From the NCBI GenBank assembly GCA_029562975.1, contig JAKQTR010000016.1, positions 35,887-99,886 on the forward strand: a stretch of 64,000 nt of DNA, given 5' to 3'. A program made the translations under genes and the position numbers. The notes under the pieces were generated by a model. The model saw only the letters and a program-made list of their open reading frames with translations, searched no databases and was not told the DNA's origin. The DNA comes from Acidobacteriota bacterium (GTDB lineage Bacteria > Acidobacteriota > Vicinamibacteria > Vicinamibacterales > JAKQTR01). Numbering within the stretch: the first letter of the stretch is position 1; the number at the start of each line of letters is the position of its first letter. This document shows positions 1 through 64,000 of the stretch, piece after piece.

Positions 1-10465: not shown

Positions 10466-11392
10466 TCAGCCTGCGGGCGCGACGACCGGCTTCTCGCCCG
10501 CGAAGATGCGATCGAGGCGCGCCACCACGTCCTTCAGGTAGGCCGCGTCCCCCCCGCTGATCTCGGTCGTGACCCAGCCCTGGTACTTGATGTCGGCGAG
10601 GGCCTTGCGGACGGCCGGCCAGTCGACGTCGCCGTTGCCCAGGTTCACCCAGGCGTACTGGCTCTTGCCGCGCTCCTGTTTGAAGTCCTTCACGTGGACT
10701 TTCACGACGCGCTGGCCGAGCGTGCGGATCCAGTCGTCCGGGAACCCGTAGAAGAGCATATTGCCCACGTCGAGGTACGCCTTCACCCAGGGCGACGCGA
10801 ACTCATCCACGTACTTGGCCATCTCGAGCGGGCTGAGCAGGAACTTGTTCCAGACGTTCTCCATCCCGACGACGACCTTCAGCTCCTGCGCGAGGGGCAG
10901 GATGCGCTCCCTGATCACCTTCTGCGAGCGCGTCCAGGCGTCCTTGTAGGAGGTCTCGGCGTTCACCACCGCCGGCACCAGGAGCACCGTGTCAGCGCCC
11001 CACAGCCTGGCGTTGCGGAGGGACGTCTCCATGCCCGCCACGCTCTTCGACACCACCTCGGGGTCGGCGCTCGACAGGGGGTACCGCCAATGGTCGGCGT
11101 TCATCACGCCGTGGATCGTCAGGCCGGTCTTCTCGGCGGCCTCCTTGATCTCCGCCGCGACGGCCGGTTCGGCAATCGTGCCGATTTCGATGCCCTCGAA
11201 CCCCACCTCGCGTGCCAGCTTGAACTTGTCGAGATAGGACAGTTCCCTCGGCAGCATGCTGACGTAGAGGGCCTTCTTCAACCCGCCGCCCGCCTGGGCC
11301 GCCGCCGCAGAGGCCGCAGCGGGCCGGAGCGCCGCCAGGACCGAGGCTGCCGCCGTCATCTCCAGGAACCCGCGCCGATCGATCGTTCTCAT
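10466..11392 (-). CDS. Xylose-isomerase-like TIM-barrel protein (sugar phosphate isomerase/epimerase family) with twin-arginine signal
   Basis: Inner ATG at 11392 follows GGGAGGTGG. The N-terminus MRTIDRRGFLEMTAAASVLAAL is Tat-type. The body shows GFEGIEI, VVGMENVWN, AYLDVGN and VHVKDF, typical of this fold. Confidence 0.85.
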   Translation of the reverse strand: MRTIDRRGFLEMTAAASVLAALRPAAASAAAAQAGGGLKKALYVSMLPRELSYLDKFKLAREVGFEGIEIGTIAEPAVAAEIKEAAEKTGLTIHGVMNADHWRYPLSSADPEVVSKSVAGMETSLRNARLWGADTVLLVPAVVNAETSYKDAWTRSQKVIRERILPLAQELKVVVGMENVWNKFLLSPLEMAKYVDEFASPWVKAYLDVGNMLFYGFPDDWIRTLGQRVVKVHVKDFKQERGKSQYAWVNLGNGDVDWPAVRKALADIKYQGWVTTEISGGDAAYLKDVVARLDRIFAGEKPVVAPAG

Positions 11393-11463
11393 GGCCACCT
11401 CCCTCGAGCGGAGGGTACTCCGTTGGCGCGCGCGACTCAAGCCCCCGGCGCCCGCGTTCCCGG

Positions 11464-11469
11464 TATAAT
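11464..11469 (+). promoter_or_regulatory. Perfect TATAAT hexamer in the divergent spacer
   Basis: GGTATAAT lies 98 nt upstream of ATG 11567. No convincing -35 was found. Confidence 0.3.
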
Positions 11470-11566
11470 CTGACGGGAGCACCCCGCTTGCCCGGTCTTC
11501 GAGGGTTGCTTGACGCGTCGGACCAGCCTCCGCCGGAGACCGGGATCACCTGAAGGAGGGAGATCG

Positions 11567-12856
11567 ATGAACGAACCCAGAGACACCAAGGTCACGCGCC
11601 GCGAATTCGTGGGCGTGGCCGCCGCCGCGACCGCGGGATTCACCATCCTGAAGCCTGCCACGGTTTTCGGCACGCAGGCGAACTCCGCCGTGAGCCTCGG
11701 CCTGATCGGCGCCGGAGGGCGCGGCACGGCCGTGACGCGCTCGTTCCTCCAGAACAGCGGCGCCGTGCTCACGGCGGTGGCCGACATCTTCCAGGACCAG
11801 CTGGATCGGGCCAAGGCGAACCTCGACTCCCTCAACACGAAGCTTGGCAAGCCGGCGATCGCGCGGACCTACAAGGGCGTCGGCGCCTGCAAGGAACTGC
11901 TGGCCGGCAAGGACATCGACGCGGTGTACATCGCCACGCCGCCGTTCTTCCACCCGGCGCAGCTCGAGGCGGCGCTCGCCGCCGGGAAGCACGTGTACCT
12001 GGAGAAGCCGGTCGGCGTGGACGTGCCCGGGGCCAAGAAGATCATGGCGCTCGGCGAACAGGCCAAGACCAAGAAGCTGAGCCTCGCCGTGGGGTTCCAG
12101 ATCCGGTACGCGTCGCCCTACGTGCTGCTCGAGAAGCGCATCCGCGAGGGGCAGATCGGCACGATGGTGTCGGGCGAGACCCACTACTTCGCGTCCAACA
12201 TCAACCGGCCGCCCTTCGACGACAAGTCGGCCGACGAGCGCCGCCTCCGCAACTGGATCTACGAAAAGACGCTGTCGGGCGACATCATCGTCGAACAGAA
12301 CATCCACATCATCGACGTCACCAACTGGCTGCTGGGCGGACGCCCCGTCAAGGCGTTCTGCACGAACGGCCGCGCCGGGCGCACGGATCCGGGCGACTGC
12401 TCGAGCCACTACAGCGGCGTGTTCACGTATCCGAACGACGTGCACATCAGCTTCGCCTCGACCCAGTACGGCAAGGCCGCGTGGGGCGTCGGCATGCAGT
12501 ACTACGGCACGCGGGGCATCGCCGAGGCGCGCTACGACGCGCCGGTGCGCATCTCGGGCGCCACGAACTGGGAGTTCCCCGGGCTCGGCAAGCCCGAGGC
12601 CGTCGATCAGCAGGCCGCGGTCACGGGGCAGTTCCGCGGCGCGCTCGACGACGCCGACGCGAACAAGCAGGCGGCGTTCATCGGCAGCATCGTCACCGGC
12701 AAGCTGCTCAACGAGGCCACGCAGGGCGCCGAGTCCACCCTCGCGGGCATCCTCGGCCGCATGTCGGCGCAGCTCGGCCGCGAGTTGACCTGGGACGAGA
12801 TGCTGAAGTCGACCGAGGCGTACGACCCGAAGATCAACTTCGCGCAGTTCACCTAG
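11567..12856 (+). CDS. Gfo/Idh/MocA family oxidoreductase with twin-arginine signal (periplasmic, glycoside 3-dehydrogenase-like)
   Basis: Inner ATG at 11567 follows GAAGGAGGGAG. Tat motif VTRREFVGVAAAATAG, Rossmann LGLIGAGGRG and EKP motif (KHVYLEKPVG). Confidence 0.85.
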   Translation: MNEPRDTKVTRREFVGVAAAATAGFTILKPATVFGTQANSAVSLGLIGAGGRGTAVTRSFLQNSGAVLTAVADIFQDQLDRAKANLDSLNTKLGKPAIARTYKGVGACKELLAGKDIDAVYIATPPFFHPAQLEAALAAGKHVYLEKPVGVDVPGAKKIMALGEQAKTKKLSLAVGFQIRYASPYVLLEKRIREGQIGTMVSGETHYFASNINRPPFDDKSADERRLRNWIYEKTLSGDIIVEQNIHIIDVTNWLLGGRPVKAFCTNGRAGRTDPGDCSSHYSGVFTYPNDVHISFASTQYGKAAWGVGMQYYGTRGIAEARYDAPVRISGATNWEFPGLGKPEAVDQQAAVTGQFRGALDDADANKQAAFIGSIVTGKLLNEATQGAESTLAGILGRMSAQLGRELTWDEMLKSTEAYDPKINFAQFT

Positions 12857-12862
12857 GGCGCT

Positions 12863-12900
12863 GCGGGGGCCCGCGGCCGGAGTCGGCGGCGGGCCCCCGC
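12863..12900. terminator. GC-rich perfect hairpin between convergent stop codons (bidirectional terminator-like, no U-tract)
   Basis: GCGGGGGCCCGC at 12863-12874 pairs perfectly with GCGGGCCCCCGC at 12889-12900 (12 bp), with 4 further inner pairs. It is centred between the stops at 12856 and 12905. Confidence 0.45.
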
Positions 12901-12904
12901 CCCG

Positions 12905-13741
12905 TCAGGATCCCGCCAGCGGCTCGAGATCGATCCTCCGGAAGTAGATCTCCGCGCCCTCGGACTGGATCAGGATCTTCCCCTCCGTCAGGCTCGACCG
13001 GGTCGCCTCGTTCACGACCGTGCCGTTCACCGTCACGGTCACCCGGTCGCCCTGCGCCGTGATCTCCATGCGCGTCCACTGCCCGTACGGGCTCTCGACG
13101 TCCTCCCGGCCGCGAAACCCCAGCGCGTCCTTCCAGTCGGCGTCCCGGCCGTGCCAGTTGAGGCGGCCGCTCGCGAAATCGCGCGCCTCCCCCTTGGGGT
13201 CGTAGAACCACTCGCCGTCGCGGTCCTGCGACGCCCGTGCCGCCAGCGTCGGCCTCAGCCGGGTGCCGTCGGCCTCGAAACCGGCGACCAGGATGAAATC
13301 GCCGACGCCGCCCTCGATGATCTGGGCCTCGATGGATCGCATCCACGCGCCGTTGAAGTCCTTTCCGGTATTGCCGTCCGCCCCCTGCGCGTGGATGAGG
13401 ACGCCGCTGTCGCGGGCCGCGTTCTTCCGCTGGCCCCAGGTCAGCAGCCCCCACCGGAACTCCACGACCAACCGGTAGTCCCGGTAGGACTCCCGGGACA
13501 CCAAGCCGCCCCAGCGCTCCCCGCTGATGCGGACGGCGGGCGCCCCGTCCACCTGATCCACGACGCTGAACACCCGCAGCGGATCCTCCCGGTGCGTATC
13601 CACGAGCCACGGGTAGAACGCGTCGAGCGTCTTCCCGTCGAAGAGGCGAATCACGCCGCCCGGCGTGACGGCCGGCTGGGCGGCGGCGGCCGAGGGCACG
13701 GCGAGCGCGGCAAGGAACAGGACGGACGGCGCGATGCGCAT
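12905..13741 (-). CDS. DUF1080 (3-keto-disaccharide hydrolase family) secreted protein
   Basis: ATG at 13741 follows GGAGGT. Signal peptide MRIAPSVLFLAALAVPSAAAAQP. Family-typical LFDGKTLDAF, YRDYRLVVEFRW, SGVLIH, ILIQSEGAEIYFRRIDL. Confidence 0.85.
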   Translation of the reverse strand: MRIAPSVLFLAALAVPSAAAAQPAVTPGGVIRLFDGKTLDAFYPWLVDTHREDPLRVFSVVDQVDGAPAVRISGERWGGLVSRESYRDYRLVVEFRWGLLTWGQRKNAARDSGVLIHAQGADGNTGKDFNGAWMRSIEAQIIEGGVGDFILVAGFEADGTRLRPTLAARASQDRDGEWFYDPKGEARDFASGRLNWHGRDADWKDALGFRGREDVESPYGQWTRMEITAQGDRVTVTVNGTVVNEATRSSLTEGKILIQSEGAEIYFRRIDLEPLAGS

Positions 13742-13762
13742 CGGGACCTCCACCGATCAGGG

Positions 13763-14974
13763 TCAGATTCTCAGGAACAGCTTGCGGCGGTACATCCAGA
13801 ACAGAATCAGCCAGTACGCCGCCAGGACGAACGCGCCCATCACGAACGGCTCGTACGCGGCGCCGAAGGCCGTGAAGAAGCCCGCGCCGAGATGGGTGCG
13901 CAGGGAGGACGCGATGAAGTCCTCGAAGAGGTGCGCGATCATGTAGGCCGCAATCGAGTTCATCCCGATGACGACCAGCGGGAACGCCGGCTTGCGCCAG
14001 CCGCGCAGGTCCACCACCGCGTAGAACGCGGCCAGGAGCAGGAAGCACCAGCCGCCGCTGAACAGCGTCCAGCTCGGTGTCCAGATGCGTTTGACCGACG
14101 GGCAAATCCCGACCGCGTCCAGCAGCCAGCCGGCGGCGATCCCGATGAGGCCCGCCGTCACGAGCCACGTCATCCGCTGCCGGGCCGTCCGGCCGCTGCG
14201 CATGACGCGCCCGGCGGCCAGTCCCAGGATCATGGTGCCGAGCGTCGGGATGAAGCTCAGCGTCGCGTAGCCGCCGCCGTTGAACCTGAACCAGCCGTCC
14301 GGCGGGAACAGATTGAGGAACCAGCGGTCGAAGGCCCACGCGAGATTCGTGTTCTTGTTCCAGTGCGCCGCGAACCCCTGGTAGTTGTACGCCCAGCCTG
14401 GCGTCGTGCCGGCAGCCGCCCAGTCGAAGCCGGAACCGGGCAGCGGGTACAGCGCGAACGCCGCCCAGTAGCCGACCAGGATGAGGGCGAACGCAATCCA
14501 GGCGGTCCGCATCTTGCGGAAGCCCAGCAGGAACAGCAGGGGATAGCCCAGGCCGATCTGCGTGAGCGTATCCTCGAAGGTGAACCGCGTGGCGTCCCGG
14601 CCGATGGATCGCAGGAAGATGCCCAGCGCCACGAGCACGAACGCGCGCCAGACGGCGTGCGCGGTCATGGCTTTCTTCGAGTGGCCCCGCGCGAGGCGGC
14701 TCGCCATCGAGTACGGCAGGGCCACGCCCACCATGAACGAGAACGCCGGCTGGATGAGATCGTGCAGCGAACAGCCCGCCCATGGCGCGTGGGTTTGGTG
14801 GAACGCGAGAACCCTCCAGAACGCGCTTGCGGGCACGGCGGCGGCCACCGCCGCCAGGCGGAGCACCTCGGCCATCATCAGGAACATCACGAAGCCGCGG
14901 AAGGCGTCGAGCGACACGAGACGCTCGACTGGAGTCGTCGTCGGGGCCGCAGCAGCGGCAGCGGGTTCACGCAT
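13763..14974 (-). CDS. Heparan-alpha-glucosaminide N-acetyltransferase-like (DUF5009/DUF1624) polytopic acyltransferase
   Basis: The [17 protein letters not shown] start motif plus about 11 hydrophobic helices. ATG at 14974 was chosen. An in-frame GTG at 15010 is an alternative start. Confidence 0.75.
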
Positions 14975-15097
14975 GCCCGGGATGATACCGTGCCGCGCCG
15001 CGCCGCGCACGTTCTTTGGGAGCGCGAGGGCAGGCGAGAGGAAGAGCGGCTCGGGAACCGGCCTCCCGGCGGCCGGCGCAGGCTCGGCGCCGGCCGC

Positions 15098-16402
15098 CTA
15101 GCGCACCGGCACGGCCGACAGCGCGGCGAGGCCCTCCCGGACCAGGAGGTCCTCCAGGCCTGGCGCGAACGGGACGAGCGTCGTGAAACGGGGCGCGCAC
15201 CAGCAGGCGTAGTCGGCCGGGTCGGCGAACGCCTCGCGGCTCGGCAGGTAGCCGACGCTGCCGTTGGCGTAGCCGGCAACCCACGCCCCTGGGGCGCCCT
15301 CCCGGATCCGGACGCCGATGCGGGTGAACGGCTCCCCGGGAAGCGCCAGGATCCGCAGGGGGCCGATCCCGACGGCCTGGATAGGCACGCCGTCGACGAA
15401 CGGCCGCTCGGCCAGCCGGCCGCCGGAGGCGCGCGCAAGGCGCTCCCACTCCGCGGCGAACCGCGGCGCGCCGGGGAACAGGCCGAACCGCTCGACAAAC
15501 GCCCGGGCCTCTTGCGCGATCCGCTCGCCGCTCCAGGCGACGAGCGGCAGCGCGATGCGCCGCTCGGCGGCCGCCACCCCGGCGGGGGCGCACGCGTCCG
15601 CGCGGGCGGCGATCCGGCGCGCGTGCAGCGCCAGCCGTTCCCCCGTCCGCCGCACAGCCTCGGACGCGCCAACCCCGTTCTCGCGGCATGCAGCCACGGG
15701 ATCGATCTCGCCGCTGCACCCCTGGAGCACGAGTCCGCAGTCGCCGGCCTCTTCGAAGCAGGCCGCCACCGCGCCAGGCCAGTCGGCCGTGACATCGCCC
15801 GTCGGCCCTGCCGTCACCGGATGACAGGCGTAGCCGACCAGGTAGATCCTGCGATCCGGCCGTTCGAACCGCGCCACGCGCAGCCCTGGGTCCGCGGCGC
15901 CGGCCTCCGGACCGCGGCGGTTGCGGCCGATGCCGTCAACGACGCCCTCCCCTACCCGCATGGCGCACCTGCGAAGATCGGCGGCGGACCGATCAACGGC
16001 CTCGTCGATCCACGCGGGCAGCCGGTCCATGTAGGCGGCATCCATCTCGCCCAGGCCGATCGCGGGCTTCGTGGCCGGTCCGGAGTGGGTGTGGGTGCAG
16101 GCGAGCAGCACGTGGGCCGGGGGCAGGCCCCACCGATCGGCGATCCGGCGGCGGTGCCGGTCGGCCTCGTCCACCGCGAGCCCGATAAGGTCGCACGAGA
16201 TCAGGAAGACCCGGGCATCTCCGAGGCGGACGCACACCGAGCGGACGTGCAGCTCGTCGAGCACCCGCTCGGCCCGACGCTCGAGGTAGAACCCGTAGCC
16301 GGCCAGTTCGGTGCCAATCGGCGGCGTGATGATCCGCTCGCCGTAGCCCGCCTCCAGCCCGGCGGCCGCAGGCCTGCCTCCTCCACTCACGGCGCGTGCC
16401 AC
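15098..16402 (-). CDS. Neutral/alkaline ceramidase N-terminal-domain-like hydrolase (cytoplasmic, no signal peptide)
   Basis: Track ORF of 434 aa with a GTG start 3 nt after the upstream stop. ITPPIGTELAGYG and ACTHTHSGPA match the neutral-ceramidase-like family signature. Confidence 0.7.
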   Translation of the reverse strand: MARAVSGGGRPAAAGLEAGYGERIITPPIGTELAGYGFYLERRAERVLDELHVRSVCVRLGDARVFLISCDLIGLAVDEADRHRRRIADRWGLPPAHVLLACTHTHSGPATKPAIGLGEMDAAYMDRLPAWIDEAVDRSAADLRRCAMRVGEGVVDGIGRNRRGPEAGAADPGLRVARFERPDRRIYLVGYACHPVTAGPTGDVTADWPGAVAACFEEAGDCGLVLQGCSGEIDPVAACRENGVGASEAVRRTGERLALHARRIAARADACAPAGVAAAERRIALPLVAWSGERIAQEARAFVERFGLFPGAPRFAAEWERLARASGGRLAERPFVDGVPIQAVGIGPLRILALPGEPFTRIGVRIREGAPGAWVAGYANGSVGYLPSREAFADPADYACWCAPRFTTLVPFAPGLEDLLVREGLAALSAVPVR

Positions 16403-16405
16403 CGT

Positions 16406-17200
16406 CTACCTGCCGGAGTCCGGCAGCACCTGGCCGAGACACCGCAGCCAGAAGTCGGCGTAGCGCTCCCAGAACACGAAGTTGCACGCCCAGTGCGGCG
16501 CCGGGTCCGACATGAACGCCAGGGATCGCCCGGCGCCGCAGCGGCGGACGGCCACCAGCGGGTCGCCGGTCTCGCGCACCTCGGCGAGCACCCGGCCGTC
16601 CTCGCTCGGCCGGACCTTGTTGTAGCCGAGGAGCGGCGGCATCGCCCCGAGGTCGAGGCCGGCGAACGCCGGCGCCCCCGCCGCAGTCGGCCTCGCCGTG
16701 AAGCCTTCGGTGCTCTCGACGAGGTCCTCCGTCTCCAGGCACCGCACCGGCAGCAGCTCAGCCAGGCGCGTGCGCCCCCATCCGCCCTTCCCCATCTCGC
16801 CGGTGAACGAATACCAGCCGCCGAGGAACATCACGCCCTTGCCGGCGCGCACGGCGTCGATGGTCAGCCGGATGCGATCCGGGAACGTCAGGATCGTCGA
16901 GCCGAACTTCTCGCGGTCGAAGAAGGAGGGGGCGAGCTGGAACAGCTTGGCATCCACGTCGCTGAACACGAAGACGTCGTGCCCCTCCAGCACGCGTTCG
17001 TACCCGCCCGGCGGCAGCTTGTAGAAATCCCACGCCGGCACGGACGTGACCTGGTGCTCGCCGGTGGACTGCAGCGCGTCGGTCAGCCACGTTCCGTAGT
17101 TGAAGATCTCGAGCCCCTTCGGCGAATGGTAGAACGGCGTCTCGGCGAAGCTGGGGCCGACAAGCACGGCCCAGTCCCCCGCGTAGTAGATGCGAGCCAT
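16406..17200 (-). CDS. Putative class-I glutamine-amidotransferase-like protein (GATase1-like/DUF1355-type)
   Basis: Track ORF of 264 aa. ATG follows AAGGAGG. Normal amino-acid composition. The family assignment rests on recollection of the MARIYYAGDW...VFVFSDV...GGWYSF pattern and is tentative. Confidence 0.5.
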   Translation of the reverse strand: MARIYYAGDWAVLVGPSFAETPFYHSPKGLEIFNYGTWLTDALQSTGEHQVTSVPAWDFYKLPPGGYERVLEGHDVFVFSDVDAKLFQLAPSFFDREKFGSTILTFPDRIRLTIDAVRAGKGVMFLGGWYSFTGEMGKGGWGRTRLAELLPVRCLETEDLVESTEGFTARPTAAGAPAFAGLDLGAMPPLLGYNKVRPSEDGRVLAEVRETGDPLVAVRRCGAGRSLAFMSDPAPHWACNFVFWERYADFWLRCLGQVLPDSGR

Positions 17201-17221
17201 CGGGTCGCCTCCTTCGCGCCG

Positions 17222-18973
17222 CTATCGGCGGCGCTCCTGCATGTGCGCCACGTGCGCGCGCAGGGTCGTTTTGGTGGACTCGAACCAGTCCGGGAATTCC
17301 CGCTCGAGGCCGTCGAGCGTACGCTCGGCCAGCGACAGCAGCGCGCCTGCGGCGCCACGGCCGCCGGGCCGCTCCAGCAGGCGGTCGAACCGCTCGAGGA
17401 TGAGCACTTCGTTGGGCTCGGAACGGCCGTAGATCAACTCTCCGGGATACAGCTCGACGAGTGCCGCGAGGACATCCCGCTGGGCCGCGGTGCGGCCGAG
17501 GGCGAAGATGGCCTCCGCGATCGACGCCTGCGGGTCGTAGCCTGCCGGGTCAGCAGCGAAGTCGGCGCACGTGGCCAGCGGCAGGCGGTTCACGTCGTGC
17601 TGGGGCGCATGCGGGTTGCTGAGATAGGCGCCGGCCACCGCCGTCAGATCGGGATCCCGGCCGGTCACCGGCCCGAGGTGCAAGATGGGAAAGCGGTCGT
17701 TCGTGGGGTAGTTGTCCCAGATGAAGAGCCGGCGGCGCACCAACGAACGGAACGTCTCGCCGCACGCGCGGGTGATCGCCGGGGCCACCGACTGGTCTCC
17801 GGTCCAGAACACGTACACGTCGTCGAGCAGCGTCCGCCCCAGCGCTTCGAGGTACGGCCTGACCGAAGGCGCGTCCCCGCAGCCGTAGTAGGTGACCGGG
17901 CAGAACACGAGCTGGGCCGACGGCGAGGACCGCCTGAGCCGCTCGAGGAGGCGGTTCGCGACGCGGGCCTGCCCCTCGGCGAGCGCCGGCATGTCCAGGC
18001 CCCGCGTGGGGATGTCGTCGAAGCACAAGCTGAACCAATTGACCCCGGCCTGCTGCATCCACTCGTACTGGCGCCACAGCGCCTCGAAGTCCGCCTCGTC
18101 GTCCAGCTTCAGCGGCCGCTCGGAGTGGAGCTGGGGGTGGAAGGCGAAGCAGAACTCCACGCCGTTCAGCCGGCACTGGCGCGCGATTTCCGAGAAGGCG
18201 CGCTTCTTCTCGTCCGGGATCGGCTCCCACCATCGGTTGATCTTCCTGACGGCGTCGGTGTACATCGACGTGTAGCCGTTCATCAGGAAGTTCAAGCCGA
18301 ACCGCGCGAGCCACGGGATCTCGGACAGGTACTGCTCGGGCGTCCATCCCCAGCCCTTGGTGCCCCGGACGGCGAAGCCGCCGGTCGGGGGCCGCGGCGC
18401 CGGGCCGGCCGGCGAGGCCAGCGACAGATCCACGGTGTAGGCCGTGGTCAGCTCGTGAACCGGCACGTGCGACACCGGGCCGACAACGGCCTCGGCGACG
18501 AGCAGCGCCTGCGGCACGCCGCGATTGCCGCCTGCGCTCGCGCACCGCACCTCGAGCCGGTTCGCGCGCGGACGGAGCGCGCCCGCCGGCAGTCGGAACC
18601 GCCGAAGTTCCCACCACTCGCGGGGGAAGGGCCGAGGCCCGACGGGGATCCGGCTCCCGTTCAGCACGATCTCGACGGCTGGCGGAGCGCCCTCTCCCTC
18701 GGCGCGGGCTTTCAGCCAGACGGCGTAGGGGCCGCCCGGCGTGGCGCCGAGGTCGAAGGTCGCGCGGACTGCGGCTCTTGTCGCGCGCGCGCCGGCGCCG
18801 AGCTGACGAGCCTCGGTCAGCCCCGCGAGTTCGCCCGGCGGCACCCGCACCGCCGCCCCGCCGGCGAACTCGGCGCTCGTCAGCCGCAGGACCGGAGCGG
18901 CGGCGGGCCCGGCCTCCGGCCTGGCCGCGAGACACAGCACGATCGACGCGGCAAGCCACAACGGCCGCCTCAT
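17222..18973 (-). CDS. GH84 family beta-N-acetylglucosaminidase (O-GlcNAcase/NagJ-like), secreted
   Basis: Inner ATG at 18973 follows GGGAGGGAGGA. Signal peptide MRRPLWLAASIVLCLAA. An N-terminal beta-rich domain of about 200 aa precedes the TIM barrel. The barrel carries the adjacent-Asp catalytic motif SLCFDDIPTRG and FIWDNYPTND. Confidence 0.8.
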   Translation of the reverse strand: MRRPLWLAASIVLCLAARPEAGPAAAPVLRLTSAEFAGGAAVRVPPGELAGLTEARQLGAGARATRAAVRATFDLGATPGGPYAVWLKARAEGEGAPPAVEIVLNGSRIPVGPRPFPREWWELRRFRLPAGALRPRANRLEVRCASAGGNRGVPQALLVAEAVVGPVSHVPVHELTTAYTVDLSLASPAGPAPRPPTGGFAVRGTKGWGWTPEQYLSEIPWLARFGLNFLMNGYTSMYTDAVRKINRWWEPIPDEKKRAFSEIARQCRLNGVEFCFAFHPQLHSERPLKLDDEADFEALWRQYEWMQQAGVNWFSLCFDDIPTRGLDMPALAEGQARVANRLLERLRRSSPSAQLVFCPVTYYGCGDAPSVRPYLEALGRTLLDDVYVFWTGDQSVAPAITRACGETFRSLVRRRLFIWDNYPTNDRFPILHLGPVTGRDPDLTAVAGAYLSNPHAPQHDVNRLPLATCADFAADPAGYDPQASIAEAIFALGRTAAQRDVLAALVELYPGELIYGRSEPNEVLILERFDRLLERPGGRGAAGALLSLAERTLDGLEREFPDWFESTKTTLRAHVAHMQERRR

Positions 18974-20730
18974 GTCGCTCCTCCCTCCCGCCCGGGCCAG
19001 ATGCGCCGCAGCAGCCAGGTGCCGGCCGCGAGGCCGCCAGCCAAACCCGCCCCGAACGGCAGCCACCTCGCCACGAAGGCGGCGTTCGTCGCCACGACCA
19101 GGCCGACGCACGCGACCACCCCGAGCAGGCAATCGACCACCAGCTTCGGCCACGACTCCGGCGGGGCGGAAGCCGCGCCCGCGCGCCGCGCGATGTGCGC
19201 CCATCGCCCGGGGGGTCTGCACCTGCGGTAGAACGCCACCAGCGTGTCGTCGGACTCAGCCGGTGTGAGCAGCGTGACGGTCAGAAGCACGGCGACGCTC
19301 GTCAGGAACAGGATGCCCGTCCCCTGCCACAACGGGCGGTGCTCGAAGCCCCACACGAACCACACCAGGATCGACGCCGGCAGCCCGAGGACGATCGCGG
19401 CCAGCTCGCCCCACACGTTGAAACGCCACCAGAAGAAGCGGAGCCACGACAGGGGCAGCAGGAAGACGACCATCGCCGAGTTGATGAAGAGAAACCAGCC
19501 CACCATGCCCTTGACGAACAGGATCGCCACGGTCCCCGCGAACGCGAAGAGCGCGAGCGTCGTCAGGCGGCTGACCACGATCTGACGGCGCCGTGGCGCA
19601 TCGGGCCGCGCCGGCAGGTAGAAATCGTTCACGACGAGGCTGCTGCCCCAATTGATCAGCGAGCTCAGGGTGGACATGAAGGCGGCCGCCTCCGTCGCCA
19701 CGAGCAGCCCCGCCAGGCCGACCGGCAGCGCCGTGACGCGAACCAGCGTGCCCCACGCGTGCGCCGGGTCCGCCAAGGTCGTCATGCCTGCGGGGGCCGG
19801 GCCGATGGCGCCGGCCAGATCGGCGGTCCAGAACAGCGACAGCGCGATCGTGCCCAGCCCGATGAGCGGGATGGTCCGCAGCGACAACGAGAGGAACGCG
19901 TTGAAGAGCTGCCCGCCCATCGCGTGGCGCTCGTTGACGGCGCCCATGAACCGCTGGGCGGTCATCCCTTCGCCCGCCGTCGGCGAACTGGCGTAGAAGA
20001 GCCCCTGCACGACGAGCATCAGCATGGTCAGCAGCGGGATCTGGTCGGTCGGCGGCAGCGGATCCAGGCCGCCGGGCCTGACCGACTCGATGCGGCCGAG
20101 AATCGCCGCCCATCCGCCGAATTGCGGCACCGCCACGGCGAAGAACACGAGGTTGCCGACGAGGAAGACGCCGAACTGCAGCACGTCGGTAAAGACCACC
20201 CCGGCGAGGCCGCCGAACATCGTGTAGGCCACCGTGACGCCGCCGAAGATCAGGAGGATCTGCCACTCGCTCAGGGGCACGAGCGGCGCCACCGTCTTCG
20301 CGAAGAACCCGGTGATGTAGCCGATGATCAGGACCGCGTAGGCGAACAGCAGCACGGCGTACACGCGGCGCGCGGCGGCGGCAGGTCTCCCCCCGTAACG
20401 CAGCGTGATCAGCTCGGCCGTCGTCACGACCTGCAGGCGGCGCCACAGCTTCGCCCAGACGATGGCGACGAGCGGCATCCAGACGACCCAGGCCGTCCAC
20501 CAGAGCCAGTTGCCGGCGAGGCCGAACACCAGGACGAGCATGACGAAGCCGCCGACGCCCGACTGATAGGTGGCGGAGTTGGACAGGCCGATCGCCCACC
20601 ACGGGAGGCTCCGGTTGCCGGTGAAAAAACCCGCCGCACCCTGGCGGGAGGCGGAGCGGGTGAACCAGACGCCGAGGGACAGCGAAGCCGCGCACAGGGC
20701 GGCGACGACGAGCCAGTCGATGCCGGTCAT
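18970..20730 (-). CDS. Sodium:solute symporter (SSS) family transporter
   Basis: Inner ATG at 20730 gives MTGIDWLVVAALCAASLSLGVWFT...FFTGNRSLPWWAIGLS, typical of SSS proteins. About 13 hydrophobic helices. ATGA overlap with the GH84 start. Confidence 0.85.
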   Translation of the reverse strand: MTGIDWLVVAALCAASLSLGVWFTRSASRQGAAGFFTGNRSLPWWAIGLSNSATYQSGVGGFVMLVLVFGLAGNWLWWTAWVVWMPLVAIVWAKLWRRLQVVTTAELITLRYGGRPAAAARRVYAVLLFAYAVLIIGYITGFFAKTVAPLVPLSEWQILLIFGGVTVAYTMFGGLAGVVFTDVLQFGVFLVGNLVFFAVAVPQFGGWAAILGRIESVRPGGLDPLPPTDQIPLLTMLMLVVQGLFYASSPTAGEGMTAQRFMGAVNERHAMGGQLFNAFLSLSLRTIPLIGLGTIALSLFWTADLAGAIGPAPAGMTTLADPAHAWGTLVRVTALPVGLAGLLVATEAAAFMSTLSSLINWGSSLVVNDFYLPARPDAPRRRQIVVSRLTTLALFAFAGTVAILFVKGMVGWFLFINSAMVVFLLPLSWLRFFWWRFNVWGELAAIVLGLPASILVWFVWGFEHRPLWQGTGILFLTSVAVLLTVTLLTPAESDDTLVAFYRRCRPPGRWAHIARRAGAASAPPESWPKLVVDCLLGVVACVGLVVATNAAFVARWLPFGAGLAGGLAAGTWLLRRIWPGREGGAT

Positions 20731-20851
20731 GCGGGAATCCCGACCGGGGGCGCGCTCCGGAGCGGCGAGGCCGCGGTCCCGGGCCGAAGAACCGCCGCTA
20801 GTATATGATGCCCCCCGCCAGGCAGCGAAGGCCTCGCGGGAAGGAGTGCCC

Positions 20852-21814
20852 ATGGACCGCCGCGAGTTCATCACGAGGAGTTCCGCCGCGTCCCTGCTCG
20901 CCTGCTTCCCCGCCTCCCTGGCCGGGATCGAACGGACGTTCGAGGCCGGCAAGCTCGAGCGCCGCGCGCTCGGCCGGACGGGCGAGCGCCTCTCCCTCAT
21001 CGGCTTCGGCGGCATCGTCGTCAAGGACGCGACCACGGCGGAGGCTGCCGCCCGCGTGGCGGAGGCGATCGACCACGGCGTCAACTACTTCGACGTGGCG
21101 CCGACCTACGGCAACGCGCAGGACATGCTCGGGCCCGCGCTGGAGCCGTACCGGAAGGGCGTGTTCCTCGCGTGCAAGACGACGGAGCGAGGCCGGGCGG
21201 GCTCGCAGCGCGAGCTGGACGAGTCGCTGCGCAAGCTCCGGACGGATCGCTTCGATCTCTACCAGCTGCACGCGGTCAACACGCGCGAGGACGTCGAGCG
21301 GGTCTTCATGGCCGACGGGGCGCTCGAGACGCTGGTGGCGGCCAGGAAGGCGGGGAAAGTCCGGTTCCTCGGCTTCTCGGCCCACACGGTCGAAGCGGCA
21401 CTGGCGCTCATCGCGAGGTTCGACTTCGACACGATCCTCTTCCCCGTCAACTTCGCGACGTGGCACGCCGGGAGCTTCGGGCCGCAGGTGCTCGCCGCGG
21501 CGCAGGCGAAGCAGATGGGCATCCTCGCGCTCAAGGCCATGGCGAAAGGCCCCTGGCCCGCCGGCGCGAAGCGGGATCAGTACCCGAAGTGCTGGTACGA
21601 GCCGCTGTCGGACCCGGCCGACGCGACGATGGGCCTGCGCTTCACGCTGTCGCACCCGGTTACGGCCGCGGTGCCGCCGGGCGACGAGCGCCTGTTCAAG
21701 ATGGCCCTCGGGCTCGGGCTGCGCTTCACGCCGCTCGCGGCACAGGACGCGGCCGCGATCAAGGAGCGGGGCCAGAAGACCACGCCGCTCTTCACGCACC
21801 CGAGCTGGACCTAG
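20852..21814 (+). CDS. Aldo/keto reductase with twin-arginine signal
   Basis: Inner ATG at 20852 follows GGAAGGAG. Tat motif MDRREFITRSSAASLLAC. AKR body with LGRTGERLSLIGFGG, NYFDVAPTYGNAQ, DLYQLHAV and LGFSAH. Confidence 0.9.
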   Translation: MDRREFITRSSAASLLACFPASLAGIERTFEAGKLERRALGRTGERLSLIGFGGIVVKDATTAEAAARVAEAIDHGVNYFDVAPTYGNAQDMLGPALEPYRKGVFLACKTTERGRAGSQRELDESLRKLRTDRFDLYQLHAVNTREDVERVFMADGALETLVAARKAGKVRFLGFSAHTVEAALALIARFDFDTILFPVNFATWHAGSFGPQVLAAAQAKQMGILALKAMAKGPWPAGAKRDQYPKCWYEPLSDPADATMGLRFTLSHPVTAAVPPGDERLFKMALGLGLRFTPLAAQDAAAIKERGQKTTPLFTHPSWT

Positions 21815-21845
21815 CACGGGGCCGGACGGGCCGCCCGCCCGGCCG

Positions 21846-24512
21846 TCAGCGGTCGATGCCGAACCAGTAGCTCAGCTTGACCAGGAACACGTTGTCGGGG
21901 CGCGCGGTGAACCAGCGCTTCGCGTCGGCCCCGAAGTCGAAGGTCCCGTCGGGCGCGCGGTCGCGGCGCTGCTGCGTCCACACGACGAAGAGCGAGGACC
22001 CGGGCCGGAACTCCCAGCGGAAGATGGCGTTTGCCTTGAGCGACCGCAGGTTGAAGTCGGGCTTGGCGATCGAAAAGGGGCTCGCGCCGCCGGCGCCGTC
22101 GGGATCGATCGTGTAGCGCGAGCCCGCGTCGACAATCGAGCCCGCGTCCTCCCCGTACCGCACGAAGTCGAACGTGCGCGGCGCGTACACCTCCTTGATG
22201 GCGCCGTAGTCCGCCGCCGACACGAGCGGCTGCAGGTACACCTGCAGCGAGGTCCGCGGCGACGCAACGAGGTTGACCCGCGTCGTGATCGACACCTGCG
22301 CCTGTCGCATCTCGCCGAACACGTAGCGCGCCCCGAACGTGCGCGTGGCCAGCGCATCGGGCACGGTGGCCAGATACTGGGCCGCCACGATGCTGTGCGT
22401 GATGGCCGGACCGGCCGTCACCGTCAGCGCGGGGGCCGGGCGCCAGACAAGCTGCAGCTCCGACGCGTGCGACTCGGCGTCGTACTCCCGGTCCGTGAAG
22501 GCGTAGGCGGCCGAGAAGGCCAGGCGCCGCCGGGTGTCGCTGGACGTGGACACCGTCACGCCGCGGTTGCCGGGCCGGATGACCGTCGGGCCTCCCCGGG
22601 TCAGCTTGTCGTCCCAGACCCGCTTCGCGTACGAGAGCAGCACGGACGACCGCCAGAAGTTCCGGAACTGGACGCTCGCTGAGGACTGCCAGCCGTCGCC
22701 CTGCGACTCGTTGCCGTAGTTCCACGTCCACCACTTCGCCAGCCAGACGTACCGCTCCCGGGACCATCGCGCCGGCGTGAGCTTGCGCCACTGCACCATC
22801 GCGTGCGCCCCGGCGCGATCCGTCTGGGTCGAGTAGCCGGCGTCATTGACCTCGAGCCCGGGGCTCATGCCCCAGATGCCGACGTTCACCGTCACGTTGC
22901 CGCTGTTGCGGTTGACATTGGCCTGGCCCGTCCATCCGGACATGCTCGTCGCCTCGGGATGGAGCCGCACGTGGGGCGCGTCGGGCCGCTGGTTGTAGCG
23001 CTGCTCCGCCTTCTGCAGGCGCATGATGGCCGACGTCGAGCCGTGCACCCAGGAGCCGGCGATCCCGCCGTGCACGACCCAGTTTCGCCCGTGGTCGAGG
23101 AACAGGTGCCCGTCCACGCCGAGCATCACCGCCCGATCCGTGAGGACCGAGGCCAGCGCGGGATCGCCCAGGTTGCGCACGACGGAGGTGCCGAGCACGC
23201 CCAGGCCCGCCCGCCTCCCCAGCTCGCGCTGCGCGCGGAAGACGGCGTAGTTCGTCAGCGGCTCGACCTCCGGCCGCGTGGTCGTCAGGCCGTCGGAGAC
23301 GCGGGCGCGCTCGCGGCCGGTGACGGCCTCGAGGGCGCCGAGGGTCCACCCGCCGGCCGTGCGGCCGATGAGCTTGGCCGCGCCGAGGATGGTGGTGTTG
23401 GCGGGCGCGTCCACGTAGGGGCCGACGGCCGCGATCTGCGGCGCCCTGCCGATGCGCCGGCTGTAGAACAGCGTCGGCTCGGGGCGAAAGAACCCCACCT
23501 GCGCGCTGGCGCCGCTCTTGCCGAAGTTGCGGAACACGCTGGCGCCCTCGGTGAAGAACGGCCGCCGCTCCTCGAAGAACGTCTCGAACTGCGTCAGGTT
23601 GACGACGGCCGGGTCGACCTCGACCTGGCCGAAGTCCGGGTTGAACGCGGCGTCGAGCGTCAGGCTGCTCGAGACGCCGTACTTGAGGTCGAGGCCCCCG
23701 GAGGCAAACCCGCGCGAGCCGTCGTTGAACGGCGTGCCCGCGGACGATGGTGCGATGAACTCGGCGCGGCCCGTCACGTAGGGCATCAGCTGCAGGGTCG
23801 AGGGAGGGTCGATGCCGGCGATGCCTTCGAGGCGCGCCATGCGCGAGGCGAGCCCGGATTCGTTCTTGGGCACGAGCTGCAGCCAGTCGCTCTCGTTGCG
23901 CCGCTGCAGGATCCGCTGGACGTTGATGCCCCACGTGTAGCGCTCGGCGCGGGGAAAGCGCAGCTGGGACAGCGGGATGCGCAGTTCCACCGTCCAGCCG
24001 CCGGGGCCGACGGCGACGGCCGACTCCCAGACGGCGTCCCAGGAGGGGTCGAGGTAGGTGTCGTTGTAGATCAGGGCGTCGCGCTGCACGCCCGCGGCCG
24101 ACACCGCGAACTGCGCGCCCGTCAGCTTGTCGTCGTGGGGATCCAGGTACAGGACGAAGCCGTCGGCCTCCACCGCTGCGTCACGCCGCGACAGCTGGCG
24201 CACGATGGCGCCCGGCTCGCGATCCCGCAGGTCGCCGGCCACGTACAGCGCGCGATCATCGAACGCGATGCGCACGCTCGTCTCCTCGGTGGCGGGAGCG
24301 CCTTCCTGCGGGTCCCGCTGCAGGAAGCCCGACACGGGCACCGCCCGGGCCCACACCGGGTCGTCGAGCCGCCCGTCGATGGTGGGGGGCGCGTCGGCCC
24401 GCACGGCGATCACCGTCCGGACGGGCGCCTCCCCTTGGGCGAGTGACGCCGCGGGGGCGAGCAGCAGAAACGCCAGCGCCGTCACGGACGGCGCCGCTTC
24501 GCGACGGCGCAT
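21846..24512 (-). CDS. DUF5916 / CBM9-like carbohydrate-binding outer-membrane-type protein
   Basis: Track ORF of 888 aa with signal peptide LAFLLLAPAASLAQGE. N-terminal PTIDGRLDDPVWARA is CBM9-like. A long beta-rich C-terminal region ends in LVKLSYWFGIDR. Confidence 0.8.
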   Translation of the reverse strand: MRRREAAPSVTALAFLLLAPAASLAQGEAPVRTVIAVRADAPPTIDGRLDDPVWARAVPVSGFLQRDPQEGAPATEETSVRIAFDDRALYVAGDLRDREPGAIVRQLSRRDAAVEADGFVLYLDPHDDKLTGAQFAVSAAGVQRDALIYNDTYLDPSWDAVWESAVAVGPGGWTVELRIPLSQLRFPRAERYTWGINVQRILQRRNESDWLQLVPKNESGLASRMARLEGIAGIDPPSTLQLMPYVTGRAEFIAPSSAGTPFNDGSRGFASGGLDLKYGVSSSLTLDAAFNPDFGQVEVDPAVVNLTQFETFFEERRPFFTEGASVFRNFGKSGASAQVGFFRPEPTLFYSRRIGRAPQIAAVGPYVDAPANTTILGAAKLIGRTAGGWTLGALEAVTGRERARVSDGLTTTRPEVEPLTNYAVFRAQRELGRRAGLGVLGTSVVRNLGDPALASVLTDRAVMLGVDGHLFLDHGRNWVVHGGIAGSWVHGSTSAIMRLQKAEQRYNQRPDAPHVRLHPEATSMSGWTGQANVNRNSGNVTVNVGIWGMSPGLEVNDAGYSTQTDRAGAHAMVQWRKLTPARWSRERYVWLAKWWTWNYGNESQGDGWQSSASVQFRNFWRSSVLLSYAKRVWDDKLTRGGPTVIRPGNRGVTVSTSSDTRRRLAFSAAYAFTDREYDAESHASELQLVWRPAPALTVTAGPAITHSIVAAQYLATVPDALATRTFGARYVFGEMRQAQVSITTRVNLVASPRTSLQVYLQPLVSAADYGAIKEVYAPRTFDFVRYGEDAGSIVDAGSRYTIDPDGAGGASPFSIAKPDFNLRSLKANAIFRWEFRPGSSLFVVWTQQRRDRAPDGTFDFGADAKRWFTARPDNVFLVKLSYWFGIDR

Positions 24513-24531
24513 GCCGCAGACTCCCTTCAGC

Positions 24532-25935
24532 TCAGATCGCCGCTCGAGCTGCGGCGAAAGGCCACCGTCTGGTCCACCGGGACCATCCGAAAAAGCCCGC
24601 CACGCCGGCGAGGAGCGTGCCGAGGCCGAACGCGATCACCTGCCAGCCCGACGTGGCGAACAGGAAGATCCAGCCGAACAAGGCCACGAGGTTCGGCAGC
24701 GGGTACAGCCACACGCGGAACGGCCGCACCATGTCCGGCGCGTTCCGCCGCAGCAGCGTCAGCGCGACGATCTGGCCGATGAACTGCACCAGGATCCGGG
24801 TCGTGATCAGCGCGTCAATCACCATGCCGAGCGACAGGGCGCTGGCCGCAATCGCGATGATCCCGATGAGCAGCAGCGACACGTGCGGGATGCGCTTGAC
24901 CGGGTGTAGCCGCGCAAACACGCGGAAGAACGTCCCGTCGGCGGCCGCCGCGTAGGGGATCCGCGAATAGCCGAGCAGCAGCGCGAACACCGAGCCGAAC
25001 GCGGTCCACAGCACGAGCGCGGTGAAGAGCGTGGCCACGCGCGACCCGTAGACCCGCTCCATGAAGCTCGAGACGAGGAAGTCGGACTCCGGGTGCGCGG
25101 CGGCCGGCACGAACTCGCGCCACGGCACCACGCCCAGGATCGCCAGGTTGATCCCGATGTAGATGACCGCCACCGCCACCACGCTGATCAGGATCGACCG
25201 GGGGATCACCCGCCCCGGGTCCTTCACCTCGTCGCCGATGTAGGCGACGTTGTAGTAGCCCAGGTAGTCGTAGACGCCGACGCGCGAGGCGGCCCCCAGC
25301 CCGACGAGGAATCCCACCGACAGCGACAGCCCGCCCGGCGGCACGTCGAAGGCTAGGGCCGGATCGAAGTGCAGGGCGCCGGTGACGATGACCGCGAGGG
25401 TCGTCAGGAGGGTGCCGACCCACAGACTGACGGTGAGCTTGCCGATCGATCCGATCTGCCGGTACAGGAGCGCGATGTTGAGGACGCCGACGCTCATGGC
25501 CACCACGACGGCGCCGCCCTGCGACAGGTCCGGCCACACGTAGCGGAGGTACCGCGAGAAGCCGATGTAGCCGGAGGCGATCTCGAGGGGGCCGCTCAGG
25601 ACGAACTGCCAAATGAACAGGAACGCGACCAGCCGGCCCCATCGCTCGGCGCCGAAGCCGTCCCGGAGGTAGCGGTACGACCCGCCCGAGCCTGGCATCG
25701 CGGCGCCGAGTTCGCTCCACACCAGGCCGTCGGCGACGACAATGACGAGCGCCGCGAGCCAGCCGACGAGCGCCTGCGGCCCGCCGAGGGCCGTCATCAG
25801 CAGCGGGATCGTGATGAAGGGCCCGATGCCGATCATGTTCGACATGTTCAGCGCCGTGGCCTGGAGCAGGCCGAAGCGCCGCACGAGCGTGGGCGCCTGC
25901 GAGGACGCGGGCGCCCCGGCCGGGATGTCGCTCAC
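24532..25935 (-). CDS. APC superfamily amino acid/polyamine permease
   Basis: Track ORF of 467 aa with a GTG start. LLQATALNMSNMIGIGPFITIP and GSGGSYRYLRDGFG are typical of the APC family. Twelve hydrophobic segments. Confidence 0.9.
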   Translation of the reverse strand: MSDIPAGAPASSQAPTLVRRFGLLQATALNMSNMIGIGPFITIPLLMTALGGPQALVGWLAALVIVVADGLVWSELGAAMPGSGGSYRYLRDGFGAERWGRLVAFLFIWQFVLSGPLEIASGYIGFSRYLRYVWPDLSQGGAVVVAMSVGVLNIALLYRQIGSIGKLTVSLWVGTLLTTLAVIVTGALHFDPALAFDVPPGGLSLSVGFLVGLGAASRVGVYDYLGYYNVAYIGDEVKDPGRVIPRSILISVVAVAVIYIGINLAILGVVPWREFVPAAAHPESDFLVSSFMERVYGSRVATLFTALVLWTAFGSVFALLLGYSRIPYAAAADGTFFRVFARLHPVKRIPHVSLLLIGIIAIAASALSLGMVIDALITTRILVQFIGQIVALTLLRRNAPDMVRPFRVWLYPLPNLVALFGWIFLFATSGWQVIAFGLGTLLAGVAGFFGWSRWTRRWPFAAARAAI

Positions 25936-25942
25936 GACGCGG

Positions 25943-26866
25943 CTACCTGGGCAGGAACGGGAACAGCCTCAGAATCTCGGCCTGGCTCGGCCGCCGGCCG
26001 TACTCGCAGATCTCGAACGCCTCCGCATGCTGCACCCTGGCGCCCGCCTCGGGCCCGTAGTACTTGACCAGCGCCTCGCGCGTCGCGGGACTAATGCGCC
26101 CCTCGCGCTGCTTCGCCAGCATCTGCCGACGCGCGGCGGGATCCTTCGGCACCTGATCCAGCCGGCCCGCGTGCCATGGCAGCCATTCGTAGACCTGCGA
26201 GACGTGCGCGTCGAGCATGTCGATCTTCTTCTGGAACGTGTCGTCGATCGACACCGCCACGTCCGGCGTGAAGGGGTTCGGCTTCTGGAAGCCGTCTTCG
26301 ACGTACATGAACACCGGGTTCTCGCGCAGGGACGGCGTGTCGGGCGCCACGTTGGGAACGGTCACCATGAAGGCGGCATCCTGCAGCAGGATGCCCGTGT
26401 AGCGGTGGTCGGGATGATAGTCGTTCGGGCGGGGCCCGAGGACGAGGTCGGCCTTCCACTGGCGGATGAGACGGATGACCTGCTCGCGCACCCTGAGGTC
26501 CGGCATCAGCTCGCCGTCGTGGTTGTCGAGCACGATGTACTCGACACCGATGCGGCGGCCCGCCTCTTGCGCCTCGGCCCTTCGCCGCGCGCCCAGCGCG
26601 CCGCCGCCCTCCGACTGGTGGCCCGCGTCGCCGTTGGTCATCGACACGAACCGGACCCGGTGACCTGCGGCCACCCACTTGGCGGCCGTGCCGCCGGCCC
26701 GGATGTCGCAGTCGTCGGGGTGGGCGCCGAAGACGATGATGTTGAGCGGGGCCGCAGGCGCGGCCGCCGCCTGGCCGCCTTGCCCGGGAGCGGCCGCAAG
26801 GTAGGCGCCTGTCGAAGCAAGCGCGAGCACGAGACCGGCGATCCAAAGACGGCGATCAGCGCGCAT
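25943..26866 (-). CDS. PIG-L/LmbE family deacetylase, secreted
   Basis: Only the last 307 codons of track ORF 25943..28870 are credible. ATG at 26866 follows CAGGAGGTCA. Signal peptide LWIAGLVLALAS. PIG-L motif FGAHPDDCDIRAGGT and HPDH. Confidence 0.85.
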   Translation of the reverse strand: MRADRRLWIAGLVLALASTGAYLAAAPGQGGQAAAAPAAPLNIIVFGAHPDDCDIRAGGTAAKWVAAGHRVRFVSMTNGDAGHQSEGGGALGARRRAEAQEAGRRIGVEYIVLDNHDGELMPDLRVREQVIRLIRQWKADLVLGPRPNDYHPDHRYTGILLQDAAFMVTVPNVAPDTPSLRENPVFMYVEDGFQKPNPFTPDVAVSIDDTFQKKIDMLDAHVSQVYEWLPWHAGRLDQVPKDPAARRQMLAKQREGRISPATREALVKYYGPEAGARVQHAEAFEICEYGRRPSQAEILRLFPFLPR

Positions 26867-27049
26867 GGGATGACCTCCTGTGAGCCGGGCGCGCGAGTCG
26901 GCGCGCGCCGGGAGGGGCGGTTTCTGGATTCTATCCGGGATTGGCGCGCCGCGGGCCTGGAATCGCCTCCGCCCGCTCCGGTCCGGGGCCTGCGCGGGCG
27001 GGGCGGCGCGCTTCGGGCGATCGCATGCGGCATCCGGCGGACTTTGGCG

Positions 27050-27055
27050 TAGACT
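27050..27055 (+). promoter_or_regulatory. -10-like hexamer TAGACT, 6 nt upstream of the SSS transporter GTG (leaderless candidate)
   Basis: TAGACT at 27050-27055 and GTG at 27062, with no SD between them. Confidence 0.3.
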
Positions 27056-27061
27056 GCCTCG

Positions 27062-28585
27062 GTGACCGGCGCCGCTCCGAGCTCCTCGCACTTCACGCCT
27101 CTCGATCTCGTCGTCGTCGCCGCCTACTTCGCGGGCACGATGGCCGCGGGCTTCGCGTTCTCGCGCAGGAGCCGCTCGGTCGAGGGCTTCACCGCGGCGG
27201 ACCGCAGCCTGCCGGGCTGGCTGACCGGCCTCTCGATCCTCGGCACGTACATCAGCAGCATCACGTTCCTCGCGCTGCCCGCGAAGGCGTACGCGGCAAA
27301 CTGGAACACGTTCGTGTTCAGCCTTTCGATCCCCCTGGCCGCGTGGATCGCGGTGACGTGGTTCCTGCCCTTCTACCGCCACGCGCGCCGCGTCTCGGCG
27401 TACGAGCACCTCGAGGAGCGTTTCGGCCCCTGGGCCCGCGTCTACACGAGCCTGTGCTACCTGCTGACGCAGCTCGCCCGGATGGGCACGGTCATGTACC
27501 TCATGGCGCTGCCGATGAGCGTCCTGCTCGGCTGGGACGTGCGCGCCATCATCCTGATCACCGGCGCGTCGGTCACGCTCTACGCCCTCGTCGGCGGCAT
27601 CGTCGCCGTCATCTACACCGACGCCTTCCAGACGCTGGTGCTCATGGCCGGCGCGCTGGTCTGCGCGGCCGTGATGGTCGCCGGCCTGCCCGGCGGGGCC
27701 GGCGGGCTGCTCCGGCTCGCCGAGGCGCACGACAAGTTCAGCCTGGGCAGCTTCGGACCCGCGCTGACCGAGCCGACGTTCTGGGTCGTGCTGCTCTACG
27801 GGCTCGTGATCAACCTCCAGAACTTCGGGATCGACCAGAACTACGTCCAGCGGTACATCGCCTCGAAGTCCGACCGGGAGGCGCGCAAGAGCGTCTGGAT
27901 CGGCGGCCTCACCTACGTGCCGCTCTCGGCGCTGTTCCTGTTCATCGGCACGGCCCTCTTCGCCTACTACACGGCCCGCCCCGACGAGCTGCCCCTCGCC
28001 TACCGCGGCGCTGCGAAGGCCGACTCCGTGTTCCCGTGGTTCATCGTGGCCGTCCTGCCGCCCGGGATCACCGGCCTGCTCATCGCGGCGATTTTCGCGG
28101 CGGCCATGAGCACCGTCTCCACCAGCCTGAACTCGTCGGCGACGATCATCCTGAACGACTACTACCGGCGCTTCGTCGCGCCGGACACGACGGAGGCGCG
28201 GTCGCTGCGGCTCCTCCGGGCCACGACGGTCGCGTGGGGCGCCGCCGGGACGCTCGCGGCGCTCGCCATGACGACGGTGCGCAGCGCGCTCGACGCGTGG
28301 TGGGCGCTCGCCGGCATCTTCGGCGGCGGGACGCTGGGGCTGTTCCTGCTGGGGTTCGTGTCGCGCCGCGCGGACAACCGCTCCGCCGGCGCCGGCGTCG
28401 CCGCCGGCGTCGCCCTGATCGTGTGGATGACCCTGTCGCCGCGCTCGACGGCCCTGCCGCCCGCATGGCGGAGCCCCTTCCACGAGTTCCTCATCATCGT
28501 CTTCGGCACCGCGTGCATCCTCGCCGTCGGGCTCGCGCTCGGCCGGCGCCGGGCGGCGCCGTCTTCCACGGAGAACCATCGATGA
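27062..28585 (+). CDS. Sodium:solute symporter (SSS) family transporter
   Basis: Track ORF of 507 aa with a GTG start. LDLVVVAAYFAGTMAAGF, ADRSLPGWLTGLSILGTYISSITFLALPA and NYVQRYIASKS are SSS-typical. ATGA overlap with the next gene. Confidence 0.9.
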   Translation: MTGAAPSSSHFTPLDLVVVAAYFAGTMAAGFAFSRRSRSVEGFTAADRSLPGWLTGLSILGTYISSITFLALPAKAYAANWNTFVFSLSIPLAAWIAVTWFLPFYRHARRVSAYEHLEERFGPWARVYTSLCYLLTQLARMGTVMYLMALPMSVLLGWDVRAIILITGASVTLYALVGGIVAVIYTDAFQTLVLMAGALVCAAVMVAGLPGGAGGLLRLAEAHDKFSLGSFGPALTEPTFWVVLLYGLVINLQNFGIDQNYVQRYIASKSDREARKSVWIGGLTYVPLSALFLFIGTALFAYYTARPDELPLAYRGAAKADSVFPWFIVAVLPPGITGLLIAAIFAAAMSTVSTSLNSSATIILNDYYRRFVAPDTTEARSLRLLRATTVAWGAAGTLAALAMTTVRSALDAWWALAGIFGGGTLGLFLLGFVSRRADNRSAGAGVAAGVALIVWMTLSPRSTALPPAWRSPFHEFLIIVFGTACILAVGLALGRRRAAPSSTENHR

Positions 28586-29667
28586 GCCTGCACCAGCATC
28601 CCTCCGCAGCAGCGCTGGCCCTGGCGGCCGCACTGGCAGGCGCGGCAATCGCCGCCGCCGGTCCGGACCGCCATCCCGCGCTGCGAGCCGTCGAGGTCCT
28701 GAACGATGGAGCGCCTTATCCGCAGTGCCACGCGTCCACCATCGCCGAAACCGCCCCGGGACGGCTCGTGGCGGCCTGGTTCGGGGGCACGGAGGAGAAG
28801 GCCCCGGACGTCGGCATCTGGGTGACGCGGTTCGAGTCGGGCGCCTGGACCGTGCCGGTCGAGGTCGCAACCGGCGTGCAGCCCGGCGGCCTGCGCCACC
28901 CGACGTGGAACCCCGTCCTGTTCGCTCCGCCGGGACGGCCGCTGTTGCTCTTCTACAAGGTAGGGCCGTCGCCCAGGGAGTGGTGGGGGATGGTGATGGC
29001 CTCGCGCGACGGCGGCAGGACCTGGGGACCGGCGCGCCGCCTGCCCGCTCCCCTGCTCGGCCCCATCAAGAACAAGCCCGTCATGCTGCCGGACGGATCG
29101 TGGCTGAGCCCGTCGAGCACTGAAAGCGCCGCCACCGGGTGGGACGTGCACTTCGAGCGATCGCGAGACCACGGCCGGACCTGGTCGTTCGTGGGGCCGC
29201 TCGCGCGCGGGCCATTCGGCCTGCAGGGGATCCAGCCGAGCGTGCTCTTCCACCGCGACGGGCGCCTCCAGGCGATTGCGCGGACGCGCAACGGCGTGCT
29301 GGCGTCAAGCTGGTCGCGCGACAACGGCGCGACCTGGAGCGCGCTCGAACCGACGGCGCTGCCGAACCCGAATTCCGGAACCGACGCCGTCACCCTCCGC
29401 GACGGGCGCCAGCTGCTCGTCTACAACCCCTCGACTCCGCCGCCAGGCGCCTCGTCGGGAGGCCCGAGGTACCCGCTGGTCGCCGCCGTTTCCGACAATG
29501 GCGTCTCCTGGACGAACGCCGTGGTCCTCGAGGACCAGCCGATGCCTGACGGCTACGCCTACCCGGCCGTCATCCAGTCGGCTGACAACCTCGTGCATGT
29601 CACCTACACCTGGAACCGCCGGCGCATCAAGCACGCGATCCTGGATCCGTCGGCGCTGGAGCAATAG
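28582..29667 (+). CDS. BNR/Asp-box sialidase-like (exo-alpha-sialidase family) secreted protein
   Basis: Only the last 361 codons of track ORF 26941..29667 are credible. Signal peptide AALALAAALAGAAIAAAG. Four Asp-boxes: SRDGGRTW, SRDHGRTW, SRDNGATW, SDNGVSW. Confidence 0.85.
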   Translation: MSLHQHPSAAALALAAALAGAAIAAAGPDRHPALRAVEVLNDGAPYPQCHASTIAETAPGRLVAAWFGGTEEKAPDVGIWVTRFESGAWTVPVEVATGVQPGGLRHPTWNPVLFAPPGRPLLLFYKVGPSPREWWGMVMASRDGGRTWGPARRLPAPLLGPIKNKPVMLPDGSWLSPSSTESAATGWDVHFERSRDHGRTWSFVGPLARGPFGLQGIQPSVLFHRDGRLQAIARTRNGVLASSWSRDNGATWSALEPTALPNPNSGTDAVTLRDGRQLLVYNPSTPPPGASSGGPRYPLVAAVSDNGVSWTNAVVLEDQPMPDGYAYPAVIQSADNLVHVTYTWNRRRIKHAILDPSALEQ

Positions 29668-29977
29668 TCGCCGGAGCACAGACAGAGGCGACAAGGGTCA
29701 TCGCCGAAGCGGACGTCCGCGCGGCTCCAGACCGCCCGAACAGCGGAAGGCCGGCGAACCGGGCGGCCTCGAGGCCAGCGCTACCGGGCGCCGTTCTTGC
29801 CGCGTGGCCGGACCGCAACGGGCACGCCTCCGCCCGGACCGCGGCTCCAGGGTCCTTGTCGAACCCGGGCGGTGGCGGGCCCGACGCACGGCCCGTCTTC
29901 GCCGTCGCGGCCGCCGCGGGCAGCCATCGCAGCACGGACCGCCCGTGCGCCCGCACGGTGGCGACCGGGCGTTTCGC

Positions 29978-31147
29978 CTATCGCGGCCGCGACTCGAACT
30001 CGGCGGTCCACTCCCGGATCCGCTGCTGCGCCTCGATGAGGTCGCCGGTTGTCATCATCGCAGCGAGCTGATCGCGCGCCGAGGAGAAGTGCGTCCTGTC
30101 CTCGGCGTTCGAGGCCCGTGACGCCGCCAGGCTGACCCAGCGGTACGCCTCGACGATGCTGCGGGGCACGCCGAGGCCTTGGGCGTAGAGGTCGCCGAGA
30201 TCGAACTGGGCCGAGGCGTTCCCCTGGTCGGCCGACCTGCGGTACCACGCGGCGGCCTCCGCGTAGTCGCGCTCGACGCCGCGGCCGTTCGCGTAGGCGT
30301 AGCCGAGGTTCGCCTGGGCGCGCGCCTCGCCCTGCTCAGCCGCCCGGCGGTACCACAAGGCGGCCTGCGCGAGGTCCTGCGGGACCCCGCGGCCCAGTTC
30401 GTAGCAGGCGCCCAGATTCAGCTGCGCCGTCGCGTCCTCCTGCTCGGCGGCGCGCCGGTACCACGCCACTGCCTCCGGCAGGTTCTGGAGGACGCCTCGC
30501 CCCTGCTCGAACATCACGCCGAGCATGAACTGCGCGGCTGGCTTGCCGCGCTCGGCGGCCTTGCGGAGCCACGCCACGGCCTGCGCCGCGTCCCGCTCGA
30601 CGCCGCGCCCTTGCGAGAACGCCAAGCCGAGCCTGTACTGCGCCGTGGAATCGCCTTGTTCGGCCGCTTTCCTGAACCAGACGGCCGCCTCGGCGTCGCT
30701 CTGCGGCACGCCTTCTCCTGAAGCGTACAGGAGGCCCAGCTTGAGCTGAGCCGTGGGCTCTCGCTGATCGGCGGCCTTGCGATACCAGTGCGCCGCCTGG
30801 GCCGGATCGCGCGGCACGCCCTGCCCGAGGGCGTAGCACCAGCCGAGATTGAGCTGGGCCAGCGCATTGCCCTGCTCGGCTGACTTCCGGTACCAGGACG
30901 CCGCTTCCGCGTAGTCTCTGGGAACGCCCTGGCCGATGGCGTAGACGAGGCCGAGGTTCAGCTGGGCGGCGGCGTCACCCGCGTCGGCGCGCACGCGGAG
31001 GGCCCCGACCTTGTCGAGGGCCGAGACGGCCCCCGTCGCCGGCGCGGGCTGCGGCCTTGCCCGCACTTGCGCGTCGGCGGCGCGCGCGGGCGCGCCGACC
31101 CAGCCTGCGACGAGGATGCCCGTGACAAGCGCCGCCGCCTTCCGCAT
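29978..31147 (-). CDS. Sel1-repeat (SLR) protein, secreted
   Basis: Track ORF of 389 aa with a signal peptide. It has about 8 tandem 36-aa repeats of the form A-x-x-W-[YF]-R-K-A-A-E-Q-G-x-x-x-A-Q-x-x-L-G. Confidence 0.9.
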   Translation of the reverse strand: MRKAAALVTGILVAGWVGAPARAADAQVRARPQPAPATGAVSALDKVGALRVRADAGDAAAQLNLGLVYAIGQGVPRDYAEAASWYRKSAEQGNALAQLNLGWCYALGQGVPRDPAQAAHWYRKAADQREPTAQLKLGLLYASGEGVPQSDAEAAVWFRKAAEQGDSTAQYRLGLAFSQGRGVERDAAQAVAWLRKAAERGKPAAQFMLGVMFEQGRGVLQNLPEAVAWYRRAAEQEDATAQLNLGACYELGRGVPQDLAQAALWYRRAAEQGEARAQANLGYAYANGRGVERDYAEAAAWYRRSADQGNASAQFDLGDLYAQGLGVPRSIVEAYRWVSLAASRASNAEDRTHFSSARDQLAAMMTTGDLIEAQQRIREWTAEFESRPR

Positions 31148-31182
31148 GGGACGCCTCCGACGCCGCCGGTCGGTTCGACTAG

Positions 31183-31190
31183 AGTTTACA
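31183..31190 (-). promoter_or_regulatory. TGTAAACT extended -10-like element upstream of the Sel1 gene
   Basis: The reverse complement of 31183-31190 reads TGTAAACT, 35 nt upstream of ATG 31147, followed by SD GGAGG. Confidence 0.3.
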
Positions 31191-31461
31191 CCGGCGGTCG
31201 GCCTGCTGTCCGCGGCGCAGGAGCCGATACTCCCAGTAGCGCGGTGGCGCGGCGGGTGCAGAGGTGCTCACACGCCAACTGGCAGCACGCTTGGCCAGAC
31301 ACACCCGATAGGGGAACCGTACGCACGCCGGCCCGCCCCGCCACCCCCTTCGCCAGCGCCCCGTGCGGCGCAGGCGCCGCGACAGCCCCGCGCCCCTGAA
31401 GCCGCGCGCCGCGACTCCGGCGCGCGATCGGCCCTGCCGGGCGCACGGCTCGGTCCGCGGC

Positions 31462-32361
31462 CTACAGTCTCGCGAGGCTGACGTTCAGGGCCGCGACCTC
31501 GCCCCGCCGGATCTCGACCGAGGTCACAAACGGGTCGAAGCCTTCTTTGCGAATCTCCACGCGGTGCGTGCCTGCCGGGAGGTGCACCACGAGCCGCTCG
31601 GCCCCCTCGGGCGCGCGCCACTCTTCGCCGTCAATCGTCACCTGCGCGTCCGGGGGCTGGACTCGGATCGCGAGTTGGCCGAAGCGGCCGTCGGGCGGCA
31701 GGGGCTGATCCGGCGCGCGCACGTCCGGCGCCGGAGGCCCGGCGTCCGCCGGCGGATAGGATTCACGCGGCGGCCGCGAGTCGGGCCGCTCGCTCGACGG
31801 CGGCACCTCGCGAGGCTCCCCGTAGCGCAGACCGGGTCTGGCGGACGTCCCCGCCCACCTCGGTTCCGGCCGCGGCTCGTCCGGCGCGCCGGCCGGCAGC
31901 GGCTCGAGTACGCCCTTGATGCTGTAATTGCCCCCGGGGGACACGTACAGGCGCTCGACGATGCTCCGGTGTCCTTCGAGATAGACCGTGATCTCGCGGT
32001 TGCCCGGCTCGAGCGTCAGGCGCTGCCAGAACCCGTCGTAGTCGTCCACCAGGCCGGCGAAGGCGCCGTCCACGTAGACTCTCGCGGTCTTCGGCCGCAC
32101 CTGCACGCGCAGCGAGGCCGTGTCGGTTCCCCAGTAGTAATAGTAGGGATACCCGTAGAAGGCGTTCCAGTAGCCGTAGGACCAGGGTGTGTAGAAATAC
32201 GGGCCGTAGTACGCGCCGACGTGCGCCCGGATGGAGAAGTACGGCCGGACCGGGCGGATGACCGGCCTTGCGCGGCCGTGCTGCGCCTGAGCGGGAACCG
32301 CGGTCGCCAGGACCGCGGCGCAGGCGAGAGCCGTGATGCCCCGGACGTGCATTTTCCGCAT
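31462..32361 (-). CDS. PEGA-domain secreted protein with aromatic-rich low-complexity segment
   Basis: Inner ATG at 32361 follows GGAGGAG, with a signal peptide. Two PEGA-like modules (LRVQVRPKTARVYVDGAFAG..., LAIRVQPPDAQVTIDGEEW...GTHRVEIRKEGF) are separated by a P/E/R-rich linker. Confidence 0.75.
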   Translation of the reverse strand: MRKMHVRGITALACAAVLATAVPAQAQHGRARPVIRPVRPYFSIRAHVGAYYGPYFYTPWSYGYWNAFYGYPYYYYWGTDTASLRVQVRPKTARVYVDGAFAGLVDDYDGFWQRLTLEPGNREITVYLEGHRSIVERLYVSPGGNYSIKGVLEPLPAGAPDEPRPEPRWAGTSARPGLRYGEPREVPPSSERPDSRPPRESYPPADAGPPAPDVRAPDQPLPPDGRFGQLAIRVQPPDAQVTIDGEEWRAPEGAERLVVHLPAGTHRVEIRKEGFDPFVTSVEIRRGEVAALNVSLARL

Positions 32362-32475
32362 GACTGACTCCTCCGCGTCGTTTTCGTATGGGTGTGTTGC
32401 AAGGAAGATGCCGGGCAACACCGGACGTTTTCGGGCCGGATTCCATTCGAAGCCGCCGCCCGGGCGGCTCCGGCG

Positions 32476-32997
32476 TCACCCCACGGGGACGGCGCCGTCC
32501 GCCCGGCGAGACTCGAACTGCTCGACGGGGTTCCCGCACGCGGCCAGGAAGCGTCCGAAGTCAGTCCCCGTCAGGACGATGGTGGCGGTGTTGACATTCG
32601 GATGGAAGCCGACGCGGACGGCCGACAGCAGCCGCGCGTCCAGCAGCACGCGGACGGACCTGGCGGCGTCGTTGATGAGCCCGAAGGGCGAGACGGCGCC
32701 CGGGGCCAGGCCAAGGTGCGCGGCCAGCCGTTCGGCCGACGCGAAGCTGAGCCGTGACTCTCCGACGCGGGCCGCGAGGGCGGCGAGATCGACGGGAGTC
32801 GAGTGGGCGGCCACCACGAGGAAGTGCCGGTTCCCTTTCTTGTTGCGCAGGAAGAGGTTCTTGCCGTGCACGGCGTCAATACCCGCCCAGTGCTCGAGCG
32901 CTTGCTCGACGGTGAACACCGGCGGGTGCTCGTGCCGCTCGTAGGAGATCCCGAGCCGATCGAGATGCGCGTAGACCGCCCGTTCGCCAGCCGTCAT
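32476..32997 (-). CDS. YbaK/ProX-type aminoacyl-tRNA editing (prolyl-tRNA synthetase-associated) domain protein
   Basis: Inner ATG at 32997. HPPVFTVEQA, GKNLFLRNKKG, LGLAPGAVSPFGLIND and FHPNVNTATI match the family pattern. Confidence 0.8.
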   Translation of the reverse strand: MTAGERAVYAHLDRLGISYERHEHPPVFTVEQALEHWAGIDAVHGKNLFLRNKKGNRHFLVVAAHSTPVDLAALAARVGESRLSFASAERLAAHLGLAPGAVSPFGLINDAARSVRVLLDARLLSAVRVGFHPNVNTATIVLTGTDFGRFLAACGNPVEQFESRRADGAVPVG

Positions 32998-33085
32998 GCC
33001 GTCCACGATCCAAGCATAGCAGTCGGCCCGCCGCGCGCGCGGCGCCGTGCGCCCGGCGCTGTGATATCGTGGCAGCGGAGGGCCT

Positions 33086-34609
33086 ATGAAACGGCGGGAG
33101 TTCATCAAGCGCGCGTCGATGGCGGCGCTGGCGACGGTGGGGGCGTCGGCCTCGCGTGCCGGCGCGGCGCAGAAGCGGATCGCGTTCGGCGGCATCCAGA
33201 TCGAATGCAGCACCTACGGCAACAGCCTCTCGAGGATGCAGGACTTCACCATCCGGCGGGGCCAGGAGCTGGCGGACTTCCGGTTTCTCGGGGTGACCCG
33301 GACGTATCCGCACCCCTTCATGCCGATTCTCTTCGCCAGCGCGGTGCCGGGCGGGCGGGTCGAGCGCGCGACGTACGACGCCTTGAAGGCGGAGTTCGTC
33401 GACCGCCTGCGGAGCCTGCTCCCGCTCGACGGGGTGTACCTGCCGATGCACGGCGCGATGTACGTCGAGGGCATGACCGACGCGGAGGGCGACTGGATCT
33501 CGGCCGTCCGCGGCGTGGTCGGCGAGCGGTGCCTGATCTCGGCAAGCTACGACCTGCATGGCAACCTGAGCCAGCGCATCATCGACAACATCGACATGCT
33601 CTCGGCCTTCCGCACCGCGCCTCACATCGACCGCGAAGAGACCCACAAGCGCGCCTGCGACATGCTCGTCCACTGCCTCGATGCCGGGATCCGGCCGACG
33701 CTCGTGTGGGCGCCGATTCCGGTGCTCATGCCGGGCGAGCGCAGCAGCACGGAATACGAGCCCGCCAAGCGGCTCTGGGCCCAGCTGCCGGCCTTGAACG
33801 CGCGAGACGGCGTGCTCGACGTCTCCCTGCTCGTCGGCTACGTCTGGGCGGACGAGCGGCGGGCGACGGCCGCTTCGGTGCTCACCGGCACGAAGCCCGC
33901 GGTGCTGCACCAGACGGCTGCGGAGCTGGCCGCGCAGTACTGGGAGGCCCGCACCGAGTTCGCGTTCGGCGTGCCGACGGGCACGATGGGGGAAATGATC
34001 GAGAAGGCCCTCGCGCTGCCGACGCAGCCGGTTGTGATCTCCGACTCGGGCGATAACCCGACGGGCGGCGGAACGGGCGATCGCGCCGACGCTCTGGCCG
34101 AGCTGCTGCGGATGAAGGTCCGGAACGCCGTCTTCGCTGGCATCGCCGATCGGCCGGCGACGGAGGCGTGCTACGCGGCGGGCGTCGGGAAGACGATTGC
34201 GCTCACCGTGGGCGGCAGCCTCGACCCGCAGGCCAGCCGCCCCGTGCCCGTCACGGCTCGAGTGGCGTTCGTCGAGCGGACGGACGCTCCCGCGGAGCGG
34301 CGCGCCGTGGTCGAGGTGGACGGCGTGACGCTGGTGCTCACGGCGCGCCGCCGGCCCTTCCATGAGGTCCGGGACTTCACGGCGTTGGGCCTCGATCCGA
34401 AGGCCTTCAAGATCGTCGTCGTGAAGGCCGGCTACCTGGTCCCGGAAATCGCGGCCATCGCGAACCCGAACCTCATGGCGCTGACGGACGGCGCCGTCAA
34501 CCAGGACATCGAGCACTTGACGAGCGTGCACCGGGTGCCCACCTACCCCTTCGTGCGCGACTTGGCGTACGTGCCGCGCACGTTCGTGTCCGCGCGATCG
34601 AAATCTTGA
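33086..34609 (+). CDS. M81 family (MlrC-like) metallopeptidase with twin-arginine signal
   Basis: Track ORF of 507 aa. Tat motif MKRREFIKRASMAALATVGA. IAFGGIQIECSTY, YLPMHGAMYVEG, YDLHGN and VKAGYL are MlrC-family-like. Confidence 0.85.
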   Translation: MKRREFIKRASMAALATVGASASRAGAAQKRIAFGGIQIECSTYGNSLSRMQDFTIRRGQELADFRFLGVTRTYPHPFMPILFASAVPGGRVERATYDALKAEFVDRLRSLLPLDGVYLPMHGAMYVEGMTDAEGDWISAVRGVVGERCLISASYDLHGNLSQRIIDNIDMLSAFRTAPHIDREETHKRACDMLVHCLDAGIRPTLVWAPIPVLMPGERSSTEYEPAKRLWAQLPALNARDGVLDVSLLVGYVWADERRATAASVLTGTKPAVLHQTAAELAAQYWEARTEFAFGVPTGTMGEMIEKALALPTQPVVISDSGDNPTGGGTGDRADALAELLRMKVRNAVFAGIADRPATEACYAAGVGKTIALTVGGSLDPQASRPVPVTARVAFVERTDAPAERRAVVEVDGVTLVLTARRRPFHEVRDFTALGLDPKAFKIVVVKAGYLVPEIAAIANPNLMALTDGAVNQDIEHLTSVHRVPTYPFVRDLAYVPRTFVSARSKS

Positions 34610-34846
34610 CCGCCTCGGGTAGGGGCGGCGGCGCGGCATCGGGATGGCGCCGGGCAGACGGCGGCGGCGAGCGCACGGCCTAGGTCGGACCGTGCGCGCC
34701 GCCTGGCTCCTGGGGTGAACGCCGACGGGCCTCGTGTCGGGACCGCGAGCTGAAGGCCGCCGCGATTGCCGGCGCGTCGGCCGGCGGAAGGCCGGAGCCG
34801 AGCGCGTCTGGCCCCGCCGCGCCTTCGTCGAAAGGCGTCGTTTCGT

Positions 34847-34854
34847 TGTATGAT
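34847..34854 (+). promoter_or_regulatory. Extended -10-like element TGTATGAT
   Basis: TGTATGAT lies 88 nt upstream of ATG 34942 and is the only AT-rich islet in a 330-nt spacer. Confidence 0.35.
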
Positions 34855-34941
34855 GTCCCGGATCACCTGCCGGGACGCGCGCGTTCTCCCGGGTGCGTCG
34901 CTCACGAAGGGTTCGTCTCGCTCCCATTGGGGAAGGCCAAT

Positions 34942-36186
34942 ATGACATCAAGACTCGTTCCACGCACGTTCGCCGCGCTGGCGCTCGTGGTGGCGCTCGC
35001 GGGCGCCCTCGACCTGCTGGCCGCTTCGGCGGCCCAGGCGCAGGTCCAGGACAACTACAAGACCCTGACCCGGCTGGGCGGAAGCAACCGGTTCGATCAG
35101 CCGCTCAGGAGCACCGCGGCCGTGCAGAAGTGGGCGGCGAGGAAGCGGACGCAGTCGGGCCTCACCACCGTCATGGAGAAGGCCGGGCTGTCTTCCCTGA
35201 CCTCGACGGTCTTGGACATCCTGACGAAAGCCTCGCCGGACCAGCTGAAGGAGTCGGACCTGCAGCCGGGCACGACCATGGTGTGGATGGCGTTCCGCCG
35301 CGGAGGAACCAGGCCCGACATCGTGCGGAACGTCAGGTGGGGCGGCAAGAAGCCCGCGCCCGGCTTTACCTTCGTCATCGATGACATGAACCAGACGTAC
35401 ACGTTCTTCCTGCCGAAGCAGTGCGCGAACTTGACGCTGGTGACGAGCGAGCCGAGCCGTGAGAAGGCGCGCCTCGATGCCGAGAAGGCCGCTGCCGAGC
35501 GCGCCGCCGCCGAAAAGGCCGCCGCCGAGAAGGCCGCCGCCGAGAAGGCGCGGCTGGAAGCCGAGCGGCGAGAGCGCGAACGCGCCGAGGCCGAGCGGCT
35601 CGCCCAGGAGAAGGCGGCCGCCGAGCGCGCCGCCGCCGAGCGCGCTGCCGCCGAAAAGGCCGCCGCCGAGCGCGCCGAGGCCGAGCGGATCGCCCGCGAG
35701 AAGGACGCGAAGGTCGACTGGTTCGCGTCCCCGCTCTTCGGCAAGGAGCGCCGCACGCGCCAGTTCGAGACGGCGGCTGGCTCGGCCTTGGCCACCGGAA
35801 CCAGCAGCCTGTGCTCCCCGCTCCTGGCGGGCAAGGTCGGGCCGGAGTTCAAGGTCGGGCCGAACTTCAAGATCAACCCGGGAATCGGCGGCGCCATCAA
35901 CTTCGAGAAGAGCGGCAACAGCTCGCTCTTCACCGAAGTCGAGTTCAACGGCTACACCGAGGGGCTCAAGCACTACATCGGCGCCAGCGTGGGCCTGTGG
36001 GACATCACGCACTCCGACTGGATGACCCCGACGCTAGGCCTCCAGGCCGGCACCGAGATCTGGAGCAACGCCAAAGAGGACCGGATCTACCTCGTCGGCG
36101 AGGGCAGGTTCTTCACCCGCGCCTTCGGCGCCGGGCTGTCGAACAACTACCAGTTCTGGGGCGGCCTGCGCTACGTCAGCCGCTAG
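34942..36186 (+). CDS. Hypothetical envelope protein: signal peptide, N-terminal domain, TolA-like AAAE[KR] helix, C-terminal beta-rich domain
   Basis: Inner ATG at 34942 follows GGGGAAGG. Signal peptide FAALALVVALAGALDLLAASAAQAQ. No family was recognised. Composition is normal outside the repeat. Confidence 0.6.
   Translation: MTSRLVPRTFAALALVVALAGALDLLAASAAQAQVQDNYKTLTRLGGSNRFDQPLRSTAAVQKWAARKRTQSGLTTVMEKAGLSSLTSTVLDILTKASPDQLKESDLQPGTTMVWMAFRRGGTRPDIVRNVRWGGKKPAPGFTFVIDDMNQTYTFFLPKQCANLTLVTSEPSREKARLDAEKAAAERAAAEKAAAEKAAAEKARLEAERRERERAEAERLAQEKAAAERAAAERAAAEKAAAERAEAERIAREKDAKVDWFASPLFGKERRTRQFETAAGSALATGTSSLCSPLLAGKVGPEFKVGPNFKINPGIGGAINFEKSGNSSLFTEVEFNGYTEGLKHYIGASVGLWDITHSDWMTPTLGLQAGTEIWSNAKEDRIYLVGEGRFFTRAFGAGLSNNYQFWGGLRYVSR
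35461..35706 (+). repeat. In-frame tandem ~15-nt repeats (GCCGCCGCCGAGAAG-like) encoding AAAE[KR] pentads
   Basis: Read directly. The region encodes EKARLDAEKAAAERAAAEKAAAEKAAAEKARLEAERRERERAEAERLAQEKAAAERAAAERAAAEKAAAERAEAERIAREK. It is coding, not a CRISPR array. Confidence 0.85.
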
Positions 36187-36214
36187 CGCAGCCGGCTCTC
36201 GCGCGTGACGCTTT

Positions 36215-36249
36215 GCGGGCGGCACCTCGGTGCCGCCCGCGTCTTTTCT
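36215..36249 (+). terminator. Rho-independent terminator
   Basis: GCGGGCGGCAC, loop CTCG, GTGCCGCCCGC (11-bp perfect stem) followed by GTCTTTTCT. It begins 29 nt after the stop at 36186. Confidence 0.75.
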
Positions 36250-36261
36250 GACTGCGGGAGA

Positions 36262-37263
36262 CTATCTCCCCTCCGCGACGTAGCGCTCGGCCAGCGCTTC
36301 CACGGTGAGCGGGGCGGAGCCCTCGGCCTTGTTGTTGACGAGGAGGTACGTCGGGCGCGAGGCGAGCGCAGCCGCCCGGACGAGGCCAAGCACGTCGCGG
36401 CGCATCTCGTCGTCCGGCTGGACGAGCCGGTCGAATGGCGCGAACACCTGCTTCTGGTTCTCGTACCACGTCCCCGGCCGCAGCAGGAGCCGAATGACGA
36501 CGAACGGCTGGCATTCCGGCGGCACCGCCCGCGCCTGCCGGCCAGGGAGCGGCATCGCGGACCAGTAGTTGTACACGTGCCCGGCGCCGTGCCGGGCGAG
36601 GACCCGCTGATACGCCCCGGTGAGCGCCCGCTTGTCCCGAATCTCGACTGCGTACTGGAACTGGCGCGGCAGCGCGGCCAGGAAGGCGTCGAGGCGCTCG
36701 ACGAACGCCGCAGGATCGGAGGCCTGCGGGCTGACGGGCGGCGGGAACTGAAGGATGAACGGCCCGGTGTGGCGGGCGAAGCAGCGCGCGAACGGCTCCA
36801 GCACGTCCGCGGTGAACCGAGGCGCGGACAGGTAGTCGGGATTCGGCTGGTGGTGGCCGAGGCCGGGAATCGTCGGGGACGTGACCGAAGCCGGCGCCTT
36901 GGCGCAGCAGGGGAACTCGTCGCCCAGCTGCTCCGCGTAGCGCCGCAGGTCGTCGTCGGGGACCGGCGCGTAGTAGCTGCGGTCGATGCCCACCGTGCGC
37001 AGCAGCGGGTGCCGCGCGTACTCGTACAGGCCGTCCCTCGCGAGCATCGACACGGCGCGCTTCCTCGCGTAGACGATGCCGGCCCAGCCCGGAAAGCTCC
37101 AGGAACTGGTTCCCATCCGCAGCCCCGGGGGCAGCACGGCAGCCAGGACCCGATAGCGCTCGTAGCGCTGCTCCAGGGCCGAACCCGGCGCGGGCCAGGC
37201 GGCCCGGCGTCTTGGCGCTGGAGCCGGCGTCTCCGCCTCGAAGAGCGACAACTGGTCCGGCAT
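36262..37263 (-). CDS. DUF72 domain protein
   Basis: Only the last 333 codons of track ORF 36262..38535 are credible, starting at ATG 37263. LRMGTSSWSFPGWAGIVY, FILQFPP and YAVEIRDK are DUF72-typical. Confidence 0.85.
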   Translation of the reverse strand: MPDQLSLFEAETPAPAPRRRAAWPAPGSALEQRYERYRVLAAVLPPGLRMGTSSWSFPGWAGIVYARKRAVSMLARDGLYEYARHPLLRTVGIDRSYYAPVPDDDLRRYAEQLGDEFPCCAKAPASVTSPTIPGLGHHQPNPDYLSAPRFTADVLEPFARCFARHTGPFILQFPPPVSPQASDPAAFVERLDAFLAALPRQFQYAVEIRDKRALTGAYQRVLARHGAGHVYNYWSAMPLPGRQARAVPPECQPFVVIRLLLRPGTWYENQKQVFAPFDRLVQPDDEMRRDVLGLVRAAALASRPTYLLVNNKAEGSAPLTVEALAERYVAEGR

Positions 37264-37728
37264 GGACGCGATTCTGGCAGACGGACGCCCGCGCCCGCAA
37301 CCCGGCCGGGCGGGCGGAGCCGCCCGCGCGTCCGGCCGCCGGAGTTTCACCGGCGTCGGGCCGCATGGTAGGCTACGCGCGCGCCTTGCGCCATGCCGCG
37401 AGCCAGGGGGCGGACTGCACCTGGCCGGGATCCGGCGCCGTTTGGCGCAGGTCGGCATGGCCACGGGCGGCACGGCCGACTCCGCCCGCTTCCTCGCGCT
37501 GGTGGACATCGCCCGCAGCGGGCGCACGCCGCGGCGAAGGGCGGCGGAGGGAGAGCAGGGAGGCTTCGTCACGCCGGCGGCGGCTAGCCGTCTCGGAGGC
37601 GGCGGCCCTGCGGCCCGGAGCGGGCGGCTCGCGCGTGTTCCTGTCGCAAAGCCAGGCGCGGGCCGATTTCCCTGGGCCCGGGTGCGCTGGCCCACGGCGC
37701 GTGGAGGCAGGCGCGAAGCAGGCAAGCC

Positions 37729-46343: not shown

Positions 46344-47306
46344 ATGCGCTGGCCTCGGGCCCTCTCCTTCGTCGTCGGCACGAACCTGCCGTGGCTGCGC
46401 TACGGCGGCGACTTCGGCGCCAACGCCTGGCGTCCCGACGGCGGCGTCGGGCGCCGCGACGCCGTGCCGGAGTTGAGGCGGACGCTCGCCCGGCTGGCCG
46501 ACGACGGGTTCACGCACGTCCGCTGGTTCATGCTGTGCGACGGGCGCGCGGGCCTGCGGCCCGCGCCCGGCGGCGCTCCCGCGGGGCTGGACGAGTTCGT
46601 GTTCCGCGACGCCGACGCCGCCGTCGACGCTCTCGAGCGGGCCGGTCTCCGCGCCATCATTGTCCTGTTCGATTTCCACTGGTGCCTGCCGGCCGCCGTC
46701 GCGGGCGGCGTTCAGACCGGCGGCCGCCGTGAGTCGATCGCCGATCCGCACGCCCGCGCCCGCCTGCTCGAGGGGGTGGTGGCGCCGATCCTCGACCGGT
46801 ACGGCCGGCACCCGGCCGTGGCGGCGTGGGACGTGATGAACGAGCCGGAGTGGGTCACGCGAGGCGGCGGCGGCCGAGCATCTGCGGGCCGCGTGCCGCG
46901 CGAGGCCATGCGCGCGTTTCTCGGCGGCGTCGTGGCGCTCGTGCACGAGCGCACCGCGCACGCGGCGACGATTGGCTCGGCGTCGACGCGCACGCTCCCG
47001 CTCGTCGAGGGCCTGGGACTCGACGTCTACCAGGCCCACTGGTACGACCGGCTCGATCGCCGCGCGCCCCTCGCACGCCCCGTCTCGGCGCTCGGGCTGG
47101 ATCGTCCGCTTCTGCTCGGCGAGTTCCCGACGCGCGGGTCGTCGCGTCGGGCGGCCGAGATCCTCGCCGCGGCGCGCCTGGCCGGCTACGCCGGCGCGTT
47201 CGCGTGGTCGGCCCTGGCCGGTGACGGCGCGTCCGATCCGGCGGCGATGGCCTCGGCGCTCGCCTCGCTCCGCACCGCTGACGCGGGCCCGGCCGCGCGC
47301 GCCTGA
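46344..47306 (+). CDS. Clan GH-A (GH5-like) TIM-barrel glycoside hydrolase candidate, no signal peptide
   Basis: ATG at 46344, while the track start at 46332 is TTG. Acid/base-type motif WDVMNEPEW and nucleophile-type LLLGEFP, with the spacing expected for clan GH-A. Confidence 0.6.
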   Translation: MRWPRALSFVVGTNLPWLRYGGDFGANAWRPDGGVGRRDAVPELRRTLARLADDGFTHVRWFMLCDGRAGLRPAPGGAPAGLDEFVFRDADAAVDALERAGLRAIIVLFDFHWCLPAAVAGGVQTGGRRESIADPHARARLLEGVVAPILDRYGRHPAVAAWDVMNEPEWVTRGGGGRASAGRVPREAMRAFLGGVVALVHERTAHAATIGSASTRTLPLVEGLGLDVYQAHWYDRLDRRAPLARPVSALGLDRPLLLGEFPTRGSSRRAAEILAAARLAGYAGAFAWSALAGDGASDPAAMASALASLRTADAGPAARA

Positions 47307-47350
47307 CGGCTGCACCGGGGGCGCGCATCGCCCGCGGCCGGCCCGGCGGG

Positions 47351-47358
47351 TGTAAGAT
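47351..47358 (+). promoter_or_regulatory. Extended -10-like element TGTAAGAT upstream of the tricorn protease gene
   Basis: TGTAAGAT lies 36 nt upstream of ATG 47394 and is the only AT-rich islet in the spacer. Confidence 0.4.
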
Positions 47359-47393
47359 CGGGCGGCCTGGTACTGCCTTCCTGGAGTCCCTCC

Positions 47394-50300
47394 ATGCGCA
47401 AAGCCCCGCTCGTGCTCCTCGCGATCACCCTGGCGTCGGTCGCCTCGCCCGCCGCTGCGGGCACGCCCGGCCGCTTCATGCAGTACCCCGACATCTCGGG
47501 AAACGCGATTGTGTTCAGCTGGGACCGCGACCTCTGGAGCGTCCCGGCCTCCGGCGGCGTCGCGACGCGGCTGACGGGCCACCCGGGAGTGGAGAACGTC
47601 CCGAAGTTCTCGCCCGACGGCACGCAGATCGCGTTCGCGGGCCAGTACGAGGGCAACAACCTCTACGTGATGCCGGCCACAGGCGGCGCGCCGCGGCGGA
47701 TTACCTTCGTGGGGGCCGGGCTCCAGACGGTCGGCTGGACGCCGGACGGGACGCGCGTCATCTTCCGTTCCGGACACGAGAACACGTTTCGGCCGATCGT
47801 GAAGCTCTACACGGTCGCCGCATCGGGCGGCCTCCCCGAGCAGATGCCCATGGAGCGCGGCATCCTCTGCTCGTTCTCGCCGGACGGGACCAGGCTCGCC
47901 TACAACCGCCGCGGCAACGAGGAGTACTACTGGAAGCGGTACAAGGGCGGCCAGTACACGGACATCTGGCTCTACGACTTCACGGCGAACACGTACGCGC
48001 CGCTGACCGACTACGTGGGCAAGAACGCCTACCCCATGTGGATCGGGAACCGGCTGTACTTCGTCTCCGATCGGAGCAGGAGCGGCATCGCGAACCTGTT
48101 CACGTACGACTTCACGACGAAGAAGGTGGACCAGGTCACCGATTTCGCGGACTTCGACGTCCAGATGCCGGAAACCGACGGCCGATCGATCGTGTTCGTG
48201 CAGGCGGGCTGGCTGCACGTGCTCGACGCGGCCACGAACAAGGTGCGGCGCGTCGAGGTCGAGATGCCGAGCGACCGCTGGGGCCTGGCCGACCGCACGA
48301 TCAACCCGCGCGCGTTCATCCACGCGATGACCGTGTCGAACGACGGCCGGACCGCGGTCTTCGAGGCCCGGGGCGACATCTTCGCCGTGTCGGCCGACGA
48401 CAGCCGCGTGCCGCGCAACCTGACGCGCACGCCAGGCACGAGGGAGCGCTTCCCGCAGATTTCGCCTGACGGCACGCGGGTGGCCTTCTACTCGGACCGG
48501 ACGGGCGACTACCAGATCTACGTGACCGATGTCGGAGGGGACAAGCCGTGGGAGCCCCTGACGACGGATCTCGACCGCTGCGCGTACCACCTGGAATGGT
48601 CGCCGGACGGGTCGAAGATCCTTTTCGGGAACAAGGACTTCTCCATCTTCTACCTCGATCTCGCGACGAAGAAGCTCGTGAAGGTGGCGTCCTCGAACCA
48701 GATGAAGAACGACGAGTTCTTCTGGGAGGTGAGCGATTACTCCTGGTCCCCCGACGGGAAGTGGATCGCGTACTCGTTCGTGGAGTTCAACCGCAACAAC
48801 AGGGTGTTCCTCTACAGCCTGGAGCAGGGCAAGAGCTTCCCTCTCACAAACGGGTTCTACGACAGCCTGAACCCCTCCTTCGACGCCGGAGGCGAGTACC
48901 TGTACTTTCTCTCGTACCGCGACTTCTCGGCGCGAATGGACATCTTCGAAGACAACCACGTGATCCCCAGCCCGGTCCAGGTGATGGCGGTGCAGCTGCG
49001 CGCGGGCCAGGCGCCGCCGTTCGGGAAGGGGGCGCCGCGCACGGCCGAGGCCAGGCCGTTCCGGATCGATCTCGCGGGCATCGACGAGCGCGTCTTCCCG
49101 CTGCCGGTGAGGTCCGGCAACTACTTCTTCCTGAAGGCGGGCAAGGGCGTGGTGACGTGGGCCTCCACGGATTCCTGGGGCGAGAGCGAGTACGAGACGG
49201 TCTTCTCGCCGTCGGGCGAGGACAAGTGGATGCTGAACGTCTTCGACATGGCGTCGCAGAAGCTCACCGTCTCCGAGACCACCATCAGCGACTGGCGCCT
49301 GTCGCTGAACCGCGAACAGGCCATCGTCAGGAAAGGCGCCGCGTACTTCGTGGGCCCGACCGGCGCGGTGGCGGCGTCGAAGGGGTTCGGGACGGCGCTG
49401 AACCTCGATCAGATGGCGTACCGCGTCCAGGCGGTGCCCGAGTGGACCCAGATCTTCAACGACGCCTGGCGCTGGTACCGCGACTTCTTCTACGACCCCA
49501 ACATGCACGGCCGCGACTGGAAGCGGATCGGCGACAAGTTCCGCGCGATGATCCCGGAGCTGAACAACCGCTCCGACCTGAACTGGCTCCTGTCTCAGAT
49601 GGTCGGCGAGCTGTGCGTGTCGCACACGTACGTGTCCGGCGGCGACTTCGGCCCGGCGCAGCTGCCGCCCACCCCGGTTTTCACGGGCCTGCTCGGCGCG
49701 GACATCAGGGCCGACGCCAGCGGGTACCCGAGGCTCGCCCGCATCCTGGGCCCGACGGCCTACAACCGCGACCTCGCCGCGCCCCTCGCGCGCCCGGACA
49801 TCGACGTGAAGGACGGCGACTTTCTGATCGCCGTCGATGGCCACGACCTCAAGGGCGACACGCCGTGCCGCCACCTCCAGGTGACGCGCGGCCAGAAGGT
49901 GACGGTCACCGTCAACGGCCTCCCGTCGGCCGCGGGCGCGAAGACGTACGAGGTCGAGCCGATCCCGTCCGAGTCGGACCTCCGCTACCACCGCTGGGTC
50001 GCGGACAACATCGCCGCGGTCGAGAAGGCGTCGGCCGGCCAGCTCGGCTACATGCACATCACCGCGATGGGCTCCAGCAACACCGGGCAGTTCGACAAGT
50101 ACTGGCGCGCCTTCCGCGACCGCAAGGGTCTCGTCATCGACGTGCGCGGCAACGGCGGCGGCTGGACCGAGTACTTCATCATCGACAAGCTCGAGCGGAA
50201 GATGACGGCTCATAACGTGCTCCGCGGCATGGCGCCCTTCCGCTACCCCGGTTCCATCACGACGGGCCCCATCGCCGTCCTGACCAACGAGTACAACGGG

Positions 50301-50636
50301 TCGGACGGCGAGGCCTTCCTGGAGCACTTCAAGGCGCGCAAGCTCGGAACGGTCATCGGCGTGCCCTCGTGGGGCGGCCTCGTGGGCATCCTCAACGGCC
50401 AGACGACCATCGACAACGGCACGATCCAGCAGTCGAACAACGCGTTCTACAACGACAAGGGGCAGTGGCTCGTCGAGAACCACGGCGCCGACCCGGACAT
50501 CCTGCTCGAGAACGACCCCGCGTCGGCCTCGGCTGGCAAGGACCTCCAGCTCGAGAAGGCCATCGAGGTGCTGCTCGCCCAGATCAAGGAGAAGCCGTTC
50601 ACCTGGCCGCCGGTGCCGAAGTACCCCATCAGGTAG
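47394..50636 (+). CDS. Tricorn protease homolog (S41B), secreted
   Basis: Track ORF of 1080 aa with a signal peptide. The start is family-typical (FMQYPDISGNAIVFSWDRDLWSVPASGG), followed by beta-propeller repeats, a PDZ-like region and a C-terminal S41 core (DVRGNGGG, NEYNGSDGEAF). Confidence 0.9.
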   Translation: MRKAPLVLLAITLASVASPAAAGTPGRFMQYPDISGNAIVFSWDRDLWSVPASGGVATRLTGHPGVENVPKFSPDGTQIAFAGQYEGNNLYVMPATGGAPRRITFVGAGLQTVGWTPDGTRVIFRSGHENTFRPIVKLYTVAASGGLPEQMPMERGILCSFSPDGTRLAYNRRGNEEYYWKRYKGGQYTDIWLYDFTANTYAPLTDYVGKNAYPMWIGNRLYFVSDRSRSGIANLFTYDFTTKKVDQVTDFADFDVQMPETDGRSIVFVQAGWLHVLDAATNKVRRVEVEMPSDRWGLADRTINPRAFIHAMTVSNDGRTAVFEARGDIFAVSADDSRVPRNLTRTPGTRERFPQISPDGTRVAFYSDRTGDYQIYVTDVGGDKPWEPLTTDLDRCAYHLEWSPDGSKILFGNKDFSIFYLDLATKKLVKVASSNQMKNDEFFWEVSDYSWSPDGKWIAYSFVEFNRNNRVFLYSLEQGKSFPLTNGFYDSLNPSFDAGGEYLYFLSYRDFSARMDIFEDNHVIPSPVQVMAVQLRAGQAPPFGKGAPRTAEARPFRIDLAGIDERVFPLPVRSGNYFFLKAGKGVVTWASTDSWGESEYETVFSPSGEDKWMLNVFDMASQKLTVSETTISDWRLSLNREQAIVRKGAAYFVGPTGAVAASKGFGTALNLDQMAYRVQAVPEWTQIFNDAWRWYRDFFYDPNMHGRDWKRIGDKFRAMIPELNNRSDLNWLLSQMVGELCVSHTYVSGGDFGPAQLPPTPVFTGLLGADIRADASGYPRLARILGPTAYNRDLAAPLARPDIDVKDGDFLIAVDGHDLKGDTPCRHLQVTRGQKVTVTVNGLPSAAGAKTYEVEPIPSESDLRYHRWVADNIAAVEKASAGQLGYMHITAMGSSNTGQFDKYWRAFRDRKGLVIDVRGNGGGWTEYFIIDKLERKMTAHNVLRGMAPFRYPGSITTGPIAVLTNEYNGSDGEAFLEHFKARKLGTVIGVPSWGGLVGILNGQTTIDNGTIQQSNNAFYNDKGQWLVENHGADPDILLENDPASASAGKDLQLEKAIEVLLAQIKEKPFTWPPVPKYPIR

Positions 50637-50853
50637 GGGCCGGGTGCCAGTCAGACAGGGGGAACCGAGGCGCTCGGGGCTCGGCGCGAGGCGCAAGTCA
50701 GGCGGGGAGAAGGGGCAAGGGGTAGAGGACAGTCGGGGCTCGGGACTCGGAGTTCGGGGGCCTGGATTCGAGAAGTCGAGGCTGGGGGTTCTGCCTTCTG
50801 GATTCTGAATTCCGGATTCTGGATCCTGCCGTGTACTCCCTGCGGGAGCGGAT

Positions 50854-51861
50854 ATGCCGACACTGCTGTCACCGCTGTCGTTCGCGGGGCTGAGGCTGCG
50901 CAACCGTATCGCGATGCCTCCCATGTGGTCGGGGCAGGCCACGCCCGAGGGGTTCGTCAGCGCCGCGAACGTCGAGTACCATCGGGTCCGCGCCGCCGCG
51001 GGCACGGCCCTCGTCATCGTCGAGAACGCCTTCGTGCACCCGCAGGGCCGGCACAGCGCGACGCAACTCGGCGCGCACGCTGACGCCTGCGCGGACGGGC
51101 TGGCGCGCCTGGCCGCCGCCATCCGCGGCGAGGGCGCCGTCGCCTGCCTGCAGATCGCCCACGCCGGGTCCCGCGCGTCCTCCCGCGTGACCGGCCTCCC
51201 TGTCGTGTCGGCGTCGCCCGTGGCCACCGGCCGGGAGGCGCACGAGGAGACGCCCGCCGCGCTCGACACTGGCGGGATCGCGAACGTCGTGGAGGCGTTC
51301 GCGGCCGCCGCCGCCCGCGCCCGTCGCGCTGGCTTCGACGCCGTCGAGGTGCACGCCGCGCACGGCTACCTCCTGTCGCAGTTCCTGTCCCCCCTGACCA
51401 ACCGCCGCGAAGACGACTACGGCGGCGACGCGGCGCGCCGGGCGCGGCTGACGGCCGACGTGGTCACCGCGATCACGCAGCGGGTCGGCCCGGGGTTCCC
51501 CGTCTTCGTACGCCTGGGCATGCACGACGAGCGGCCGGGCGGGCTCACGCTGGCTCCCGCCTGCTGGACCGCCGCGCGCCTCGTGGAGGCTGGCGCGTCG
51601 CTCATCGACGTGTCAGGAGGGCTGGCCGGGTCTGACGACCCGGGGAGGGGCCCCGGCTACTTCGTGCCCTACGCCGAGGCGCTCAAGGACGTGGTGAACG
51701 TCCCTGTCCTCGTGGCCGGAGGCATCACGGACCCGCGGACGGCCGACGTGATCGTCCGGTCGCGCCGTGCGGACATCGTGGGCGTCGGGCGGGCGATGCT
51801 CGCGGACCCGGCGTGGGCGGCGAGAGCCGTGGAGATGCTCCGCGAGGCCCCGGCTGGCTAG
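50854..51861 (+). CDS. Old Yellow Enzyme family NADH:flavin oxidoreductase
   Basis: Track ORF of 335 aa. LRLRNRIAMPPM, CLQIAHAGS, GFDAVEVHAAHGYLLSQFLSPLTNRREDDYGG. Confidence 0.9.
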   Translation: MPTLLSPLSFAGLRLRNRIAMPPMWSGQATPEGFVSAANVEYHRVRAAAGTALVIVENAFVHPQGRHSATQLGAHADACADGLARLAAAIRGEGAVACLQIAHAGSRASSRVTGLPVVSASPVATGREAHEETPAALDTGGIANVVEAFAAAAARARRAGFDAVEVHAAHGYLLSQFLSPLTNRREDDYGGDAARRARLTADVVTAITQRVGPGFPVFVRLGMHDERPGGLTLAPACWTAARLVEAGASLIDVSGGLAGSDDPGRGPGYFVPYAEALKDVVNVPVLVAGGITDPRTADVIVRSRRADIVGVGRAMLADPAWAARAVEMLREAPAG

Positions 51862-52775
51862 TACCCCGACTTCAGGAGCGCGATCAGGATCGACACCGTC
51901 ACCGCGCTGGCCAGCGTCGTGACGACCACGACCGACGTCACGAAGCGCGGCTCGACGTCGAACTCGACCGCCAGGATGGTGGTGATGACGGCGCTCGGCA
52001 TGGCGGCCTCGACGAGCACGGCCTGGCGGCTGACGCCCTCCAGGCCGAGGAGCCAGGCCAGCCCAAACCCGATGAGCGGGCTCCCCACGAGGCCGAGCAG
52101 GGCCGCAGTGGCCACGAGGGCCGGGCGCTCCGGCCACGCGCCCCGTTCGAACTGCATGCCCAGCACGAGCAGCATGGTCGGGATGGCGGCCGAGCTCAAC
52201 AACGTGGCGGGCCGGAGCACAAACGCCGGGAGCGTCGCGCCGGTCCCGATCACGACGGCAGCCGCCAACAGGCCCCACAGTGCCGGCACCCGCAGGAGCC
52301 CCGCAGCGGCCTCGCGCGCGCTGCGCCGGCCGCTCGACGCGAGGAACGACCCGACGCTGTAGACGAGCATCGCGCCGGTGGCGAAGTACACGACCGCCCG
52401 CGACAGCGCTTCCTCGCCGAAGGCGAAGAGCACGACCGAGAGGCCGTAGTTCGCGGAGTTGGAGAACATGACGACGATAAGGAACGCGGCGAGCGCGGGA
52501 CGCTCCAGCCGGAACGGGATGGCCGCGAGGCGCGCGACCGCCCCTGCCGACCCCACCAGCAGGATCGTGAACGCGACGATGCGCCCGAACTCCCCCGCCC
52601 CCACGCGGCTCGTGACAAGCTGCGTGAACACGAGACACGGCGCCAGCGCGTTGAAGGTGACCCGCGACACGGACTTCACGTCGACGCGAAGGCGCCGAGC
52701 CAGCACGAAGCCCACAGCCGCCACCAGGAAGATCGGCAGGATGTCGTCGGCCAGGATGGTCAGGAAGAGGCGCAT
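51858..52775 (-). CDS. AEC (auxin efflux carrier) family transporter
   Basis: Inner ATG at 52775 gives MRLFLTILADDILPIFLVAAVGFVLAR. About 10 helices. Family-typical start and length. Confidence 0.85.
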   Translation of the reverse strand: MRLFLTILADDILPIFLVAAVGFVLARRLRVDVKSVSRVTFNALAPCLVFTQLVTSRVGAGEFGRIVAFTILLVGSAGAVARLAAIPFRLERPALAAFLIVVMFSNSANYGLSVVLFAFGEEALSRAVVYFATGAMLVYSVGSFLASSGRRSAREAAAGLLRVPALWGLLAAAVVIGTGATLPAFVLRPATLLSSAAIPTMLLVLGMQFERGAWPERPALVATAALLGLVGSPLIGFGLAWLLGLEGVSRQAVLVEAAMPSAVITTILAVEFDVEPRFVTSVVVVTTLASAVTVSILIALLKSGY

Positions 52776-52786
52776 CTCGATGCCCC

Positions 52787-52794
52787 ATTCTACA
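52787..52794 (-). promoter_or_regulatory. Extended -10-like element TGTAGAAT, 11 nt upstream of the AEC transporter ATG
   Basis: The reverse complement of 52787-52794 reads TGTAGAAT. There is no SD before ATG 52775. Confidence 0.4.
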
Positions 52795-52855
52795 GGGCCG
52801 ACGGCGCAGACCGGCGGCACTCGCCGAGCGTGAAACGGGCTGCCCGCTGCGGGCG

Positions 52856-52861
52856 TAGGAT
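52856..52861 (+). promoter_or_regulatory. -10-like hexamer TAGGAT, 12 nt upstream of the HAMP-SpoIIE ATG
   Basis: TAGGAT at 52856-52861 and ATG at 52874, with no SD. Confidence 0.3.
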
Positions 52862-52873
52862 CCTGGTAACGCC

Positions 52874-55135
52874 ATGACACTCAGGACACGCTTGTCGCTC
52901 GCGTTTTTCTTCATCTCGGTCGTGCCGCTCGCGGTTGTCACGGCCTACTCGTATTACTCGTCCGCTGCGGCGCTCCGGCACGCCGTCGAAGCGCAGGCGG
53001 ACCAGATGGCCTCCGAGATGGGCGATCGCCTGACATGGGTCATGGCGGATCTCGGGGAGCGCGTCGAGCGGCTCTGGCGGATGCGCGTGCAGGAGCCCGC
53101 GGCTCTCGGCGCGCCGAGGACGGCGGGCGCGCTCCCCTCGGTCGTGGCGAACTCGGAGACCCTTCAGCACCTCGCCGCCGCAATGCTCGCTGAAGCGGCG
53201 CCGCTCGTCCGGCGCCTCGAGTTCTCGTCGGCTGCCGACGCCGCGGCCGTCCCCGGTTCCGCGGGTGCCCCCCCGGCCCAGGCGCCAGCCCAAGCCGAAT
53301 CCGGGGGCGGGAGAACGGGAGGCCGGGGCGGGAGGGCTCGTGGCGCGTGGCAGGCCCCTGGCGCGCCTTCGGCCGGTCGAGCGCCCGCGTCCGGCCCGCG
53401 AGGGCCGGCGGGCAGGCCCCAGCCGCCGCCCGGTGTACCGGTGGTCTCGCCCGGCATGCCGAAGGTCGTGATTGACATGCCGACGGCGCGTGCGGCCGCG
53501 GGCAGCGCCAACTCGGAGGCGCTTTTCGAGGCGCTTACTCCGGAGGCCGTCAATGCGTGGCGCCGGGCCATCCAGCGCCAGGCCGAGATGGATGCCGACC
53601 CGGCAGGCATCCCGCCCAGGCCCCCTGCCCCGCCTCCCTCCCCCCAACCGGGTCAGCCGAGCGCCTCTGGAGCACCCGACGGCCAGGCGGGTGCGCCGGC
53701 GTTCGGCCGAGCGCCCAGCGCGGGAGCGGCCGGACTGTCGGCGTCCGAGCTCCGCGCGCTGCGGGACCGGCGGCGCGCCGAGCGCGCGGAGCGCATGAAG
53801 GCCCTGGCGACCGGCGAAGCCCTGCAGTTCGAAGTCCGGCGGGCGGGCCAGCTCATCGGAACGATCAGCGCCACGGTGGACCGGAACCGCATCATCGAGA
53901 CGGTGCTCTCCCTCGGCCGCCGGGAGCGGGGCGAGGTCCCGTTCGTCATGGATTCGAGCGGCGAGATCCACGCCCTCGATCCCGCGGGGCGGCGCGCCAT
54001 TGAGGCGCTCAGGCTCGCGCCGGTGGCGCCGGGCCGGAGTGCCTCGACAACGCTGGCCGGAGACGTGCTGGTCGTCACCCGCCGCGACCCCTCGGGCATT
54101 GTCTTCGGCCTCGCGCGCCCCCTCCGCGACTCGCTCCGCGACATGCGCCGCGCCTCCCTCGGCAACCTCGCCGTCGGGCTGCTGTTCATCGGGGGGGCGT
54201 TCGCGATGATCCTGCCGCTGGCCAGCCGGCTCACGCGGCATCTGGCCGCGCTCAACGCCGGCGTGCAGCGGCTGGCGGCGGGCGACCGCCATGCCCGTGT
54301 CGCCGAGGACGCCCCGGATGAGGTCGGAGAGCTGGCGCGCTCGTTCAACCGGATGGCGGCTGAGCTGGAAGTCCACGATCGGATGCTCGCAAAGCAGGAG
54401 CGCCTCGCACGTGAGCTCGAGCTCGGCCGGCAAATCCAGACCGACATGCTGCCCCGCGGGCCGCTGAAAACCAGCTTCGCCGAGGTCGCCGGCGTGTCGA
54501 TTCCCGCCCGCGAGGTGGGCGGGGACTTCTTCAATTACTTCGCCCTGGAAGACGGGCGCATCGCGCTGCTGGTCGGGGACGTGTCGGGCAAGGGCGTGGG
54601 CGCGGCGCTGCTGATGGCGAACATCCAGGCCACGCTGCGTGCGAGACTCCAGCTCGAGTCGGACCTGGCTCAGCTGGCGGACGCCGTGGACCACGACATC
54701 GCGGCCAATACGCCGCCCGAGGTCTATGCGACGCTCTTCGCCGGCGTGATGGACCCGGCCGGGCGCGAACTCCGGTACGTCAACGCCGGGCACAATCCGC
54801 AGTTCCTGCTCCGGGCGGGAGGCGGGCTCCAGCGCCTGGAATCGACCGGCCTGCCGATTGGCCTGCTCCCGGGGCGCGGCTACGTGGAACGCCGTGTCGG
54901 CGTCGAGCGCGGCGACCTGCTCTTCCTCTACACGGACGGCGCAATCGAGGCGCCGAACGAATCGGGCGAGTTCTTCGACGCCGACCGCCTGCAGCGGGAG
55001 CTGGTGGAGGCGTCCGCCCTCGACGTCGACGCGCTGCTCGTGCGGATCGAACGCGCGCTGCGAGCATTCCGCGGCCGCGCCGAGCCCGCCGACGACGCGA
55101 CGATGATGGCGCTCCGCCTCAGCCCGGCGCGCTGA
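52874..55135 (+). CDS. Membrane sensor phosphatase: TM, large extracytoplasmic region, TM, HAMP, PP2C-type SpoIIE (RsbU-like) domain
   Basis: Track ORF of 753 aa. TM1 is LSLAFFFISVVPLAVV and TM2 is LAVGLLFIGGAFAMILPLA. HAMP region (DEVGELARSFNRMAAEL). SpoIIE motifs (GGDFFNY, LLVGDVSGKGVGAAL, YVNAGH, LYTDG, DDATMMAL). Confidence 0.85.
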   Translation: MTLRTRLSLAFFFISVVPLAVVTAYSYYSSAAALRHAVEAQADQMASEMGDRLTWVMADLGERVERLWRMRVQEPAALGAPRTAGALPSVVANSETLQHLAAAMLAEAAPLVRRLEFSSAADAAAVPGSAGAPPAQAPAQAESGGGRTGGRGGRARGAWQAPGAPSAGRAPASGPRGPAGRPQPPPGVPVVSPGMPKVVIDMPTARAAAGSANSEALFEALTPEAVNAWRRAIQRQAEMDADPAGIPPRPPAPPPSPQPGQPSASGAPDGQAGAPAFGRAPSAGAAGLSASELRALRDRRRAERAERMKALATGEALQFEVRRAGQLIGTISATVDRNRIIETVLSLGRRERGEVPFVMDSSGEIHALDPAGRRAIEALRLAPVAPGRSASTTLAGDVLVVTRRDPSGIVFGLARPLRDSLRDMRRASLGNLAVGLLFIGGAFAMILPLASRLTRHLAALNAGVQRLAAGDRHARVAEDAPDEVGELARSFNRMAAELEVHDRMLAKQERLARELELGRQIQTDMLPRGPLKTSFAEVAGVSIPAREVGGDFFNYFALEDGRIALLVGDVSGKGVGAALLMANIQATLRARLQLESDLAQLADAVDHDIAANTPPEVYATLFAGVMDPAGRELRYVNAGHNPQFLLRAGGGLQRLESTGLPIGLLPGRGYVERRVGVERGDLLFLYTDGAIEAPNESGEFFDADRLQRELVEASALDVDALLVRIERALRAFRGRAEPADDATMMALRLSPAR

Positions 55136-55157
55136 AGGGCATGGCGGCGCGCGCCGG
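55124..55157. terminator. GC hairpin spanning the convergent stop codons (weak terminator candidate)
   Basis: CCGGCGCGC at 55124-55132 pairs with GCGCGCCGG at 55149-55157 (9 bp, 16-nt loop). No U-tract. Confidence 0.25.
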
Positions 55158-56579
55158 TCACGCCCGGCGGGGCGGCGCCGCCAGGGTCACGAGCACGGCC
55201 GATCCCATCGCGGCGGCGAACGTCACGGCCATGGCGGTGACGCGAGAATCCAGCCCGGTGGCGATCCAGACGATGGTCGTGAGCAGGCCCACGAGGAGCG
55301 CCGTGACGACGCCGGCGGAGCGGAAGCGGTCCCAGTAGAACGACAGCAGAACTGCCGGCGCGAACGAGCAACCGATGCCGGCCCAGGCGTAGCTGACGAT
55401 CGAGTAGATGAGCTTCTCGGTCGTCAGGGCGAGCACGAGGCTGAGCACGCCGATCGCCAGCGTCGTGCCGCGGGAGACGTTCAGCAGGGCGCGATCGGAC
55501 ACCCGCCCCCGGCGGATGATGCCCTTGTAGGCGTCCTGGCTGACCGCGGTTCCCGCCACGATGAGCATGCTTTCGGCGGTCGACACCATGGCCGCGACCG
55601 CGCCGGCGAGGAGGACGCCCGCCAGCCAGCCCGGGAAGAGCGCGGTCAACGCGAACGGCAGCACCAGCTCGGCGTCGCCGATGGCCTTCGGCCCGAACAG
55701 GGCGAGGGCGCAGAGGCCGATCATCACCGCTCCGGTGTAGGCCGCGACCGTCCAGGCCACGGCGATGTTCCGGCCGATCCGCACCTGACGGTCGTCCCGC
55801 ATCCCCATGAAACGGGCGTTCAGCTGCGGCTGCCCCCCGAGGTAGCCGAAGAACCATGCGAAGTTGTTGAAGATGAGGATCCCGGCGGCGAAGCCGGCCG
55901 CCCCGCCCGTCAGCGAGCCCATGCCCGGGCCCGCCGCCTCGAGGGCCTGCCCGATCGACACCGGCCCCGCCAGCACCTTCGCGAGCATGACGATGGGCGT
56001 GACGATGAGCGTCAGGATCATCAGGACGGCCTGGAAGGCGTCCACCGCCACGACGCTGATGAACCCGCCGAAACTCGCGTACGTCATGATGACGGCCGCG
56101 CACAGCACCTGCCCCCAGATGGCTGGCAGGCCGAACGTCTCCTGGATGGTCTTCCCCGCTCCGGCGAACTGCGCGCCCACGTAGAAGATGAAGAAGAACG
56201 CGATGATCAGCGTCGAGAGCACCCGGATGGTGTTGGCTTTCTCGGGGAATTTCGCGGAGAAGTACTCGGGCATCGTCATGGCGCGGTAGCGCGCGGCCTC
56301 GCTCCTGAACTTGCGCGCCAGCACGAGCCACGCGGTCGTGATGCCGCTGAGGCAGCCGACGCCGATCCAGACGCCGGACAGGCCGTGTGCGTAGATGAAC
56401 CCGGTGAAGCCCAGCAGGAGCCAGGCCGACTCTCCCGTTGCCCGCTCCGACAGCGCGAGCATCCATCCCGGCAGCCGCGAGCTGCCGAGCACGAAGTCGG
56501 CCTGCGACTTGGTCCGGCGCCCCTGCCAGAACCCCAGGGTCAGCGTGACGAGCAGGTACGCGATGAAGATCCAGAGCAT
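55158..56579 (-). CDS. Sodium:solute symporter, PutP (sodium/proline)-like
   Basis: Track ORF of 473 aa. FVLGSSRLPGWMLALSERATGESAWLLLGFTG and TMPEYFSAKF align by eye with PutP-type SSS proteins. Confidence 0.85.
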   Translation of the reverse strand: MLWIFIAYLLVTLTLGFWQGRRTKSQADFVLGSSRLPGWMLALSERATGESAWLLLGFTGFIYAHGLSGVWIGVGCLSGITTAWLVLARKFRSEAARYRAMTMPEYFSAKFPEKANTIRVLSTLIIAFFFIFYVGAQFAGAGKTIQETFGLPAIWGQVLCAAVIMTYASFGGFISVVAVDAFQAVLMILTLIVTPIVMLAKVLAGPVSIGQALEAAGPGMGSLTGGAAGFAAGILIFNNFAWFFGYLGGQPQLNARFMGMRDDRQVRIGRNIAVAWTVAAYTGAVMIGLCALALFGPKAIGDAELVLPFALTALFPGWLAGVLLAGAVAAMVSTAESMLIVAGTAVSQDAYKGIIRRGRVSDRALLNVSRGTTLAIGVLSLVLALTTEKLIYSIVSYAWAGIGCSFAPAVLLSFYWDRFRSAGVVTALLVGLLTTIVWIATGLDSRVTAMAVTFAAAMGSAVLVTLAAPPRRA

Positions 56580-56624
56580 CGGCCGGTCTCCTCCCGCCGC
56601 GGGCGCGGCAACGCTAGCACAGAC

Positions 56625-56630
56625 TACAAT
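56625..56630 (+). promoter_or_regulatory. -10-like hexamer TACAAT upstream of the 5'-nucleotidase gene
   Basis: TACAAT lies 20 nt upstream of GTG 56651, with GAGG between as a possible SD. Confidence 0.3.
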
Positions 56631-56650
56631 AGGGCACGAGGTACCTGGAC

Positions 56651-58198
56651 GTGACGAAACGCCTGATTGCCGCCGCCTGCATCCTGGCCCTGGCCCTTCC
56701 GGCTGCCGCCCTGGCGCAGCCGGGAGCCACGGCGCGCCTGACCATCCTCCATACGAACGACACGCACGGCCACCTGCTGCCGTTCAGCTATCCGACAATC
56801 GTGCCGGCCGGCTCGGAACTGGCCGGCCTCGCGGTCCGCCGGGACATTGGCGGCATCGCGCGGCGCGCGTCGCTCGCGCAGAAGATCCGGACGGAGCAGA
56901 AGGGCCGCGGCATTCCCGTCTGGCTGGTGGACGTCGGAGACTACTCCGACGGGACGCCCTTCTCGACGGAGTACCACGGCGAGGCGGACGTCGCGGCCAT
57001 GAACGCGGCGGGCTACGACTTCGCGACGCTCGGCAACCACGAGTTCAACAACACCTTCGCGCAGCTCCAGAAGCTGCTGGCGCAGACCAAGCACCCGGTT
57101 CTGCTGGCCAACGCCGTCGAGCGGGCCACGCGCAAGCCGATCACCCAGGCGTGGCGCGTGGAGAAGCTGGGGGCGCTGCGCGTCGGGCTCTTCGGGCTGG
57201 TGTCAAAGGACACCGCGTCCTATCCGGCGGCGAAGGAAGCGGTCGAGATCCTCGATCCGCTGGCGACGGCGCCGGGGATCGTGGAGACGCTGCGGAAACA
57301 GGCGGACATCGTCATCCTGCTCTCGCACTGCGGCAATGACGCGGACGAGAGGATCGCGGCGGAAGTGCCCGGCATCGACGTCATCGTGGGCGGCCACTCG
57401 CACTCCCGCCTGCCCACGGGCGAGTTCGTCTGGCGCGGCGACGAGCTGAGCCAGGACGACGTGAACGGCACGATCATCGTCCAGGCGCACCAGTGGGGCG
57501 GGGAGCTCGGCCGTCTCGACCTGCTGTTCCGGAAAGACGCCAAGGGCGTGTGGCGCGTGAGCCGCTACCGGTCGCGCCTGCTCCCGATCACGCCGGACGT
57601 GCCCGCCGAGCCGATGGTGGCGGGCGTCGTCGAGAAGTTCTGGCAGCCGATCGCGCCGCGGTTCGCCGGCGTCGTCGCGGTCGCGGCCGAGGACTTCAGC
57701 AGCCGCGGCGACGACGACACGCCCTACCACCTGGTGGCGGACGCGGTGCGGGAGACCTTCCGGACGGAGATCGATCTGGAGAACACGGGGGGCGTGCGGT
57801 CGCCCCTCGTCAAGGGGAACGTCACGAAGGCTGACCTGGTGGCGCTGGATCCCTTCGACAACACCGTGATCCTCTTCAAGGCGACGGGCGCGGAGATCAA
57901 GAGCATCCTCACCCGCTACGTGCCCTATGCGTCCGGGCTCCGCTACCGGATCGTCGAAGGCCAGCTGGTCGAGGCGACCATCGGCGGCGCGCCCATCGAC
58001 GATGCCCGGATCTACACCGGCTCGACGAACTCGTACTTCGCGGGGTTCGCGCTGCGCGGCATCACGCAGGAGAACACGACGCGCACGCGCCTGGAGGTCC
58101 TGACGTCCTACCTGCAGGAGAAGGGCACGGTGACGCCCGCCTACGACGGCCGGCGCGTCATCATCGGACGGCGGCCCCGGGAAGGGACGCAGCCGTAG
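56651..58198 (+). CDS. Bifunctional metallophosphatase/5'-nucleotidase (UshA-like), secreted
   Basis: Track ORF of 515 aa with a GTG start and a signal peptide. Metallophosphatase motifs ILHTNDTHGH, DVGDY, GNHEF and GGHSH. C-terminal 5'-nucleotidase domain. Confidence 0.9.
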   Translation: MTKRLIAAACILALALPAAALAQPGATARLTILHTNDTHGHLLPFSYPTIVPAGSELAGLAVRRDIGGIARRASLAQKIRTEQKGRGIPVWLVDVGDYSDGTPFSTEYHGEADVAAMNAAGYDFATLGNHEFNNTFAQLQKLLAQTKHPVLLANAVERATRKPITQAWRVEKLGALRVGLFGLVSKDTASYPAAKEAVEILDPLATAPGIVETLRKQADIVILLSHCGNDADERIAAEVPGIDVIVGGHSHSRLPTGEFVWRGDELSQDDVNGTIIVQAHQWGGELGRLDLLFRKDAKGVWRVSRYRSRLLPITPDVPAEPMVAGVVEKFWQPIAPRFAGVVAVAAEDFSSRGDDDTPYHLVADAVRETFRTEIDLENTGGVRSPLVKGNVTKADLVALDPFDNTVILFKATGAEIKSILTRYVPYASGLRYRIVEGQLVEATIGGAPIDDARIYTGSTNSYFAGFALRGITQENTTRTRLEVLTSYLQEKGTVTPAYDGRRVIIGRRPREGTQP

Positions 58199-58274
58199 CG
58201 GGCTGCACGGCCGGCGTCACGCAGGCGGCGACCGGCCCTCGTGCGCCGCGGATCGGATCGAGCTGGCGGCCGGG

Positions 58275-60410
58275 CTAGAGCAGCAGCAGCGCTGCGGCGA
58301 GGAGCCCCGTCACCAGGGCCGCCCCATCGATGCCGACGGCCGGCACGAGGAACAGCGTGACAAGTACCGCGCCGGCCGCGCCGCCGGCGACGTCGGCGGC
58401 GTACAGCGACGACGCTCCGCCCAGGCGTTCGCCGGGCCAGTGCGCCGCCGCGGCCGAAAAGCAGGCGCCGACGGCCGCCCCTGTTCCGGCGAGCATGAGG
58501 CTGGTCCACGCCAGTCCGGCCATGGCCGGCACGCGGGTGGAGAGCCCGGCGACGACGGCACTGGCGAGCAGCGCCGTTGCCGGAGCGCGCGGCGTCCAGG
58601 GCAACGCCTCGCCTGGTTTCCCCCCGCGCGGGCGCGGGACGGCCCAACTGCCCGCCGCGAGCCCGCCCATGAAGCACGTCAGGAGCCAGCCGACGGCCTG
58701 GTACACGGTGCCGTTGGCCACCTGGTACTGGAGCAGGAGAACCGTCTCGAGGACCATTCCCGCAAACCCCGCACCGGCGAGCAGCAGGACGAGCCGGCCC
58801 CGGGGGCGCCGGCGCGCCCATACCACACCGCCAAGCACGACGGCCACCGCGGCGGCCACGGCCCAGCGGATCGGGCGCCCGCCAGGCGGGGACGCCGCCG
58901 CGAGCGCGGGACAGAACCTCGCCAGCCACAGTGCGGCGGCGTACTGGTAGCAGGCCGGGGCCGCGTCCCGGTTCGGCGCAACCAGGTGCAGCGAGGCCAG
59001 GAGGCGCCGCACCTGGCTCCTGCGGTCATTGTCGTAGAGGTAGCGCACATACGGCGGCGTCATCTGCCGAGGCTGCACGCCCCGGTCTGCGAGGCGCCTG
59101 GAGAGGGTCCCCGGGTCCGAGGCGAGCGGGGCCGCGGAGGCGAAGAGGTACAGCGTGGCGCCCGGCAGGACGTCCACGTGCGGGAACTCGCGGCGCAGCG
59201 CGTTGACGATGCTGGCGGTGCGCCGGGCCAGAGGCCACGGCCAGACGTTCTCCGACGCAGCGAGCCTCAGGGCCAGGACGCCCCCCGGCGCGAGGCTTCC
59301 GGCGCACGTGCGGAAGAACTCCCGCGTGTAGAACCGGCTGGCGGCTCCGGATGCGGGCTCGCCCGCCGCAATGAGGATGAGATCGTAGGCGCCGCCGCGC
59401 GCGAGGTGGACGCGCGGCTCTGCAAAGATGACGCGGTGGGCCGCGGCGACCGGCCCGCTGCGCCCGAGCGGTCCCGGAACGTGCGCGCGGACGAGGCGAT
59501 ACGCGCGCGCATCGGTCTCGACGTCGTCGACGGCGAGCCGCTGGTCCGCGGCGAGCGCCGCGGCCACACCCTCGGCGCCGCCTCCCACGACGAGCGCCCG
59601 CCGCGGGCTGGCGTGCTGCGCGGCCGCGATGTCCGCGAACGCCTCGGCGCTGGTGCCTTCGCTCTCGAATGCCAGCGCGCCGTTCTCGAAGACGGCCACC
59701 TGGCCGTGGGCGCTCGTGACCACGACTCGCGCGTACGGCGTGTCTGCCGCGTCCACGAGCGCCGGATGCGTCCACCTGGCGAGGCGGGCGTCCCAGGGGC
59801 CGGCGCGCGGAAGCGCAACAGCCCCAGCCGCCGCGATCGCGGCCAGCGCGGCGGCGGCGGCGGGGCGCCGCATCACGGCGATCGCGGCGGCGGCGAACGC
59901 GAGAGCCGCAGCGACCATCGCCACGGCGAACGTCGGAACGCCGAGCCACATCGCTGCCGTCACGAGCGCCCCGCCCGCCGCGGCGCCGGCGCTCTCGATC
60001 GCGTAGGCACGGCCCACGCTGCGGCTCCGGCGGCCTCCGGCCGCCGCGAGCGGCGGAAACAGCGCGCCGCAGGCGGCAGCCGCAGGAAGCGTGGCCGCCC
60101 CGATCAGCAGGACCTGCGCGGGAAACGGCAGGTAGGCTCCAGGCATGGCGCCGAGGATCCGGTCGGCCGCGCGGACGAGGACGAGCCCTGCCGGCACGAA
60201 CACGCCCAGGGCCAGGAAGCCGGCGGCGAGAACCCGAGGCCGCGCCGCGGCGCGCGCCGCGGCCCACGAGCCTGCCGCGGTGCCGACGAGCCACGTCCCG
60301 AGCGCAAGCACGTAGAGGAGTTCGACCCCGAACAGCGCCGACACGAGCTCCCGCAGGATCACGACCTGCGCCAGCATCGACAGCACGCCGGCGAGGACGA
60401 GCAGGGTCAC
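58275..60410 (-). CDS. Polytopic membrane protein with central spermidine-synthase-like (class I SAM/dcSAM-binding) domain (fused MFS-like/spermidine synthase type)
   Basis: Track ORF of 711 aa with a GTG start in a GTGA overlap with the upstream stop. An N-terminal block of helices spans about aa 1-200. The core carries ALVVGGGAEGVAAAL and YDLILIAAGEPASGAASRFYTREFFRTCAGSLAPGGVLAL. A second helix block spans about aa 500-711. Confidence 0.75.
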   Translation of the reverse strand: MTLLVLAGVLSMLAQVVILRELVSALFGVELLYVLALGTWLVGTAAGSWAAARAAARPRVLAAGFLALGVFVPAGLVLVRAADRILGAMPGAYLPFPAQVLLIGAATLPAAAACGALFPPLAAAGGRRSRSVGRAYAIESAGAAAGGALVTAAMWLGVPTFAVAMVAAALAFAAAAIAVMRRPAAAAALAAIAAAGAVALPRAGPWDARLARWTHPALVDAADTPYARVVVTSAHGQVAVFENGALAFESEGTSAEAFADIAAAQHASPRRALVVGGGAEGVAAALAADQRLAVDDVETDARAYRLVRAHVPGPLGRSGPVAAAHRVIFAEPRVHLARGGAYDLILIAAGEPASGAASRFYTREFFRTCAGSLAPGGVLALRLAASENVWPWPLARRTASIVNALRREFPHVDVLPGATLYLFASAAPLASDPGTLSRRLADRGVQPRQMTPPYVRYLYDNDRRSQVRRLLASLHLVAPNRDAAPACYQYAAALWLARFCPALAAASPPGGRPIRWAVAAAVAVVLGGVVWARRRPRGRLVLLLAGAGFAGMVLETVLLLQYQVANGTVYQAVGWLLTCFMGGLAAGSWAVPRPRGGKPGEALPWTPRAPATALLASAVVAGLSTRVPAMAGLAWTSLMLAGTGAAVGACFSAAAAHWPGERLGGASSLYAADVAGGAAGAVLVTLFLVPAVGIDGAALVTGLLAAALLLL

Positions 60411-61942
60411 TTGAACGCGGACTCAGAGAACACGTCCGCCTGGAACGTCAGGAGCGACGCGTTCTTCCCCCGCCACGCGCGCGGCCGAAGCCCCGCCTTC
60501 TCCGCGAGGCGATCGAGCAGTTCCTCGCGCCCCCATCCCTGCTCGGTCGCCACCTGCGGAAGGAACACGGCCGACCGGTCCCCGACCCGCAGGATGACGC
60601 CGTCGCGCCCCGGGACGACGTCGCCGGGGCTGGCGACGGGGACGGGCGGCGTCAGCACCGACACCTCGAACTCGAGATCCTTCAGCTCGCTGCGGTGGAC
60701 CGGCTGGAACCGCGTGTCCTTCAACGCCGATTCGAGGCCGAGCCTGGCGACGAGCCCGATCAGCGGGCCTTCGGGCTGAATGCGGCCGATGCACCCGCGC
60801 AGTTCGCCGCGCTTCCGGATCGTGACGAACGCGCCGGCCTCGCGCAGCAGCTTCGGCGAGCCGCCCCTGGGCAGCGGCAGCGTGTCGGTCTCGAGCAGCC
60901 TCGTGAGCGATTCGCGCGCGAGACGGAGGAGCACGCGCTTGTCGGCCGCGTCGAGGCTGCCGCGCGGGTCGGCCGGCGGACGCGCCAGGGCGGTGATGTC
61001 CGCACCCGGCTCGCCCCGGCCGAACACCACCGCGCCGTACCCGACGACGCGGTCGGGGTCGCCGACGATCGTGTCGCCGGAGCTGGCGTAGCTGATCACC
61101 GTGCCGCGCAGGGCGCCGAGCGCGCGCGCCGCTTCCATCGCCACCCTGATCGGCCCCTCGCCGCAGGCGCAGGTCGAGACGCCGGGCATCTGCAGCGTCA
61201 CGGCGCGCGCGGGCGAGCTGTCGAAGCCATCCGTCCTCAGGTTGGCGAGGGCCTCCAGCGTCTGGCGGTCGACGCCGGCGGCGATGCCTTTCGCCGGATA
61301 GTGCGACAGGTCCGAGCTGGCCACGATGAGCAGCCTGCGGGCTCCGGCGAGCGACGCCAGCGCCTTCCCGAACCGGCGGCACGAGTCTGGGTCGGGCGCG
61401 CCGACCACGACCGGGACGATCGACGCCTTCGGGAAGAGGTGCTGCACGAACGGCACCTGCACCTCCACCGAGTGCTCGCCGCGATGGAGGCTGGAGTCGA
61501 AGACGCCGCCGCCCTCCTTCACGAGGGCCGCGGCGAGGTCCCGGTCGACGGGCGCGGTGCCGAGGGGCGTCCGGTACCCGGCTCCGTCATACACCGAGAC
61601 GCGGCGGAACGAGGCGTTCGTGTGGTTCGTTCCCAGGATGACGACCGTTTCGATCTGGAGGCCGGCAGCCTGGCGGTATGCGTCGGCCGCGATCTGGCCC
61701 GAATACACGTAGCCGGCATGCGGCACGACGAGCGCGACAGGCTCGGCGACTCTCGGCGGCAGCGCGTCCGCGAAGAAGCCCTCGAGCGCCGCCCGCAGGG
61801 TCCTGGCGTCCGCGGGGTAGAACCCCCCGGCAACGGCAGGGGCTCGAATCGCCTGCCCACTGCCGGCCGGATGGGCAGCCGCGCCCGACGCAGCAACGAG
61901 CGCCAGCAGCACGAGAACGGCGGCGGCACCGTGTGTTCGCAT
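60407..61942 (-). CDS. AmmeMemoRadiSam system protein B (Memo-like) fused to protein A (AMMECR1 domain), with N-terminal signal peptide
   Basis: Track ORF of 511 aa.
- Memo half: AGGFYPAD, VVPHAGYVYSG, GTNH, SSDLSHY, TCACGEGP.
- AMMECR1 half: GAFVTIRKRGELRGCIG, FEVSVLTPP, FLPQVATEQGW.
- N-terminus: MRTHGAAAVLVLLALVAASGAAAHP. Confidence 0.85.
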   Translation of the reverse strand: MRTHGAAAVLVLLALVAASGAAAHPAGSGQAIRAPAVAGGFYPADARTLRAALEGFFADALPPRVAEPVALVVPHAGYVYSGQIAADAYRQAAGLQIETVVILGTNHTNASFRRVSVYDGAGYRTPLGTAPVDRDLAAALVKEGGGVFDSSLHRGEHSVEVQVPFVQHLFPKASIVPVVVGAPDPDSCRRFGKALASLAGARRLLIVASSDLSHYPAKGIAAGVDRQTLEALANLRTDGFDSSPARAVTLQMPGVSTCACGEGPIRVAMEAARALGALRGTVISYASSGDTIVGDPDRVVGYGAVVFGRGEPGADITALARPPADPRGSLDAADKRVLLRLARESLTRLLETDTLPLPRGGSPKLLREAGAFVTIRKRGELRGCIGRIQPEGPLIGLVARLGLESALKDTRFQPVHRSELKDLEFEVSVLTPPVPVASPGDVVPGRDGVILRVGDRSAVFLPQVATEQGWGREELLDRLAEKAGLRPRAWRGKNASLLTFQADVFSESAFK

Positions 61943-61978
61943 CCCTTCGCCCCTGCCAGGCGCGCGCGGCGCCCGGCG

Positions 61979-63145
61979 TTACGCCCAGACCCCCGCCACC
62001 GCAGAGCCGCACGCAGCGCAGCGGCCGTTCAGCAGCTTCGTCTCGAGCACGAAGAAGTCCTCCCGCGCGATGACGCGGGCGCCGCACGTGGGGCAGTAGG
62101 TGTGGTTGCCCGGATGGCCGGGCACGTTGCCCACGTACGCGTAGCGGATGCCCCGGTCCATGGCCAGCGACCGCGCGCGCGCGAGCGTGGCCACCGGCGT
62201 GGGGGCCAGATTCCGCAACTGGTAGTTGGGGAAGAACCGCGTGAAGTGCACGGGCACGTCAGGGCCCAGCTCTCCCATCACCCAGTCGGCCAGCCCGCGC
62301 AGCGAAGCGTCCGAATCGTTGAGGGTGGGCACCACGAGATTCACGATCTCGAGGTGGCGCCCGGAGCGGCGGACCTGCCTGATGCTCCGCAGCACCGGGG
62401 CGAGCGCCGCGCCCGAGACGGCGCGATAGAAGGCGTCGCTGAATCCCTTGAGATCGATCTTGATGGCGTCGAACGCGCGGCAGAAATCCGCGAGCGGCCG
62501 CTCGTTCATGTAGCCGCAGCTCACCATCGCCAGACGCAGGCCCCGCAGCCTGGCGGCTTCGGCGATGTCGAGCGCGTACTCGGCGAACACCGTCGGCTCG
62601 TTGTAGGTCACGGCGATGACAGGTGCGCCCCGGCTCTCGGCCGAGCGGACGACGTCCTCCGCGCTCGTGAAGGCCGAACCGTAGTCGCCGGGCCTGGCCT
62701 GCGAGATCTCCCAGTTCTGGCAGAACTTGCACTGCAGCGGACAGCCGACTGTCCCCAGGGAGTACGCGGAACGTCCGGGCAGGAAGTGGTAGAAGGGTTT
62801 CTTTTCGATGGGATCGACGTGCACGGCCGCAGGCCGGCCGTAGACGAGGCTGCGCAGCTCGCCATTCACGTTGGCGCGGGCGCCGCAACGCCCGCTTCCG
62901 CCCGCCTTGATCGCGCAGTTCCGTGCGCACAGCTGGCACAGCACGCCCTGGGGGTCGTGCACGTGTGCGCGGTCGAGGGCGCCGGCGGAAGGGTGGCACG
63001 TCCGGCAGGCCGGCCCCGCAGACGCCCCCGACACCCAGTACTTCGCGCGCGGGGCCTGAACGGCCTCGCCCGGTGCGCCCGGCGGCCAAAGCGACGCCGG
63101 CACGGCGCAAGCCAGGGTTCGCAGGAACGCTCGTCGAGTCGCCAT
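61979..63145 (-). CDS. AmmeMemoRadiSam system radical SAM enzyme with twin-arginine-type N-terminus
   Basis: Track ORF of 388 aa. CX3CX2C appears as GCPLQCKFCQNWE. The N-terminal Cys cluster is KYW...CRTCH...CQLCARNCAIKAGGSGRCGAR and the C-terminal ribbon is CPTCGARV...GRCAACG. The N-terminus is MATRRAFLRTLACAVPASLW. Confidence 0.9.
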   Translation of the reverse strand: MATRRAFLRTLACAVPASLWPPGAPGEAVQAPRAKYWVSGASAGPACRTCHPSAGALDRAHVHDPQGVLCQLCARNCAIKAGGSGRCGARANVNGELRSLVYGRPAAVHVDPIEKKPFYHFLPGRSAYSLGTVGCPLQCKFCQNWEISQARPGDYGSAFTSAEDVVRSAESRGAPVIAVTYNEPTVFAEYALDIAEAARLRGLRLAMVSCGYMNERPLADFCRAFDAIKIDLKGFSDAFYRAVSGAALAPVLRSIRQVRRSGRHLEIVNLVVPTLNDSDASLRGLADWVMGELGPDVPVHFTRFFPNYQLRNLAPTPVATLARARSLAMDRGIRYAYVGNVPGHPGNHTYCPTCGARVIAREDFFVLETKLLNGRCAACGSAVAGVWA

Positions 63146-63499
63146 GCGCAGCCGGAATGCCTCCGAGCCCGATCCTACCTCCGTCCGAGCCGGTTCGCAT
63201 CCGCGACGTTCGACGGCGGCGGGCCCTCCTCACACGTCCCCCCGGCGCCGTCTCCGGAACGGGCACGGCAACGCTTCCCTCTGCGCGGAGCTGACAGGAC
63301 ATCGCGGGCGCCGGATCGCGTTCCATCGCGGCTTCGTCCGCGGAAGTGCCCGACCGGTCCGCGTTCGCGCCGACCAGAGTCGCGCTGCGGGCACAGGTGT
63401 CGGACGACTCGCAGCCGCCGCGGCGGCGGGAGCGGCCGCCAGGCGCGGTGTGGCTCCAGAGGGTCGCCGGCGCCCGGCTGCGCGCTGACCCTCGCGCCG

Positions 63500-64000
63500 T
63501 CAGGGCCGGAGGTCGGGCGTCCGGAAAACCGCCGTCCCCGCGGCGAGGTCGTGCAGCGCCTGGCGCCTGTCGCCGAGTGCGAGGAAGCAGCCGAGGAAGA
63601 CCAGGAGCCCGGCCGCCGTGGCAAACATCGCCAGGGGGCTGAGGAGCGGCACGGCGCCGAGCAGCCCGAACAGCGCGCCCGAGTACTTGACGGCCCAGCG
63701 TCTCACGCAGACCGGCAGCGGCGCACGCCGGCCGTCCTCGAGTCCGATCTTCAGCCGCAGCGCCATCTTCCCCGGCGACGCGCCCGTGAACGCCTCGATG
63801 AGGCTGTAGAGGAACGTGACGCCGCTGGTCGCCGCGAGGGCGCCGACGAGAGCGCCGACGAAGGCGCCGGCTGCGGCCGTCGCCGCGGCGTCCGCGCCGG
63901 CCCCGCCGAAGGCCCGCCCGGCGGCGCCTCCAATCAGCCCGCCGAGGGTGCCGCCGACGCCAGCCGCCAGCGCGAGGATGACGGCGGCATCGATCAGCGC
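63500..64000 (-). CDS. RDD family membrane protein, C-terminal part. The N-terminus lies beyond the right window edge
   Basis: The track shows only 63500..63766. My reading of the same frame is open to 64000: ALIDAAVILALAAGVGG...TFLYSLIEAFTGASPGKMALRLKIGLEDG...LHDLAAGTAVF, an RDD-domain-like pattern. Confidence 0.7.
   Translation of the reverse strand, partial: ALIDAAVILALAAGVGGTLGGLIGGAAGRAFGGAGADAAATAAAGAFVGALVGALAATSGVTFLYSLIEAFTGASPGKMALRLKIGLEDGRRAPLPVCVRRWAVKYSGALFGLLGAVPLLSPLAMFATAAGLLVFLGCFLALGDRRQALHDLAAGTAVFRTPDLRP

Follow-up and report, generated by a model that had tools for sequence, protein, structure and literature searches.

A run of six minus-strand genes in the window (the whole stretch of 64,000 nucleotides analysed here) brings together a secreted GH84 glycosidase and a relative of the acetyltransferase HGSNAT. 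HGSNAT acts on α-GlcN of heparan sulfate ahead of the lysosomal α-N-acetylglucosaminidase (GH89), and the substrate-assisted catalysis of GH84 enzymes requires a 2-acetamido group. An earlier note on this DNA had proposed that the six genes form one operon with an acetylate-then-cleave route for GlcN-containing glycans. Spelled out, the HGSNAT-like protein would use cytoplasmic acetyl-CoA to N-acetylate terminal GlcN of extracytoplasmic glycans (chitosan-like or partly deacetylated polymers), which GH84 would then cleave. The question raised by the locus is whether these two proteins serve one pathway. Our preferred explanation, to which we assign a probability of about 0.6, is that the locus is composite: a catabolic cassette of four genes (unit A, approximately 15098–20730) was gained once in the lineage of this Vicinamibacterales-like MAG, between an aldo-keto reductase gene and a resident NagX/HGSNAT-like and DUF1080 pair (unit B), and would provide a route from GH84 through an SSS transporter to a deacylase. 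The features concerned are as follows.

18970–20730, minus strand: SSS sodium:solute symporter (586 aa; PF00474)
17222–18973, minus strand: secreted GH84 protein of the β-N-acetylglucosaminidase family (583 aa; PF07555)
16406–17200, minus strand: GATase1-like PF07090 protein (264 aa; PF07090)
15098–16402, minus strand: ceramidase-like protein, predicted Zn-amidase (434 aa; PF04734 below gathering score, and predicted fold)
13763–14974, minus strand: HGSNAT/NagX-like protein (403 aa; NCBIfam NagX; alternative GTG start at 15010)
12905–13741, minus strand: DUF1080 protein (278 aa; PF06439)
11567–12856, plus strand: TAT-exported Gfo/Idh/MocA oxidoreductase (Pfam match, twin-arginine N-terminus)
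10466–11392, minus strand: TAT-exported xylose-isomerase-like TIM-barrel protein (Pfam match, twin-arginine N-terminus)
9219–10343, plus strand: second TAT-exported xylose-isomerase-like TIM-barrel protein (Pfam match, twin-arginine N-terminus)
14925–20845, minus strand: segment without counterpart in locus L091 (blastn), comprising the four-gene cassette and flanking intergenic DNA
15068–15098, minus strand: GC hairpin (perfect 12-bp stem, 7-nt loop)
14975–14987, minus strand: TATCAT box (14982–14987) with its 7-nt spacer (conservation)

Layout and family assignments

The order, orientation and junctions described in the earlier note were reproduced: reading from the SSS gene to DUF1080, the GH84 start overlaps the SSS stop codon by 4 nt (ATGA), and the following gaps are 21, 3, 87 or 123, and 21 nt. 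Each of the six ORFs has a third-position GC of 0.88–0.94 with GC1 > GC2, and all coincide with genes annotated in public entries for this contig (DAOOCY010000015.1, GCA_035408625.1). Co-orientation of six genes alone is no more than chance expectation.

The family assignments and localisations that had been read from motifs also held. The SSS protein, encoded by the opening gene of the cassette, matches PF00474 (4.8e-37, 128 bits), has approximately 13–14 hydrophobic segments and is 65–74% identical at the amino acid level to the SSS proteins of cassettes from Aminicenantes. The GH84 protein matches PF07555 (4e-49, 168 bits) and the solved structures 5diy (6.7e-33) and BtGH84 (5e-27), with the Asp pair of its FDDI motif (D319-D320) aligned to D119/N120 of 5diy. 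It is composed of an N-terminal signal peptide (MRRPLWLAASIVLCLAARPEAG), an N-terminal domain of approximately 200 aa without known type, the catalytic TIM barrel and a C-terminal helical region. The barrel and Asp-Asp pair are shared with the O-GlcNAcase homologues BtGH84, CpNagJ and TtOGA, and BtGH84 and NagJ are likewise secreted; in contrast to all three, the window enzyme has the novel N-terminal region and sits in an SSS/PF07090/ceramidase-fold cassette, and its relatives bear a C-terminal ADP-ribosylglycohydrolase fusion.

The third and fourth cassette proteins have no signal peptide and are predicted to be cytoplasmic. The GATase1-like protein matches PF07090 (5.8e-43, 148 bits) and the structures 3soz (STM1381; 3e-29) and 2gk3, and is 68–78% identical to its Aminicenantes homologues. 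It is not a true amidotransferase and lacks the Cys nucleophile; the residues invariant in the PF07090 alignment are K28, S80, D81, R109, S131, D159, E162, D232 and H236. The ceramidase-like protein scores just 25 bits against PF04734, under the gathering score of 32.1, but its AF2 model (pLDDT 84.8) retrieved only neutral ceramidases when the PDB was searched with Foldseek (E 2.5e-24, TMq 0.70–0.73). The THTHSGP motif aligns with catalytic positions of solved relatives, and H104/H106/E357/Y385, which are invariant in the family alignment, correspond to the Zn-site residues H97/H99/E411/Y448 of 2zws. The modelled fold and Zn site are those of the neutral ceramidases PaCD (2zws) and human ASAH2 (4wgk), although identity is 16–18%, the C-terminal domain is missing (434 aa against approximately 630–690 aa) and the context is sugar catabolism rather than lipids. 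On this model the gene is predicted to encode a cytoplasmic Zn-amidase with a neutral-ceramidase catalytic fold. Its only solved relatives are lipid ceramidases.

The HGSNAT-like protein is, by homology, a polytopic membrane protein of the HGSNAT/NagX family rather than an unrelated acyltransferase. It matches the NagX model NF046061 (9.7e-46) with 156 bits, far below the equivalog cutoff of 480, and human HGSNAT (8vkj) at 1.2e-16. The acetyl-carrying His is conserved, with HAPWAG aligned to HASWNG of the human protein, and the SLDAFRG motif also falls on catalytic positions of solved relatives; no Pfam family was matched, PF07786 included. The DUF1080 protein matches PF06439 (5.3e-27, 95.5 bits) and has an N-terminal signal peptide.

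Presence and absence of the cassette in relatives

The closest collinear relative, locus L091 of a Vicinamibacterales MAG, follows the window on both sides at 75–79% nucleotide identity (approximately 78%), but runs from the aldo-keto reductase gene directly to the NagX-like and DUF1080 genes. The blastn alignment jumps from window position 20846 to 14924, so that a segment of 5.9 kb is absent. The cassette is also missing from L098, L099 and L100, and among the close relatives L095 alone shares it, with ceramidase-like proteins 74–75% identical and the junction between cassette and NagX-like gene kept in both. A matrix of NagX identities places the window and L095 closest to each other (88%) and this pair inside a group of cassette-free relatives at 81–85%, a nesting that points to a single gain. 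The locus would then consist of two units joined by insertion, a direction of the event that we infer by parsimony over six loci.

The opposite direction, with the six-gene arrangement ancestral and the cassette deleted in L091, L098, L099 and L100, would account for boundaries that neither contain nor are spanned by mobility genes or repeats, and for a cassette equal to its flanks in base composition. We consider it quite unlikely, as the identity matrix would demand two or more precise and independent losses where one gain suffices, no ceramidase-like homologue closer than 46% was found among 185,579 GTDB species representatives, and the identical four-gene order occurs in Aminicenantes without NagX or DUF1080.

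The wider survey bears on the proposed partnership of GH84 and acetyltransferase. Synteny of each unit was upheld, since SSS-GH84-GATase1-like-ceramidase-like order recurs elsewhere and NagX-DUF1080 adjacency is kept in 6/6 close relatives, but that of the GH84/HGSNAT-like pairing was not: beyond the clade of the window and L095 it occurs in 0 of approximately 160 related loci. Neither NagX nor DUF1080 was found in any of 80 ceramidase-like loci, and GH84, SSS and GATase1-like genes were absent from all 80 metagenome NagX loci. Because the pairing was created by the inserted segment, the acetylate-then-cleave route is left without comparative support. The close, co-oriented spacing, the HGSNAT homology with its catalytic His, the intact Asp pair and signal peptide of GH84, and retention of the junction in two diverged loci would all suit it. 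Against this, the pairing is limited to one small clade whose nearest relatives have NagX-DUF1080 without GH84, no NagX-like gene accompanies the GH84 cassettes of other loci, the NagX-like family otherwise has very variable neighbours, and a conserved −10-like box precedes the NagX-like gene itself (see below). GH84 enzymes are β-specific, so that an analogy with HGSNAT and its α-specific partner GH89 would need β-linked GlcN. Extracytoplasmic acetylation of GlcN by NagX, a transmembrane transacetylase for glucosamine use, is an already published idea, and the genetics tie NagX to free GlcN rather than glycan termini (Price et al. 2022, PMC9007349). Since the GH84 protein matches its family model and the acetyltransferase family is related, the idea is weakened rather than refuted, and we regard it as very unlikely.

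Spacing and upstream elements suggest that units A and B are transcribed separately. Gaps within the cassette are −4, 21 and 3 nt, against 123 nt upstream of the NagX-like gene, where a TATCAT box lies 7 nt from the ATG (14974). This TATCAT-N7-ATG arrangement, as GGTATCATCC-N4-CATG, is kept in the window, L095, L091, L098, L099 and L100, irrespective of whether the cassette is present. A consensus promoter scan gave no match anywhere in the region, so it is by conservation that the −10-like box is recognised. The internal cassette genes have a Shine-Dalgarno sequence, and none was seen upstream of the SSS or NagX-like genes; the box is a candidate promoter of the NagX-like gene's own, for a leaderless mRNA. 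A hairpin (15068–15098) begins at the final base of the ceramidase-like stop codon with no U-tract after it, and was not called by a terminator scan that required a T-run. The fold z-score of the whole intergenic region was not significant, its energy being no better than that of shuffles. The hairpin is possibly a terminator or an RNA-stabilising element, and read-through from the cassette into NagX-DUF1080 is possible.

A candidate deacylation route encoded by the cassette

Outside this clade the steady partners of GH84 are, by gene order, the SSS, GATase1-like and ceramidase-like genes. The four-gene order recurs in L006, L012, L027 and L031 (Aminicenantes, Acidobacteriota), and the cassettes of Aminicenantes, a different class, have it without NagX or DUF1080. 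There, too, the GH84 slot can be filled by a GH84-ADP-ribosylglycohydrolase fusion or by a secreted ADP-ribosylglycohydrolase (as in the SSS-ADP-ribosylglycohydrolase-GATase1-like-ceramidase-like order of L039 and L062), or can be empty (L009). Loci with an ADP-ribosylglycohydrolase or without any glycosidase at this position argue for a core substrate that is not necessarily GlcNAc. Ceramidase-like and GATase1-like genes are also adjacent in the haloarchaeon Haladaptatus, and in Halorussus a PIG-L deacetylase takes the ceramidase-like slot; from these gene contexts, the pairing of the ceramidase-fold amidase with the PF07090 protein appears to be kept in bacteria and haloarchaea alike. In Proteobacteria, M20, ArgE and Zn-hydrolase deacylases adjoin GATase1-like homologues. 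Of 10 sampled contexts of PF07090 homologues, 4 contained none of the listed deacylases. Distant ceramidase-like homologues belong to clusters for sugar catabolism, together with ABC sugar transporters, a BadF-type kinase, a DegT aminotransferase and GFO oxidoreductases.

These observations suggest the following route. Secreted GH84 (in relatives, the fusion or a stand-alone ADP-ribosylglycohydrolase-family enzyme) would act on a glycoconjugate outside the cytoplasm and free GlcNAc or a small product derived from GlcNAc, the SSS protein would carry this inward with Na+, and the ceramidase-fold Zn enzyme would strip the N-acyl (acetyl) group in the cytoplasm, with the PF07090 protein catalysing or assisting an adjoining step. 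This putative scheme follows the logic of the characterised ong oxidative-chitin pathway of Pseudoalteromonas prydzensis (Jiang et al. 2022, PMC9537276), in which a periplasmic β-N-acetylhexosaminidase releases an N-acetyl sugar, the SSS protein OngIT imports it and a cytoplasmic metal-dependent de-N-acetylase acts on it before a second enzyme. The enzymes of the two systems are unrelated: where ong has GH20, a D-aminoacylase and a PLP deaminase, unit A has GH84, the ceramidase-fold amidase and the PF07090 protein. The cassette contains no kinase, deaminase or RidA that would take the product further. The deacylase role is proposed because the protein keeps the fold and Zn ligands of ceramidases and is predicted to be cytoplasmic, because PIG-L, M20, ArgE and Zn-hydrolase enzymes occur beside GATase1-like genes and because the contexts are sugar-catabolic. 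The main interest of the locus lies in this pair and its PIG-L swap, which suggest that GH84 cleavage and Na+-coupled uptake are followed by N-deacetylation of an amino sugar in the cytoplasm.

What the amidase and its partners act on can be read in other ways. That it cleaves a lipid, the cassette breaking down a GlcNAc-bearing glycolipid or lipoamino compound, would fit its solved structural relatives and conserved Zn site, but is highly improbable for a short protein without signal peptide or C-terminal domain that falls under the PF04734 threshold, travels with an SSS protein (an unlikely lipid carrier) and has homologues among sugar transporters, kinases, aminotransferases and glycosidases. 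A joint GlcN/GlcNAc salvage locus is conceivable but doubtful. Here NagX would make GlcNAc from free periplasmic GlcN, GH84 would add more, and import by SSS and deacetylation by the ceramidase-fold enzyme would follow, the insertion being kept since both units feed one pool. According to fitness data, GlcN use through NagX depends on a deacetylase and on a transporter for GlcNAc (Price et al. 2022, PMC9007349), and for both the cassette offers candidates; a distant ceramidase-like gene also lies close by in 3/80 NagX-like loci (L122, L135, L174). However, those three proteins are secreted and thus belong to a different subfamily, a single insertion provides no statistical basis, the NagX-like protein of the window falls far short of the NagX cutoff, cassettes of other lineages function without NagX, and neither a kinase nor a deaminase is present. 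An oxidised amino sugar (N-acetylglucosaminic acid or its lactone) in place of GlcNAc is an unlikely substrate. Here the ceramidase-fold enzyme would take the part of OngB (deacetylation) and the PF07090 protein that of an OngC-like deaminase. In favour, the layout parallels the ong cluster, where the hexosaminidase, OngIT and deacetylase are joined by a deaminase, by RidA and by a KDG kinase. Haloarchaeal ceramidase-like or PIG-L pairs with GATase1-like genes have glucose 1-dehydrogenase and a Rid-family protein next in line, and Proteobacterial GATase1-like clusters hold phosphotriesterase-like (lactonase-type) proteins and PfkB kinases. Against it, the cassette resembles OngA, OngB and OngC by proposed role rather than by homology. 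It lacks RidA, KDG kinase and a regulator, and no dehydrogenase, RidA, lactonase or kinase lies in or near it. We know of no precedent for a GATase1-fold deaminase.

The NagX-like and DUF1080 genes and their neighbours

Under our composite reading, the NagX-like gene is, judging from its neighbourhoods, a resident outside the conserved cassette, and its product would use acetyl-CoA as a transmembrane acetyltransferase, without any demonstrable need for GH84. It belongs to a very large and highly conserved subfamily (NCBI name DUF5009; >8000 homologues at 65–88% identity) found in Acidobacteriota, Verrucomicrobiota and Hydrogenedentota. Unlike NagX, this subfamily was absent from nag or chitin operons in the neighbourhoods surveyed, and its neighbours are as diverse as BamA, GH5, outer-membrane proteins and oxidoreductases.

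We infer by analogy that DUF1080 is functionally grouped with the adjoining TAT-exported oxidoreductase and isomerase-like genes, with which it may act in periplasmic 3-keto-glycoside cleavage. The function of the DUF1080/3-keto-disaccharide-hydrolase family comes from the 'non-Koshland' cluster AL1-AL4/BT2156-2160 (Nasseri et al., bioRxiv 10.1101/2024.03.25.586180), in which DUF1080, a TAT Gfo/Idh/MocA protein and sugar-phosphate-isomerase-like TIM barrels likewise adjoin and are all exported. The published cluster is one operon, whereas the window genes lie on both strands, and the NagX-like partner is peculiar to the window clade. The oxidoreductase and isomerase-like set adjoins NagX-DUF1080 in L091/L092 too.

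Six genes at one locus

Frame-specific GC3 values of 0.88–0.94 pick out six minus-strand genes at 12905–20730 of the window (GC content approximately 71%), and public gene calls match the six boundaries. Contig DAOOCY010000015.1 of the metagenome-assembled genome (MAG) GCA_035408625.1 is identical to the window, as are several metagenome contigs. The earlier note had described the genes as one operon and suggested from it that an HGSNAT-like protein acetylates glucosamine ends that a secreted GH84 enzyme then cleaves. Its six family assignments were borne out by Pfam, NCBIfam and matches to solved structures, its junctions (an ATGA overlap, then 21, 3, 87/123 and 21 nt) by the gene starts and stops, and its location calls by signal peptides on the GH84 and DUF1080 proteins and none on the PF07090 or ceramidase-like proteins. 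Since gene calls, junctions, family matches and signal peptides all agree with it, the observation itself is correct.

Table. The six genes of the locus, with coordinates in the window.
18970–20730, minus strand: SSS transporter (PF00474)
17222–18973, minus strand: GH84 protein (PF07555, 168 bits)
16406–17200, minus strand: PF07090 "GATase1_like" protein (148 bits)
15098–16402, minus strand: ceramidase-like protein (weak PF04734 match, 25 bits, under the gathering score of 32.1)
13763–14974, minus strand: HGSNAT/NagX-like protein (NCBIfam NagX, 1e-45, below the equivalog cutoff; no Pfam match)
12905–13741, minus strand: DUF1080 protein (PF06439)

Gene order in relatives and the junction between the units

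When 185,579 species genomes were scanned with the ceramidase-like protein, 80 loci were recovered. Since a greedy ORF caller was unreliable on several high-GC loci, the presence or absence of genes at comparison loci was called by tblastn. Homologs at 42–47% identity, mostly from Aminicenantes, lie in a recurring module of SSS transporter, GH84–ADP-ribosylglycohydrolase fusion, PF07090 protein and ceramidase-like protein. Among the 80 loci, the order SSS–GH84–PF07090–ceramidase-like was found in L006/L013, L012, L027 and L031, SSS–PF07090–ceramidase-like without GH84 in L009, and GH84–ceramidase-like in L020, L021, L024, L025 and L038, and a NagX-like or DUF1080 gene was detected at none of them (0/80). 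A further homolog, at 57%, is on contig P0003.

The closest long-contig relative of the NagX-like gene is L091, from a Vicinamibacterales MAG, where the genes run PIG-L, amino-acid permease, DUF5916/CBM9, aldo-keto reductase (minus strand), NagX-like, DUF1080, Gfo/Idh/MocA (minus strand), two xylose-isomerase-like genes and IDH. This is the neighbourhood of the window minus the SSS, GH84, PF07090 and ceramidase-like genes (hereafter the cassette); blastn aligns the two at 75–79% identity on both sides and jumps from 20846 to 14924. Three further close relatives without the cassette (L098–L100) came from scanning metagenomes with the NagX-like protein, and at none of the 80 loci of that scan was a GH84, SSS or PF07090 gene near the NagX-like gene. 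Among the close relatives the cassette stands beside the NagX-like gene only in the window and L095, which are each other's closest match (88%) in the NagX identity matrix. Since these two are nested among cassette-free relatives, a single gain is the parsimonious history. No target-site duplications or inverted repeats spanning both cassette ends were found, nor mobility genes at its boundaries.

The four-gene order is conserved across lineages, and the six-gene operon of the earlier note is not supported by the synteny comparison, its order being limited to the window and L095 and the cassette missing from L091 and L098–L100. Judged from gene order, the six genes are probably two units brought together by insertion. 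The locus shows plainly how, when only one genome is viewed, an inserted cassette may pass for a functional operon.

Signals at the junction hint at two transcription units. The gaps within the cassette are −4, 21 and 3 nt, and that before the NagX-like gene is 123 nt; the internal cassette genes have Shine-Dalgarno sequences, the SSS and NagX-like genes none. A perfect 12-bp GC hairpin at the stop codon of the ceramidase-like gene opens the 123-nt gap, the RNA fold of which is as stable as that of shuffled sequences (z = −0.09), and TATCAT-N7-ATG (14972–14987, minus strand) closes it. This −10-like box is kept in all six close relatives, both where the cassette lies on its 5' side and where the divergent reductase gene does, and we infer that it may be the resident promoter of the NagX-like gene, probably giving a leaderless mRNA. 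A scan of 12700–21000 found no consensus promoter, and no terminator in the 123-nt gap, but, being built on sigma-70 and T-run consensus sequences, it probably says little at 71% GC. Read-through from the cassette into the NagX-like gene is possible.

A second A/T-rich box, ATCATATACT (20800–20809, minus strand), occurs approximately 70 nt upstream of the SSS start codon (ATG) and again, in the cassette-free L098, in the spacer between the reductase and NagX-like genes. Both boxes are conserved in otherwise GC-rich intergenic DNA, and the insertion point of the cassette seems to lie between them. Elsewhere in the window a second SSS-family gene (27053–28585, plus strand) lies between BNR_2 (sialidase-like) and PIG-L deacetylase genes; since L091 goes straight from BNR_2 to PIG-L, it looks like another lineage-specific transporter insertion.

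The resident pair and its proposed coupling to GH84

The NagX-like protein matches human HGSNAT (8vkj) at E 1.2e-16 over two stretches (HGSNAT 267–356 and 409–663), and its THAPWAG is aligned with KHASWNG, so that the acetyl-carrying histidine is kept; the acetyl-accepting residue is His297 in HGSNAT and His72 in NagX Shewana3_3111 (PMC9007349). Pfam, including PF07786, gave no family even at E ≤ 1, and homology evidence was therefore taken from NCBIfam and the PDB. As the curated threshold was also failed (NF046061, 156.5 bits against a cutoff of 480), the protein represents a distinct subfamily and not a NagX equivalog. By homology, transmembrane acetyl transfer to an extracytoplasmic amino sugar is its best-supported activity.

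Its family is very large and strongly conserved, with >8000 matches at 65–88% identity from Vicinamibacterales, Verrucomicrobiota and Hydrogenedentota. Neighbours are variable: BamA, GH5, outer-membrane barrels, oxidoreductases and a small 97-aa membrane protein occur, and nagA/K/P-like or GH84 genes, as detectable with the queries used, lie beside it at 0/80 metagenome loci. The ~97-aa protein, absent from the window, is encoded directly 3' of the NagX-like gene in nine of the 80 loci (L126, L130, L137, L140, L144, L150, L169, L172 and L175), mostly overlapping or abutting its stop, and has one N-terminal hydrophobic segment and the motif FDPPAPQxCVNSLFPHFGDPPCWYL. Ceramidase-like genes lie beside or near NagX-like genes in L122 (11196–12584), L135 (7631–9091) and L174 (6520–8028); their products have signal peptides and 26–28% identity to the window protein, a weak indication that co-location of the two families recurs in a different, secreted form.

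The DUF1080 protein and adjacent Gfo/Idh/MocA and isomerase-like proteins (PF06439, PF01408/PF22725 and two PF01261) are all exported, by a signal peptide on DUF1080 and twin-arginine N-termini on its neighbours. Given the roles of these families (bioRxiv 10.1101/2024.03.25.586180), they are predicted to form a gene set for periplasmic 3-keto-glycoside cleavage. NagX-like–DUF1080 linkage is limited to the clade of the window. At 21846–26870 (minus strand), adjoining the divergent aldo-keto reductase, a DUF5916/CBM9 protein, an amino-acid permease and a PIG-L deacetylase form a trio shared with L091 and L092 that may be a further small amino-sugar-related unit. L091 also has a TIG-domain gene (14098–15294) between the second isomerase-like gene and IDH, at the place of which the window has a short spacer (9101–9183).

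Acetylation of periplasmic glucosamine by a bacterial HGSNAT homolog had already been proposed from fitness data (PMC9007349), and the new element of the earlier note is the coupling of such a protein to GH84. Its annotations stand; the functional pairing is not supported, as neither partner's conservation pattern fits it. The acetylate-then-cleave route is accordingly weakened, resting on one insertion event and contradicted by the conservation of both partners. A bacterial relay of an HGSNAT-like protein and then a glycosidase, as in the lysosome, would have been a case of convergent logic, but the evidence does not support the link. A looser connection, in which both units feed one GlcN/GlcNAc pool, seems improbable, and the arrangement is best described as a cassette placed beside an unrelated resident pair by chance or weak selection.

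The cassette proteins and a possible amino-sugar route

The GH84 protein matches the catalytic-domain model well over the cutoff (168 bits against 25) and 38 PDB GH84 chains at E ≤ 1e-3. The adjacent catalytic Asp-Asp of GH84 enzymes supplies the polarising residue and the acid/base; here D319-D320 (CFDDI) are aligned with D119/N120 of TtOGA 5diy, which we take to be the D120N mutant. From family and catalytic pair, it is predicted to be a secreted beta-N-acetylglucosaminidase-family protein.

Foldseek, run against the PDB with an AlphaFold model (pLDDT 84.8) of the ceramidase-like protein, matched neutral ceramidases only (E 1e-22 to 1e-24; best match E 2.5e-24, probability 1.0; TMq 0.70–0.73 for 2zws, 2zxc and 4wgk), with no other significant fold. 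H104, H106, E357 and Y385 are aligned with the zinc-site residues H97, H99, E411 and Y448 of 2zws, aligning with both Pseudomonas and human neutral ceramidases, and are invariant across 31 homologs; the likewise invariant H194 is a candidate counterpart of the fourth ligand, H204. A true lipid ceramidase was rejected because the protein is short (434 aa against 630–690 aa), has no match to the C-terminal ceramidase domain, is cytoplasmic, with no signal peptide found, and falls under the PF04734 gathering score (25 bits against 32.1). Distant homologs adjoin DegT aminotransferases (22 loci), Gfo/Idh/MocA oxidoreductases, sugar ABC transporters, BadF-type kinases and fucosidases. In L043–L090 (for example L046 from Paenibacillus nasutitermitis, L050 and Bathyarchaeota loci) the homologs have 28–36% identity and a DegT/DnrJ/EryC1-type aminotransferase abuts them in 22 loci, possibly an unrecognised amino-sugar pathway. 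A literature search for ceramidase-like deacetylases in amino-sugar clusters found nothing relevant.

The solved homologs of the PF07090 protein are 3soz and 2gk3, and searches on STM1381 and PF07090 found no functional information. The alignment of its homologs contains invariant Ser, Asp and His residues and no invariant Cys, the elbow region reading GG(W/Y)xSF; a true class I glutamine amidotransferase was rejected, since without the nucleophile Cys there is no Cys-His-Glu triad. Ten annotated contexts of plasmid-borne homologs include sugar transporters, LacI regulators, PfkB kinases, BtpA/SgcQ and phosphotriesterase-like proteins. Six of these contexts also contain an N-deacylase, its fold varying by lineage: M20 in Pantoea and Klebsiella, ArgE/DapE in Rhizobium, a Zn-hydrolase in Agrobacterium vitis, PIG-L in Halorussus (L180 4929–6534, Halorussus aquaticus plasmid) and an abutting neutral-ceramidase-N-domain protein in Haladaptatus (L184 3519–5621, Haladaptatus sp. 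QDMS2 plasmid). Both haloarchaeal clusters have glucose 1-dehydrogenase and Rid-family genes close downstream, and because they are otherwise parallel, the ceramidase-fold protein and PIG-L fill one slot. The case for the ceramidase-fold enzyme as an N-acetyl-sugar deacylase that works with PF07090 rests most strongly on this slot being shared with a PIG-L sugar deacetylase. A heparinase II/III-family gene also lies near the Haladaptatus pair. The PF07090 protein and the short cytoplasmic ceramidase-fold amidase make a conserved pair linked to transporters and glycosidases, with the amidase interchangeable with PIG-L and M20 deacylases, which gives two families without a known role in bacteria a hypothesis of function that can be tested.

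On this basis the SSS/PF07090/ceramidase-fold core, here with GH84, is tentatively read as an uncharacterised amino-sugar catabolic route running from Acidobacteriota to haloarchaea (probability about 0.3). The ceramidase-fold zinc enzyme would act in the cytoplasm and remove the N-acetyl group of an N-acetyl sugar or sugar acid that is unphosphorylated, and the PF07090 protein would perform the step after de-N-acetylation. If true, this would give both families their first function and show the ceramidase fold in a role outside lipids. The cassette resembles the ong pathway for oxidised chitin products (PMC9537276) in its secreted beta-N-acetylglucosaminidase, SSS importer and cytoplasmic deacetylase with a second enzyme, but the proteins are unrelated; by this analogy it is best described as a variant of a known pathway kind, in which a glycosidase is followed by an SSS importer and a cytoplasmic de-N-acylase. 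The simplest guess at the substrate in the window is GlcNAc. Oxidised or otherwise modified amino sugars are alternatives, given that cassettes elsewhere have an ADP-ribosylglycohydrolase or no glycosidase and that dehydrogenase, Rid and lactonase-like partners occur in other lineages. The rest of the window was found to lack the KDG kinase, RidA and NagA/B-type genes with which a pathway could be completed. Since cassettes of this kind are frequent in Aminicenantes and in further uncultured lineages of sediment and soil, knowing the substrate would improve annotations of carbon and nitrogen cycling.

The Aminicenantes cassettes L006, L012, L027 and L031 encode secreted GH84–ADP-ribosylglycohydrolase fusions of ~940 aa, and a stand-alone ADP-ribosylglycohydrolase with a signal peptide lies between SSS and PF07090 genes in L039 (7655–9217) and L062 (7466–8359). 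An exported ARH-family enzyme is unexpected and, if the amino-sugar route is true, the fusions hint at an unrecognised extracellular glycoconjugate as substrate. Seven Aminicenantes loci (L016, L018, L021, L028, L037, L038 and L041) also encode, 5' of the GH84 and/or ceramidase-like gene, a conserved ~780-aa protein with a signal-like N-terminus and no Pfam match, which may be an unclassified glycosidase.
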